Below, piece by piece: positions 1-64,000 of a stretch of 64,000 nt of DNA (position 1 is the stretch's first letter; every line of letters begins with the position of its first letter). Under the pieces are notes generated by a model. It was not told where the DNA came from and searched no databases. It saw nothing but the letters and a program-made list of their open reading frames with translations. The stretch is from positions 236,139 through 300,138 of the forward strand of contig NW_003314305.1 of the NCBI RefSeq assembly GCF_000143415.4, given 5' to 3'. The DNA comes from Selaginella moellendorffii (taxonomy: Eukaryota > Plantae > Lycopodiophyta). The position numbers and the translations under genes are program-made.

Positions 1-361
1 TGTCTTTTGGAAAGTTTAATGTGATTTTCTGGTTGGGCATGAGCAATGGCCACGGGATGGGTTCAAGAGGTGAAAGAGAATCTAATGCCAAAGTTGCAAT
101 GCTGATTCAGGCCTATTTAGAGCCATCCAGGCCAAATAGATTACAATTCTTATATTCTTTGTCCGCTCGGGGAGAAAGAAAAAAAAGCATATGTTGATCT
201 GCAAACCAATGCTTTTGATTTCATTGGATTTTTAATCACAGCCCAGTGCGTTCTTAATGGCACAGAGGAGACAGGCCTGGAAGCAGCTGGGGGCGATTCT
301 CCAGGACCAGAAAGCCTGACTAATCAAAGAGCCACGTAAATAGAAGCTCAAAGAACTATAC

Positions 362-435
362 GAAACAATGGAAAACATGGAAAGACGATGGAAACAAGCT
401 ATGCGATGGAACAATGGAAAACAATGGAAAAAACA
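362..435. repeat. Degenerate 10-11 bp tandem repeat (AACAATGGAA-like); also at ~9837-9908 and ~17153-17225
   Basis: gaaacaatggaaaacatggaaagacgatggaaacaa...aacaatggaaaacaatggaaaa read directly. Confidence 0.7.
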
Positions 436-540
436 CAACATCCAAGAACATCTTCGACGATTCATGACCCTCGACAACCTGGAGAGTCTACATGAGAACT
501 CAGGAAACGACGGAAACTTCATTGCAAACTTACGGATTGC

Positions 541-1116
541 CTAGAACTGGGGACGGCCCTGCTGAAACCGGGAGGTGAAACTTTGCCCTCCGCATTCTAG
601 CTCGACCTTCATGCCATCCCGAAAGCTGAGAACATACTCGGAGCACAAGTTTATGAGCTCGTGGCCGAGGACGAAATCGTGGCGAGCCAGATTCATGACC
701 GCGAAATCCAGGCATCCCTTGAACCCGCCCTCGAGCTCAAACTCGAGGTCCGCCACTTTGCGATTGCTGGGCTGCGCGGTGCTCCCCACAAGCAGGTTGA
801 CGCTAAACGGACGGCACAGCGAAGTCGTCAGCCCGAGGCGGTTGACGGCGTTGACCGACACGAAGCTGTCCGAGTTCTGGCTGAGCATGAAGGACGCCGG
901 GCGGCCGTTGACCGTGCCCCGGAGCCAGCGGCCATAGTCGTCGTCGCCCATGAAGGACACCAGGCACGTCTTGGCCAGCGGCGCCGCCGTGAGCTCGGCT
1001 ACCAAGTCTTGAGCCTCGTTCAAGCTGCCTGGCTGCTTGCCCGCCACGAACTCGGCCACCTCAGCGTTGGGCACCGACTGGAGAAAGCTGCATACCTCGA
1101 GAGGAAGAAGCTCCAT
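541..1116 (-). CDS. Ty3/gypsy-derived Gag C-terminal + retropepsin-like protein lacking the catalytic Asp (type a, 191 aa from first suitable ATG), copy 1
   Basis: SFLQSVPNAEVAEFVAGKQPGSLNEAQDL resembles the Gag capsid CTD; LRGTVNGRPASFML-SQNSDSFVS and HDFVLGHELI match the retropepsin pattern but D-S/T-G is absent. Start codon uncertain. Confidence 0.7.
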   Translation of the reverse strand: MELLPLEVCSFLQSVPNAEVAEFVAGKQPGSLNEAQDLVAELTAAPLAKTCLVSFMGDDDYGRWLRGTVNGRPASFMLSQNSDSFVSVNAVNRLGLTTSLCRPFSVNLLVGSTAQPSNRKVADLEFELEGGFKGCLDFAVMNLARHDFVLGHELINLCSEYVLSFRDGMKVELECGGQSFTSRFQQGRPQF

Positions 1117-1916
1117 TTCTTGCCCTAGGACCGTTTCAGGAGAAGAATATACCCGTGATTTTAAAACCCTGCTTGGGGCCCTGGTGCTCATCTCAAGATG
1201 TAGAGCCGCATCCAAATTCTCAGGGCTGTGCTTGAGATATCCCGGCACTACACTCTTTTCCAGGTCCTCAAGAACGTTAGCAGGGAATATTCGCACCTTG
1301 TTCTTTTCGGCCCAAACCATGGTACGTGTACATTTGTTTTCCTTGATGATCTTTTTCATAGTTTCTGAGCCTTGTAGCTTGATCTTATTCACCACCTGAA
1401 CAACAATGACAGAAAAATACGACATCGGTCTCTAGAAGGTTTGCTATCAGTTTTCAGATCTTCTTACTAGGTGATTGTCATGGGCTATGTTCCTCGAGGC
1501 GAGGGCACAGACGCAATGCCAGTGCATGACATCGGCGAGCACCTGGTACTCTTTCTCGGGAGGACGTGGTAGAGGGAGCGGAGGTTCAGGCCCTCTCCTA
1601 GAGTCTCACACCTGGATACGTCTTGGAGCTTGCAGCTTGATGCCGTCGCGAACGTGATAGTTGATGTGGATGAGCTGGCCAGCCTAAGGTCACAGTTCCA
1701 AAACACCATCAGGATATTATTCCATTGATGGTTTCATAGGTGCTTTTATTGATGAGGCTGTTCCCAAAGCTTATATAGCTTCGTCTTCTAAAATGATAGC
1801 CGAGCTTGGGAAACGTGAAAACCATGAGAATCATAACTTCTGGACGATGTCCAAGCCCTTTCATCACCTGCAAGTTAACAGAACTGAAAAGAGAAGCGAG
1901 CAGAAACTCACGGCGT

Positions 1917-2461
1917 TTACTCCTCAAACTGGGGACGACCCTGGTGGAACGGCGAGGTAAACTTCTGCCCACCGCCTAATCCAAAGTCGACCTTGATGAT
2001 ACCATCATCGTCCTTGTAAATCGCCTCGGAGCACACCTTCAAGAGCTGGTGCCCGAGGACGAAATCGTGGTGAATCAGATCCATAACTGAAAAATCCATG
2101 CTGAAACTTGAGTTTGCGAACTTTGCGATTGTGGGGCGGAGAGGGGTTCCCGCCCAGGAACTTGACGCAAAACGGGCGGCACAGCGTCGTGGTCGGCCCC
2201 AGCCTATTGACCGCATTGACCGACACGAAGCTGTCCGAGTTCTGGCTCAGCATGAAGGATACCGGGCGGCCGTTGACCAGTTGCCGTAGTCCTCGTTGCC
2301 CATGTAGACACCCAGCACCGCTTGGCCAGCGGCGCCGCCGTGGCCACCACGGCTTGGGCCTCGCTCACGCTGCCTGGCTGCTTGGCCGCCACGAACTCGG
2401 CCACCTCGGTGTTTGACACCGACTGGAGATAGCTGTGTACCTCGAGAGAAAGAAGCTCCAT
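1917..2461 (-). pseudogene. Gag-CTD/retropepsin-like paralog type b, frameshifted
   Basis: Homology is split over three frames (2204-2461, 2005-2253, 1917-2216) by small deletions relative to the copy at 18748. Confidence 0.8.
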
Positions 2462-3173
2462 TTTTTCCTAACTTTTCTTGCCCTACTGGGAGAAGAATAT
2501 ACTCAACAGAAAGTTTGCGCTATAGATGCCAAGCCAGGAGCATAAACAAAGAGCGAAAGAGTGAGGAGTGAAGCTTTCTTTCAGTAAAAGCAATACACTT
2601 TCCTGGTTGTTCTTGGACAAGGAAGTCCAGCTTAAATTAACAAATCTCACATGTACAAAACTATTAACAGTATATAATTTTTGGAACCTGTATCTAAAAT
2701 ATACTAAAATATTTTGGAATATTCTACTATCTAAAAATGTTATTCATTTTGTATCTATATAAACTTTCTTAACCACTTACTAGCATATTCTAAGTTAATC
2801 TGATGTTTATAATTTATAACACAAGATTAATTTTATTACAAGCTATCAATATGATTAATAAATAATAAGCACTCAAATTATTTAATTTTTAATTTTTGAG
2901 AAGAGAACCAATCATTTATGACATCTCCCACAATGATATCGCTCCATTCGGTACAAACACGTCCCATACAAGAACTTCCCACGTCCTCCAGTTTATCTGA
3001 GTCACTAAGAAATAAGAAACAAGAAAAGAATTGCTTTCTACCTGATTAGCAGAATGGTGTTGCTTGACGTCTTCAATCCCTTTGTTGGTAGCATGAAGGC
3101 AGAGCAAAAACAGCAGAGCAAATTTATTGATATTTCATCTTTATTTCATACATAACTATTTTCATATCGATCT

Positions 3174-3677
3174 TTAGTAAGGTTTCTGGCCTCCAACGTT
3201 GCCTGGTGGATCATAGTTGCAACTCACAATGTACGCATTCGCACCATTGCATTTCACTCGAGCGCATCCCACTCGCACCGAGTTCCTCCACACAACCTGA
3301 GTGTAGTGCCCGCACACCTTGCCCGGAGCACAAGTGTTTGATGCGTAATTGTAATCAGCCTTTTCCTTCACCCATTCTTTGACTGCGTCCGTGGCTGGAG
3401 GCGGCGCCAAGCCATCGCTCCCCCTCCACATATACAAGTTCTCGCCATACGGCCCGCTAGAGTGGACCATTTGACAGCTCGCCTGGAGAGTCGAGGCCCA
3501 GTTTTGCGCATACGAGGCAACTTGCTCGTTCCAAACCAGCGGAGGAACATTAACAGCAGATCTCGCGGAGTTGTGTGCGTCGACAAGATCACTCTCCGTG
3601 CTTGCAAGACCTGCGTGGAGAAATCCAGTGCCATAGATCACAAGAACCATTAGAGTTGCACGAAGAACTCCCCCCAT
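3174..3677 (-). CDS. PR1: Pathogenesis-related protein 1 (CAP/SCP domain), secreted
   Basis: Hydrophobic signal peptide; HNSAR, GENL, CGHYTQVVW, GCA, CNYDPPGN motifs; C-terminal CAPE-like PPGNVGGQKPY. ATG at 3677. Confidence 0.95.
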   Translation of the reverse strand: MGGVLRATLMVLVIYGTGFLHAGLASTESDLVDAHNSARSAVNVPPLVWNEQVASYAQNWASTLQASCQMVHSSGPYGENLYMWRGSDGLAPPPATDAVKEWVKEKADYNYASNTCAPGKVCGHYTQVVWRNSVRVGCARVKCNGANAYIVSCNYDPPGNVGGQKPY

Positions 3678-4071
3678 AGCGATCAAACTAGAACGCGGAT
3701 TGCACAACTAAAAAGTATAGGAGCACGAAAACTTACTGTGGGAGACCATCCTCTTATAAAGCAGAGCGTAGGCATGGGGATCTCCCTTTGGATACGGCAA
3801 ATACATTTCTTCTTAATGTTAGTCTTGCTTGCTCGCACGAGATTTTCCACGTCGTTATGCTCGTTTTTTTCTTGATCAATGACAAGAGATGGGTCAGTGA
3901 CTTGACTTAACCGGCATGACCTTCCAGAATTCCACAAGATGGTTGCTGGGAACTTAAATAGTTCTATAGATCATAGATCATCAAGAATAAAGATGACCTA
4001 CAAATTAACGAATATACCAAGAAAAGTATGCAAGTATATGATTCTCTTCGATTAGGTCATAGATAGAGAAC
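3678..4071. promoter_or_regulatory. Divergent PR-1/vWA intergenic promoter (repeated in each unit)
   Basis: 394 bp between the ATGs; TATA-like CTTATAAA at ~3753; clustered TGAC cores including a W-box TTGACT at 3902-3907; ACGT core at ~3849. Confidence 0.5.
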
Positions 4072-5768
4072 ATGGCGGCAGGGTTTGAGAATTCCGAGGT
4101 AAGCAGCACGCTCCAGGAAGACGAGATCGTCCATCTTAGCGAGGAGCTAGGCTGGCTAGTGATTGGCGAGCAGCCGGAGCTCAAGATCATCGGCGAGGTC
4201 GACAAGATCAAGGCCAGGGGAGAAGAAGAAGAAGAAGAAGAGCGATGCTATACAGCGCTCGTCCATCTCAAAGCTCCCAAAAGCGATAGCTCCGATGATG
4301 CTCGCGCCCCGGTCGATCTGGTCACAGTGCTGGACGTGAGCGGCAGCATGCGCGGCCAGAAGCTGGAGCTCGTCAAGACCGCCATGGAGTTTGTGATCCG
4401 GAATTTGCGACAGCAGGACCGCCTCGCGATCGTCTCCTTCTCGGACGAGCCCAAAGTCCATCTCGGTCTCAAGAGGATGACTTACGACGGTCGAGAGGCG
4501 GCACTCAGTGCAGTGGAGAAGCTGCGGACCCTGGGAGGGACCGAGATCCGTCCGGGGCTAAAGGCTGGATTCGATCTTCTCTCGCGGCGCAGGAACAGGA
4601 ACCCGGTGTCGAGCATCATGCTTCTCTCGGACGGGATGGACAATGCGATCACGTTCAAGCGATGCAAAGTTCTTCCAGTGGATTCCTACCTCGAGGACTG
4701 CAGTGAGCGGGTTCCAGTGCACACTTTCGGATTTGGAAGTGACCATGATCCCGAGGCCATGCTCAGCATCGCCGAGGCCACAGGCGGCAGCTTTTGCTAC
4801 GTGCAAGAGGAGTCCACCGTCCAGCACGCGTTTGCTCAGTGCATTGGCGGGCTGCTTAGCGTGGTGGCACAGGAAGTGGAGGTCTGCATCGAGGCGAGTG
4901 GCGGAGCGAAGATCAGGAGTGTGGAAGCCACCGCCGGAACGACGGCCATGGATGGCGATCGAGCTGCGACAGTGAAGCTTGGATCCTTGTACGCGGAAGA
5001 GGAGAGAGATATCCTGGTGGAGCTCTTGCTGCCTAGCTCTGACTCGAGCTCTTCGTCGATGGAACTTCTCAAAGTTGGGGGGAGCTTTCGAGACCCCGGG
5101 CAGTCGAACAAGACCCAGCAGTTTGCAACTTCGAGCTTGGTAATCCAGGAGCTCAAAGCTGGCGAAGAAGAGGAGGCGGTAAGGATTGAGGTGGACAGGC
5201 AGAAGAACCGTGTGAGTGCCTCGAAGGCGATGGCTGCCGCTCGTAAGCTGGGGTCTGGCAGCTTGGCATCGGCAAAGCAAGCGCTGGTGGACGTGAAGGA
5301 AAAGATTGAGAGCTCCCGAGCGTTTGGAGCTGGCGATGGCTTGTCCAAGAGATTGGTGAGAGAACTCGACGAGCTGATCCAGTGCATGAAGGAGGATTAT
5401 TACCAGTTTGGGGGGCATGCCATGCTGCTTGCCAAGGGGAATTCTCACTGCAACCAGCGAGCTTCGTACCAGCCAACGTACCAGCCAACATGTAAGACAT
5501 TTTGGACAGCTCTTTTGTGTTCTAACTCTTGTGAACTCTCTTCTCTCTCTTTGAATCAGCCCGTTTTGCCGGTTGCAGCAGCAACAACGTACCTCTCTGT
5601 GGCAGCACCAACCACAGCAGCAGCAACGTAGCGTTCGCAAACTTTAGCAAATTCGATTTCCACGCTAGAAGTTCCTTGGCACAAGACGATGAGCCAGAGA
5701 CATCCTATGAAACGTCGGCGATGGTAGATATGCTGGACAAGTCTAAGAAGTTCAAGAGTAATAGATAA
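4072..5768 (+). CDS. vWA-domain protein of the plant WAV3/EDA40-like RING-vWA family but lacking RING, copy 1; exons 4072-5491, 5560-5768
   Basis: MIDAS motifs DVSGS, GGT and LSDG; HCNQRAS. Removing the GTAAGA..AATCAG intron restores the family-typical YETSAMVDML C-terminus. Confidence 0.88.
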
Positions 5769-6213
5769 ATCTAGATTTTTCTATTTGATGCATGTTGCGG
5801 TGTGTTGGTGGAAACATGGAGAAGTTAAGCAAAAGAGCAGAATCACAGAACTTACAGATCACTGGAAACCTGGTGAAAGCCCTTGCAGCTGTGGCATCCT
5901 AGTTGATGTTGCAAGCATAAACAGTAAGATAAAGGGAGATAACCAGCTTTATACTTGAGAATGGCATCACCATCTTTAAGCAAGCAACCTCTCCATTTTG
6001 TGATCAAACTAAAGATGGAGAGAGCTGGATTTTGTGAGCTTTTGATAAGCTGATTCATTGCAGCGTTTTCTCGAAATCAAATACATGGCGATGGCGTTCC
6101 AGGACAAAACGTAATAGTTATAATAGATACCCTTGTTCAGTAAAGGTATAAAGTTCGAAACCTTCGCCCACACGGCAAGTAGCTAGCTACGTAAATAGCT
6201 CTCTTCGATTACA

Positions 6214-7925
6214 ATGGCGGCAGGATTTGAGAAATCCGAGGTAAGCAGCATGGATCTCACGCTCCAGGAAGACGAGATCGTCCATCTTAGCGAGGAGCTA
6301 GGCTGGCTAGTGATTGGCGAGCAGCCGGAGCTCAAGATCATCGGCGAGGTCGACAAGATCAAGGCCAGGGGAGAAGAAGAAGAAGAGCGATGCTATACAG
6401 CGCTCGTCCATCTCAAAGCTCCTAAAAGCGATAGCTCCGATGATGCTCGCGCCCCGGTCGATCTGGTCACAGTGCTGGACGTGAGCGGCAGCATGCGCGG
6501 CCAGAAGCTGGAGCTCGTCAAGACCGCCATGGAGTTTGTGATCCGGAATTTGCGACAGCAGGACCGCCTCGCGATCGTCTCCTTCTCGGACGAGCCCAAA
6601 GTCCATCTCGGTCTCAAGAGGATGACTCACGACGGTCGAGCCGCGGCACTCAGTGCAGTGGAGAAGCTCCGGAGCTTGGGAGGAACAGAGATCCGTCCAG
6701 GGCTAAAGGCTGGATTCGATCTTCTTTCGCGGCGCAAGAATAGGAACCCGGTGTCGAGCATCATGCTTCTCTCGGACGGGATGGACAATGCGATCACGTT
6801 CAAGCGATGCAAAGTTCTTCCAGTGGATTCCTACCTCGAGGACTGCAGTGAGCGGGTTCCAGTGCACACTTTCGGATTTGGAAGTGACCATGATCCCGAG
6901 GCCATGCTCAGCATCGCCGAGGCCACAGGCGGCAGCTTTTGCTACGTGCAAGAGGAGTCCACCGTCCAGCACGCGTTTGCTCAGTGCATTGGCGGGCTGC
7001 TTAGCGTGGTGGCACAGGAAGTGGAGGTCTTCATCGAGGCGAGTGGCGGAGCGAAGATCAAGAGTGTGGAGGCCACCGCCGGGATGACAGCCATGGATGG
7101 AGATCGAGCTGCGACGGTGAAGCTTGGATCCCTGTATGCGGAAGAGGAGAGAGATATCCTGGTGGAGCTCTTGCTGCCTAGCTCCGACTCGAGCTCTTTG
7201 TCGATGGAACTTCTCAAAGTTGAGGGAAGCTTTCAAGACCCTGGGCATTCGAACAAGACCCAACTGCTTGCAACTTCGAGCTTGGTGATCCAGGAGCTCA
7301 AAGCTGGCGAAGAGGAGGAGGCGACAAAGATCGAGGTGGACAGGCAGAAGAACCGTGTGAGTGCCTCGAAGGCGATGGCTGCCGCTCGTAAGCTGGGGTC
7401 TGGCAGCTTGGCGTCGGCAAAGCAAGTGCTGGTGGACGTGAAACAAAAGATAGAGAGCTCCCGAGCGTTTGGAGCTGGCGATGGCTTGTCCAGGAGATTG
7501 GTGAGAGAACTCGACGAGCTGATCCAGTGCATGAAGCGGGATTATTACCACTCCGAGGGACATGCTGTGCTGCTTGCCAAGGGGAATTCTCACTGCAACC
7601 AGCGAGCTTCGTACCAGTCGAGAGGTAAGACATTTTGGACAGCTCTTTTGTGTTCTAACTCTTGTGAATTTTGTTACTTAAATCAGCACGGAAGCGCCCC
7701 GCCTTTTTCGAAGGTGGCAGAGGTGGCAGAGGGGGCAGAGGTGCTGGTGCTAAACCACGGAGCAATGCAGCTCCTTGTCTTGGTGCTAGTGCTAAAAGAA
7801 TGAGCACTGGTGGGGTTCTTTCAGAAAGCCTGGTACAAGAGACATCCTCAGATGATGAGTCGTACCGAACGTCGGCGATGGTAGATATGCTGGACAAATC
7901 CAAGAAATTCAAGAGTAAGAGATAG
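6214..7925 (+). CDS. RING-less vWA protein copy 2; exons 6214-7624, 7687-7925
   Basis: As copy 1; exon 2 encodes an RGG-rich segment and YRTSAMVDML. Confidence 0.88.
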
Positions 7926-8089
7926 ATCTAGATTTCAAGTTGACAAAGCTCGAACTTGACAAGCATAAGTGTGTTCCGAACTCCAAAGTAAGCGTTTCTG
8001 GCCCAACACGATCCAGATCCAGCCATTCCCCATCCAATGGTCAGGTCAACGACAAGAAATAGTCAACGACCCATACCTAAGCGTCCGAC

Positions 8090-8235
8090 GTGAAAGCACT
8101 GGGCCTTCTTATGGAGTTTGCATTGCTATCGTTTTCTGGACTTTTCTCCTCAATCAGTTTGCAGAGCCAGATGCTCGAAGCCCTGATGCTGCACTCCACA
8201 GTCAAGATGATGGGAGCTCCCATCAATGCTGATTA
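8090..8235 (+). pseudogene. Decayed relic of the small gene at 29.4-29.9 kb (also at ~15420-15565 and ~22810-22950)
   Basis: Shares GCCAGATGCTCGAAGCCCTG and GGGAGCTCCCATCAATGC with exon 3 of that gene, in the opposite orientation. Confidence 0.7.
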
Positions 8236-8494
8236 AACTGGAGGGTTTTCAAAGCTCTACTTCAGAAATCTGGTGTGGACAATCAGCCCATACAATTACC
8301 TTTGCTATGTTCCAGAACAAGAAGCTTATTGTCTATCAATCTAAGGAGGACATGTAACTTCTTGCTCCTTCTGTCACATGCATTTTTAACAAAAGTAGTC
8401 TTCTTCAGAGAAACAAATAGATCTTGTTCAATTCAGAGAGGAGAGGTAGTAATTGTGGATGAAACCGACTGTATTAAATATTTATACACATTGT

Positions 8495-9514
8495 CTAGTT
8501 TGTTATGCTAGCAAGAAGCATGTAAGGACTTGCTCTAAGGAGCTTTTGATCCTGTTGTAAGTAGAAGATGTTACTGGCTACTCGTGCCCCACATTCCACA
8601 TCGTTCTGTAGTCTACAGGCACTCAGCAAACATCCCCATGAAACGTCATCGGGAGTGAATGGCATGCTGTGAATCAACTCTTCTGCCTCGTGAATCCTTC
8701 CCATTCTCGCCAGAATGTCTATCATGCATCGGAAGTTTTCCACTGACGGTCTAAAGTCGTGATCAAAAGCCATGGATCTAAACCACGACAGCGCCTCCTG
8801 GAGCATTCCTTCGTGGCTAAACGCAAACAAAATCCCTGTGACTGTCGTCTCCTCGCAGTTGACACCTTCAACGCACATCCTGAACGATAGCTCCAACGCA
8901 GTTTGGATGTAACCTTTTTGAGCATAAGCAACGATCATAGCATTCCAGGAAACCGTGTTTTTCTCATGCATTTGGTGGAAGATTTCTTTTGCTTCGAAAA
9001 GATGGCCATTATGGGCATGCGTTACGATCAGAGCATTCAAGACTGATGTTTCTTGAGAAGCGTTCCAAGGGATTAAATCTCTGGCTTGAGTCACGTTTCC
9101 ATTCTCTCCACAAGCGATTACCATGCTTGTCCATGACAGATTATTGCTCGCCGGGATTTTCTCGAGCAAAGCTTTTGCGTGATCTAGATATCCAGCAGTG
9201 GCTAAAGCTGAAATTGCAGCGTTCCAACACATAAGGTCACGCATGGGGCACCTCTCAAAGTAAACTTTCGCTTCTTCCAACTTCCTCTTGGACACGAGCA
9301 CACACACCATTGAAGTCCAGCTTATCACGCTCCACCCCGGCATTTTCCAGAATGTCGTTGTGGCCATGCAAAGATTACCAGAATCCGCGTTTGCTTGAAG
9401 TATAGTCGTCCACGAAGCCAAGTTTCTCTGAGGCATGTCGCCAAAAAGCTCGCAAACTTTCTCAGTATTAAGATTCTCGCGGTACATCTGAAGCATGATT
9501 TTCTGGTTGGGCAT
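8495..9514 (-). CDS. 5'-truncated PLS/E-type PPR gene, chimeric at the duplication junction (possible pseudogene)
   Basis: C-terminal half of the 632-aa PPR; a new in-frame ATG (MPNQK) comes from the junction sequence. Confidence 0.65.
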   Translation of the reverse strand: MPNQKIMLQMYRENLNTEKVCELFGDMPQRNLASWTTILQANADSGNLCMATTTFWKMPGWSVISWTSMVCVLVSKRKLEEAKVYFERCPMRDLMCWNAAISALATAGYLDHAKALLEKIPASNNLSWTSMVIACGENGNVTQARDLIPWNASQETSVLNALIVTHAHNGHLFEAKEIFHQMHEKNTVSWNAMIVAYAQKGYIQTALELSFRMCVEGVNCEETTVTGILFAFSHEGMLQEALSWFRSMAFDHDFRPSVENFRCMIDILARMGRIHEAEELIHSMPFTPDDVSWGCLLSACRLQNDVECGARVASNIFYLQQDQKLLRASPYMLLASITN

Positions 9515-10017
9515 GAGCAATGGCCACGGGATGGGTTCAAGAGGTGAAAGAGAATCTAATGCCAAAGTTGCAATGCTGATTCAGGCCTATTTAGAGCCAT
9601 CCAGGCCAAATAGATTACAATTCTTATATTCTTTGTCCGCTCGGGGAGAAAGAAAAAAAAAGCATATGTTGATCTGCAAACCAATGCTTTTGATTTCATT
9701 GGATTTTTAATCACAGCCCAGTGCGTTCTTAATGGCACAGAGGAGACAGGCCTGGAAGCAGCTGGGGGCGATTCTCCAGGACCAGAAAGCGTGACTAATC
9801 AAAGAGCCACGTAAAGAGAAACTCAGAGAACTATACGAAACAATGGAAAACATGGAAAGACGATGGAAACAAGCTCTGCGATGAAACAATGGAAAACAAT
9901 GGAAAAAACACAACATCCAAGAACATCTTCTCGACGATTCATGACCCTCGACAACCTGGAGAGTCTACATGAGAACTCAGAAAACGACGGAAACTTCATT
10001 GTAAACTTACGGATAAC

Positions 10018-10593
10018 CTAAAACTGGGGACGGCCCTGCTGAAACCGGGAGGTGAAACTTTGCCCTCCGCATTCTAGCTCGACCTTCATGCCATCCCGAA
10101 AGCTGAGAACATACTCGGAGCACAAGTTTATGAGCTCGTGGCCGAGGACGAAATCGTGGCGAGCCAGATTCATGACCGCGAAATCCAGGCATCCCTTGAA
10201 CCCGCCCTCGAGCTCAAACTCGAGGTCCGCCACTTTGCGATTGCTGGGCTGCGCGGTGCTCCCCACAAGCAGGTTGACGCTAAACGGACGGCACAGCGAA
10301 GTCGTCAGCCCGAGGCGGTTGACGGCGTTGACCGACACGAAGCTGTCCGAGTTCTGGCTGAGCATGAAGGACGCCGGGCGGCCGTTGACCGTGCCCCGGA
10401 GCCAGCGGCCATAGTCGTCGTCGCCCATGAAGGACACCAGGCACGTCTTGGCCAGCGGCGCCGCCGTGAGCTCGGCTACCAAGTCTTGAGCCTCGTTCAA
10501 GCTGCCTGGCTGCTTGCCCGCCACGAACTCGGCCACCTCAGCGTTGGGTACCGACTGGAGAAAGCTGCATACCTCGAGAGGAAGAAGCTCCAT
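10018..10593 (-). CDS. Gag-CTD/retropepsin-like protein type a, copy 2
   Basis: Same 191-aa translation as copy 1. Confidence 0.7.
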   Translation of the reverse strand: MELLPLEVCSFLQSVPNAEVAEFVAGKQPGSLNEAQDLVAELTAAPLAKTCLVSFMGDDDYGRWLRGTVNGRPASFMLSQNSDSFVSVNAVNRLGLTTSLCRPFSVNLLVGSTAQPSNRKVADLEFELEGGFKGCLDFAVMNLARHDFVLGHELINLCSEYVLSFRDGMKVELECGGQSFTSRFQQGRPQF

Positions 10594-11393
10594 TTCTTGC
10601 CCTAGGACCGTTTCAGGAGAAGAATATACCCGTGATTTTAAAACCCTGCTTGGGGCCCTGGTGCTCATCTCAAGATGTAGAGCCGCATCCAAATTCTCAG
10701 GGCTGTGCTTGAGATATCCCGGCACTACACTCTTTTCCAGGTCCTCAAGAACGTTAGCAGGGAATATTCGCACCTTGTTCTTTTCGGCCCAAACCATGGT
10801 ACGTGTACATTTGTTTTCCTTGATGATCTTTTTCATAGTTTCTGAGCCTTGTAGCTTGATCTTATTCACCACCTGAACAACAATGACAGACAAATACGAC
10901 ATCGGTCTCTAGAAGGTTTGCTATCAGTTTTCAGATCTTCTTACTAGGTGATTGTCATGGGCTATGTTCCTCGAGGCGAGGGCACAGACGCAATGCCAGT
11001 GCATGACATCGGCGAGCACCTGGTACTCTTTCTCGGGAGGACGTGGTAGAGGGAGCGGAGGTTCAGGCCCTCTCCTAGAGTCTCACACCTGGATACGTCT
11101 TGGAGCTTGCAGCTTGATGCCGTCGCGAACGTGATAGTTGATGTGGATGAGCTGGCCAGCCTAAGGTCACAGTTCCAAAACACCATCAGGATATTATTCC
11201 ATTGATGGTTTCATAGGTGCTTTTATTGATGAGGCTGTTCCCAAAGCTTATATAGCTTCGTCTTCTAAAATGATAGCCGAGCTTGGGAAACGTGAAAACC
11301 ATGAGAATCATAACTTCTGGACGATGTCCAAGCCCTTTCATCACCTGCAAGTTAACAGAACTGAAAAGAGAAGCGAGCAGAAACTCACGGCGT

Positions 11394-11938
11394 TTACTCC
11401 TCAAACTGGGGACGACCCTGGCGGAACGGCGAGGTAAACTTCTGCCCACCGCCTAATCCAAAGTCGACCTTGATGATACCATCATCGTCCTTGTAAATCG
11501 CCTCGGAGCACACCTTCAAGAGCTGGTGCCCGAGGACGAAATCGTGGTGAATCAGATCCATAACTGAAAAATCCATGCTGAAACTTGAGTTTGCGAACTT
11601 TGCGATTGTGGGGCGGAGAGGGGTTCCCGCCCAGGAACTTGACGCAAAACGGGCGGCACAGCGTCCTGGTCGGCCCCAGCCTATTGACCGCATTGACCGA
11701 CACGAAGCTGTCCGAGTTCTGGCTCAGCATGAAGGATACCGGGCGGCCGTTGACCAGTTGCCGTAGTCCTCGTTGCCCATGTAGACACCCAGCACCGCTT
11801 GGCCAGCGGCGCCGCCGTGGCCACCACGGCTTGGGCCTCGCTCACGCTGCCTGGCTGCTTGGCCGCCACGAACTCAGCCACCTCGGTGTTTGACACCGAC
11901 TGGAGATAGCTGTGTACCTCGAGAGAAAGAAGCTCCAT
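11394..11938 (-). pseudogene. Gag-CTD/retropepsin-like paralog type b, frameshifted
   Basis: Same deletions as the unit 1 copy. Confidence 0.8.
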
Positions 11939-12642
11939 TTTTTCCTAACTTTTCTTGCCCTACTGGGAGAAGAATATACTTAACAGAAAGTTTGCGCTAG
12001 GAGCATAAACAAAGAGCGAAGGAGTGAGGAGTGAAGCTTTCTTTCAGTAAAAGCAATACACTTTCCTGGTTGTTCTTGGACAAGGAAGTCCAGCTTAAAT
12101 TAACAAATCTCACATGTACAAAATTATTAACAGTATATAATTTTTGGAACCTGTATCTAAAATATACTAAAATATTCTGGTTTATTTTACTATCTAAAGA
12201 TTGTTATTCATTTTGTATCTATAATTTATAAACTTTCTTAACCACTTACTAGTATATTCTAAGTTAATCTGATGTTTATAATTTATAACACAAGATTAAT
12301 TTTATTACAAGTTATCAATGTGATTAATAAATAAAAAGCACTCAAATTATTTAATTTCTAATTTTTGAGAAGATAACCAATCGTTTATGACATCTCCCAC
12401 AATGATATCGCTCCATTCGGTACAAACACGTCCCATACAAGAACTTCCCACGTCCTCCAGTTTATCTGAGTCACTAAGAAATAAGAAACAAGAAAAGAAT
12501 TGCTTTCTACCTGATTAGCAGAATGGTGTTGCTTGACGTCTTCAGTCCCTTCGTTGGTAGCATAAAGGCAGAGCAAAAACAGCAGAGCAAATTTATTGAT
12601 ATTTCATCTTTATTTCATACATAACTATTTTCATATCGATCT

Positions 12643-13146
12643 TTAGTAAGGCTTCTGGCCTCCAACGTTGCCTGGTGGATCATAGTTGCAACTCACAATG
12701 TACGCATTCGCACCATTGCATTTCACTCGAGCGCATCCCACTCGCACCGAGTTCCTCCACACAACCTGAGTGTAGTGCCCGCACACCTTGCCCGGAGCAC
12801 AAGTGTTTGATGCGTAATTGTAATCAGCCTTTTCCTTCACCCATTCTTTGACTGCGTCCGTGGCTGGAGGCGCCACCAAGCCATCGCTCCCCCTCCACAT
12901 ATACAAGTTCTCGCCATACGGCCCTTTAGAGTGGACCATTTGACAGCTCGCCTGGAGAGTCGAGGCCCAGTTTTGCGCATACGAGGCAACTTGCGTGCTC
13001 CAAACCAGCGGAGGAACATTAACAGCAGATCTCGCGGAGTTGTGTGCGTCGACAAGATCACTCTCCGTGCTTGCAAGACCTGCGTGGAGAAATCCAGTGC
13101 CATAGATCACAAGAACCATTAGAGTTGCACGAAGAACTCCCCCCAT
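12643..13146 (-). CDS. PR1: Pathogenesis-related protein 1, copy 2
   Basis: Same motifs; WSTQ/HSKG/GLVAP variant. Confidence 0.95.
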   Translation of the reverse strand: MGGVLRATLMVLVIYGTGFLHAGLASTESDLVDAHNSARSAVNVPPLVWSTQVASYAQNWASTLQASCQMVHSKGPYGENLYMWRGSDGLVAPPATDAVKEWVKEKADYNYASNTCAPGKVCGHYTQVVWRNSVRVGCARVKCNGANAYIVSCNYDPPGNVGGQKPY

Positions 13147-13540
13147 AGCGATCAAACTAGAACGCGGATTGCACAACTCAAAAGTATAGGAGCACGAAAA
13201 CTTACTGTGGGAGACCATCCTCTTATAAAGCAGAGCGTAGGCATGGGGATCTCCCTTTGGATACGGCAAATACATTTCTTCTTAATGTTAGTCTTGCTTG
13301 CTCGCACGAGATTTTCCACGTCGTTATGCTCGTTTTTTTCTTGATCAATGACAAGAGATGGGTCAGTGACTTGACTTAACCGGCATGACCTTCCAGAATT
13401 CCACAAGATGGTTGCTGGGAACTTAAATAGTTCTATAGATCATAGATCATCAAGAATAAAGATGACCTACAAATTAACGAATATACCAAGAAAAGTATGC
13501 AAGTATATGATTCTCTTCGATTAGGTCATAGATAGAGAAC

Positions 13541-15255
13541 ATGGCGGCAGGGTTTGAGAATTCCGAGGTAAGCAGCACGCTCCAGGAAGACGAGATCGTC
13601 CATCTTAGCGAGGAGCTAGGCTGGCTAGTGATTGGCGAGCAGCCGGAGCTCAAGATCATCGGCGAGGTCGACAAGATCAAGGCCAGGGGAGAAGAAGAAG
13701 AAGAAAAAGAGCGATGCTATACAGCGCTCGTCCATCTCAAAGCTCCCAAAGACGATAGCTTGGCCGCCGCCGATGCTCGCGCCCCGGTCGATCTGGTCAC
13801 AGTGCTGGACGTGAGCGGCAGCATGCGCGGCCAGAAGCTGGAGCTCGTCAAGACCGCCATGGAGTTTGTGATCCGGAATTTGCGACAGCAGGACCGCCTC
13901 GCGATCGTCTCCTTCTCGGACGAGCCCAAAGTCCATCTCGGTCTCAAGAGGATGACTCACGACGGTCGAGCCGCGGCACTCAGTGCAGTGGAGAAGCTCC
14001 GGAGCTTGGGAGGAACAGAGATCCGTCCAGGGCTAAAGGCTGGATTCGATCTTCTTTCGCGGCGCAAGAATAGGAACCCGGTGTCGAGCATCATGCTTCT
14101 CTCGGACGGGATGGACAATGCGATCACGTTCAAGCGATGCAAAGTTCTTCCAGTGGATTCCTACCTCGAGGACTGCAGTGAGCGGGTTCCAGTGCACACT
14201 TTCGGATTTGGAAGTGACCATGATCCCGAGGCCATGCTGAGTATCGCGGAGGCCACAGGCGGAAGCTTTTGCTACGTGCAAGAGGAGTCCACCGTCCAGC
14301 ACGCGTTTGCTCAGTGCATTGGCGGGCTGCTTAGCGTGGTGGCACAGGAAGTGGAGGTCTTCATCGAGGCGAGTGGCGGAGCGAAGATCAAGAGTGTGGA
14401 GGCCACCGCCGGGATGACAGCCATGGATGGAGATCGAGCTGCGACGGTGAAGCTTGGATCCCTGTATGCGGAAGAGGAGAGAGATATCCTGGTGGAGCTC
14501 TTGCTGCCTAGCTCCGACTCGAGCTCTTTGTCGATGGAACTTCTCAAAGTTGAGGGAAGCTTTCAAGACCCTGGGCAGTCGAACAAGACCCAACTGCTTG
14601 CAACTTCGAGCTTGGTGATCCAGGAGCTCAAAGCTGGCGAAGAAGAGGAGGCGACAAAGATCGAGGTGGACAGGCAGAAGAACCGTGTGAGTGCCTCGAA
14701 GGCGATGGCTGCCGCTCGTAAGCTGGGGTCTGGCAGCTTGGCGTCGGCAAAGCAAGTGCTGGTGGACGTGAAACAAAAGATAGAGAGCTCCCGAGCGTTT
14801 GGAGCTGGCGATGGCTTGTCCAGGAGATTGGTGAGAGAACTCGACGAGCTGATCCAGTGCATGAAGCGGGATTATTACCACTCCGAGGGACATGCTGTGC
14901 TGCTTGCCAAGGGGAATTCTCACTGCAACCAGCGAGCTTCGTACCAGTCGAGAGGTAAGACATTTTGGACAGCTCTTTTGTGTTCTAACTCTTGTGAATT
15001 TTGTTACTTAAATCAGCACGGAAGCGCCCCGCTTTTTTCGAAGGTGGCAGAGGTGGCAGAGGGGGCAGAGGTGCTGGTGCTAAACCACGGAGCAATGCAG
15101 CTCCTTGTCTTGGTGCTAGTGCTAAAAGAATGAGCACTGGTGGGGTTCTTTCAGAAAGCCTGGTACAAGAGACATCCTCAGATGATGAGTCGTACCGAAC
15201 GTCGGCGATGGTAGATATGCTGGACAAATCCAAGAAATTCAAGAGTAAGAGATAG
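13541..15255 (+). CDS. RING-less vWA protein copy 3; exons 13541-14954, 15017-15255
   Basis: As copy 2. Confidence 0.88.
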
Positions 15256-15819
15256 ATCTAGATTTCAAGTTGACAAAGCTCGAACTTGACAAGCATAAGT
15301 GTGTTCTGAACTCCAAAGCAAGCGTTTCTGGCCCAACACGATCCAGATCCAGCCATTCCCCATCCAATGGTCAGGTCAACGACAAGAAATAGTCAACGAC
15401 CCATACTTAAGCGCCCGACGTGAAAGCACTGGACCTTCTTATGGAGTTTGCATTGCTATCGTTTTCTGGACTTTTCTCCTCAATCAGTTTGCAGAGCCAG
15501 ATGCTCGAAGCCCTGATGCTGCACTCCACAGTCAAGATGATGGGAGCTCCCATCAATGCTGATTAAACTGGAGGGTTTTCAAAGCTCTACTTCAGAAATC
15601 TGGTGTGGACAATCAGCCCATACAATTACCTTTGCTATGTTCCAGAACGAGAAGCTTATTGTCTATCAATCTAAGGAGGACATGTAACTTCTTGCTCCTT
15701 CTGTCACATGCATTTTTAACAAAAGTAGTCTTCTTCAGAGAAACAAATAGATCTTGTTCAATTCAGAGAGGAGAGGTAGTAATTGTGGATGAAACCTATT
15801 AAATATTTATACACATTGT

Positions 15820-16830
15820 CTAGTTTGTTATGCTAGCAAGAAGCATGTAAGGACTTGCTCTAAGGAGCTTTTGATCCTGTTGTAAGTAGAAGATGTTACT
15901 GGCTACTCGTGTCCCACATTCCACATCGTTCTGTAGTCTACAGGCACTCAGCAAACTTCCCCATGAAACGTCATCGGGAGTGAATGGCATGCTGTGAATC
16001 AACTCTTCTGCCTCGTGAATCCTTCCCATTCTCGCCAGAATGTCTACCATGCATCGGAAGTTTTCCACTGACGGTCTAAAGTCGTGATCAAAAGCCATGG
16101 ATCTAAACCACGACAGCGCCTCCTGGAGCATTCCTTCGTGGCTAAACGCAAACAAAATCCCTGTGACTGTCGTCTCCTCGCAGCTGACACCTTCAAGGCA
16201 CATCCTGAACGATAGCTCCAACGCAGTTTGGATGTAACCTTTTTGAGCATAAGCAACGATCATAGCATTCCAGGAAACCGTGTTTTTCTCATGCATTTGG
16301 TGGAAGATTTCTTTTGCTTCGAAAAGATGGCCATTATGGGCATGCGTTACGATCAGAGCATTCAAGACTGATGTTTCTTGAGAAGCGTTCCAAGGGATTA
16401 AATCTCTGGCTTGAGTCACGTTTCCATTCTCTCCACAAGCGATTACCATGCTTGTCCATGACAGATTATTGCTCGCCGGGATTTTCTCGAGCAAGTGATC
16501 TAGATATCCAGCAGTGGCTAAAGCTGAAATTGCAGCGTTCCAACACATAAGGTCACGCATGGGGCACCTCTCAAAGTAAACTTTCGCTTCTTCCAACTTC
16601 CTCTTGGACACGAGCACACACACCATTGAAGTCCAGCTTATCACGCTCCACCCCGGCATTTTCCAGAATGTCGTTGTGGCCATGCAAAGATTACCAGAAT
16701 CCGCGTTTGCTTGAAGTATAGTCGTCCACGAAGCCAAGTTTCTCTGAGGCATGTCGCCAAAAAGCTCGCAAACTTTCTCAGTATTAAGATTCTCGCGGTA
16801 CATCTGAAGCATGATTTTCTGGTTGGGCAT
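15820..16830 (-). CDS. 5'-truncated PLS/E-type PPR gene, copy 2 (possible pseudogene)
   Basis: As above, with an in-frame 3-codon deletion (LDH---LLEK). Confidence 0.65.
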   Translation of the reverse strand: MPNQKIMLQMYRENLNTEKVCELFGDMPQRNLASWTTILQANADSGNLCMATTTFWKMPGWSVISWTSMVCVLVSKRKLEEAKVYFERCPMRDLMCWNAAISALATAGYLDHLLEKIPASNNLSWTSMVIACGENGNVTQARDLIPWNASQETSVLNALIVTHAHNGHLFEAKEIFHQMHEKNTVSWNAMIVAYAQKGYIQTALELSFRMCLEGVSCEETTVTGILFAFSHEGMLQEALSWFRSMAFDHDFRPSVENFRCMVDILARMGRIHEAEELIHSMPFTPDDVSWGSLLSACRLQNDVECGTRVASNIFYLQQDQKLLRASPYMLLASITN

Positions 16831-17333
16831 GAGCAATGGCCACGGGATGGGTTCAAGAGGTGAAAGAGAATCTAATGCCAAAGTTGCAATGCTGATTCAG
16901 GCCTATTTAGAGCCATCCAGGCCAAATAGATTACAATTCTTATATTCTTTGTCCGCTCGGGGAGAAAGAAAAAAAAAGCATATGTTGATCTGCAAACCAA
17001 TGCTTTTGATTTCATTGGATTTTTAATCACAGCCCAGTGCGTTCTTAATGGCACAGAGGAGACAGGCCTGGAAGCAGCTGGGGGCGATTCTCCAGGACCA
17101 GAAAGCGTGACTAATCAAAGAGCCACGTAAAGAGAAACTCAGAGAACTATACGAAACAATGGAAAACATGGAAAGACGATGGAAACAAGCTCTGCGATGA
17201 AACAATGGAAAACAATGGAAAAAACACAACATCCAAGAACATCTTCTCGACGATTCATGACCCTCGACAACCTGGAGAGTCTACATGAGAACTCAGAAAA
17301 CGACGGAAACTTCATTGTAAACTTACGGATAAC

Positions 17334-17909
17334 CTAAAACTGGGGACGGCCCTGCTGAAACCGGGAGGTGAAACTTTGCCCTCCGCATTCTAGCTCGACC
17401 TTCATGCCATCCCGAAAGCTGAGAACATACTCGGAGCACAAGTTTATGAGCTCGTGGCCGAGGACGAAATCGTGGCGAGCCAGATTCATGACCGCGAAAT
17501 CCAGGCATCCCTTGAACCCGCCCTCGAGCTCAAACTCGAGGTCCGCCACTTTGCGATTGCTGGGCTGCGCGGTGCTCCCCACAAGCAGGTTGACGCTAAA
17601 CGGACGGCACAGCGAAGTCGTCAGCCCGAGGCGGTTGACGGCGTTGACCGACACGAAGCTGTCCGAGTTCTGGCTGAGCATGAAGGACGCCGGGCGGCCG
17701 TTGACCGTGCCCCGGAGCCAGCGGCCATAGTCGTCGTCGCCCATGAAGGACACCAGGCACGTCTTGGCCAGCGGCGCCGCCGTGAGCTCGGCTACCAAGT
17801 CCTGAGCCTCGTTCAAGCTGCCTGGCTGCTTGCCCGCCACGAACTCGGCCACCTCAGCGTTGGGCACCGACTGGAGAAAGCTGCATACCTCGAGAGGAAG
17901 AAGCTCCAT
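17334..17909 (-). CDS. Gag-CTD/retropepsin-like protein type a, copy 3
   Basis: Same 191-aa translation as copies 1 and 2. Confidence 0.7.
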   Translation of the reverse strand: MELLPLEVCSFLQSVPNAEVAEFVAGKQPGSLNEAQDLVAELTAAPLAKTCLVSFMGDDDYGRWLRGTVNGRPASFMLSQNSDSFVSVNAVNRLGLTTSLCRPFSVNLLVGSTAQPSNRKVADLEFELEGGFKGCLDFAVMNLARHDFVLGHELINLCSEYVLSFRDGMKVELECGGQSFTSRFQQGRPQF

Positions 17910-18747
17910 TTCTTGCCCTAGGACCGTTTCAGGAGAAGAATATACCCGTGATTTTAAAACCCTGCATTGAGCGTTTGGTGGTGCTCACCTTCAAGATGTA
18001 GAGCCGCATCCAAATCCTCAGGGCTGTGCTTGAGATATCCCGGCACTACACTCTTTTCCAGATCTTCAAGAACGTTAGCAGGGAATATTCGCACCTTGTT
18101 CTTTTCGGCCCCAAACCCATGCATTATTCAGACATGGTACGTGTACATTTGTTTTCCTTGATGATCTTTTTGATAGTTTCTGAGCCTTGTAGCTTGATCT
18201 TATTCACCACCTGAACAACGATGACAAGTGTGGTTACAGCGAGGAATCAAAAACCTTGTTTCGACTTCCTCAAGTTCGCAATGTGCCAGGCCGAACAGAA
18301 CCTGCTTGTTGGCCGCCCTGACGTCCAGAGCCTGCAAAAGAGTGCGAGAGGAGTCGCTATGTAAAAGGAGCTCGACAAATACGATATCGGTCTCTAGAAG
18401 GTTTGCTATCAGTTTTCAGATTTTCTTACTAGGTGATTGTCATGGGCTATTTTCCTGGAGGCGAGGGCACAGACGCAATGCCAGTGCATGACATCGGCGA
18501 GCACCTGGTACTCTTTCTCGAGAGGACGTGGTAGAGGGAGCGGAGGTTCAGGTCCTCTCCTAGAAGTCTCATACCTGGATACGTCTTGGAGCTTGCAGCT
18601 TGATGCCAGAGTTGATGTGCATGAGCTGGCCAGCCTAAGGTCACAGTTCCAAAACACCATCAGGATACTTCTGGACGATGTCCAAGCCCTTTCATCACCT
18701 GCAAGTTAACAGAACTGAAAAGAGAAGCGAGCAGAAACTCACGCCGT

Positions 18748-19377
18748 TTACTCCTCAAACTGGAGACGCCCCTGGTGGAACGGCGAGGTAAACTTCTGCC
18801 CACCACCTAATCCAAAGTCGACCTTGATGATACCATCATCGTCCTTGTAAATCGCCTCGGAGCACACCTTCAAGAGCTGGTGCCCGAGGACGAAATCGTG
18901 GTGAATCAGATCCATGACTGAAAAATCCATGCAGCCCTTGTACCCGCCCTCAAGCTGAAACTTGAGTTTGCGAACTTTGCGATTGTGGGGCGGAGAGGGG
19001 TTCCAGCCCAGGAACTTGACGCAAAACGGGCGGCATAGCGTCGTGGTCGGCCCCAGCCTATTGACCGCATTGACCGACACGAAGCTGTCCGAGTTCTGGC
19101 TCAGCATGAAGGATACCGGGCGGCCGTTGACCGTGCCCCGGAGCCAGTTGCCGTAGTCCTCGTTGCCCATGTAGCACACCCAGCACCGCTTGGCCAGCGG
19201 CGCCGCCGTGAGCTTGGCCACCACGGCTTGGGCCTCGCTCACGCTGCCTGGCTGCTTGGCCGCCACGAACTCGGCCACCTCGGTGTTTGACACCGATCGA
19301 GAGAAAGAATCTCCATTCTTTCCCAACTTTTCTTGCCCTAGGTGTTCATTACTGGGACCCAACGGAAGTTTGATCAA
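18748..19377 (-). pseudogene. Gag-CTD/retropepsin-like paralog type b; protease-like domain open but start region frameshifted
   Basis: Open from SVSNTEVAEF to QFEE*, but a ~19-nt deletion near 19296 puts the homologous ATG out of frame. It could still be expressed from an upstream exon. Confidence 0.55.
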
Positions 19378-20032
19378 GCTTGCTCCACAATGCGGCTATA
19401 GATGCCAAGCCAGGAGCATAAACAAAGAGCGAAGGAGTGAGGAGTGAAGACTTTCTTTCAGTAAAAGCAATACACTTTCCTGGTTGTTCTTGGTCATGGA
19501 CAAGGAAGTCCAGCTTAAATTAACAAATCTCACACGTACAAAACTATTAACAGTATACCTGTATCTAAAATATACTAAAATATTCTGGGATATTTTACTA
19601 TCTAATTCATTTTGTATCTATAATTTATAAACTTTCTTAACCACTTACTAGTATATTCTAAGTTAATCTGATGTTTATAATTTATAACACAAGATTAATT
19701 TTATTACAAGTTATCAATATGATTAATAAATAAAAAGCACTCAAATTATTTAATTTTTAATTTTTGAGAAGAGAACCAATCGTTTCCCACAATGATATCG
19801 CTCCATTCGGTACAAACACGTCCCATACAAGAACTTCCCACGTCCTCCAGTTTGTCTGAGTCACTAAGAAATAAGAAACAAGAAAAGAATTGCGTTCTAC
19901 CTGATTAGCAGAATGGTGTTGCTTGACGTCTTCAATCCCTTCGTTGGTAGCATGAAGGCAGAGCAAAAACAGCAGAGCAAATTTATTGATATTTCATCTT
20001 TATTTCATACATAACTATTTTCATATCGATCT

Positions 20033-20536
20033 TTAGTAAGGTTTCTGGCCTCCAACGTTGCCTGGTGGATCATAGTTGCAACTCACAATGTACGCATTCG
20101 CACCATTGCATTTCACTCGAGCGCATCCCACTCGCACCGAGTTCCTCCACACAACCTGAGTGTAGTGCCCGCACACCTTGCCCGGAGCACAAGTGTTTGA
20201 TGCGTAATTGTAATCAGCCTTTTCCTTCACCCATTCTTTGACTGCGTCCGTGGCTGGAGGCGCCACCAAGCCATCGCTCCCCCTCCACATATACAAGTTC
20301 TCGCCATACGGCCCTTTAGAGTGGACCATTTGACAGCTCGCCTGGAGAGTCGAGGCCCAGTTTTGCGCATACGAGGCAACTTGCGTGCTCCAAACCAGCG
20401 GAGGAACATTAACAGCAGATCTCGCGGAGTTGTGTGCGTCGACAAGATCACTCTCCGTGCTTGCAAGACCTGCGTGGAGAAATCCAGTGCCATAGATCAC
20501 AACAACCATTAGAGTTGCACGAAGAACTCCCCCCAT
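20033..20536 (-). CDS. PR1: Pathogenesis-related protein 1, copy 3
   Basis: Same motifs; mature protein as in copy 2. Confidence 0.95.
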   Translation of the reverse strand: MGGVLRATLMVVVIYGTGFLHAGLASTESDLVDAHNSARSAVNVPPLVWSTQVASYAQNWASTLQASCQMVHSKGPYGENLYMWRGSDGLVAPPATDAVKEWVKEKADYNYASNTCAPGKVCGHYTQVVWRNSVRVGCARVKCNGANAYIVSCNYDPPGNVGGQKPY

Positions 20537-20930
20537 AGCGATCAAACTAGAACGCGGATTGCACAACTAAAGAGTATAGGAGCACGAAAACTTACTGTGG
20601 GAGACCATCCTCTTATAAAGCAGAGCGTAGGCATGGGGATCTCCCTTTGGATACGGCAAATACATTTCTTCTTAATGTTAGTCTTGCTTGCTCGCACGAG
20701 ATTTTCCACGTCGTTATGCTCGTTTTTTTCTTGATCAATGACAAGAGATGGGTCAGTGACTTGACTTAACCGGCATGACCTTCCAGAATTCCACAAGATG
20801 GTTGCTGGGAACTTAAATAGTTCTATAGATCATAGATCATCAAGAATAAAGATGACCTACAAATTAACGAATATACCAAGAAAAGTATGCAAGTATATGA
20901 TTCTCTTCGATTAGGTCATAGATAGAGAAC

Positions 20931-22643
20931 ATGGCGGCAGGGTTTGAGAATTCCGAGGTAAGCAGCACGCTCCAGGAAGACGAGATCGTCCATCTTAGCG
21001 AGGAGCTAGGCTGGCTAGTGATTGGCGAGCAGCCGGAGCTCAAGATCATCGGCGAGGTCGACAAGATCAAGGCCAGGGGAGAAGAAGAAGAAGAAAAAGA
21101 GCGATGCTATACAGCGCTCGTCCATCTCAAAGCTCCCAAAGACGATAGCTTGGCCGCCGCCGATGCTCGCGCCCCGGTCGATCTGGTCACAGTGCTGGAC
21201 GTGAGCGGCAGCATGCGCGGCCAGAAGCTGGAGCTCGTCAAGACCGCCATGGAGTTTGTGATCCGGAATTTGCGACAGCAGGACCGCCTCGCGATCGTCT
21301 CCTTCTCGGACGAGCCCAAAGTCCATCTCGGTCTCAAGAGGATGACTCACGACGGTCGAGCCGCGGCACTCAGTGCAGTGGAGAAGCTCCGGAGCTTGGG
21401 AGGAACAGAGATCCGTCCAGGGCTAAAGGCTGGATTCGATCTTCTTTCGCGGCGCAAGAATAGGAACCCGGTGTCGAGCATCATGCTTCTCTCGGACGGG
21501 ATGGACAATGCGATCACGTTCAAGCGATGCAAAGTTCTTCCAGTGGATTCCTACCTCGAGGACTGCAGTGAGCGGGTTCCAGTGCACACTTTCGGATTTG
21601 GAAGTGACCATGATCCCGAGGCCATGCTGAGTATCGCGGAGGCCACAGGCGGAAGCTTTTGCTACGTGCAAGAGGAGTCCACCGTCCAGCACGCGTTTGC
21701 TCAGTGCATTGGCGGGCTGCTTAGCGTGGTGGCACAGGAAGTGGAAGTCTGCATCGAGGCGAGTGGCGGAGCGAAGATCAGGAGTGTGGAGGCCACCGCC
21801 GGGACGACAGCCATGGATGGAGATCGAGCTGCGACGGTGAAGCTTGGATCCCTGTATGCGGAAGAGGAGAGAGATATCCTGGTGGAGCTCTTGCTGCCTA
21901 GCTCCGACTCGAGCTCTTTGTCGATGGAACTTCTCAAAGTTGAGGGAAGCTTTCAAGACCCCGGGCAGTCGAACAAGACCCAGCAGCTTGCAACTTCGAG
22001 CTTGGTGATCCAGGAGCTCAAAGCTGGCGAAGAAGAGGAGGCGACAAAGATCGAGGTGGACAGGCAGAAGAACCGTGTGAGTGCCTCGAAGGCGATGGCT
22101 GCCGCTCGTAAGCTGGGGTCTGGCAGCTTGGCGTCGGCAAAGCAAGTGCTGGTGGACGTGAAACAAAAGATTGAGAGCTCCCGAGCGTTTGGAGCTGGCG
22201 ATGGCTTGTCCAGGAGATTGGTGAGAGAACTCGACGAGCTGATCCAGTGCATGAAGCGGGATTATTACCACTCCGAGGGACATGCTGTGCTGCTTGCCAA
22301 GGGGAATTCTCACTGCAACCAGCGAGCTTCGTACCAGGCGAAAGGTAAGACATTTTGGATGTCTTTTGTGTTCTAACTCTTGTGAATTTTGTTACTTAAA
22401 TCAGCACGGAAGCGCCCCGCCTTTTTCGAAGGTGGCAGAGGTGGCAGAGGGGGCAGAGGTGCTGGTGCTAAACCACGGAGCAATGCAGCTCCTTGTCTTG
22501 GTGCTAGTGCTAAAAGAATGAGCACTGGTGGGGTTCTTTCAGAAAGCCTGGTACAAGAGACATCCTCAGATGATGAGTCGTACCGAACGTCGGCGATGGT
22601 AGATATGCTGGACAAATCCAAGAAATTCAAGAGTAAGAGATAG
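20931..22643 (+). CDS. RING-less vWA protein copy 4; exons 20931-22344, 22405-22643
   Basis: As copy 2; the ORF-track stop at 22376 lies inside the intron. Confidence 0.88.
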
Positions 22644-23194
22644 ATCTAGATTTCAAGTTGACAAAGCTCGAACTTGACAAGCATAAGTGTGTTCCGAACT
22701 CCAAAGCAAGCGTTTCTGGCCCAACACGATCCAGATCCAGCCATTCCCCATCCAATGGTCAGGTCAACGACAAGAAATAGTCAACGGCCCATACCTAAGC
22801 GCCCGACGTGAAAGCACTGGGCCTTCTTATGGAGTTTGCAATGCTATCGTTTTCTGGACTTTTCTCCTCAATCAGTTTGCAGAGCCAGATGCTCGAAGCC
22901 CTGATGCTGCACTCCACAGTCAAGATGATGGGAGCTCCCATCAATGCTGATTAAACTGGGGGGTTTTCAAAGCTCTACTTCAGAAATCTGGTGTGGACAA
23001 TCAGCCCATACAATTACCTTTGCTAAGAACAAGAAGCCTACTGTCTATCAATCGAAGGAGGACCAGCAAAAACTTGAATCATTGGTAGTCTTCTTCAGAG
23101 AAACAAATAGATCTTGTTCAATTCAGAGAGGAGAGGTAGCAATTGCGGATGAAACCGACTGTCCTCCTTTCGATTAAATATTTATACACATTGT

Positions 23195-25093
23195 CTAGTT
23201 TGTTATGCTAGCAAGAAGCATGTAAGGACTTGCTCTAAGGAGCTTTTGATCCTGTTGTAAGTAGAAGATGTTACTGGCTACTCGTGTCCCACATTCCACA
23301 TCGTTCTGTAGTCTACAGGCACTCAGCAAACTTCCCCATGAAACGTCATCGGGAGTGAATGGCATGCTGTGAATCAACTCTTCTGCCTCGTGAATCCTTC
23401 CCATTCTCGCCAGAATGTCTACCATGCATCGGAAGTTTTCCACTGACGGTCTAAAGTCGTGATCAAAAGCCATGGATCTAAACCACGACAGCGCATCCTG
23501 GAGCATTCCTTCGTGGCTAAACGCAAACAAAATCCCTGTGACTGTCGTCTCCTCGCAGTTGACACCTTCAACGCACATCCTGAACGATAGCTCCAACGCA
23601 GTTTGGATGCAACCTTTTTGAGCATAAGCAACGATCATAGCATTCCAGGAAACCGTGTTTTTCTCATGCATTTGGTCGAAGATTTCTTTTGCTTCGAAAA
23701 GATGGCCATTATGGGCATGCGTTACGATCAGAGCATTCAAGACTGATGTTTCTTGAGAAGCGTTCCAAGGGATTAAATCTCTGGCTTGAGTCACGTTTCC
23801 ATTCTCTCCACAAGCGATTACCATGCTTGTCCATGACAGCTTATTGCTCGCCGGGATTTTCTCGAGCAAAGATTTTGCTTGATCTAGATATCCAGCAGTG
23901 GCTAAAGCTGAAATTGCAGCGTTCCAACACATGAGGTCACGCATGGGGCACCTCTCAAAGTAAACTTTCGCTTCTTCCAACTTCCTCTTGGACACGAGCA
24001 CACACACCATTGAAGTCCAGCTTATCACGCTCCACCCCGGCATTTTCCAGAATGTCGTTGTGGCCATGCAAAGATTACCAGAATCCGCGTTTGCTTGAAG
24101 TATAGTCGTCCACGAAGCCAAGTTTCTCTGAGGCATGTCGCCAAAAAGCTCGCAAACTTTCTCAGTATTAAGATTCTCGCGGTACATCTGAAGCATGATG
24201 TTGTAGCACACAGTGTTCCTGCATGGAATTCTTTCAAAGGTATCGTTCGCCTTTTTATGCTGCCCTCCACGGGCATATGCTGATATGAGCGACGTCCAAA
24301 CCACAACATTCCTCTCCAGAAGCCGCTGGAACATTGACATGAGCTCATCGATCCTTTTCTTCTCACCGTAGAGAAGAAAAAGGGGAACATACGACGCTTG
24401 GTTGTGTTGCGGTTGCTTCTCAAGCATCACTTCTGCTTCCTCCAAGCATCCAGCTTGGGCAAATCCACAGACCATCGAGTTCCAAGACACCACATTCCTT
24501 TGTGGCATCAAATCAAACGTCTCTCGAGCTCTGGCCATAAACAATCCTTCGTAAGAATACGCGGCCACCATAGCCGACCAGCTTATCGTGTTTCCCTCTG
24601 CCATCTTTAAAAAGAAGCTCTCGGAGGTTTGCAAATCTCCGACCTGGGCATATGCAGTGATCATTATTGACCACGACACAACGTTCCTCTCGCTTATATT
24701 GTCGAAAATATCACGAGCTTGGACGATTTTTCCATGCTCAGTGAGAACTTTGAGCACCGTGTTTGTGGAGATCACGTCCCAACAAGGCATGGATTCGAAG
24801 AAACTCTCGTAGCAACAATCATCGAGCTCTCCAAGTGCCGACAGGACAATGTTCCACGACACCACACTCCGCTGCTCCATGGAATCGAAGAAACGCTTTG
24901 CTTGCTCCATGAATCCATTGTGCGTGTAAGCCGTGAGCATGGCGTTCCAGGACAAAACGTCCGGATCTTCCATGCTCTCAAAAACCCGGCGAGCTCTTGA
25001 AACATCGCCTCTTCTTCCATGGATCCCGATCAACTGGTCGCTCCAAAACTTGTTACTCCTGTTAAATTGCGGCCCTACCTTCTTCAAGATCAT
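23195..25093 (-). CDS. PLS-class pentatricopeptide repeat protein with E-like C-terminus, no DYW domain
   Basis: Intronless 632-aa ORF with repeated ~31-aa VVSWN.M...YA motifs; ends MPFTPDDVSWGSLLSACR...SPYMLLAS. Confidence 0.95.
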   Translation of the reverse strand: MILKKVGPQFNRSNKFWSDQLIGIHGRRGDVSRARRVFESMEDPDVLSWNAMLTAYTHNGFMEQAKRFFDSMEQRSVVSWNIVLSALGELDDCCYESFFESMPCWDVISTNTVLKVLTEHGKIVQARDIFDNISERNVVSWSIMITAYAQVGDLQTSESFFLKMAEGNTISWSAMVAAYSYEGLFMARARETFDLMPQRNVVSWNSMVCGFAQAGCLEEAEVMLEKQPQHNQASYVPLFLLYGEKKRIDELMSMFQRLLERNVVVWTSLISAYARGGQHKKANDTFERIPCRNTVCYNIMLQMYRENLNTEKVCELFGDMPQRNLASWTTILQANADSGNLCMATTTFWKMPGWSVISWTSMVCVLVSKRKLEEAKVYFERCPMRDLMCWNAAISALATAGYLDQAKSLLEKIPASNKLSWTSMVIACGENGNVTQARDLIPWNASQETSVLNALIVTHAHNGHLFEAKEIFDQMHEKNTVSWNAMIVAYAQKGCIQTALELSFRMCVEGVNCEETTVTGILFAFSHEGMLQDALSWFRSMAFDHDFRPSVENFRCMVDILARMGRIHEAEELIHSMPFTPDDVSWGSLLSACRLQNDVECGTRVASNIFYLQQDQKLLRASPYMLLASITN

Positions 25094-25319
25094 GCAAGAA
25101 AGAACACCTGGTTTGAATCGACTGAAACTGGATGGAACTTAAAGGCTGGATTCTGTTATGATCGCGAGAACATTTTCGAGAAACCGCTGCAAACTTAAGT
25201 TGACAGATGTCTTTAAAAACTAGCTCTCATCGCCCGAGTGTCTTTTAAGTTCATTCATATACTATTTGAATCTGGAGTTTGACAATTATGCTTTTGGTGA
25301 TGATACTGCTCTAGAATGT

Positions 25320-25482
25320 GATGTTAGCAAGAAGGATGTAAGGATTTGCTCGAATCTTGAGCGTTTGACCATGTTGTAAGTAGAAGATGTTACTGACTAC
25401 TCGTTCCCACACTCCACAACGTTGTGTAGTCACATGAAACGTCGTCGGGAGTGAAAGGCATGCTGTCAACTCTTCTGCCTCG
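25320..25482 (-). pseudogene. PPR C-terminal relic
   Basis: Aligns by eye to 23205-23390 (TAGCAAGAAG.ATGTAAGGA, TGTTGTAAGTAGAAGATGTTACT, CATGAAACGTC.TCGGGAGTGAA) with deletions. Confidence 0.8.
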
Positions 25483-25505
25483 CAACCCCGTCTACTCCAT
25501 AAGAA

Positions 25506-28190
25506 TCATGAGCAAGCCATGGTCTTCACAGCAACGGGGCTGGACACCGTGTGTCGCCCATCCGTCCAAGTTATGGATGCAAACTGCCATCTCTCGCTGC
25601 CGGAGCTGCTCGAAACAGTAACAGTGAAGGCCAGCGTTGCTCCTGGCGAGAATGTGAGCGTCGTTGGCTCCACTCTCACGCTCAGCGTCGATGGTGTCTT
25701 GACTGTTACTTTGTAAGTCGAGGAGGACGAAGAAGAATCCACGCTCGTCAGGTACCTGGTAGCGGTCTGTGTGCCGCTCAATCTCGGGAAGGCGATGGAA
25801 GGATAGTTGAGGTTGGAATTCTTCATGGAGCAACTCGTGTTCTTCTGTCCTGCGATCATCCTGACTTTGCTCTCACTGTAGCCAGTGGCACAGAGATAGG
25901 CGACGTAGTCGGAGGGTGTTGCGTCGTAGACCAGTCCTGGACTTAGAGACCTCAAGGGATCGATCTGGCCGGAGCCGTAAGCAAATGGATTGCTCAGGCT
26001 TCCATCATAGTCGAGTATGCCGTCGTTTTGAGTTGTCGCTGGAGATTCAAAGGCTTGTATGAGGCTGGGGAAGAGAAAGGTGGTAGAGAGTTACCTGTGG
26101 TCATGATCGCCGATCTTAGAGCCGCGGGACTCCAAGAAGGATACGCAGACTTTAGCATGGCCAAGGCTCCCGCGACGTGAGGACACGCCATGGAGGTTCC
26201 GGAGGCGAAGTTATACTTGACAAAAACGGGCTTGTTCGTGTCGTAGTTCTCATAGTACGCTGGAACGATATCCGGCCAGGCCGCAAGGATGTTTACTCCT
26301 GGAGCAGTAATATCAGGCTGCAACAAAGACCAATGATCTTGATAATGAATGGCTAGGTGGTACCTTGATTATATCTTCGCTGATGGAGTTTGGACCTCTT
26401 GAAGAGAATCCGGCAACTACTGGAGCTGGACTGGAAGTCTCTGCCACTGTCGGTGTCAGTGTAGCGACTGGTGAGGTGGTGCTGTTCATGTAGGATAACA
26501 GCTCGACTCCCACGGCTGTTTTCACGATGGTCGTAGGCAAGGGGAAGTAGCTAGCGAGATCTGCGTGGAAGTCGTTTATGAGAATGGCACCAGCGGCATT
26601 GTTCTTCTGCAACCATGTCACGATTGCTTTCGTGGAAACATAGTCGGGATCGAACTCGCAGACGACGATCTTGTTCTCTACTTGCTTGGGATTTAGACTG
26701 TCTGGATCACAGGTGCTGCAAAGTAAGCTATGAGCCACTTTTGAAAGAACAAAAAAGAGAGAGTTTAGACCACTTTCACCTGGCTGCTGAGGCATGGATA
26801 GATTCATTAGCAGGAATGGAAGAGCCAAGGACGAGGCTGTAAGGTGATTCCTTCTGAGCTTGAAAGCTCAAGGCCGTTCCCTGCGCAGTGAAGTAGTAGA
26901 AAGGTGATGAGAAAGAAAAGCCAAGGTTTTGCTCACTCGTAGAGTCTTTCCATCTCCAAGATAGACGTCGGACGCAATGGACCTGTCAATGGTGCTTGCT
27001 CCGACCGTGAAAATCCAAGGGGCCGAGTTGTAGACGGACGATTCGTCGGGACCCGAATTCCCAGCGGAGCAAACCACAGTGATGTTGTGCTGGATGGCAT
27101 GGAAGGCTCCAATCGCGATGCCATCCTCGTCGTAGCTCCGCGGCAAGGTACCAAGCGAAAGCGATAGTATATCCACCCCGTCGTCCATAGCGTCATCAAA
27201 GGCCTTGAGGACGTCTGCAATGGGACAGCCATCGATCCCACACACTTTGTACACTGCGAGCCTGGCCGATGGAAGTCCACCCCTGGCTGTTCCACTGCCA
27301 ACACCCTTCATGCTCGCGTTGGAGACGACGCTGCCAGCCGTGGTGGATGCAGCGTGTGATCCGTGGCCTATTTCATCTCTTGCGCTCTCCGCGTTGTAGA
27401 AACGAGCTCCGATGATCTTGCTGCTCCATAAATAATTCGTTTTCTTTCGTCTTTAGAACGGTACTATCGTGAAACTTACTTGTTGCATTTCACGGGATTC
27501 ACACCGGCGTTGTTGCAGAATCCTTTCCATCGGCTGGGAGGAGATGACATTCCATCATTGCTGAAACTTGCAGACTCTGGCCATATACCTTCAGGAAAGA
27601 GAGAGCAACTTGATTGATATATATCACTTTTGTCAACTCTTGAATCTATGTACCCGTGTCCATCACGCCAACGATGACATCGGCTCCCGCTCCAAGTCTG
27701 CGTCTCGAGTATGAGAGACCCGTCGAAAACGTTTCCAGGAAGTCCCAGGACCGCGTTGTATGCAGCTGCAGAGTTTTGCTCGGGAACACACTGACCACGT
27801 CCCGCATTCCTGCAATAGCTTTTGCCTGCTTCGGGGTCATCCTGGCAGCAAATCCATCAAATCCATGCTTGTAGCTGTACACGATCTCAGGGGACTCGAC
27901 TTCACTGTCGTGTAAGTTTTAAAGTCAGTCCGGGCTATACTTTGGAGCACGATAACTTCTTGCCTGCTTTTGACAGAATCGAGAATCTTGCCGTGTCTGT
28001 GGACCAGCTGCAAACTGTGGCGACTCCCTTTTCCACCGAGGTACACGATATAAATCTGCGAAAACAGAACCAAGTAGTAAATATATGTAGAAAGATGGCC
28101 GTGAAGTACCTGACGCTTGTCCTCGATGCCTGCTGCCTTGTTCCACGAGACGATGCTTAGAGCTATGAAAAAAAGACCAGAGATGGCCAT
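25506..28190 (-). CDS. SBT: Subtilisin-like serine protease (plant S8A subtilase), multi-exon
   Basis: Signal peptide; I9 prodomain ([27 protein letters not shown]); catalytic DTG, HGSH and GTSMACP; [13 protein letters not shown]; Fn3-like tail NLNYPSI. Confidence 0.95.
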
Positions 28191-28669
28191 TCCGCTTTCC
28201 AAGTTCGGATTTTGGATGATCCGGGTTACGTTATATAGTGACCTCTAAGAGCACTGGAGAATGAACAAGACGAAGACGCTACGGTGGGGTCGCACTTAGT
28301 CCAGTCTCGTTAGAACTGGTGGTCCACTGACGAGAAGAAATACAATTTCTTCCGTGGTGCTTGTCCCACTGATTCTCGCAGAAATCTCAGGTGCGGAGAC
28401 TTTGGCCTTCGAAAACTCGGATCTTCTCCGCATTAGAATACAGTTCTCGAGCAGCCACGTTGCTTCTTGCCTTCATCACAGCTGCGCAAATGCACATCAG
28501 CGATGTGTGTGCCACAGCATGATACCACTCTCCAGCACGCAAAAACTTTCTCCTTCCGTTGCGGCTGCGCATCCAATCCATCTCCATCCATGAATTTCTT
28601 GCTCGCTCCACTTCAAGATGATGCTTCCTTCCATCGCGTTCTCCATAATCCAGCAGTGCCTCAAACGGT

Positions 28670-29265
28670 CGCGTACTGGCAAGAAGCATGTAATTACTTG
28701 AGAGCAAGTAATTACAGAGAGCGTTCGTCCAAAATCCCCTCCACGGGCATTTGCTGATATGAGCAATGTCCATTACCACAACATTCCTCTCCACAAGCCG
28801 CTGGAACACTGACATAAGATAATCGATCGTTTGCTTCTCGCTGTAAAGAAGCATTAGAGGAGCATACGAAACTTGGCTGTGTTGTGGTTGCTTCTCAAGC
28901 ATCACTTTGGCCTCCTCCAAGCACCCAGCTTGGGCAAATCCACAAACCATCGAATTCCAACATTCCATTGTGACATCAAATCAAACGTCTCTCAAGCTCG
29001 GGCCACAAACAATCCTTCGTGAGAAGTACGCGGCCACCTTAGTGAACCAGGTTGCGTTATTTTCCTCTGGCATTTTTGAATGCAACGTTTGCAAATCCCC
29101 GATCTGGGCATATGCAGTGATCATCACCTTTGAGCACTGTGTTTGTCAAGATCTCGTCCCAGAAAGGCATGGATATGAAGAAGCTCTATATCAGCATATC
29201 GTGGCTTTTCTCATAGAACAGCGGCATCACGGTTTTGGAGCTCGCTCAAGAACATTTTCGAGAAA
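28670..29265 (-). pseudogene. Internally deleted PPR paralog relic
   Basis: WNSMVCGFAQAGCLEEAKVMLEKQPQH matches the 632-aa PPR; joined to a YMLLAS C-terminal piece and to the upstream motif AACATTTTCGAGAAA also found at ~25169. Confidence 0.85.
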
Positions 29266-29348
29266 AGATGCTGGGAGATGGAAGCGATTGAAGAAGAGAG
29301 CTTCCTTTTTCTTCTTGTGATGCCCCGGCACGCGCTTCTCTCTTTCTT

Positions 29349-29909
29349 TCAAGCCTGGAAAAGATCGGAACTATAGAGAAGCAAACAAGCTCTAGGCGAA
29401 GTACCTCTGGAGGGTTTTGTTCCATGGGATCGATTGGAGCTCGCTGAGGAGGCTCGAGCTTCGCCACTTCAAGGATCTTCCCGTCGCTCCACTTGAGCGC
29501 CTTGAGATCGGCTTTGGCATTGATGGGAGCTCCCGCGATCTCGACAGAACCCACTGTGGAGCGCATCATGCTCATCATCCTCGTGTTGTCCAGGGCTTCG
29601 AGCATCTGGCCCTGGAATCATGCAAAGAACAAAAGCTCCTAAGCCGATCGCGATCGAGGAGGAGAAAAACGACTCCCACCTTGCTCCGGAAGATGAGCTT
29701 GCTGCGAACTCCATGCAGCCTGAGCACCTTCAAGATGACAAGAATGGAGAAGAGCAGTGATCCATTTGCACGATTCTTTGCTCGATCCAGCGCCATACCT
29801 CCTCCAGATGCTTGGTGAGGATGGCTTTGGTGTTGCGCTCTTCCATGGGTAGCTGGAATTGCTGGAAAAGCCAAGTGTACTCCTCGGTGCTCATACCCAA
29901 AAGCGCCAT
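29349..29909 (-). CDS. Small uncharacterised plant protein, 3-4 exons
   Basis: Spliced reading MALLGMSTEEYTWLFQ..LEE|VLRLHGVRSKLIFRSK|GQMLEALD..RSTV..ADLKALKW with GT-AG introns; recalls a plant unknown-function domain (from memory). 3' end uncertain. Confidence 0.6.
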
Positions 29910-30020
29910 TCCTCTTCCCCTCTCTCTCTCTCCTCTTTGACCTAAGATGGAAGGGTTTAAAGTAATAAAGTGTGTGGCTTTTTCTTGATTAATTAAGCTG
30001 ACTCAGCCCTAGGGCCCCTG

Positions 30021-30030
30021 TTTAGGGTTT
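30021..30030 (+). promoter_or_regulatory. Telo-box (TTTAGGGTTT)
   Basis: Lies just upstream of the helicase ATG; telo-boxes are common in plant gene-expression machinery genes. Confidence 0.55.
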
Positions 30031-30036
30031 GTGGCC

Positions 30037-32666
30037 ATGGCGCCCGAAGCTGGCAAGCGGGGGAGGGAGGCCATGGCGGATCGCGGCAGCCCTAGCGCAT
30101 CCTCCAGGAAGCGCATTCGCAGCAGGAGCCCCCCGGGCGGCAGAGACGAGCATCATCGCGGCCACAGCACCAGGTACGACGGATCGCGGGAGAGGGATAG
30201 GGATCGCGAGAGGAAGCGCAGCAGGAGCGAGAGCGCGGAGAGGAAGCGCGGCGTGGAGAAGCGCCAGAGCCCTAGCTGTGATGCCGCTGCCAAATCCAGG
30301 AGGAATGAGAGGCAGCAGCAGCACCGGGGTCGGCACCGCAGCCGGAGCTTGAGTAGAGAGAGGAGAAGTAGGAGGAGCCAAAGCCGTGATCGTCTCAAGG
30401 CTGGGAATGCCAGGAGCAGGAGTAGGAGTGTGGATCGAGATAGAAAGGATAGAAAGGAGGTGCTAAACAGCGAGAAGTCGGATGAGCTAGCCAGTGAAGC
30501 CCAGGAAACTCGTGGTGAACTTGGGGAGAGTGGAGACGATGAAAACGATCAGGCTTCTGCTGGCACGACTGCCACGACTACTCAGGAAGAATCCAAGCGG
30601 GCAGAGGTAAAGTTGCTTCTCGCTTTTCCGCTTGCTTTGCGTGCTTAGAAGACTTGCGTTTGTTCGTTCCAGCCGATTTCCTTGGAGGATATGTTGAAGA
30701 AGCGCAAGGAGGATGCTCTCCAACAGTCTAAGGTGAATGCTCGTTCGACTGTGCTTTTTCCCTTTGCTCTGCATGGGTTTTGCATTTTTCGTGGGTAGTG
30801 TTAATGTAACTTTACATGTTTGGCAGCCGCTATTTCTCACTAAAGAGCAAAGGCAGGAACTTGCTCTTAAAAAACGTGAAGAAGAAGCCTCCGAACATAA
30901 GCGGAGGTAGCCAGAGTTGCGGTTTAGCTTGATATGACTCTCTGTTATATTTTGCAGGGTCGAAGAGCAGCGGAAATTGTATACAACACAGAAATCTCAA
31001 GAAGGTAACTTTGTTTTTTTTCGAAAGGCGATTCCGTTCTTACGTATTTTTTTCTTCAGATATTCGCCAGCGAGATCTTGAACGTGAAAGAGACCGCGAG
31101 CGCCGAGAGCAACGGGAAGAGGAAGCAAAAGTTAGGGAGCGTGAACGCGTCGAGAAACAGGCTAACAGAGAACGAGAGAAAGAGATGGATGCAATCAAAG
31201 AGCAGGTAATATTTCTAGTAGTTTTATTTCCCATCCCTTCTAACTCGTTTTTGATCAGTATCTTGGAACAAAAAAGCTAAAGAAACGTGTTGTGAAGCCA
31301 AGCGAAAAGTTCAGATTCTCATTCGATTGGGAAAATACAGAAGATACTTCAAGAGACATGAACCCGATGTACGTACAGAAAGTTGCCGTTCTAGTTTGAG
31401 GTCTGATACTTCTTTTCCTCTTTCAGATATCAAAATCCGCACGAAGCACAGTTGCTTTTTGGCCGAGGATTTCGTGCCGGCATGGATCGAAGGGAGCAAA
31501 AGAAGGTCGGATATATGTCAAACATTTTTGTGACTGATCTTTCTTGTGTAGCTTGCTGCAAAGAATGAGAAGGACCTGCGAGCTGAAATACGGGTACGCG
31601 TTTTCATACTGTTTCAAGCGAATCTAATATGAAAAATTATGATAGGCAACCAAGGGACTTGAAGAAAAGCCGGAGGAAGCAAAGGCTCAGAAACTCAAGG
31701 AAGAGGCTGCGAATGCATACGATGCATTTGATATGCGTGTAGATCGGCATTGGTCAGAGAAGAAGGTGATGAAACTTAACAGAATCTTTTACTTTACTGA
31801 GATGAGCTTGTGTCCTTGGCTTGACCAGCTCGAGGATATGACTGAAAGAGATTGGCGTATTTTCCGAGAGGATTTCAACATCTCATACAAGGTGAAAAAC
31901 TGTGATCCATGCGCCTATTGCGTAAACTGTTCATTCTTCTCACAGGAATGTCGTTGTAGGGATCCCGCATCCCGCGGCCTATGCGGAACTGGGAAGAAGG
32001 TGGCCTTAGTACTGAGCTATTGAAGGCTGTTAACAAGGCTGGGTACAAGAATCCGTCTCCCATCCAAATGGCTGCAATTCCACTCGGTCTTCAACAAAGA
32101 GATGTCATTGGTATTGCGGAAACGGGTACGAAAGCGGATCAGAGAGCTGTTTTTCTCGTTTCTACAGCTTATTTTGTTCTGTTGCATGTAGGATCCGGCA
32201 AAACGGCTGCGTTTGTGCTACCAATGCTCACGTACATATCAAGGCTTCCTCCCATGACTGAAGAGAACGAAGCCGAAGGTACTATGCTCTGTATAATTTC
32301 TGTATCCTTAACAGTGTTTCTTAGGACCTTATGCGGTTGTCATGGCTCCTACGAGGGAGCTTGCGCAGCAAATTGAAGAAGAAACTGTGAAATTTGCACA
32401 TTATTTGGTACGATTTTGCTGTCTTTTTATATATTTTTCCAGTTGCACTGTTTATCAGGATATACATGTGGTGTCAATTGTTGGAGGACAATCAATAGAG
32501 GAGCAAGGTTTTAAACTTCGCCAGGTTTCTCATTTTTATATAGTGCTGCATTTTACCAAGATTTTCTTTTCTTTCAGGGTTGCGAGATCGTGATTGCTAC
32601 GCCTGGAAGGCTTTTGGATTGCCTCGAACGCAGGTAGAACGACACTCCTTCCTGTAACTTTGAAAC

Positions 32667-32704
<38 letters not shown>

Positions 32705-33978
32705 GCGGTTCTCAATCAGTGCAACTACGTGGTACTAGATGAAGCGGACCGCATGATCGATATGGGGTTTGAGCCGCAGGTACATGTTCTCATTCTTATG
32801 TGAATTGAGAATTAATTCAAGAAATGCAGGTGGTCGGTGTTCTTGATGCTATGCCGTCTAGTAATCTCAAACCCGAGAACGAGGACGCGGTATGAAAGTA
32901 TGAGCGTCTCATACACGTCGTACTAAGTTGTTTTGATCTCTTGTAGGAACTGGATGAGAAAAAGATTTACAGAACTACTTACATGTTTAGTGCAACGATG
33001 CCGCCTGCCGTGGAAAGACTTGCACGAAAGTACTTACGTAATCCGGTCGTAGTTACAATTGGAACTGCTGGAAAAACAACGGATCTCATCACGCAGAATG
33101 TTCTCATGGTCAAGGATTCTGAGAAGCTCGACAGGTCTGTACATATACCTTTTATTGGAGCTCACCTCTTTTTTTCATTGCAGATTACAGCGCATGTTGA
33201 ATGATCTTGCGGATAAGACGGCCATCGTGTTTGTCAACACCAAGAAAGCTGCCGACGGTCTAGCAAGGCAACTCGATAAGCTGGGCTACCGAGTGACGAC
33301 CTTGCACGGTGGGAAAACTCAAGAACAGCGTGAGGTCCAAAGGCTCCTCTTTCTTTTTGGTTCTTTTTGTTACGTAGTCCGTGGTTTTAACAGATCAGCC
33401 TAGAAGGATTTCGTAGCAAACGCTACAACTGCCTCGTTGCCACCGACGTCGCTGGTCGTGGAATCGATATCCCGGTTGGTTTCTTATTCTACTTCTCTTG
33501 GAATCAAAACAACTCACGTCGAGTTTGCAGGACGTAGCCCATGTCATTAACTTTGATATGCCGAATAACATCGAGATGTATACGCACAGGATCGGTAAGT
33601 TTAGTTTTTTGTTTTTCCCCGCGGTTTCTGAGAGCTAAACATTTTTTCCAGGTCGTACTGGTCGCGCGGGCAAGACTGGCGTGGCCACGACGTTCTTAAC
33701 TTTGGGAGATACCGAAGTGTTTTACGATCTAAAGCAGGTAACGCTCTGATAGTCTCGTGTGCTTGTGGCTGATTTAGAGAGGTTTCCTTTTCACGCAGAT
33801 GCTTGTGCAGAGCAACAGTCCTGTTCCTCCAGAGCTGTCGAGACACGAGGCCTCCAAATTCAAGCCTGGTAAATCCCATAGCTTTCTTCGCTCTAGTTTT
33901 ATACTAACGCTTGATTCGTGCACAGGAACTATACCCGACCGGCCACTACGGAGGAACGAAACCTTGTATGCTCATTAA
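30037..33978 (+). CDS. PRP28: U5 snRNP DEAD-box RNA helicase PRP28/DDX23 (RH21-like), many short introns
   Basis: RS/RD-rich N-terminus; [66 protein letters not shown]. Confidence 0.96.
32671..32698 (+). repeat. (GT)14 microsatellite
   Basis: Perfect dinucleotide run directly before the intron acceptor AG at 32699-32700. Confidence 0.95.
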
Positions 33979-34254
33979 CACGAGCCTTGTACATAGTTTT
34001 CCGGTTTTTTTTTCTCTCTCTTTTGTTGGTAAGCTCTACACATTTGAGGCGAAAAATAAGTAGAGCCGAAACTTAGCTAAGAACTTACAAAAACGAAAAC
34101 ACTTTTTTCTCTCAAACTTACAGATGATCTCTATGTGCCGTGGCAAAACTGGAACGTTGTTTCTCTCTTCTGTACACGATGGTGGCCCTGTACACGGTCG
34201 TATTCACAATCCTCGAGCCAGGTACCTTTTTCTTCTTTCCTGTTGGTCGAAGTG

Positions 34255-37200
34255 TTAGAATCTGAAGAGCGGCTTGTCCTTCTCTTTGGATATCTTGGCT
34301 TCCTCTTCGGCTTTGATCTCCTCTAGTTCGAGCCTCAACCTCTCCAGTTCCAGCTCCTTCAACCGGACGTGGCCATCCAAGTCCGGGCAGTGGTGCTGTG
34401 GTGCTCGAGGTGGATGGATCGGTATCATCCCGGAGAAGTCCTTGCCCGAGTAGAAACTGGGCCTCTGGACGTAGTCACCACCCTCGCGCTTGGTACTGTA
34501 AGCCTCCTGCAGCGCCTCCACCAAGATCTTGGTCTCCATTCCCTGCTCGGACTTCCCCAGCACGTTTAGATCCGACGCCGTGTCCGTGGACTTGCGGTTT
34601 GGATCCAGGCACGCATTGCCGATGTAGCGGATGAACTTCTCCACGCGTGCTATCTCCGCCTTGACGAGGATGGACGCCTCCACAAACGGGCGGATAGTCT
34701 CGTTGTAACTCTTCACCGCCGCCACCTTTGCCTTGTGTTCCAGCAGAGCCTCCTGGAAAGCCTCCGAGTTCTTGGCATTCACCTCCAGCGAGAGCTTCTC
34801 GTGTTCTTCTTTCGCCCGTGTTACATCCGTCTCGTAGTCGACCTCCGCCTGTGCGCAGGCCGCCTTCCACTGGATCTTCTTCACCCTCGTCACCTCCTCG
34901 TTTTGAGCTTCCACCTCGGCCTTTTTCTTGAGCATCGCTGCTATCTGACTGGCGCGCCTCATGTTCTCCTCGTGAACGAACTTGGATTGCCGCTCGTACT
35001 CCTCCACTGCGGCCTTTGCAATCGCCATGTTCTCGGCAGCCACTGCCTCGCACGCCAGCTTCCAGTTCGCCCTTGCGCGCTCCTCGGTCTCCTGGTTGAG
35101 CTTGGCAAACTTCTTGGACTGTGCCTCGTGCTCCGCCATGGCTGCTGCTAGCTCTGCTTTGTAAGTCGACAGTGTCTTCTCCTTGTTCTCTTTGAGGTCT
35201 TGGATCTTCTGTTTGAGAGCCGCTACTCGTCGAGCGTTTTCCAGCTTTACTTTGTCGTAGGTGCTCTGGAATGCGTCCTCCGACTCCTTTTTGATGCGCG
35301 CGTTCTCCGACTCGATGTACGCCACCCTCGCTGCGTGATCCGCGTGAGCTTTTTCTGTTGTTTCTTTGTTCGTCTGAGTGATCTCGGCCACCATTTTTGC
35401 GTGGTTCTCCTGGTTGATCCTGTTCCTGGTCGCGACTGTCTCTTCCATCTCCTTCTGCTGCCTCTCGGTCTCCTTGACTTTAAACTCGAATGCTGTTTTC
35501 TTCTTGAGACAATCGACCTCGTACTCTTCCATTGCTTGCTTCAGACTGAGCGCGTTCATTTCCTCCACCCATTTCACGTCCTTCTCGTACTGCTTTTTGG
35601 CCTCGGCTACCAGCCTTGCGTTCTCTTCGTCAATGTGCTTCACCTGGCGCTTCCATTTCTCGATTTCTTCTACAGCGCGTTGATTCAGCTGCTCGACACG
35701 CCGGCACTCCTCCAACCACTTCTCCCTGGCAAAGTCGTGCAGTACCATGTTCCTTGCAATGATATCTTTGCAGCCGTCCTCGTACTTCCTCTTGGCAGCC
35801 GCTAGCAATGCTTCGTTTTCTTCGTCAATTGACTTTATAAGCGCCTCGTAGTCCTCCTCCATTTTCTTCTGATTCTTCTGATAAGCTGCTAGCCGAGGTG
35901 CGTTTCTTTCCTTGTCGTAACGTAGCCTCACTTTCTCCTCAAGGTCGTGTATCGTCTCAACCATACCACGAACGATGTTCCTCCGTTGCTCGCCTTCTAT
36001 GATGGATTTAGCCCACAGCATGTCTTCCAGAGCCACCCCTGACACTGGCGGCGGTTTTGTTGCCCAATTCCGGTCGACATGTCTTACAACGCCTCCAGTT
36101 AGCTCGGAGATCCTCTGCAGGAAACGTTCTCCATACTTCGTCGTCCCCAATCCAACTGTGTACAGGGGGGTGACAGCGCCTTGCATCTTTAGAAGCTTCT
36201 TGATTTGTTGCATCACCTGAGACAATGACAATAGTTAATGTCAAATAAACTTCTAAAGCAACAAATGAGAAACCATACCAGAACAGGCTTGTCTGGCTTT
36301 CCATCAGTGAGAAGATATATGCAATCACAAAAGCTCCGACTAAAAGAAACATCGAGAGCCTTCAGCAGATTCGTTGGGCCTCCTGCTCCCCAACGCAATG
36401 CCCAGTTCAGCGCCTCCTCAAGGCTGGCAGGCGTTTTCTCTATCATTGCCTGCCTGAATGTTCCCTTGCGTTTAGCAGAATGACAGAAAAATACCATTTC
36501 TCACCTCCTGAGGACTCCAGAACCGGGGTGACGCAGTGTTTCTGGTGTTTTGTTTGTACAGCCTGTAGTTCTCCATGGAAGCGTAACTCCAGGCATCAAA
36601 CGAGTACATGATAATGTCGAAATGCGTTGCTGCTATGGCAACCTGCAAAACATCAGCAAACTCAGTAACTAACTTGATCAAAAGCCAATGTGTGACATAC
36701 TCACCTGGCCCCTGGGAGAAAAAACCGCAGTCAGGATGTCATGAGCCATTTTCATACCTCCTTTAGCCATGGTTCCACTGGCGTCTATAAGGAATATAGG
36801 CCTCTGTCCAGCAAGATATCCTATAGGATCCGGAGCTGGAGGAGGCTTCCATGGAGGCAACACGAGCGGAGGTGGTGGAACGTAAGCTGGCCTTACTTTC
36901 AATGCGGGAGGATGGAATTCTGGAAGTGGCTCGCCTACAGGTGGTAGGAAAACGGGTTCGGGTTTCAACACTAGAGGTAGAGGATAAGGTGACTCTGGAT
37001 AAGGAAGGAGGGCTCTCGGCTTGGCTTGACAAGGCTTGCCTTTCCTAGCATACATGTCGACATTTGGCATGCACTTCCCCTCGCAACAACAGGGACCAAA
37101 GCTCTCGTCGACAGCATAGTAGGCTTTTTCACAAGGCCGAGGTTCAGGAATCGGAGCAACAAATGGCGGAAGAGCCTCCATAACTGGCATCGGTAAAACT

Positions 37201-38566
37201 GGAACCTTCATAGGAATTGGAGCACTCGGGAAGTCGAGAAGTTTGGGTTCCACCCATTGAGGCAAAGGAAGTTTCTCAGGGGCATAGTAAGTTGGCAGAG
37301 GATCTTCCTTGTATAAGGTTCTGTCGATGCTGTTTTCATCTTCCAGAAAGATTGGCTGAGGCGGAATTTTCAAAGGTGAGACGCGGAGAGGGGGTGGCAA
37401 ATCAAGAGCAGGAAGTTCTTTGGGAACAGGGGCTTCAAAGACCGGGAGCTCAAGGCTAGGACCAATCCCCTCGGATTCTTCGGTTGGAATGGAAAAAAGG
37501 CCGTCTATGGGATACAGCTGTGGCAGAGGCTTCATTTCTGGAGGCTCAAACTCGGGTAGGATTTGTTGCTCTGGCGGACTGAAAATAGGCAGATCCTGTA
37601 AAAATGAAAAGCATTGAACCACGAGTAACAAAGAGTTGTTTACGTACCTTGTAATGCGTGTTGACAATCTTGCTTCTGAGGTGTGTCAGCAGCTTCCGTA
37701 GCTCTTGAACCAAGTAGCTCAAGGGAACGCTGTAAGAACCATGAACTTGTCGGCCATCGGGGAAAAGGAAGTGACCAAAAGCATTCTCACAATACTTTGC
37801 GTGGATGTGCTTATCAACCTGTGACATAAAGCAAGCACTGAACCATATGTAAAGCAAGCCAGAAAAAAAAACAACGATCTAACCTGCGACACATCCGCAT
37901 GCGAATGGTCAAAATAAACCCATTTTGCCAGCAGCACGTCCATCAAGGTTTCAGGAATTTTCTTCTGCCTACTTTTGCGTGTCTGCATCACATGCTGTCG
38001 ATCAGCCCGCTGCATAGATAACATAAAAGAACTAGAGAAAAGAAACGTACCTTTGGAGCATCATCCTCAAGTGCTTTATCATCCTCGTCAGGATAGACCC
38101 TGGTGTCAGGCTTCTGTGGCTTACGTCCTGGCTTTCCTTTTCCCTTGGACTTTAGCTTCTTCTCGAGCTTGTGATCAATGTGGTCGGCCAGTGCTTCCTG
38201 TCCCTTGCAACACGGCCCTTGACGGCCCCAGAGTGCTTGCACCAATTCCTGTGGAAGCTCTCCCTTCCTGGCCATTCCCATCTTAACCTCCGAGGCAACG
38301 TCACGCATTTGCACCGACAGCCAACTCCAGCCTTTGTCCGACTTCGTGAGAAAACGCATGCGTTTCGCCTTTGAAACCTTGGAGTGATGGTGGTGCTGTG
38401 GGCTCTTGGGCAACGGAGACGCTTGAGCTTCGTGTGATCTTGCCCGTGAGCCACCACGCTGAAGCTCTCCTCTTGCACGGGCATATCCATACTTTGGCTG
38501 CTTGATGTTCTCCATGCTCGTTCGAGTTGGACAGCCATTGCGCCCGAGTGAAGCACTGTTGGTCAT
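34255..38566 (-). CDS. Large protein: basic N-terminus, proline-rich repeats, vWA domain and long helical repeat region (~7 exons)
   Basis: vWA motifs IFLIDASGTM, GGPTNL, IYLLTDGKPD, LYTVGLG and FLQRISELTGG are spread over GT-AG exons; Pro-rich exon ~37597-36705; helical exon ~36218-34255. Start uncertain. Confidence 0.8.
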
Positions 38567-39310
38567 CCTACATACGTCCTAACAGGGATTTCTTCATCGT
38601 CCTGTCAAGAACACAACAAGGAAACTTGCATAAGCATATGATACAGAGAAAGAAGCAAGGGTTCCAAATCTCTCTCACCTGACATGCTGGACAATGCTCC
38701 ATGCCATTCCCTACGCCGCATTGCGGATTCCCTCTCATCCTAGACAACAATCCCTCAGTGGCGCTGCTAGAGGGAGACCAGATCAAGACATCGCCCCAGG
38801 GTTTCGCAACGATCTTACCTCAGCGCGCGCTGCGGATTATCGCACCCTAAACTCGTCCCCATCACCGACATCGCGCCCGCACAGCCAGGCGCTATCCATT
38901 CCCTCGATCATCAAAACCTAAAACCCTCTTCCCTTCTCTCTCGCACCACCCTTCCCAGACCTAAAATTCAAAAAAGAACCTTCATTAGCATATACCAGTG
39001 GATAAAGTATACGCTTATAAATTTAACTGATGACGTGGGGCATTAAGTAGATGGTGGCGTGGCATTTTAGCGGGTGACGTGGTATTAGCATATACTATAG
39101 TGCCGTGGCACTTGAAAATAAAATTTAAGAGTTCCACTCCAAGGAAGATCTCGCCAATCCATGAACAGTGCCACCACGAGAGCTGTGAACACGACCAGAG
39201 CGATTCTCCCATCAAAGTCAAGCTTTTCTTTACCGTGACTTCCAAGTCGATGGGTTCCTCCTGTCAGATCGTGTCCCCGAGCGAGGAGGCCTCTGTCATC
39301 AATAGCGCGA

Positions 39311-40761
39311 TCACGACGCCTTCTCGGCCTCGGGCTCCTCAACCAGCGCCTTGAAAATGCCCAGCTTCTCCACCTGTTGGAGCGCCTTCCCCACATCCCC
39401 AAGCCTCACCGTCTGGGAGATGACCGAGTCCCAAGGCAGATCGACGTGCTTGGCCATGAGCTGGACTCCCTTGTAAAAGTGGCTAAAGTCCGACCCCCAG
39501 CACCCTTTCACCGTGAGATGCTTCCGGTTGATGAGGTGATGGGGATTGACGACAGCGTCTCCGTTGTTCGTGTACTGCCCCACCACAACGTAAGTCCCAC
39601 CGTCTCGGCAGAAGCTCATCCCCTCGGGAATGGCCTCGGGCCGTCCAGTCACTTCAATCACCACGTCCGCCATTCGGCCGTTTGTCAAATCCCGCACTAT
39701 AGCCACTCTCTCACTTGGTGCCGCTTTCTGGAGGAGACAGGAAAATCATTAATCACAGATGTTGTTTCTGTGGTTACTTTTCTCACCTCGATGTTTACTG
39801 TAGAGTCAATCCCGAATCTCTTCACTACTTCCAAGCGATGTTCCGGAGCCCCCGTCACGATCACCTGTGATGCCATCGGGATTTTTATGATGGGCTCGAA
39901 ATGGAGGGTGGAGCTTGAAAGTACCTGGAATGCTCCACTCAGACGTGCCAGGAGAGCTGCCAGCAAGCCAACGGGGCCGGATCCTTGGACTAGAACACGG
40001 TCCATGAGCTTGATACCAGCTCGCTCGATCGCATGCAAAGCAGTCGGCAGCCTATCCAGCAGCACATCCACGAGTCAAAAGTTACAGCGAAAAGGACAAG
40101 AGCGTACCCGCATCCTCCAGCCATGAAGACCCGAGGAGGAAGAACTTCTGGCAAACGTATGATTTTGGTATTGGGAGGAAGATAAATGTGAGAAGACCAG
40201 CCACCTAACAGGCCTTTTACGTCGCGAGGATCCGCACGGCAAGTGATTCCCAGGACACGTCTTTTCGGACAGCGAGTGGATTCTTTGTCCACCTGGAAGA
40301 GCAATAGAACAGCGAGCACCAAAAAAATACGAATGGGGATACAAACAAAAGGAAAAGAAAAAATGTACCAGGCATGAAACGCAAGAATTGCAAGTGTCGA
40401 TCACATCCAGGTAAGTGACCACTGCTCCCTCTTCTATCTGATAGCCCAAAAGATTAGCAAAAATCATCGCAAATAACAAGAATGCAGGTGAAAAATCAGT
40501 GGTTACCTGGATTCCATCCACGTCCCTGACCGAGCCAACCATGGCCACGACTCGCCCCACAGCAACATGCCCGGGGATGATCGGATAGGGCACGGTATCA
40601 AGGCGGCGATGCTTGAGATGAACGTCAGTGCCACATACCTCGGCCGCGATCATCCGCAGCAGCACCGAGCCGGATTCCATGTCGCCGCTGCTGATCCTGG
40701 AGCGCTCCAGCGCCAGGGCGCCATCGCCGTGGAGCAAGATGCACGTGTTCTCGAGAATCAT
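39311..40761 (-). CDS. Zinc-dependent medium-chain dehydrogenase/reductase (MDR), multi-exon
   Basis: VCGTDVH, PIIPGHV, structural-Zn C..C..C.......C, GCG|LPTALHA, GSGPVG Rossmann motif, ADVVIEVTG. Confidence 0.9.
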
Positions 40762-41299
40762 TTCAATAAACCCTAAAATATTTGCGGATATTCGGGGTTT
40801 TGGCAGCGCATCTTTTTGAAAGGGGCTTTTAGGGCAAGTTGCCGCCAAATCTATCGGCACCGACAAGTGCTCCACATTTGTCAAGCAGTGCGTGTAAATT
40901 TATATGGTTTGTGGCACCATCACCTAGGAGGCTTGTACGGCGGCGAGCGAATATCCGCCTCTTCTCTCTCGGTCAGATGGGACATTTTCCGTCCTAGACG
41001 AAGCTCTCGCTCTTTCTTTCTCTCCCCCTCCAGGCGCTAGGTTTTCGAGAAAGAAAGAATTGATCGACGACGCGGCGCGCGATCGATCGCGCCGGTATGT
41101 CCATGGCATTCCATGCGTCGAGGCGCCGCGGCCAGCGCTAGCATCGCCGCTCGCAAGATCAAGATCGAGCAATGGTAGGTTATCCAGGGAGAATGTGAGT
41201 GGATTCCAGCTCCTAGATGTTGATTTGTGTGGAATCGTCATCGTTTCGCTGCTAGGATCTTCGTCGAGGACGATTTTTCGCCGTGTAGAACATGGATAG

Positions 41300-42296
41300 A
41301 TGGATTCTAACAAGGAGGACCACAACTATACCGGGAATCACTGGACCAGCAGCTACGCAGCAGCTCTAGTGAATTCATCCACCTCCAGCGATTATGGATC
41401 CGCGGTGGCGGTGAGTAGTAGTCTTCCCGAAGCGGTGGATTCCTTGCAGAATTTCGATGCTAGACTGCTCCAACAAATCAAGGCTCAGCATGCAGTAGAG
41501 TCCGGGCTACTCCAGCCTTGGCAGCTCCAAAGCATTAGGCCTCAAACTCGCTACGATCACCACCAGCACTACTACTTCCAGCTCGGTGGCAAGAGTTTGC
41601 AACCTCCAGTGAATCATCCAGCGGCTTCCCAGGCTCAACCGTTTGGATTTCCATTCCTTGAGACGCAGTTCCATGAGAACGAAACTACGTCATCATCGAT
41701 GCCAGCTCTGGGCGATGGCGGTGCTACCTCTTCAAGGCAAAGCTTGTATAGCTCACAGGGACGTGCAGCTCATGGAGCTCGAGGAGATCACCACGATCAA
41801 AACGCTCAAAGAGTTTCTTCCAGCTTCAAACAGATGAAGCCTCGATCCTACACGAAGGTAAGTGCAAATATCTTTCAAATTTCGTGGCTATGACGGGCTT
41901 GGGAGTTGCTTATGGATCGATTCATGATCCTAGGTATTGAAGCTGGGTTCCATTGGAAGGTCACTAAACATCGCAAGGTTTAACAGCTACGCAGAGCTGC
42001 GAAGCGAACTAGCCAGGATGTTTGGTCTCGAGGGTCAGCTGGATCAAAGCTCACACTGGCAGCTAGTTTACATGGACAATGACGGTGACATCCTTCTTGT
42101 AGGGGACGATCGCTGGGAGTAAGTTCTATAATCAGTTTCCAGAATTCTCACCCAAGCACTTTCCTTCAGGGAATTCGTGACCTCTGTCCGTGGCATTAGA
42201 ATCATCTCGCCATCCGAGGTTGCAATTTACACCAGCGAAGAGTACGCTGGAACACCGCTGTCGACTTGTCTAACTAAAACCCTCAACATGCCCTAA
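41300..42296 (+). CDS. ARF-type PB1 protein without B3 DNA-binding domain (non-canonical ARF-like); exons 41300-41857, 41934-42118, 42170-42296
   Basis: Q/S-rich region then [75 protein letters not shown]. No room for a DBD, since the divergent dehydrogenase starts ~540 bp upstream. Confidence 0.85.
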
Positions 42297-42349
42297 AATC
42301 ATAATTAAGAATATTCATATCACTTCTTATTGATTGTCATTAAAGCCCT

Positions 42350-45300
42350 TGTTGAGGATATCTATCTATACATTTTACATTAGATAGCAAAAATATGCTA
42401 TCAGTTAGAACGTGGTAACATTTGCTTCAAGCAACATGTCATATGGCCTTAGATTGAATGTTAGTGCCACCAATAGTGACACAAACCACAAGAATATTCT
42501 AAGAACATTTTATGGCTTATAAGGTTAAGAGGTTGGTTTAACCTTGTTTTTTTCATTGGTATTGAAGTAGTGTGTTCTTTTGGGGATGGCAAAAGGAGTG
42601 AGATATAAATTCTGATGAGGTGTACCTTAGAAATGATAGCAATGATAAGGAAAAAGAATTTTTTTATTGATGTCATTGTGCAACAAGGTCATTAAAGTTC
42701 AGAGTAACATTAAAGAGGTGAAGGATTCTATCAATCCCATTAAAGATTATTTATTTTACATAAACCTTTCAGGGTTGAATCAATTTCATATATGTGATTA
42801 TCATTGGTATGTTTAGCATGTTGAGGATTGTGGTATCATGGAATGAAAGTCATCACTAGATATTTGTGATAATTAGGAGGTTGTTTCTTGGTTGGTGAAA
42901 GTTATTGGTTTCACAGCCCTTCTAAAGATAAAATGAAAATTGCTTTTTTTGTGATGAAATTTATAAGCTATACTTTTTTGTGATGGAAGAATTACATTAA
43001 AGCTAATCCAAAGTCAACTTTTTAGAGTGATTTGACAAAAGTTTTCTATGCTTTGTTTGACAAAAAATTTAAAAGATTGATTTTGTGAACCAGCTGTTAG
43101 AGATTAAGTAAGGGACTTTGTCTTTGGATACATATGTTTGTAAGTTCCATGATCTTTGTGTTAGACACCTATAATGAGTTGCTAAAAGTGCAATGTTTCA
43201 TCAAAGGTTTAAGTTTAATGGATATGTAGTAGAAGGTTAAGAAGGATTTTCTAGCAATATTAATTAATGTTATCATTAAGGTTTAGATTTTTCTATGAAA
43301 ACTATCAATCAACTCTAGTTAACAGAATGGTCTACTAGGTAGTCAATGTGATGACCAACTAGCCAATACTTCATATTCAGGAGAAAAACAACTATTGTTA
43401 TGTCATAGTTTGAAGAATAAAGATAGCAATGAGGTTAAAAAGTTTATTTTGGATCAACAAAAGAAAAACAAGGTGAAGGGCAATAGGCAATTGTTTTTAT
43501 TGTTATAAGGCTAGATATCAAAGCAAGGATTATCCTTTTATGAAAGGATTAAAGAATGTTAAGTTAAATGTGGTGGAATCCATTATAGATATGGTTTAGG
43601 CATTTGCTATAGTGGCTCTTCCACACCTTGTAGTGAAAGTTCAGAAATTTAAATTTCAAGTTCATATCAACTCTATAGAGCTTGATAATTTTATATACAA
43701 TTAATTTGTGAAAGCCAAAAGGGACATTCAGGGTAGTGCAATTAATATTTTTTTCAATCTAAATATTACATACAACTTTTTGAGTTTCAAAGTGGTGAAG
43801 AAACTTGGTTTGCCTGTGGAAAAAAGCTTGGTAATATATAAGGTGGTTATAGTAATATGGATGTAGCATTCATGTTTATAGTGAATAGCCTCTGAATATT
43901 CCTTTAACAATTTAGGGGATTCTTGACCATCTTTCATTTCAGGTTATGGATCTTAGTCGCACATATGTTATTATTAGGAAGGAATAGTTTTATGACAAAA
44001 AACCAAGGATCAATTGGGAGTATAATGTTTTGCATATCAAATTTGGTGGCATTGTAAAAGAGATTATTAGGACAGTTAATAGTAATAATGTTTTGGAGTT
44101 GATGATATGCATGTATAAGATAATTAACTTTTTTATGGTGTACTCATTTTTTTTTAATATGATCATGTTTGATTTGAAGTACTTTGTGGGCATGGGGCTT
44201 ATTGTAAATTATAAATTTTTCCTTCCCAATTTGCTAACTTACTTCGTTTATTCAACCACCACGGCCTTGGCCTTAATTAAATTCCCTCGCCAAGGTTTCC
44301 GTTTATTGTACTAGTTTCTACTTAGTTTTAACAACTCACTACACGAGTAATAGAGTGTTAACCATCCATCCACAAATTCCTAAATTCTCTCCCAATCCCC
44401 CTCCCTGGGTTAGACTAAACTTAAGATTCGGCTACACTCCTCACAAAAATAAGTAGCCAAACACACCAAGCCTCCAAATTCTTAACATCCTTTGCTATAA
44501 CAAGATTTGATCATAAAACCTTCTAAATCCCAAACCTTGGGTGCAATATTTATTTCAGAACACTGAGTGAAAACATCATGGCCTAATGGCCTAATATGGT
44601 ACCCCTACTCCCCCAATTCCATCTCGAAGGGAAGGCCCAAACCTCTAAGAAAGGGTGAGGATTAATGAGCCATAAGGTACTCAAGTGGGGCACTACTCCA
44701 CATGAATTGGGAGCATCGCAATTGGTTTCCTTTTTGAGAGTGGGAACTACTCTTGAGCACTTCCTTAGGTGGCCTCTCTAACACCATCTAAGTATATGCT
44801 CACTCCCGTCTAAAGCTTCTAAGCCCTAGTCTCAACTTCAAGTCAGTTTGGAAGCACTATTGAAAAGTTCCTTCAAGACTGATTCCTAGACCTCACTATC
44901 CCTACCATACTTTTGGAACCCCTACAGCCCCCCTACACCCCCCCCATTATGTAACACATGCTTTAGGCTTTCATCCCATGACCTATATTAATATTTGGAC
45001 TTGGTCTTGAACTTGATCTTGAACTCGATCTTAGACTTGATCTCAAGTTTTTTCTCAGACTCAATTTACTATACTTTTGGAACCCCATATAACCCCTCCC
45101 CCCTTGGTAATACACACTTTAAGGTTTCATATAAACTTTACTCAAAGTTATCAAAGTGTGAGTTTTCTTAGAGGAGATTGGATATTTTAGGCATTTGATT
45201 TTAATGCATAGAGTGAGAGTTGATTTCGCAAAGATCCAAGTTGTGATTGATATAATCTTTGTAGTTTCTTTGGTATGGTTAGAGTTTTTCAATGCCTTAT

Positions 45301-46083
45301 AAAGAACTTTTCAAAGATAATGCTCCCTTGACCGATCTTTTCTAGAATATATCGAAATATATTACTATTCATGGTTGGGATGAGAAGTATCAAGTGGTGT
45401 TTTAGCGTTTGAAGTAGTGTTATATCTTTACTTTTGTGTTGAAGATTTTTTATCTAGAAAAACCTCTTGTGGTTGAGACAAATGTGAGTGATAGTTATTG
45501 GGGCCATCTTGCTTCAAGTTGGGCATCCTCATGCATATATGAGCCATAAGTTTAATGCTACACAATGGAATTGACCTACTTGAGACAAGGAGTTGTGTAT
45601 TATAATTGCTGCTATGAAAGAATGGAGACATTAATTGTATGGATCAGACTTCTATATGGATTCAAACCATCAATCTCTCTAATATTTTAGTTGTTAAAAA
45701 GATCTTCAAGGTTGCTTTGCTCATTAGTAAAAATTCTTGCAAAAAATGTTTGTTAAAATTTAATACAAGTATGGAGGTGATAATAAGGTGGTTGATGCAT
45801 TATCTAGGATGGTAAATTTTATCTCATTCATGAAATTATTTAGCAATCTCTTGGATGAACTTAAAGAGTTTGCTAACTTTGACTCCTTTATCATTGATAT
45901 TCACACAAAGGTTTTGTTAAATGACACCTCTACAAATTTGAAAAGTGATAAGTTTGTGTCATTCGAGATACAAAATGAAATCCTAATGAAGAAGGGATGT
46001 ATAATGGTTCCTCATGTTGACAAATTCATTAAACAAATTTTGGTTGAGTTTCATGATGTGCCAAGTGTTAGGCATCTAGGGGT
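42350..46083 (+). mobile_element. Old degenerate Ty3/gypsy retrotransposon (element A), 5' part
   Basis: Decayed zinc knuckle (~43492), RT end LYSKLSKCEF (~45135), RNase H IGAILLQ.GHP.AY.S (~45500), integrase EFHDVP...HLG. AT-rich with many stops; left boundary approximate. Confidence 0.8.
44240..45130 (-). mobile_element. Decayed LTR fragment related to the LTRs of elements B and C
   Basis: Two copies of the CTAC(C/T)ATACTTTTGGAACCCC motif and eroded CTCGGT/CTTGAT hexamer repeats; boundaries approximate. Confidence 0.6.
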
Positions 46084-47605
46084 TGTGAGACACAAAATCC
46101 CTAGGCCCCAAAGTGGAGCCGGAAAGGGTGCCACGTGGTAGTGGCTGAAGCGAGAGCCAAACGAGTGTAACACGTTTGGACCAAAAGCTCCGACTTGAAA
46201 AGTCAAGAGCGGGAGTGGAACTCCCAACGAAGTGCTCGAGGAACGAGCACGAAACGAGCAAAAAGTGAGGCTCCAAAGAGGGACCCAAAAGGACCAACAC
46301 ATGACACGTGGAAGTGTCTGAGATGGACTCGAGTTGGAGTCCGAAGTGGAGTCCGAGATGGACTCGAGTTGGAGTCCGAAGTGGAGTCCGAGATGGACCC
46401 GAGTTGGAGTCCGAAGTGGAGTCCGAGATGGACCCGAGTTGGAGTCCGAAGTGGAGTCCGAGATGGACCCGAGATGGAGTCCGAGATGGAGTCCGAAGTC
46501 AAGACCGAGACCGAGACCGAGACCGAGATCGGGACCGAGAACGAGACCGAGGCCGAGGCCGAGACCAAGCCCGAGCCCGAGTCCGAGTCCGAGTCCGAGT
46601 TCGAGTCTGAGAGGGTGAAAGCCCAAAGCGTTCGTCTCCCAGACCCTGGGGGGTTTGGTGAGCTCCAAAAGTATAGTAGGGGGAGGACTGCAGTGGAGCC
46701 AGTTTGGCCAGGAAAGGCCAGTTTGGCCCAGGAAGGCCGGACCCAGTGTTGGGTGATGAGCTGCCCACTGGGAAGTCCAAGACTAGAGTGAACACAGACC
46801 GACAAGCGGGGTAGCTTGGTGAAGTGTTCAAGAGCCGGCTCTAGTTCCCCCGGGAGATCGACTGGCCGATGCTCCCAGTCCAAGTGTGGGTGGCACTACC
46901 TACTTGGATACCTGGTGTGGCTCAACGGAACCCGCTCTAAGCCCATGGCTAGAGCACCCAAGGGCAGAAGGCGAGGAGAGTACCCAGGTGGCTCGCGTAA
47001 GGCCACGGTGTTCCGAAATGTTGTCCCAAAGGCCCAGACTGTGGAAAGGAAGAGGAGCAGTCCTCTGGGGTAGTGACCAAGGACACAGTCGTGTGGTGAG
47101 GAAGTCCCAGAGGACCGTGGGACTTAGTGGTCGGGCCTGTGGGTCTCGATCCAGTGGCAGTGTTGGCAAACACGGCCAGGGGCAGAAAGGGACTTGGTGG
47201 GGACTGACAGAGGGATATTGGGGAAGGCTATTCCCCTTGTCGGTGGGCATCCCAAGGATGCTAAAGAGTGGATCTGAGATGACCACTCACAGATGGTTTG
47301 CCTAGTCTTGGAGAGCCAAGACGGTGATGCAAGTGGTATTGGACTACCAGTGTGGCAAAGGTGACTGGGCATGGCCTTAGCATAATGGGCTGCTATGTCG
47401 GTGGTACCTTTGAGTGTCGGTCATGGGATCGGACACGTGGAGCACTTGGACCAAGTGCAAATGTTGAGTGGCATGGATGCCATTCTCGGGGCTAGCAAGT
47501 CCCAAGTCCTGGATTGGACTTATGGAGGTTGTGAATGAGACTCCTCCAAGTGGTCAGAGGTGTGGTTAAGTGACTAAAGTAGAATGGAAAATTTAGTTGC
47601 TTACA
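46084..47605 (+). repeat. Element B 5' LTR (1522 bp)
   Basis: Direct repeat of 58948-60481. Confidence 0.95.
46320..46611 (+). repeat. Hexamer-derived minisatellite in the LTR: 4 x 35-bp unit followed by GAG(T/A)CC arrays (also ~59185-59487)
   Basis: Unit GAGATGGAC(T/C)CGAGTTGGAGTCCGAAGTGGAGTCC read directly. Confidence 0.95.
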
Positions 47606-48811
47606 ATTTGGTATCGGAGCTGTTCCTTAGTCCGATTTTATTGGTGCTCAAGTATATCACCACTAGTGTTGGCATCAGAAGGTCCGAGGAGTGGGCCTAT
47701 CCTTGAGGAGTAGCAAGTCGGGAAGACATGGCTCTCCATTACAGTTCATGTGTGAACTTGTAGACGAGGTGGTAGATAGAAAAGGGGCCAATAATGGAAC
47801 GACTTTGGGATCTTGGGAATAGTGCAAGGTTTTCCTCATTGAGTTGAGGATGTGATCCGGATGAGCATTTGTCTCAGCAAATTGGCTAAGGTAGTTGTGG
47901 TAAACAACTATAGTTGGGATCACGGGAAAGATAGAGACTCCAAAACAATAAAGGAGTCACAAAATTATCCTCACATAGTTGAAGCTGGTGCTCATGAAAG
48001 TGAGACCGGAATGGATGACCATGAGAGGTCAAGCAGGGGTGAGGACATGAGTCCTTGAAGTGGTAGCCGGGGCTACCTCTAATAAATGCTGGAACAACCC
48101 AAGGAGTTGGGGGTGTACTTAGAGGATGAGTTGGTATTCTCATCACATGGACAAGTGGTCCTAAGGGGCAAAAGGTTGCCCCAAGAGAACAAATCAAGTG
48201 TCGGAGTAACACTTGCAAAGATGGTCCTTGTGAGTAGGACCTGAATACAAGAAGTTGTATTCCAGCGAGTTGACACCTCGAAGACTAAGACCTCGCAGGT
48301 CATTGGATTAGCAAGTCTAAAATGCTGGATGACTCAAGTGGAGTCAGGGAATGGTCCTAAGGGATTGGTTGAAGCATTTGGACGGAGGTGTATGGTGCCC
48401 ATGAGGTATGGGGAGGATCATAAGATCCAAGTATGAGAACAGTGAGTATCTCATTGATGGCAGAATGTGCCATATTAAAATTGTGGGAAAGATGTTCCCA
48501 GAAGAAAGCAACTTTGGCCCAGAGTTGGGTGCAAACACTATGGTGCGGTGCTAACGGATAGTTAGCATGAGGAACAACTATATTGGTCTTGGCAAAGACC
48601 TAAACACTAATAAGTAGTGTTATAAGGATAGGCTCGTGGAGCCGATGGTGTGGAGACACCGAAGGTGCCAAGGCATGCTGCCTTGAGGTCAAGTTGGTGG
48701 GTTCATGAGAACCCCGTCCAAAGGAATCCCAATGGAAATGGGAATGGCATAGCCTAAGCTGGAAGGCATGCGGTTAGAGTGTGGTGACCTGGATAATGAT
48801 GGAGGTGTGGA

Positions 48812-51800
48812 AGCGCACGTGGTTTTGACCCTTTATCCTATGGTGATTTACCATAGGATAACACCACGAAGCGGAACCTAAACCCTCTTTGTGCCACGTG
48901 ACAGATGCCACGTGTCACATGCCACGTGTCCACAGGAACCCGAGGTTCAGGGCCTTGGGCCACTGAACAAAGGAACGGTGCCAAACTCCCAAGCACGAAG
49001 CCAAGGAGTGACGGAACCGAACCACGGAGCAACTCCCAAGCGTAAAGCCCAAGGAGCGAAGGGACAGGGGCCCGGAGCGACTTGGAACAGTCCTAGAGTA
49101 ACCAGCATCCCAATGCCAGGACCAGCACGCAAAACGGAGCCAAACGGAGTCTGGCGCTATTTCGGCATACCGGTGGCCTAACGCGAGGACATGGGTACTC
49201 CACCAACTAGCATGGAATGGAACTTGGGCTTAGACCCAAGCCGGACGCAGAACAAGGACAGGCACGCAAGCGGGAGCTAGACTATGCCTCAGGTTGGTCG
49301 GCCATGCCCGACCTACCCACTATCCCTACTATACATTTGGAACCCCCCCATAGCCCCCCCCCCCTTGAGGAACACACGCTTTGGGCTTTCACCCCAAGCC
49401 TCCCTTAGTATCAGGAGTTAGTCTCTGGGACAAGCTCGAAACTTTACTAAATATGGAATGTCCCTAGATTGCGAATTTGGACACGGGACGAACACCATTG
49501 TGTTCAGGACGATCTCTACATTCCGTAGATATGCCAAATGAGCAAATCTGGACACTTTCCACAAATAGCATTTGGGACCGAAATGAGACTAACACAAAGG
49601 GCATGATAGCGAGGGTGTTTGGCAGACACGGTAAGCTATCATGTAGCGATATTGAGGGACCAATCTCAATACGCGAGGGTTCTTGTCAAGCCAGTGCAAG
49701 ACAGAGCAAAAGAGAACTAACAAGCCGGGCCAAGTACGCTCAGCTAAATAGACACTTAGGAATTCCTTCCTTATGCTCATCCGGCCAAGTACAGATGCAA
49801 AGTCCAGTTTACTAACACTTGAACAAGAGGGGCTAATAAAGGGAACCAGCAATACCGACCTCCTGCCATCGTGGCAGTAAGGTAAGAGTGTCCGTAAGGA
49901 CTAGTCGACAGGTAACTTTCGATACCCGAAGTCACATGCGCGACACTCTCCCCCCCTTGGGAAGATCGACGTCCTCGTCGATGCATACTCGAGTCTAGAA
50001 TACCGCCAAGGAAACAACTCTAGAAAAAGTTCACGGTACTCACACTATGTGAGAAATGCACCAACTTAAATGAGTTAGGGGGAACCTCTTTGTCTAACGC
50101 GGATGCGCTACCAGCTCAGACACCTTCCGGCCGTCGCCGACAAGGAAATGACCAACGGAGTTAGCCACCCTTGCTGCTCTGGGAGTCACCCAGCTTACAA
50201 AAGTGTGATATGCCCCTGCCCGCAGGAACATAGAGAGAGAAGCCAGAGGCCCCAACCCTCCTAAGCAAAGAAACCAAACCCGTCGGTAAGGTTTAGATAG
50301 ACTACTGTAAACAGGCAGTTAGAGTTGTTTACACGGTCACGCCCTTTCAACGGAATAAGGAACATCGACAGAGAGGCGGGTTATGTGACCAGTCGACAAT
50401 AGCTACCCCATGACTAGAGATTTCAACATGCACACGAAGTGCCGAAGCCAGTCTGCCTTTACTGGCCCAAACTCAAAGATCAATAGATGGACAATATCAA
50501 AGTCAGAGACAATGATATCTTAGAAGCTGAATTATCAGTGATTATATCTTAGATTAGAACACAAAAGTATTCCAAGTAAGTTATCATCTGATAAACTAGT
50601 AGTATAGTGCAGGAACCACCAAGATCATCATAATTGGAAAACATAGGATTCACTATCCAACAAAATTCAATAGCTAGTGTATCATCAAGAACACTTAATG
50701 ATAAAACATAACTATCAAAGATAGCAGACAGTAAGCCAACAACTTACTAGAGATAACTCAAAGAACACAAAGTATCATTGACTGACAGGCACAATGCTCG
50801 CGAATGTATCACCCGAAGGAAATAACATCCCAACCTATCAGAACTAACTCGAGCAATAATCAACAGAACAGAATGAATGCGGTAAGACCAACAAACACCT
50901 ATTCATGCCAACTATCACACTAGCCAATCCAAATAGATCCCAGCCAACAACACCAAGGAATTCAAGTTGCATAAGCAAGTGTTAGCAGCATCCTTTTGAT
51001 GTCTCAAACCCAAGAGACCAATCCAGAGCAAATCACAAAGAACATGTGATATTGCAAAAAGCCACAAGCCATCAAAGAGAACAACTAACTATCACGAAAG
51101 ATCATCAATCATCCCATCAATAAAGAGATGCATAATCATTGTCAAAGAAGGAATCCACCATCCCGCAGAATGGCAAACCATTCTATATCAACAATAACCA
51201 AGCAACACCCTTGACAAGGATAATCAACTATCTTAGATGATAGTCAATCATCGCCAATGATTGCTAGACGCAAATACTAACATCAATATCGAAGCTAACA
51301 AGCCAAAATGTTTTCCCCAACAACTTCTAACAAATAGAACAATGAGCATAAAACTTAAAGAACCAAAAGCTCGAAGAAGTCTATAGCTAAGTCTTGCCTA
51401 ACAATGATCACAAGTCTTGCATGAACTAACTTCAATGCTAAAGAAGAAATCATAGTACAACCCACAACATCCTCTTCAACACATCCATAAGCTAAACTTC
51501 ATAATGCCAAAGCTAATGAAGAGCATGTCTGCATCAATCCAAAAGCTAAGCATAACGAAGCTATACTCAACAAGTGATCACCAAACGATCCTCCATGAAT
51601 CCATCTATAGCAAGACGTAATTCACTTCATAACAAGCACAAGAAGAATCATCAATGATCGATATATTCCAACTCAAATCCAATAAGGATTCAAACATTCC
51701 AATATCAACCACTAATTCTTCTGCTTGTAGAGTTAGCATAGTCCACGACTGAATCACTTTTCAAGGAAAAGCCAAAGCTCAACCTTTACTAAATAATCTC

Positions 51801-54800
51801 GTCTAGAACACAACTAACTCAAACTTGTCACTCAGTTCAGTTGAACGTCAACACAGTTGCTAACTAGCAAATGCACGAATGCTAATAACACAAAGCTATA
51901 GCCAAATCATCAACACTATCTTCATCAAAACTAATGAAACTCGACATCAATCTTGTAGAGAGACATCTCATTTCACTAAAATTTCAACATCAACAATGTC
52001 AACGACAAGGCATCACTTCAATGCCATCAACACTAGAACAAACCTAGAAGAAAGCACGTGTATCACCACTTAAAGCTCTCTAGCAACCAAGCTAACCAAG
52101 GTCGAAGATACTTTAGTTAGTATCCGAGACCAATCCTTCTACATTACTCAGGTACAGATAACACTTCCTCAAGGAGTGCATCACCACATCCAAGACTCAA
52201 TGAAATCCAACACTATGAACTAAACACAACCAAATGATATCAACAGAGGTAGAGTCGACATGCCAACATGGAAAACCCATGTAAGTCAAATGACACGATC
52301 CTCCGCAACACCATCAGGTAAAGCAAACCCATCACTGCTAAATCATCATCGAATGAAGCAAGTGTTAAAAGTCCTTGATGAAGTCTACAAGTAGTCACTA
52401 GTTGCAAAGCAACTAACAATCACTCCTCAACTTGCCTTCATAAGACCCAAACACTAAACTCACGTCATCAAGTCATATACTTGTCCAACATGAACGTGAT
52501 ACCCCAGGTACGAGATAAAAGTTCATAGACAAGCACAAACTAAATGACCACTCAAATCCAACTCAACCGCAATAAGCTCACTCAAACATTTAGCCATTAG
52601 CTCTGAGCATGCCTTGAAGAGGTTAGCTATGCATGATCAACACTCAGTCGAAACTAAAGTGAAGACCAAGAGATGGACTTATATCGGTACACAACCTCCT
52701 CATAGACAAAGCTATAGTACAGGTACCAACATTTCAACTTGCAAACCACTAAGTTGGACATCACCATCCTTAGCCAAGGTGCAGGGCCACCAAGACCAAG
52801 TCAAGATCAGTGAGAGCTCACTACTCTCATAGAGTCTTAACAAAATGCAAGGTGCAACCTGCCACCGAGCATAATGCTACAAAAGAAAGGCACAAGGGTC
52901 ACCCTTCTTAGAAAAGCGCAACGGCCACTTTTCTACACCAACTCTAGACTCTATCCAACTCAATTGCCTTAGCCCCAAAAGTTAGCATCCTTTTTCAGGT
53001 TGCATCATACAAACTACATACTAAGGTCTAAACCAACCGAAGTCAACTCCAACCCCTTCACTAGTTTGTACTGGCTTACGAAAACGGAATGGTTTTCGGA
53101 CAAAGTGATAATAGATCAGCTATTGGAAAAGTCTAAGAAAATTTGTGGAAAATTTCCATCCTAGAAAAAGAATGACTCTCAGTCCAGGAATACAAACTTT
53201 CAAGACTCAACCAACTTCCTCCTACTAACAACTTCACATAGGTTCACCTCAACACAAATTCTCATGACCCATAGTATGCTTAAGCCTCGAACATCTTTTT
53301 GCCCATTCTTTCGACATCTAACACTGATATCCGTAAAAATGCAAATGGAATATCCAAGACTTGATCACGAAGACCACATCTTCGGATATCCACATTGCAC
53401 TAACACTGTTCTTCAATCACCTTCAAGATCCAATGTGAAGCTAAAACACTAACAAGAAAAAATGACATGGAAAATCAAGCTCTAAGGAAAATTCCTCATT
53501 ACTCGAAGTAACAATGCCACTTCCACTAACACAAGTGCTAGTGATGTCAACGCCCCAACTACACACCTTCTCCATCCAACAATTTACTCCAAGTGCTAAC
53601 GGATCAACTAATGAGCTATAGCAAATGCTACAACCCTTTCCAACACCACAATGGGCAAACTCAAGGAACTAAGGAACCAACTTAAGCTTAGCATAATGGA
53701 CCACCATTAAGAATCCAGTCAAAGCTACTACAATGCTACTTCGTGCAAGTAGACTTAGCTTCACCATCAACAACTTTGGGGTTGATCATCGTTTAACCAA
53801 GCAACTTCGTAAACACATTGCTCATTATCACATGGATATGATATAGAAATCACAATGACTTGATCATCAATTGAGCAACACCACGAGCAATGCCAATGTT
53901 ATTACTTCAAAGGTTTATGTGAGTATCAAGTGCTAACTCAATTCGACAAAATGCAACATAAATGCCACACTCCACCGATAGAGACTTACAACACCCAACA
54001 TCACTAACTTTTGTTCACTACATGGACAAGCTTATGCCACTCTCTTTCCGACCAAACTCAAAACTTAATCTAACACCAAACTACTCAAAGAGCAATAGCA
54101 AGGTTCCTCAGAAAAGAATTGAGCATTGCAACCCAAGTCTTTCAATAGCAAGCCTAGACAAAATGGTTTAGCGCTTCACCGCTATCCACCCCATAACTCA
54201 CCATTTGTAAGACCATCATCTCCAAGATGCATCAAGGTAGGGACTCTTGATTGCATGATGTGAACACGAGCAATGAGTCACCCCTCGTTGCAAACCATTT
54301 CTCCAAAAGAGAAGATAATTTACGTGTTTGATCCTTCGTCCCCGACGACTCTCTTTTCGGTCTCATCTTTGACTACACTTCAAGCTTGCATTCGCACTGC
54401 CTTCAGTCCAATCCAAGAAAAGTTTATAAGAGAGCACGGCAATGATTACTTGAACCAATAGACTAATCCCTACAGTCTTAGTTGATCCACTTGTAATCAT
54501 GCCTAGGAAGGATCTACTAGTGCCGTGCTAAACAGCTACGGACCAGCCTATTTGCCACTCATAGCAAACTCAGGGAAGGTTTACTTTCACCCACGGTACA
54601 TGGAACAACTTATGGAACCACCGATAGGCTAACATTAATCCTGCCAACTCAAAGTGTAACCTCAAGTTGCTAATGCGCCTCACTCACGAGCCCAAGCTCA
54701 AACTCGTGCTAACGGAGCATCTCAAATCCATCCTATGAGCCCAAGAGCAAGCTCACAATGTTAGGTACAAAAGGTAACCAAAACCATACCCAAGGAACGA

Positions 54801-56061
54801 ATATGAACCCTTTGCACCAAACGTGTACCCACTCGGATCATCGTTTTCATCTCTGCGTATGCAACGAGACTAGTTGCCCAATCTCATTGAATAGTACTCG
54901 CTGAGACTCATGCTCTGATACCAAATGTAGCGCACGTGGTTTTGACCCTTTATCCTATGGTGATTTACCATAGGATAACACCACGAAGCGGAACCTAAAC
55001 CCTCTTTGTGCCACGTGACAGATGCCACGTGTCACATGCCACGTGTCCACAGGAACCCGAGGTTCAGGGCCTTGGGCCACTGAACAAATGAACGGTGCCA
55101 AACTCCCAAGCACGAAGCCAAGGAGTGACGGAACCGAACCACGGAGCAACTCCCAAGCGTAAAGCCCAAGGAGCGAAGGGACAGGGGCCCGGAGCGACTT
55201 GGAACAGTCCTAGAGTAACCAGCATCCCAATGCCAGGACCAGCACGCAAAACGGAGCCAAACGGAGTCTGGCGCTATTTCGGCATACCGGTGGCCTAACG
55301 CGAGGACATGGGTACTCCACCAACTAGCATGGAATGGAACTTGGGCTTAGACCCAAGCCGGACGCAGAACAAGGACAGGCACGCAAGCGGGAGCTAGACT
55401 ATGCCTCAGGTTGGTCGGCCATGCCCGACCTACCCACTATCCCTACTATACATTTGGAACCCCCCCATAGCCCCCCCCCCTTGAGGAACACACGCTTTGG
55501 GCTTTCACCCCAAGCCTCCCTTAGTATCAGGAGTTAGTCTCTGGGACAAGCTCGAAACTTTACTAAATATGGAATGTCCCTAGATTGCGAATTTGGACAC
55601 GGGACGAACACCATTGTGTTCAGGACGATCTCTACATTCCGTAGATATGCCAAATGAGCAAATCTGGACACTTTCCACAAATAGCATTTGGGACCGAAAT
55701 GAGACTAACACAAAGGGCATGATAGCGAGGGTGTTTGGCAGACACGGTAAGCTATCATGTAGCGATATTGAGGGACCAATCTCAATACGCGAGGGTTCTT
55801 GTCAAGCCAGTGCAAGACAGAGCAAAAGAGAACTAACAAGCCGGGCCAAGTACGCTCAGCTAAATAGACACTTAGGAATTCCTTCCTTATGCTCATCCGG
55901 CCAAGTACAGATGCAAAGTCCAGTTTACTAACACTTGAACAAGAGGGGCTAATAAAGGGAACCAGCAATACCGACCTCCTGCCATCGTGGCAGTAAGGTA
56001 AGAGTGTCCGTAAGGACTAGTCGACAGGTAACTTTCGATACCCGAAGTCACATGCGCGACA
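48812..56061 (-). mobile_element. Very young non-autonomous LTR retrotransposon (element C), nested in B in the opposite orientation
   Basis: LTRs 48812-49945 and 54926-56061 differ by ~1 substitution and one C in a homopolymer; PBS GCTCTGATACCA at 54912-54923 (tRNA-iMet, minus strand); PPT CTCTCCCCCCC at 49946; ~5 kb interior without long ORFs. Confidence 0.93.
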
Positions 56062-57319
56062 GAGTTGTAGGACCTGACAATTATGGGGCAACTAAGCAAG
56101 AGGTGCAAGATAATTGGTTAAATGGGTAGAAGGTAGCTACCCAAGACTTCTTAATGGCATAAGGAAGTTAGATATACCCTTACGGGGGGTAAATTGCTTA
56201 TGTTGCAATATAGTAAGTCAATGTCGTAAACGGGAAGGCTCATTGTCAAGAGGCCATCATTGGGACACCCAAACACTCTAGAACACCAGGAGGTGGTGTT
56301 TCATATCGCAAGGGCAATAGATAAGGCCCAAGGGACTAAGTCCTTAGCAAATGATGGATAGTAGGTGCTATCCAAATGTTCAAGGTTGTGGAGACAGGAG
56401 AAGACTGTCTACCCGAATTGGACAAAGCCAAAAATGGAATTTTGGCAAGGCTAGTGATGGGCATGTAAAGACCCATAAGCAGCAACGTTAATCCCGATAT
56501 GTGGGATTATAAGTTGAGCATGCCCAAGATTGAGGAACCACTCCCTATGCTATCGGGTAGGTTCATCCCTAAGAATACTTGCTAAGGCATAGTAAAATGT
56601 GCAAAGCTGTCCTCCTAGTCTGGAGGAGAATAACCAAAGGAAACATATGGGGCCAAAAGGCAAGTAGTATTGGGATGGAACTGAATCATAGAAATCAAAG
56701 GGCATATCCCACAGTGGTTATGCAAGTTGGGAGTGGAGAATCAAGAGGGTGCTCGAGGATGTTGTTGCTAGCAACCGTGATGCCATGGAGAGTCTAAATA
56801 TGGAATTGTTCATGTTAGACTATATGGCAACTATAAAGCTTGCGAAAAGGGAGGCCTTAGCAAGCTGAGGGACAGAGTTCCTCTAAGGTTCCCAAAGACG
56901 ATTCTAGGTAGCTTAGTACCTAGAAAGGCCAAGTGTAAATGGTTCATGGAACGCGCGAAACCAGAGTGGCGCAGCAGAAGCATGGTCTTGAAGCTTGCCA
57001 TGAGGCAAGGCTATCAAGGTTAGGGAAGTAGTTCCCGAGTGTTCAAAGAGAGGGCTTTCAACGAAAGTTGATGGTAAAGGACTTTCACGCTTATGCAGGA
57101 ACCATGTTACAGTGGTCGGAGGACTTGCCAAGCGAGATTGGCACGTCGGGGGAACAAATACCCTAATTGAAGGTGATAACTTCAAAAGGGTGGGCCATAG
57201 GGCTGAGCATGGAGGAGTCCATGCATGATCACAAACATGTCAAGTGAGAGGACTTGGCAGTGTGGAGGAACTAGGTTCCTAAGCTGTGATCTGTAGCGCG
57301 CTTTAAAAATAAGTTGGTG

Positions 57320-57730
57320 CACCGGCGTGGGGAGTCACGCCAGGCATCTTGTGTGATGCCATCCGTAGATGCATATACGGAGGTTGGGTTCGAGTCCCGA
57401 CCCTCTAGTGCTTGGGTTCGAGTCCCAAATCACTAGGGCATGGTGATGGTTTGGAATATGAGGACACTCATATTTCGGTGGTCATGGACTCTCAGTGGGG
57501 AGACTGGTTTGGGCACACCGCCAAGCGAGGGATGCCTCGGAGTCGTGATGCACGGTTAGATTGCTTAGTGTGAAAGCTCGGCATATCTAACTTGAACACT
57601 TTGGTGCAAGTGGCACCAAGGACGTGGTGAGTGAGATGGGGACACCTAATCTCAGTTGCTATGGACCCTTGGCCGGAAGGGCTGGCTTGGGCGCACCGCC
57701 AAGTGTGGGGGATGCCCCCGGGGTCGTAGT
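57320..57730 (+). other. Putative structured RNA domain inside element B
   Basis: Five abutting hairpins at 57324-57438, two with TTCGAGT loops; a further hairpin at 57454-57475 and a duplicated two-hairpin motif. Confidence 0.6.
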
Positions 57731-58947
57731 TAACAAGTTAAAGGTCTGGAAGACCTAGTACCTATTGGCAAACCTGTTAAGGTGCCGAGGTGAGATCACT
57801 AGGTGATCTTGTGACTAAATAAGGACAAGGTCCTTGTTTGGGTTAAGGAATAAGGTTCCTAGTTCAAAGTGTTGATTTGAACTATTGATGATGGTGTGGC
57901 TTGGTCAAGGTGACCAAGTGGGAAAAGCACCTTAGGGAAATGAGCTATGTCATTGCGATGGCATAGTGTGTCCAAGGAAAGTAGTCTCTAAAGAGACCCA
58001 TGAGAGGGTCACAAAGTTGGGCCGAGAATAGAGCCCACAGCAGAAGATGCTAAAAGAGACTTACTAGGGGTGAACACCCTAGTCTTGGCAAAGTAGAGCC
58101 TTTGCTATGGAATCAAAAGAATACCTCAAGGAGGGAGGTAGAGATTCGATGTTACTTGGTGCAACAATCAACGGATAGGAGCAAAAGATGAGTGGCCAAG
58201 ATAGGGCCGTGGAATCCCTTGGAAGGAATCCAAGTGACAAAGTTAGGCGAGGAACACTAATGTGTTGGACGCTAACAAATTGCGGGAAAGGAAATGTGTT
58301 TCCAAGGATGGATTCCGAATTGCTCCGATTTGGCGAAAGTGGAAGCTCCAAGGGAGGGAGCGGTAAGGTAGCCAAATGATAGGGCGATGGACAACCCTAG
58401 CACAAAGTGTAATAAATGGAACTTAGTGCCCAAGGTGGCACGAAATAGAAGAGAGGATGATGGTGCCCTCAAGTAATGAACTTCCTAGGATAGGGAAGTG
58501 GAGTTGCACAATCTGTGCAATGCAAGGTGTTGGAGACACCTAGGAAATTGACTTCCAAAAGTCAAAAGAGTAAAAGTTCCAAGGTGCAAACATTCAATAG
58601 ATGGAAATTGAGACTACTCGAGAAGGAGTAGTGGGATTGACTTAGAGAAGGGTCTCTAAGAGGTTTAGCGAGAACTAAACCAATAAAAGGAGAGAACCAC
58701 TACATGTGGTCCAATCAGTCTCTAAGTTGGAGAGACTACCCTCCTTAGAGGATAGGCAAGGCATGGTGAGCCTTTGGTGTCAAACCATTGAGGCATATGC
58801 AAAAGGCATGGTGAGCCTTCAATGTCAAACCATTGACAAATATTGGCTAGGTGCCAAGGATGGAAATGGTAACACATGCGAGTGTTACTTTACAAAATGG
58901 TTTACCGTTCGATGAGGACATCGAACTTCATCTATGGGTGGTGGAGT

Positions 58948-60481
58948 TGTGAGACACAAAATCCCTAGGCCCCAAAGTGGAGCCGGAAAGGGTGCCACGT
59001 GGTAGTGGCTGAAGCGAGAGCCAAACGAGCGTAACACGTTTGGACCAAAAGCTCCGACTTGAAAAGTCAAGAGCGGGAGTGGAACTCCCAACGAAGTGCT
59101 CGAGGAACGAGCACGAAGCGAGCAAAAAGTGAGGCTCCAAAGAGGGACCCAAAAGGACCAACACATGACACGTGGAAGTGTCCGAGATGGACTCGAGTTG
59201 GAGTCCGAAGTGGAGTCCGAGATGGACTCGAGTTGGAGTCCGAAGTGGAGTCCGAGATGGACCCGAGTTGGAGTCCGAAGTGGAGTCCGAGATGGACCCG
59301 AGTTGGAGTCCGAAGTGGAGTCCGAGATGGACCCGAGATGGAGTCCGAGATGGAGTCCGAGATGGAGTCCGAAGTCAAGACCGAGACCGAGACCGAGACC
59401 GAGATCGGGACCGAGAACGAGACCGAGGCTGAGGCCGAGACCAAGCCCGAGCCCGAGTCCGAGTCCGAGTCCGAGTCCGAGTCCGAGAGGGTGAAAGCCC
59501 AAAGCGTTCGTCTCCCAGACCCTGGGGGGTTTGGTGAGCTCCAAAAGTATAGTAGGGGGAGGACTGCAGTGGAGCCAGTTTGGCCAGGAAAGGCCAGTTT
59601 GGCCCAGGAAGGCCGGACCCAGTGTTGGGTGATGAGCTGCCCACTGGGAAGTCCAAGACTAGAGTGAACACAGACCGACAAGCGGGGTAGCTTGGTGAAG
59701 TGTTCAAGAGCCGGCTCTAGTTCCCCCGGGAGATCGACTGGCCGATGCTCCCAGTCCAAGTGTGGGTGGCACTACCTACTTGGATACCTGGTGTGGCTCA
59801 ACGGAACCCGCTCTAAGCCCATGGCTAGAGCACCCAAGGGCAGAAGGCGAGGAGAGTACCCAGGTGGCTCGCGTAAGGCCACGGTGTTCCGAAATGTTGT
59901 CCCAAAGGCCCAGACTGTGGAAAGGAAGAGGAGCAGTCCTCTAGGGTAGTGACCAAGGACACAGTCGTGTGGTGAGGAAGTCCCAGAGGATCGTGGGACT
60001 TAGTGGTCGGGCCTGTGGGTCTCGATCCAGTGGCAGTGTTGGCAAACACGGCCAGGGGCAGAAAGGGAATTGGTGGGGACTGACAGAGGGATATTGGGGA
60101 AGGCTATTCCCCTTGTCGGTGGGCATCCCAAGGATGCTAAGGAGTGGATCTGAGATGACCACTCACAGATGGTTTGCCTAGTCTTGGAGAGCCAAGACGG
60201 TGATGCAAGTGGTATTGGACTACCAGTGTGGCAAAGATGACTGGGCATGGCCTTAGCGTAACGGGCTGCTATGTCGGTGGTACCTTTGAGTGTCGGTCAT
60301 GGGATCGGACACGTGGAGCACTTGGACCAAGTGCAAATGTTGAGTGGCATGGATGCCATTCTCGGGGCTAGCAAGTCCCAAGTCCTGGATTGGACTTATG
60401 GAGGTTGTGAATGAGACTCCTCCAAGTGGTCAGAGGTGTGGTTAAGTGATTAAAGTAGAATGGAAAATTTAGTCGTTTACA
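58948..60481 (+). repeat. Element B 3' LTR (1534 bp)
   Basis: About 16 substitutions by eye (nearly all transitions) plus one extra 12-bp repeat unit relative to the 5' LTR. Confidence 0.95.
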
Positions 60482-61150
60482 GGGGTATTGAGGATGTATA
60501 TATTGGTGAAGAGGCATTTCTTTTAGCCTGAGATAAAGTTAGATATTGAGAAATATATTTATGGTTATTTAACTTATCAGGTAGTCAAAGTTGATCATTA
60601 GAAGCTTGCTACCCTCTATCATCTTCTACATACTTGAGAACAAGTGAGATAGCATCTTAATAGACTTTATCACTAGTTTGCCTAAGACCTTTCAAAGAAA
60701 TTAAGTTATTTAGGTTGTTGTAGATTATTTGATGAAGATAACTCACTTTTTCTTAGTGAAGATGATGATTAAAGCTTCTAAACTTGATCAGTTATTTGTA
60801 GACTGGTTATTCAATCTCTATGGTTTGCTGAATGATATTGTGAATAATTAGGAAATTCACATCCATATTTTGACAAATAGTCTTTGAGAAGTTAGAAATT
60901 AAGTTGAACATAAGTAGTGGTGAGCATCTACAATCAAATGGGTAGACAAAGCACATGAATTAACTATTAAAATATTTGTTGAGGTCTTTTATAGGAAATT
61001 TGACTTAATAGAAAGTATAGGAGAAGTACTTACCTTTGCTTCAATTTTCTCATAATAGCACTCGTCAATTGGCTATTGGTATATCTCTATTTATGGTGAG
61101 GTATGGCTATGAACATAGTTCTCTTATAAGTTTGAGTTTGGCTTTAGTTT
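60482..61150 (+). mobile_element. Element A continued: degenerate integrase core
   Basis: Resumes after the TSD (GVLRMY..VKRHFF); IDFITSLPKT, VVVD, LYGL.NDIV and HLQSNG*T match gypsy integrase motifs. Confidence 0.85.
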
Positions 61151-62004
61151 AGGTCCACTCTTTTTTAGGGTTAGGATAGATGTATGTGCACTATAAATGT
61201 GAGATTACCTCCCTTAAGTAAAATATGGATATGGTTTTGTCGGAAAGGGTATGAAAAAGTTTTTATTTCAAAATAGGGTAGAGTTATCAATGGCAATGGT
61301 AAATAGATTGATGTAGCTGATTATATCCAAGAAGCAAGGTGGGTCAGAAGTAAAGTTGAGAGTTTGTAGGATGCTTCTAAGCATCACTTATGCATCTTTT
61401 AGATTAGAGATTCAAAGTGATCTTTGTGAAGTGATCCTAAAAGAATAGGGATTTTTTGACTTTAAAGATGGAAAAGCTGTAGATATCACATTCTCTCAAG
61501 AAAGTAAGTGGGTAGTAAATGACAATAGAGTCTTGATCAGAGATTTTAATATGGCGTTCAAGTTGAGTTATATCAACAATAAAGCTTCATTGATATGATT
61601 GAAGTGATATAAATTTTCTTTATTCATGTTTTTATTCACATTGTATGGCATTCACACTTGTCATTTTTACATTAACAAGTTGCCAAAACTATCAAAAATC
61701 CATTCCTTAAAAACAAAGATGTTAGATGAGTTGGATTTTAATAAAAACATAACATTTAGAAGGCTAAAGTGAAATTGAGAGCAACTAAATAGCATAATCA
61801 CTTTGAAAATGGTAAAGTTGTGTTTAGAATTCAATGCATCAAATGTAATAAAAATTTCAAAGGTGGGGTGAAATGAGATATGAAGAATTTTATCTTATCT
61901 CACTTGAAGACTAGGGACATAAACTTGCTATGAAAACCATTCTTTCAGTTAATAATGATTTAAAATCCCCCTTGGTCTTATCAACTTCTATAAGCCAATA
62001 ATTC

Positions 62005-64000
62005 ATGGATGAGATAATGGAGAAAGTTGCTAAGACTTGCAAGGACTTAAGCTACAAATTTGTTTTCTGGCCAAATTGTAATTTCAACAATTTAGAGAGT
62101 ATGAAAATTCATTGCACAATGTGCAACCATATGATTCAACTCTTTTCACGACAAAGTATATATATTTTTTTCTTTAGCATTCAAATCCAATTCTTTCTTT
62201 AAACTCTTACACTCACAATATTGAGCAACATCTCGTCTCCAAAGGTCATGTAGAAATAGTTATGCGAAGCACTATAGATCGTAGACAAAACAAAAAATTA
62301 GTAATTTGGATTTTAACAGCCACCCTTCCAAGCTTTTTGTTACTGATACACAACAACAAAGTATCACTAAATTCTTTCTAATAATAGATAAATTTACTTC
62401 TTTGATTAGTTTTTTAAAATATAGTAAGACAATGGAGTAAGGATGTCCTCAAGTAGTAAGTGATGAGAATGTTGTAAAATCAAGTTGTAATTTGAATATC
62501 TTTTATTTGTGTATTTCTAGGAGTTGAAATGGTGTTATAATTATATTGGGGATATCATTTTCCAACATATAAGTATCACAAAAAACTTAAAGCCATTTCT
62601 ACAAGATAAGTTGAAAGTGAATTAGTTTGTTGAGCTAGAAACTCGATAAACTATGATTTATCTTGGGAGGGAAGTTAATATTGAAAGTACTTTTCATCAT
62701 AAATTATGCCTTTGAGTTAATCATGAAGGCTTTTCAAATCTAATATGCCTGAAGTGTGCTTTAGTTCCTGTGGAAATGATTTTAAAATATGATTTACTCA
62801 CCAAATCAAGCTAAATGACAGAGGTGATGTTGTTAGAAGTTAAAGAGTGGTTGCATCTACTAGTTGTCAGCTAAATACTTTATCATTGAAAAAGCTTCTT
62901 GCTAATCCATGATTAAGGCATTAGCTTGTATAACGGCTTGAGACTCAAGTTATAAAGCAGTGTTAGAGAATAATTGTCTTATCAATGAAAGTTCAAGGTC
63001 TTGGTGAGCATTGTTTAGAGGATTTAGCTTATATGGATATTAAAAAATTTTGTAAGGGCATTTATGATATAGCAAGGCATGGCAAATTTGAAGGAAGACA
63101 AGGTTTTGGAATTTTTGTGTGGATATCTCTAGGAACTTGTGTTGGCCAGTAATAGATAATGATAGAATACAAGGTCAAAGCAAATTTTTAAGGCTATTTG
63201 AATCCATGGAAAAGTACAAATGCATGATTTTATATCCTTAAACTTTGCTAAGTGAAGTATTTCTACAATTAGACAAGCTATGAGAATGACACTTCACTAT
63301 AGTGTTGGAGTTCAAGTATTTTTCTATAGTTTTTTAAAAATTCTATACATAAACTAAGTATTGAGTTTATAGTTTCACATATTCTAGCAAGTTCAAACAA
63401 TGTATAGTGCTTATATGAAGCAAAATGCTAGGAGAATTCTTGTACTTATGGCTGCAAATGAGACACACATCAAGACAATAGTACGTTTGGATGCAAGAAC
63501 AAATATGCTTGTTAAATTTTATGGTCCAAAAGCAAATTATAAATTTAATAAGAAGTTTCTTGTTAAAGTAGGGGCAAGAGAGGAAGGATACAATAACATT
63601 ACAATAACTTTTAACAACTTCCAACAAAATCATTATAGTTGTATTCTTATGGTGAACTCGCTATGCTATAATTTGCCAAAGTTAGTTTTTGTTATCTAGC
63701 TTACTTGCAACAGGTATTTGGATATTTTATTTGTGATTATAGTAACTTTAATTTTACATATTTGATAACGCAAATATTCAACAACAATGGGAGCAGGTAT
63801 ATGACTTTTAGGATAAAAGTTCGTGGTAAGTTCTCAGCCCAATAATTGGCCATGCATTTGATGGTGATTCAAGGTATCAATAACTAATGGTACAAGATGT
63901 AAACAACTAAAAAGAACGATTTGAGAGATAATCAAATATAAAGGGAAAGGGCCTATGAACAAGAGTACACATTCTTTTTCCAATCAGTTAAAGGTTTTGG
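62005..64000 (+). mobile_element. Degenerate DNA-transposase-like region with N-terminal zinc finger
   Basis: CTMC...EQHLVSKGH at ~62110-62250; AANETHIK..D..LVKFYG, MVNSL..LPKLV..TCN and IIGHAFDGDSR near 63450-63875; many stops. Confidence 0.4.

What the first reader, a model, noticed from the sequence alone, without database searches (positions are those of the whole stretch)
541..1116. Conserved Gag-CTD plus catalytically dead retropepsin: candidate domesticated retroelement gene
Seen: a capsid-CTD-like helix pair joined directly to a retropepsin-like domain, with no zinc knuckle, RT, integrase or LTR nearby. The expected D-S/T-G-A site reads SQNSDS in both diverged paralog types (a and b). 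The 191-aa type a protein is identical in all three units and is GC/CpG-rich, unlike the eroded retroelements at 42-64 kb. Established: retropepsins are obligate dimers that need this Asp. Inference: a retained pseudo-protease that could be a decoy or scaffold, or could poison retrotransposon protease or capsid assembly.
Basis: partly seen in the sequence, partly recalled or inferred. Interest (0 to 1): 0.75.

Follow-up and report, generated by a model that had tools for sequence, protein, structure and literature searches.

The report
Retrotransposon-derived dead-protease gene in Selaginella
A small clubmoss (Selaginella) gene left over from a jumping-gene: it keeps the fold of a retroviral-type protease and a stub of the capsid protein, has lost the catalytic residue, yet has been preserved by selection, so it is a credible but unproven candidate for a retroelement gene taken over by its host.

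Summary
The window is Selaginella moellendorffii scaffold GL377609.1. A 191-aa ORF sits on the minus strand at 541-1116. It recurs with an identical protein at 10018-10593 and 17334-17909.

What it is:
- The core folds as a retropepsin; the best structural matches are Ddi1 RVP and the EIAV and HIV proteases.
- LSQNSDS stands where D-S/T-G-A should be, so it cannot be an aspartic protease.
- It is an N-terminally truncated paralogue of a full-length Gag plus dead-protease gene, SELMODRAFT_447725.
- No LTR, RT, integrase or zinc knuckle lies nearby.

Evidence for selection: a versus b gives omega about 0.24 (LRT p about 1e-9), so the protein stayed under constraint after losing the Asp.

- The three identical copies come from a very recent tandem triplication of a PPR-VWA-PR1-b-a segment. 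The other scaffold carries one unit. Identity is therefore not evidence of constraint.
- All three b copies carry frame-disrupting deletions.
- The "Gag CTD" is a remnant of about 40 aa.
- No orthologue outside this species was found, and no expression data were available.

The decoy or dominant-negative mechanism is inference only. Verdict: partly supported.

The parts
541..1116 (-). Type a ORF, unit 1: 191 aa plus stop. Gag C-terminal remnant plus pseudo-retropepsin.
973..1089 (-). Residues 10-48 of a: two-helix remnant of the Ty3/gypsy Gag C-terminal region. It aligns with residues 99-165 of the paralogue P0010.
637..969 (-). Residues 50-160 of a: the retropepsin-fold domain. It includes the conserved h-D-x-V-L-G motif (HDFVLGHE).
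865..885 (-). LSQNSDS, in the place of the catalytic h-D-S/T-G-A loop. No Asp at the catalytic position.
1117..1425 (-). In-frame upstream extension that gives the annotated 294-aa model. GC 45%, CpG o/e 0.59. Broken by indels in unit 3 and on the other scaffold, so probably not coding.
10018..10593 (-). Type a ORF, unit 2. Protein identical to unit 1.
17334..17909 (-). Type a ORF, unit 3. Protein identical to unit 1.
1926..2467 (-). Type b, unit 1: pseudogene. Relative to a and b3 it has deletions of 6, 1, 13 and 23 nt, three of which shift the frame. It keeps the ancestral ATG.
11403..11944 (-). Type b, unit 2: pseudogene with the same deletions as b1.
18748..19377 (-). Type b, unit 3: open through the protease-like domain (66% aa identity to a). 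A 19-nt deletion puts the ancestral ATG out of frame, and an upstream TAG removes the alternative ATG used on the other scaffold.
8495..9565 (-). Context: the 3' half of a PPR gene, duplicated with the unit. It marks the unit junction near 9496 (and near 16812), which shows segmental duplication rather than transposition.
3174..3707 (-). Context: the CAP/PR-1 gene of unit 1. Further copies lie in units 2 and 3.
4072..5631 (+). Context: the VWA-domain gene of unit 1. A second copy starts at 6214, and units 2 and 3 each have one.

Best explanation
Type a is an N-terminally truncated paralogue of a small Selaginella moellendorffii gene family. The family derives from the gag-pro region of a Ty3/gypsy retrotransposon. 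Its full-length member is SELMODRAFT_447725 (Gag plus protease-like domain, 329 aa).

Shown:
- Type a encodes about 190 aa: a two-helix stub of the capsid C-terminal region followed by a complete retropepsin-fold domain.
- The catalytic Asp-Ser/Thr-Gly is replaced, so it cannot act as an aspartic protease.
- The Asp was lost before a, b and the full-length paralogue diverged.
- The coding sequence then stayed under purifying selection, with omega about 0.25.
- The three identical copies in the window are passengers of a very recent tandem triplication of a segment of about 7.3 kb carrying a PPR fragment, VWA, PR-1, b and a.

Inferred:
- The retained activity is non-catalytic and uses what the fold keeps: the retropepsin dimer interface and peptide-binding groove.
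- The most likely mode is formation of inactive homo- or heterodimers, with the family's own members or with the protease domain of related Ty3/gypsy Gag-Pol. That would give a binding, scaffold or dominant-negative role.
- The Gag stub adds at most a weak capsid contact.
- Whether type a is still functional today is about even odds.
For: Homology and fold:
- The a+b profile hits P0003 at E 6e-28 and RVP_2 proteins at 3e-10 to 9e-4.
- hhalign of a/b against P0010/P0003 gives probability 99.8, collinear across the Gag remnant and the protease domain.
- The AlphaFold model's matches in the PDB and BFVD are retropepsin folds only.
- A profile search of PDB sequences hits DDI1 RVP at E 7e-4.

Dead site shared by a, b and P0003/P0010.

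Selection:
- NG86 omega for a-b is 0.47, bootstrap CI 0.32-0.70.
- A codon-model fit gives omega 0.24, LRT against omega=1 p 1e-9.
- The two alleles of the full-length paralogue give omega 0.25, p 0.02.
- a and b changed at similar rates relative to the outgroup, 5 against 9 changes, so both were constrained for most of their history.
- In a neutral simulation the ORF stays open in only 2.5% of runs at K=0.25 per site.

Not in a mobile element:
- No LTRs or inverted repeats around a-b or around P0010.
- The two loci share only protease-coding DNA.
- The neighbours are ordinary host genes.
- The unit junction lies inside a PPR gene.

Gene-like composition: CpG o/e 1.0 and GC3 0.82, also seen in P0010.
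Against: - All b copies in the window carry frame-disrupting deletions.
- One allele of the full-length paralogue has an insertion of about 350 nt in Gag.
- a on the other scaffold differs by 3 nonsynonymous and 1 synonymous change, so there is no sign of current constraint, though the counts are tiny.
- No orthologue was found in any other species.
- No transcript or protein evidence is available, and no paper mentions these genes.
- Pfam does not recognise a itself.
- The Gag remnant is too short to be a folded CTD.
- Dimerisation and any interaction with retroelement proteins are untested.
- The excess of synonymous differences among recent copies could reflect the mutability of CpG at third positions. 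b shows the same excess.
Confidence: 0.55

Rival explanations
1. Recently dead relic. The family was once constrained, as a host gene or otherwise. Type a is now a young pseudogene in waiting, like b. Its ORF is intact only because little time has passed and GC-rich DNA rarely throws up stop codons.
For: - All three b copies are broken.
- The P0003 allele is interrupted.
- a differs between scaffolds by 3 nonsynonymous and 1 synonymous change.
- No orthologues or transcripts were found.
- 1.65% of mononucleotide shuffles of the 576 nt are fully open in some frame, and 19% of neutral simulations keep the ORF at K=0.1.
Against: - All four known a copies are intact, while neighbouring b copies have acquired two independent sets of lesions.
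- The ATG has a favourable context, A at -3 and G at +4.
- Omega since the a/b split is 0.24. Constraint therefore lasted for most of a divergence of about 0.5 synonymous changes per site.
Confidence: 0.3
2. Pieces of a non-autonomous mobile element family that codes only Gag and protease. On this view omega below 1 reflects selection within a transposing lineage, not host function.
For: - The sequence derives from Ty3/gypsy.
- The window holds LTR-type elements elsewhere.
- Unannotated genomic copies could not be counted with these tools.
Against: - No LTRs, inverted repeats or shared flanks at either locus.
- a and b are adjacent, in the same orientation, with the same truncation boundaries. 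That fits local tandem duplication.
- Only two loci appear in the annotated proteome.
- CpG is not depleted, unlike the retroelement region of the window.
- No other retropepsin-like sequence lies in the window.
Confidence: 0.1
3. Still a protease, using a displaced acidic residue. D83 in S-D-S is conserved as S-D-N in the full-length paralogue and could stand in for the canonical Asp.
For: An Asp is conserved four to five residues after the canonical position in a, b and P0003/P0010.
Against: - Established retropepsin chemistry needs the Asp of the D-T/S-G loop from each monomer at the dimer axis.
- The Gly of that loop is missing as well.
- Active relatives carry Thr, Ala or His at the D83 position.
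Confidence: 0.03

Closest known systems
SELMODRAFT_447725 / SELMODRAFT_438917 (P0010 / P0003), uncharacterised S. moellendorffii proteins that UniRef labels as Ty3 capsid-like / Retrotransposon gag domain-containing
   Same: - About 50% identity over the protease-like domain, with a collinear Gag C-terminal region.
- The same loss of the catalytic D-S/T-G.
- No zinc knuckle, RT, integrase or LTRs.
- GC3-rich and CpG-rich.
- Lies among ordinary host genes.
   Different: P0010 keeps the whole Gag (Pfam Ty3_capsid E 2e-8) and a longer Gag-protease linker. Type a starts at the equivalent of about residue 105 and lacks the capsid N-terminal lobe.
Mammalian Ty3/gypsy-derived gag-pro genes PEG10 and RTL1/PEG11 (PMC3406341)
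   Same: Host genes derived from the gag-pol region of a Ty3/gypsy element. They have lost LTRs, RT and integrase and keep Gag plus a retropepsin-like domain.
   Different: PEG10 and RTL1 retain the DSG active site (PMC3406341). They are conserved across mammals and have known developmental roles. Here the site is dead, the Gag is a stub, and conservation beyond one species is unknown. No sequence relationship was detected.
Ddi1/DDI2 RVP domain and ASPRV1/SASPase (cellular retropepsin-fold proteins)
   Same: These are the best structural matches of the model: 3s8i, 4rgh and 5yq8, E about 1e-5. They are single-domain retropepsin folds that work as dimers.
   Different: They are catalytically competent, with D-S/T-G present, and they carry other domains (UBL/UBA). 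Sequence similarity is only marginal (E 7e-4 with a profile).
Gag-derived restriction factors: Ty1 p22/p18 (PMC4599808, PMC4551931) and a domesticated Ty1-prime Gag restriction factor (PMC10951436)
   Same: N-terminally truncated Gag proteins that act without catalysis, interfering in trans with assembly of the parental element. This is the working model proposed for type a.
   Different: They derive from Ty1/copia, consist of the Gag C-terminal half only, have no protease-like domain, and their function has been demonstrated. For type a this is an analogy, not a tested property.
Plant co-opted gag genes Crtg8-Crtg11 (Wang and Han 2021, PMC8321522)
   Same: Retrotransposon gag-derived plant genes, defined by synteny or host-congruent phylogeny together with selection.
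   Different: They are described as gag genes; the words protease and Selaginella do not occur in the paper's main text. Two of them arose in early angiosperms. None came up in the profile search.

Membership tests
Retropepsin (peptidase family A2; Pfam RVP_2, gag-asp_proteas, Asp_protease_2) | Retropepsin beta-barrel fold | tested here: met
   The AlphaFold model has core pLDDT 74-90. The top Foldseek hits in the PDB and BFVD are all retropepsins: Ddi1 RVP, EIAV and HIV protease, probability 1.0.
Retropepsin (peptidase family A2; Pfam RVP_2, gag-asp_proteas, Asp_protease_2) | Catalytic D-T/S-G-A motif | tested here: not met
   The position reads L-S-Q-N-S-D-S in a and b, and A-S-N-S-S-D-N in P0003/P0010. 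It is therefore a homologue of the fold, not a member of the enzyme family.
Retropepsin (peptidase family A2; Pfam RVP_2, gag-asp_proteas, Asp_protease_2) | Score above the Pfam gathering threshold | tested here: not met
   Type a has no Pfam hit at E<=1. Its paralogue P0003 just passes RVP_2, 21.0 bits against a cut-off of 20.3. The link to the family is transitive, through the profile search.
Retropepsin (peptidase family A2; Pfam RVP_2, gag-asp_proteas, Asp_protease_2) | Homodimer formation | not testable with these tools
   Only monomer prediction was available.
Ty3/gypsy Gag (Pfam Ty3_capsid, Retrotrans_gag) | Two-lobed capsid (NTD plus CTD) recognised by the family profile | tested here: not met
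   Type a has no Pfam hit. Only residues 10-48 align to the C-terminal part of P0010's Gag. P0003/P0010 themselves meet the criterion: Ty3_capsid E 2e-8.
LTR retrotransposon copy | Flanking LTRs and RT/RNase H/integrase coding capacity | tested here: not met
   - No direct repeats flank a-b or P0010.
- The unit's genes are CAP, VWA and PPR.
- The two loci share no flank homology.
- Target-site duplications and PBS/PPT were not searched, because no termini exist.
Co-opted (domesticated) retrotransposon gag gene, by the criteria of PMC8321522 | Orthologues in shared synteny across taxa, or a gene tree congruent with the host tree | tested here: inconclusive
   No homologue from another species was found in the word searches or in the 1.84-billion-protein profile search, apart from distant active or orphan RVP proteins. 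Coverage of other lycophyte genomes in these libraries is unknown. Synteny was confirmed only between the two scaffolds of the same assembly.
Co-opted (domesticated) retrotransposon gag gene, by the criteria of PMC8321522 | Evidence of natural selection on the coding sequence | tested here: met
   - Omega for a-b is 0.24, LRT p 1e-9.
- Omega for P0003-P0010 is 0.25, p 0.02.
- NG86 gives 0.47, CI 0.32-0.70.
- Current constraint on a alone is not resolved.
Co-opted (domesticated) retrotransposon gag gene, by the criteria of PMC8321522 | Expression | not testable with these tools
   No transcriptome data were accessible. No Logan-derived members occur in the protein clusters. This says nothing either way.

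The most novel reading that the evidence does not exclude
Selaginella carries a lineage-specific family of host genes made of Gag plus a catalytically dead retropepsin. On this reading they restrict Ty3/gypsy retrotransposons in one of two ways: by forming inactive heterodimers with the element's protease, or by capping Gag lattices. One truncated member is being amplified as part of a PR-1/VWA defence-gene cluster. That would make it a plant counterpart of Ty1 p22 or Fv1-type restriction, built on a pseudo-protease.
Probability: 0.12. Interest if true: 0.75.

Novelty: new variant of a known kind. Interest (0 to 1): 0.45.

Why it matters
Few retrotransposon gag co-options are documented in plants. 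PMC8321522 reports four in plants and says none had been documented before; the words 'protease' and 'Selaginella' do not occur in its main text. A retropepsin fold kept under purifying selection after losing its catalytic Asp would be a clear pseudo-enzyme. Because retropepsins work only as dimers, a dead monomer is a ready-made dominant-negative inhibitor. That makes host control of Ty3/gypsy elements in an early-diverging vascular plant directly testable. If type a proves unexpressed, the locus is still a tidy example of an old TE-derived ORF carried along in a very recent tandem amplification of defence-type genes.

Tried and rejected
- **Direct searches with type a.** Pfam gave nothing at E<=1 except a chance ARC6 match. 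phmmer against PDB sequences gave nothing.
- **Word-index searches.** Queries with a, P0003 and P0004 each returned only themselves.
- **AlphaFold of the full-length paralogue.** P0010 with a 2-row alignment failed (pLDDT 38). Its Gag fold therefore rests on Pfam only.
- **Gag N-terminal remnants.** A search upstream of a and b with P0010 residues 1-190 at E<=50 found only the short collinear C-terminal match (E 0.16-0.4).
- **Other retropepsin-like sequences.** A six-frame HMM search of the window found only one weak hit, at 43705-43863, E 0.014.
- **Identity of the three a copies as evidence of constraint.** Rejected, because neighbouring non-coding stretches are also identical between units in a mosaic pattern.
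- **Synonymous to nonsynonymous counts among recent copies.** Suggestive (4:3 for a), but b gives similar ratios (4:2 and 4:1), so this was not used.
- **Promoter and poly(A) motif inspection.** Uninformative.
- **Literature search on the four locus tags and two UniProt ids.** No paper found.
- **Joined or repaired sequences.** The annotated two-exon model P0003 and the fused b-a models P0002 and P0008 were used only as the tools returned them. Broken b copies were compared as DNA or as separate frame pieces.

Full report
**Source and setting**

The exact 294-aa product of the annotated ORF is on record only in GCA_000143415.2, scaffold GL377609.1. Cluster mates and paralogues are named SELMODRAFT_... 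[Selaginella moellendorffii]. The window is therefore nuclear DNA of this lycophyte.

The first 24 kb is a tandem array. Each unit holds the following:
- the 3' half of a PPR gene
- a VWA-domain gene (two in unit 1)
- a CAP/PR-1 gene
- type b
- type a

The units are 96-100% identical. The unit junction lies inside the PPR gene, near 9496 and 16812. A second scaffold, GL377567.1 (locus L004), is about 96% identical and collinear but carries a single unit. The triplication is therefore a very recent segmental event, not transposition.

**Checking the observation**

- 541-1116(-) is an ATG-to-stop ORF of 191 aa.
- Identical proteins are encoded at 10018-10593 and 17334-17909. They differ at three nucleotides, all synonymous.
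- The copy on L004 is intact, with three conservative replacements and one synonymous change.
- The annotated 294-aa model adds 103 upstream codons (1117-1425). That stretch is AT-richer and CpG-poorer, and it is broken by indels in unit 3 and on L004. I take the 191-aa ORF as the conserved unit.
- GenBank also holds models that fuse b and a through small introns (P0002, 456 aa; P0008, 421 aa). In units 1 and 2 such a model has to skip b's frameshifts.

**Is it retropepsin-like?**

Direct searches fail:
- Pfam finds nothing.
- PDB sequences give nothing.
- The word-index search finds only the query itself.

Because the protein was left open, I ran the full HMMER scan with an a+b profile. It returned 7 hits among 1.84 billion representatives:
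- the two Selaginella a/b models
- SELMODRAFT_438917 (P0003) at E 6e-28
- an orphan protein from a Logan assembly (P0004) at E 3e-10
- three Adiantum retroelement fragments at E about 1e-4

Pfam on these hits gave the following:

| Hit | Pfam result |
|---|---|
| P0003 | Ty3_capsid 2e-8, Retrotrans_gag 4e-5, RVP_2 21.0 bits (cut-off 20.3) |
| P0004 | RVP_2 1.5e-22 |
| Adiantum proteins | RVP_2 1e-11 to 1e-13 |

Further support:
- An AlphaFold model of a from a 10-row alignment has a confident core (blocks 61-160: 74, 84, 83, 90, 54, 63, 83, 81, 79, 63) and disordered ends.
- Its Foldseek hits in the PDB are exclusively retropepsins. They include human DDI1/DDI2, the Leishmania, Toxoplasma and yeast Ddi1 RVP domains, EIAV, HIV and SIV proteases (E down to 1e-5, probability 1.0, TM on target 0.5-0.68).
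- BFVD gives caulimovirid, retroviral and giant-virus retropepsins.
- A profile search of PDB sequences hits DDI1 at E 7e-4.

The fold claim is confirmed.

**The active site**

In the alignment with the active Adiantum sequences (V-D-S-G-[YC]-S-[TA]-N-F), a and b read M-L-S-Q-N-S-D-S-F. P0003/P0010 read V-A-S-N-S-S-D-N-F. The three P0004 repeats read S-S-S-S-H-S-F in one and [SL]-G-S-T-H-S-F in the other two. No Asp occupies the catalytic position, and in a and b the Gly is gone too. Since a, b and P0003/P0010 all lack it, the loss predates their divergence.

**The Gag part and the full-length paralogue**

- P0003's allele on another scaffold is P0010 (SELMODRAFT_447725). It is a single intact 329-aa ORF at L005:10001-10990, made of Gag, a linker and the dead protease domain.
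- It lies between an oxidosqualene-cyclase gene and a PDI-type thioredoxin gene.
- hhalign of a/b against P0010/P0003 gives probability 99.8. Residues 10-155 of a match residues 99-296 of P0010, collinear through the Gag C-terminal region and the protease domain, with a shorter linker in a.
- The Gag stretch alone is weak: 32 aa, 34% identity, E 0.4. It corresponds to two predicted helices.
- No remnant of the capsid N-terminal lobe lies upstream of a or b.

Type a is therefore a 5'-truncated paralogue, and "Gag CTD" should read "Gag C-terminal remnant".

**Mobile-element context**

- There are no direct or inverted repeats around a-b, around the L004 copy, or around P0010, other than the a/b homology itself. 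That homology coincides with the ORF plus about 40 nt upstream.
- The a/b and P0010 loci share only 305 nt of protease-coding DNA, at 66% identity.
- No other retropepsin-like sequence is in the window.
- The neighbours are ordinary genes.

A genome-wide census could not be run.

**Selection**

| Comparison | Method | Result |
|---|---|---|
| a vs b3 | NG86 | dN 0.24, dS 0.50, omega 0.47 (bootstrap 0.32-0.70) |
| a vs b3 | codon model (F3x4, kappa fitted) | omega 0.24, LRT vs omega=1 p 1e-9 |
| a vs b3, excluding the N-terminus | codon model | omega 0.25, p 3e-8 |
| two alleles of the full-length gene | codon model | omega 0.25, p 0.02 (6 synonymous, 7 nonsynonymous) |
| a or b vs P0010 | codon model | synonymous sites saturated, still far from neutral |

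- With P0010 as outgroup, a and b carry 5 and 9 derived residues. The difference is not significant, so both were constrained for most of their history.
- In neutral simulations the ORF stays open in 2.5% of runs at K=0.25 per site and in 19% at K=0.1.
- Composition agrees. The ORF has GC 62%, GC3 0.82 and CpG o/e 1.0, sharply bounded by flanks at GC 43-45% and CpG o/e 0.6. P0010 has the same composition. The retroelement region at 42-64 kb has CpG o/e 0.26-0.65.

**What weakens the domestication reading**

1. The identity of the three a copies is uninformative. Units 1 and 2 are identical across b, the spacer and the 5' part of a. Units 2 and 3 are identical across the 3' part of a and about 900 nt downstream.
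2. b is decaying. b1 and b2 share deletions of 1, 13 and 23 nt. b3 and the L004 copy share a different lesion, a 19-nt deletion that disconnects the ancestral ATG. In the window an upstream TAG also removes the substitute ATG used on L004.
3. The P0003 allele of the full-length gene is interrupted by about 350 nt. The insertion begins with TTTAGGG repeats and contains local inverted duplications. The annotation treats it as an intron.
4. Among recent copies, the excess of synonymous changes is as strong in b as in a, so it cannot show current constraint.
5. No relative from another species was found, other than distant RVP proteins. No paper mentions these genes. Expression could not be examined.

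**Mechanism**

Shown:
- a folded retropepsin-type domain without the catalytic Asp
- kept by selection after that loss
- not part of a recognisable element

Established knowledge: retropepsins are active only as homodimers, with one Asp contributed by each subunit.

Inferred:
- Any retained function is non-catalytic. It most plausibly works through dimerisation or the substrate groove.
- Candidates are self-association, pairing with the full-length paralogue, or formation of dead heterodimers with the protease domain of related Ty3/gypsy polyproteins.
- The nearest functional analogies are truncated Gag inhibitors such as Ty1 p22 (PMC4599808, PMC4551931) and a domesticated Ty1-prime Gag (PMC10951436).
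- The placement in an amplifying PR-1/VWA cluster may be incidental.
- I put about 0.55 on [quoted passage not shown], about 0.3 on "a recently dead relic", and about 0.12 on the specific anti-retroelement role.

**Comparison and novelty**

- The kind is known: host genes derived from the gag-pro region of Ty3/gypsy elements. PEG10 and RTL1 are examples, and both retain DSG (PMC3406341).
- The plant gag co-options described so far are Crtg8-11. In that paper's main text the words 'protease' and 'Selaginella' do not occur (PMC8321522).
- A Gag-plus-pseudo-protease family in a lycophyte, with a truncated member, is a new variant of that kind.
- By that paper's criteria, selection is met, orthology or synteny across taxa is untested, and expression is untested.

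Nothing here concerned human sequence, toxins, or viruses of animals, people or crops.

Noticed in passing
window 46079-47605 vs 58943-60481; window 48812-49945 vs 54929-56061: There are two nested pairs of long direct repeats: 1.5 kb at 98.1% identity and 1.13 kb at 99.8%. They look like the LTRs of one element of about 14.4 kb with a 7.25-kb element inside it. No ORF of 150 aa or more lies between the inner repeats. The LTRs are therefore young although the coding interiors are gutted or absent.
   Followed up: partly
window 1-24200; L004 (GL377567.1) 5270-12387: The PPR-fragment/VWA/PR-1/b/a segment is present three times in the window but once on the roughly 96%-identical second scaffold. 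Unit 1 also carries an extra VWA copy (4072-5768 and 6214-7925). This is copy-number variation of a PR-1/VWA cluster between haplotypes or recent paralogous regions.
   Followed up: partly
L002 10059-10410 (GL377569.1): The Gag ORF of SELMODRAFT_438917 is interrupted by about 350 nt that is absent from the other allele. The insertion starts with (TTTAGGG)n telomere-type repeats and contains inverted local duplications of 9692-9758. The GenBank model treats it as an intron.
   Followed up: partly
L003 906-2630 and L006 1604-3379 (Logan SRR33208242 / SRR33208241): An orphan protein (P0004/P0011) is made of at least three tandem RVP_2 domains, none of which has Asp at the catalytic position (two keep the Gly). 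It is a second, unrelated-looking case of dead retropepsin domains, here arrayed in one chain. The source organism is unknown.
   Followed up: partly
window 23195-25093 (-) and 28387-28968 (-); 26313-26828 (-): A full-length PPR ORF of 632 aa is the parent of the truncated PPR copies in the array. A further PPR fragment and a subtilase-like ORF fragment lie downstream. This matches the gene order S8 subtilase, then PPR, on L004.
   Followed up: no
window 34255-36231 (-): A 658-aa ORF rich in Glu, Lys and Ala, which looks like a long coiled coil, lies next to a proline-rich 329-aa ORF at 36678-37667. Neither was examined.
   Followed up: no

Follow-up and report, generated by a model that had tools for sequence, protein, structure and literature searches.

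Gene model and protein architecture

A single minus-strand gene, LOC9647484 of Selaginella moellendorffii, was found in the window (the whole stretch of 64,000 nucleotides that was analysed), and its model is backed by RNA-derived contigs. The exon joints were taken from RNA-like contigs of four runs, and the introns conform to GT..AG in 8 of 8 cases. Seven coding exons are spliced into an open reading frame for a product of 1315 amino acids, which matches GenBank EFJ18635.1 identically from residue 173 on. Furthermore, one RNA-like contig of 3711 nt covers every exon, so that both arms of the protein lie on one transcript. The protein is real and uncharacterised. The gene and its terminal regions are as follows.

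34258..38566, minus strand: coding region of LOC9647484, 1315 aa (RNA contig joints, spliced ORF)
34255-34257, minus strand: stop codon TAA
36217-36278, 36450-36504, 36643-36704, 37596-37647, 37819-37883 and 37983-38050, minus strand: introns between coding exons (RNA contig joints, GT..AG)
38602-38678 and 38764-38818, minus strand: two 5'UTR introns (RNA contig joints, GT..AG)
38051..38566, minus strand: basic N-terminal region, residues 1-172, Lys/Arg-rich (translation, ortholog alignment)
34258..34605, minus strand: conserved C-terminal region, residues 1200-1315 (invariant alignment columns, AlphaFold secondary structure)

From its N-terminus, the protein consists of the basic region, a His/Cys module, a proline arm of 263 aa, a vWA domain, a helix of 431 aa and the conserved C-terminus. 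The basic region carries the motif R-x-G-E-L-P-x-x-L-V-x-A-[IL]-W, conserved in the ortholog alignment, while the C-terminal region carries L-I-E-A-L-x-x-A-Y and P-I-H-P-x-R-x-x-x-H-x-C, followed by a short charged helix. Reading of the translation revealed no signal-peptide-like hydrophobic stretch at the N-terminus and no LPXTG at the C-terminus. A first-pass annotation, made from the letters, had assigned both arms at these coordinates to one gene of a plant, had seen no obvious signal peptide, and had described the domain order as the reverse of that of antigen I/II; the single transcript, the species, the N-terminus without a hydrophobic leader and the order Pro-vWA-helix bear it out on each point.

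The helix arm

34606..35898, minus strand: helix arm, residues 769-1199, a 22-residue unit repeated about 19.5 times (periodicity, alignment, AlphaFold)

Asn recurs in the helix arm with a period of 21.7-21.8 residues, reached by 0 of 2000 shuffles, and Asn and aromatics together with a period of 10.9 residues (1 of 2000), while the aromatics alone were non-significant in the single sequence (268 of 2000). The ortholog alignment shows little or no variation in the columns of aromatics (H/Y/W/F) and of Asn, which mostly follow each other at exactly 11 residues, and the register slips in phase three times, near residues 895-927, 989-1036 and 1101-1134. The alternation of Asn and aromatics every 11 residues, proposed on first pass, stands in the alignment, and the arm measures 431 residues rather than about 380. 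The hydrophobic power was 7.3 at a period of 3.64 versus 0.04 at 3.50; the arm is therefore, in agreement with the first-pass annotation, not a heptad repeat, and the period of 3.64 lays the stripe along a straight face.

Relative to Asn at position 0, the core of the 22-mer has an aromatic (H/Y/W/F) at -11, V/C/L at -7, V/I at -4, L at +3/+4 and Ala at +7, which is an a-e-h (4-3-4) pattern with aromatics and Asn at alternating 'a' positions. Hendecad coiled coils and 11-mer amphipathic repeats have a 4-3-4 spacing, a near-straight stripe and a period of about 3.64-3.67; the helix arm resembles them in its a-e-h spacing and differs from them in its 22-residue super-repeat and in the invariant Asn and aromatic/His of its core. 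The arm might accordingly be a straight hendecad-type homo-oligomeric coiled coil with an aromatic/Asn core of its own, in which bulky side chains would fit between small ones of a staggered or antiparallel dimer or tetramer; the proline arm would then be a tether apart from it, extended for the most part and offering its LPx[F/Y/W]xPP motifs to other proteins for binding. This reading, which draws on the a-e-h pattern and on V/I/L at three of the six core positions, is rather unlikely; a coil in register would be severely weakened by 19 successive core Asn and 19 aromatic/His. In each 22-mer, three of the six core positions are taken by H/Y/W/F, Asn or Ala, a composition poor for an ordinary coiled coil. 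Such a core is typical of surfaces that bind polyproline-II (PPII) strands (PMC3707005).

The length of the helix arm, 431-432 residues in 12 of 12 orthologs from Chara to Ginkgo, has been kept over several hundred million years (roughly 500+), which suggests that the arm works as a ruler. AlphaFold predicted helices at residues 751-901 and 908-1198, and with the break between them, at residues 902-907, the rod of the stalk may be jointed. Two other ways of looking at the repeat were rejected. An LRR-like Asn ladder does not agree with the composition of the region, which abounds in E, K, A and R and has one Pro and two Gly in 415 residues, nor with the continuous helix predicted for it, and matching to the microtubule lattice would set a 22-residue unit of 3.3 nm against the 4 or 8 nm of tubulin.

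The proline arm

36807..37595, minus strand: proline arm, residues 263-525, 26% Pro (periodicity, ortholog alignment)
37029..37133, minus strand: four-Cys insert of the proline arm, C417-x15-C433-x3-C437-x13-C451 (invariant Cys columns)

The prolines have a period of 5.4 residues, the second harmonic of 10.8, which was reached by 0 of 1000 shuffles, and the aromatics of the arm peak at 10.7-11.1 residues (13-48 of 1000 shuffles). The arm is built of LPx[F/Y/W]xPP units in clusters about 11 residues apart, with the motif present in roughly 12 of some 20 possible units and with four exact 11-mers, at residues 475-518, as the best run. The 11-residue proline repeat of the first-pass annotation survives as these clusters and this run; a uniform tandem repeat it is not. 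Acidic segments and the conserved four-Cys insert, possibly a zinc knuckle, break up the clusters. An FH1-like poly-Pro tract was also considered and rejected, since the prolines are spaced out and form no long runs.

The periods of the two arms match 1:2, at about 10.8 residues in the proline arm versus 21.8 in the helix arm, as had been claimed for a PPII strand and a helix, with the qualification that an 11-residue PPII unit is a non-integer number of PPII turns. From the liverwort Riccia to Ginkgo, the proline arm is 42-47% identical and almost gap-free; this is unusual for a disordered linker and speaks for the proposed stalk. In Riccia, Selaginella and Ginkgo it measures 259-265 aa, and in ferns 304-305 aa, with 38-40 aa inserted just after the four-Cys insert and no matching change in the helix arm. 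Both arms keep a fixed length over roughly 500+ million years, the proline arm apart from this fern insert. Six to eight sequences cover the proline arm and about eight carry both arms; in Chara no proline-arm exon could be located, as runs of N occur in the upstream 10 kb and introns there reach about 36 kb. Were the helix arm a homo-oligomeric hendecad coil, the conserved short Pro motifs of the proline arm could serve as ligand sites, but it would be mere coincidence that the periods match exactly 1:2 and that the proline arm has a fixed length.

The vWA domain and its kinship to VWA3 proteins

36043..36806, minus strand: divergent vWA domain, residues 526-720, across four exons (Pfam, Foldseek)
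37648..37967, containing the intron 37819-37883, minus strand: His/Cys-rich N-domain, residues 178-262 (alignment, hhalign, motif scan)

The sole Pfam match in the full protein is PF00092 for the vWA domain, with a score of 19.2 bits that lies below the cutoff of 23.8, and Pfam scans of single exons gave nothing useful. The fold itself is that of a vWA domain: Foldseek matched it to the vWA domain of CLCA1 with a probability of 1.00 and a TM of 0.56, and also to alpha2delta, ITIH1 and TFIIH p44. The DxSxS metal-binding (MIDAS) motif is not intact, as it reads D-A-S-G-T in Selaginella, and it is unconserved in the family, with D-C-S-G-T in Ginkgo, D-C-G-S-A in ferns and E-C-S-S-T in Riccia.

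The His/Cys N-domain has the pattern W-x-Y-F-x-H-x-H ... H-x-H-A-K-Y-C-E-N-x-F-x-H-F ... V-H, then a helix, with 23 invariant columns across five plants, and AlphaFold predicted for it a beta-hairpin and a helix at pLDDT 58-79. Both this domain and the vWA domain lead to the same animal proteins. The closest non-plant relatives of the vWA domain are VWA3A and VWA3B (E 2.5e-11 to 5e-6; 24-32% identity), BLASTP giving 27% identity over 177 aa at E 2e-11. By hhalign, the N-domain matched VWA3B with a probability of 89.6% and 43% identity over 35 columns, the VWA3 side of this comparison being bird only; a motif scan located the HAKYC module in bird VWA3B as well as in every plant ortholog. The module shared with VWA3A/B, H-A-K-Y-C...F-x-H-x-F...D-G-x-x-V-H, stands before the vWA domain in both, and the proteins are similar in size, at about 1300 aa. 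The number of vWA_3 domains in VWA3 proteins is two or three (three VWA_3 stretches in VWA3A) and VWA3B has a DUF4537, whereas LOC9647484 has one sub-threshold vWA domain and no DUF4537. Unlike in VWA3, a proline arm of 263 aa separates the pre-vWA module from the first vWA strand, and the periodic helix of 431 aa has no counterpart there. VWA3A and VWA3B have been linked to motile cilia (PMC7331728, PMC12310455).

Predicted docking of the two arms

36855..37004, minus strand: confident proline-arm segment, residues 460-509, adjoining the vWA side (AlphaFold run 2, pLDDT 83-90)
35626..35925, minus strand: initial 100 residues of the long helix arm stretch, 760-859 (AlphaFold run 2, pLDDT 88-94)

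The first-pass annotation had inferred that the two arms dock antiparallel into a rod of roughly 55-65 nm. In the full-length AlphaFold run no docking was seen, the whole proline arm staying at pLDDT 30-45 with a pTM of 0.30; little co-evolution signal is available to AlphaFold because only six to eight sequences cover this arm. In a second run on 501 residues (run 2), proline-arm residues 460-509, coil by DSSP, had a pLDDT of 83-90, while residues 760-859 of the helix reached 88-94 versus 62-79 for the unpartnered helix beyond, so that 50 confident proline-arm residues stand to 100 confident helix residues as 1:2. Most of the run of four exact 11-mers (475-518) falls within the proline segment. 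Judged by AlphaFold confidence, helix 760-859 is the proposed partner of residues 460-509, and docking would be indicated for the approximately 15 nm of stalk nearest the vWA domain, not for the whole 55-65 nm. The predicted docking thus fits the annotation over this short stretch, while the pLDDT below 50 of the proline arm in the full-length run does not.

The same predictions bear on the alternatives. The full-length monomer without proline docking agrees with the homo-oligomeric hendecad coil, as do matches of the long single helices to coiled-coil structures at Z 5.5-6.5; against it, the coil segment to which run 2 gave high confidence, 50 residues long, is accompanied by exactly 100 confident residues of helix. 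Another proposal is that the helix arm folds on itself as an antiparallel hairpin or bundle at breaks near residues 902-907 and 1017-1046, giving a shorter rod with a largely disordered proline arm. AlphaFold does break the helix at 902-907 and dips in confidence at about 1017-1046, and the Asn/aromatic register slips at the positions of the AlphaFold breaks. The resulting segments are unequal, however (about 150, 110 and 170 residues), which means uneven pairing; the pTM is only 0.30, and the conservation of the proline arm and the run 2 result would be left unexplained, making a folded helix very unlikely. Docking could also occur between molecules, the proline arm of one lying on the helix arm of its neighbour in a polymer or lattice. 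The period and length matches fit such pairing in trans equally, and the N-domain may stay on the vWA domain as in VWA3B, which would disfavor a simple intramolecular hairpin; the confident segments of run 2 nevertheless flank the vWA domain on both sides, as an intramolecular hairpin predicts, and pairing in trans ranks as the least probable of these alternatives.

In structure comparisons, VIA-align matched residues 41..500 of the run 2 model, comprising the proline segment and helix, to the antiparallel coiled-coil elbow of cohesin. Antigen I/II was absent from the best 50 matches of Foldseek and VIA-align for both models, which were only vWA folds and generic long helices. The ESM Atlas gave no usable match, and no solved relative emerged when the PDB was searched by sequence, whether with VWA3B or with the family profile. 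The likeness to antigen I/II that had been proposed lies in the stripe, whose aromatics and Asn are the residue types that contact the PPII strand there (PMC3707005); fold search did not retrieve it.

Comparison with known stalks and a proposed mechanism

In the pancreatic-polypeptide fold, a PPII strand of about 8 residues lies antiparallel on an amphipathic alpha-helix of 18 residues, with prolines interleaved with aromatics; LOC9647484 differs in that it would repeat this motif about 20 times. To our knowledge, a stalk formed as a hybrid of alpha-helix and PPII strand is documented only in streptococcal adhesins and, in miniature, in this fold. Like antigen I/II of streptococci (SpaP/P1, SspB; A3VP1, PDB 3IOX), LOC9647484 is predicted to pair a long alpha-helix and a PPII strand in a stalk with a globular tip, and its helix repeat is about twice its Pro repeat in length. 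In the antigen I/II stalk, aromatics pack on prolines, and the backbone of the PPII strand is hydrogen-bonded (PMC3707005). The differences are substantial: there is no sequence relationship, Pfam finding the vWA domain only; the domain order is reversed (Pro-globular-helix); the tip is a vWA domain instead of the V-region; the helix is not Ala-rich and repeats every 22 rather than 82 residues; and LOC9647484 is eukaryotic and presumably cytoplasmic, with neither signal peptide nor cell-wall anchor. Its repeats are of 22 and about 11 residues, with Ala-rich A repeats and 39-residue P repeats of antigen I/II undetected. LOC9647484 is probably an antigen I/II-like stalk that evolved independently.

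A mechanism is proposed in which LOC9647484 would be a cytoplasmic structural protein, kin of the cilia-associated VWA3 proteins of animals. The proline arm would take an extended polyproline-II conformation and fold back antiparallel on the straight aromatic/Asn stripe, one face of an unsupercoiled helix, so that one 11-residue proline unit (~34 A) would lie over each 22-residue helix unit (~33 A). The product would be a thin rod of two strands, carrying the vWA domain at its tip and the N-domain and C-terminal region together at its base. The four-Cys insert would lie roughly opposite the first break of the helix pattern (about 895-927) and form a joint; both this joint and the full-length zipper are extrapolated from the segment predicted to dock. 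Alternatively to a single strand, the kinship of the N-domain to the pre-vWA module may mean that it packs on the vWA domain and that the proline arm is a closed loop. The rod would act as a spacer or strut of fixed length, up to ~65 nm, in the sperm motility apparatus. The whole explanation, that of a VWA3-related protein forming a sperm strut by a zipper of proline arm and helix, is given a probability of about 0.5. An unrelated and longer second example in a eukaryotic cell would mark the design as a general solution for a thin, rigid rod of set length.

Distribution and the link to sperm

Homologs were collected by an exhaustive HMMER search, because coiled-coil words overwhelmed a word-indexed search with the last exon (one match). 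The family comprises 16 clusters among 1.84 billion representative proteins, and among these it was undetected in any seed plant without swimming sperm. Its named members come from Chara, liverworts, lycophytes, ferns and Ginkgo, all lineages with flagellated sperm; no ortholog from moss, hornwort, cycad or Marchantia was among the named homologs. On this evidence, the family is restricted to streptophytes with swimming sperm, and from this taxon distribution alone we infer a role in sperm. The sperm-flagellar role guessed on first pass is in keeping with this distribution and with the similarity to VWA3A/B. Literature searches on the gene identifiers returned nothing, none of the 12 papers listed for von Willebrand proteins in plant sperm contained 'von Willebrand', and the screen of Koshimizu et al. 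leaves the family unmentioned.

A more specific place for the rod can be suggested, although it is quite improbable: a fixed-length strut (up to ~65 nm) of the multilayered structure and microtubule spline at the flagellar base, both unique to streptophyte sperm, the zipper, within one molecule or between neighbours, setting a lattice spacing. If the strut reading is true, this would be the first case of the antigen I/II stalk principle in eukaryotes, with an independent origin in an ancestor of the cilia-associated VWA3 type. As a candidate, the family offers a new marker and component of the sperm motility apparatus in plants, and it links plant sperm to VWA3A and VWA3B, two poorly understood cilia proteins of animals.

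Gene model and protein layout

The gene LOC9647484 lies on the minus strand of the window. In contigs of four public sequencing runs, probably RNA, aligned to window 33900-39400, eight joints were seen, all eight of them GT..AG on the minus strand, and a single 3711-nt contig (X3 record 9) crosses all exons, from 34709 to beyond 38600. The spliced exons give one ORF of 1315 codons, with the ATG at 38566 and the stop at 34255-34257. A single gene therefore contains both the proline exon (36705-37595) and the exon coding for the helix (34258-36216), which removes the two-gene alternative raised in the first-pass annotation. The encoded Selaginella moellendorffii protein is identical to GenBank EFJ18635.1 from residue 173 on; RefSeq XP_024541004.1 uses another splice donor and loses 17 vWA-domain residues (window 36450-36642). 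RNA contigs and orthologs support the longer form, and the 55-nt intron 36450-36504 is backed by RNA-like contigs of runs X3 and X9 and by EFJ18635.1. The layout, in residues of the 1315-aa model encoded on the minus strand, is as follows.

Residues 1-172: basic N-terminal region, signal peptide absent, as first noted
Residues 178-262: small His/Cys-rich domain (N-domain)
Residues 263-525: proline arm
Residues 526-720: vWA domain
Residues 723-745: short neck helix
Residues 769-1199: long periodic helix (helix arm)
Residues 1200-1315: conserved C-terminal region

A 51-nt skip at 36453-36503 in run X11 would shift the frame. The basic N-terminal exon differs from the RNA contigs by indels at 38179-38216 (9 bases skipped and 6 added), which look like allelic or haplotype variation. 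On another scaffold, a 742-aa partial copy from the same 90% cluster, XP_024517048.1, is misnamed 'WEB family protein'.

Periodicity of the two arms

The Asn residues of the Selaginella helix arm recur every 21.7-21.8 residues (reached by 0/2000 shuffles), and Asn and aromatics together every 10.9 residues (1/2000). The ortholog alignment is far more telling than this single-sequence periodicity: Asn is invariant or nearly so at 796, 818, 840, 927, 945, 967, 989, 1058, 1080, 1101, 1145 and 1167, with columns of H/Y/W/F only mostly exactly 11 residues to either side. When twelve regular repeats, drawn from nine species, were superposed, the 22-mer profile read -11 aromatic, -7 V/C/L, -4 V/I, 0 Asn, +3/+4 Leu and +7 Ala, a 4-3-4 (a-e-h) hendecad twice per 22-mer. 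Hydrophobic power is greatest at a period of 3.64 residues and practically absent at 3.50, so the stripe runs straight along one face of an unsupercoiled helix. By its sequence pattern the arm is not a heptad coiled coil, and the 22-residue period proposed in its place holds. The register slips at about 895-927, 989-1036 and 1101-1134. Its length is nearly constant from Chara to Ginkgo: nine orthologs have 431 residues, and three liverworts have one more (432). Conservation this strong suggests a ruler or strut.

The proline arm is 26% Pro, with a strong 5.4-residue Pro period, the second harmonic of 10.8 (0/1000 shuffles), that is also found in five orthologs; its aromatics follow a period of 10.7-11.1 (13-48/1000 shuffles). 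The unit is LPx[F/Y/W]xPP, and the clearest run comprises four exact 11-mers at residues 475-518 (F478, F489, Y500, W511). The 11-residue repeat originally described stands as a period, in clusters and not as an unbroken array: acidic stretches such as FLEDENSIDRTLYKED and a four-Cys insert with invariant Cys 417, 433, 437 and 451 lie between clusters. Riccia, Selaginella, three ferns and Ginkgo share 42-47% identity over the arm with hardly any gaps (mean column identity 53%), which is unusual for a disordered linker. It spans 259-265 residues outside ferns, which carry 38-40 more directly after the Cys insert.

The Riccia fluitans entry KAL2641736.1 omits the proline-arm exon entirely, together with the first strand of the vWA. 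The genomic DNA nevertheless contains the exon in full (CM092407.1, L001:7531-8433; 301 codons, 41% identical to Selaginella), and in Riccia sorocarpa it is annotated. A low-GC plant in JGI metagenomes 3300049218 and 3300047499 has the exon and the same helix pattern, on contigs of up to 187 kb (L003:340-10630, 34% GC on L003; L004) that hold a complete ortholog (N-domain, 299-codon proline exon, exons for the vWA and the helix), annotated in prokaryotic style as several separate ORFs; the source is possibly a moss. In Chara braunii, whose gene has a ~36-kb intron, the annotated protein begins within the vWA domain, and runs of N with microsatellite sequence directly precede the first vWA exon that can be recognised (BFEA01000539.1, L002:8650-9050).

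Possible pairing of the arms

The periods of the proline and helix arms, 10.8 and 21.8 residues, stand at 1:2. Polyproline-II (PPII) rises 3.1 Å per residue and an alpha-helix 1.5 Å, giving 33.5 Å versus 32.7 Å, and the repeat-length match on which the first proposal was built is borne out. Without its Cys insert the proline arm has ~227 residues against 431 in the helix, a ratio of 1.9.

AlphaFold2 was run twice with alignments of orthologs as input. Run 1 (RefSeq-model residues 180-1298, 17 sequences; pTM 0.30) gave two very long helices with a break at 885-890 in RefSeq-model numbering (P0001), and a proline arm at pLDDT 30-45. Run 2 (model residues 410-910, covering the Cys insert, last proline cluster, vWA and helix start; 18 sequences) placed proline-arm residues 460-509 at pLDDT 83-90 with no DSSP secondary structure and helix residues 760-859 at 88-94, the helix beyond falling to 62-79 and the vWA scoring 45-72. 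The confident parts are the proline segment nearest the vWA and the first helix stretch after it; 50 extended residues span ~155 Å and 100 helical residues ~150 Å, as expected for an antiparallel hairpin that has the vWA at its apex. Pairing is indicated by these segments of run 2, and run 1, with its low-scoring proline arm, shows no docking. VIA-align matched model residues 41..500 to the folded elbow of cohesin, a rod of two antiparallel strands (205 aligned, Z 6.3, rmsd 7.4), which is weakly consistent with an antiparallel proline/helix arrangement.

In each 22-mer, three of the core residues are aliphatic; the others are an Asn, an Ala and either an aromatic or a His. An in-register coiled coil would be poorly served by a core of nineteen buried Asn and nineteen bulky aromatics. 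By contrast, aromatics that stack on proline rings and side chains that hydrogen-bond to the unsatisfied PPII backbone are described for the A3-P1 hybrid of streptococcal antigen I/II (AgI/II; PMC3707005). Residue chemistry therefore favours a zipper over a plain homo-oligomer, and is compatible with a staggered or antiparallel coil of the helix arm. Because contact between the arms is read from AlphaFold confidence scores, the runs disagree on the proline arm, the alignment over it is shallow and the top fold-search hits include no AgI/II structure, the odds of an alpha/PPII zipper are put at about even. At best it is established for the ~15 nm of the stalk that adjoin the vWA.

Family distribution and relatives

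An exhaustive HMMER search of 1.84 billion representative proteins with the last exon returned only 16 clusters, and no angiosperm, conifer, animal or chlorophyte protein matched. The named members come from the following plants.

Lycophytes: Selaginella, Diphasiastrum
Ferns: Adiantum (two species), Ceratopteris
Ginkgo: two genes
Liverworts: Riccia (two species), Calypogeia
Chara

All these lineages make flagellated sperm, as the flagellar profile anticipated at the outset would have it; the tie is suggestive and incomplete, since no named moss, hornwort, cycad or Marchantia member was found.

The closest non-plant vWA domains are those of animal VWA3A and VWA3B (BLASTP E 2e-11). The N-domain motif H-A-K-Y-C-E-N-x-F-x-H-F...D-G-x-x-V-H matches a VWA3B segment just upstream of a vWA (hhalign probability 89.6%); in the plant protein the 263-residue proline arm is therefore inserted between this pre-vWA module and the first strand of the vWA. 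The plant protein is a divergent relative of VWA3 and lacks its multi-vWA architecture. Its metal-binding motif varies across the plant family, and the vWA more likely serves simply to bind proteins. VWA3A is part of the expression signature of human motile cilia (PMC7331728); respiratory cilia have been found to contain VWA3B (PMC12310455).

Proposed function and likeness to AgI/II

A literature search found no paper on any family member. The best reading is that the protein may serve the sperm motility apparatus as a structural rod and may descend from a VWA3-like ancestor. An alpha/PPII stalk would carry the vWA at its end, the conserved N- and C-terminal regions would meet at its base, and the zipper could act within or between molecules. 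The protein does not belong to the AgI/II family: it shows no sequence similarity to it, lacks signals for secretion or anchoring, carries another domain at its tip and, as was first pointed out, has the reverse domain order (proline arm, vWA, helix). It may still work like AgI/II. The original observation is confirmed and strengthened by conservation, and its AgI/II-like interpretation is supported in part. The family is uncharacterised and lineage-restricted, and its stalk would vary a structural principle already known.

Neighbouring loci

Two plus-strand joints, 34028-34122 and 34220-34324 (both GT..AG; window 34028-34324), indicate spliced transcripts of a convergent plus-strand gene, a DEAD-box helicase with ORFs around 32983-33403. 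Antisense to the vWA gene, these transcripts cover its 3' end with the stop codon and extend as far as 34707 or beyond. The upstream minus-strand neighbour at 39314-40899 looks like a gene of the zinc-dependent alcohol-dehydrogenase family, over which RNA contig depth in run X3 is very high.
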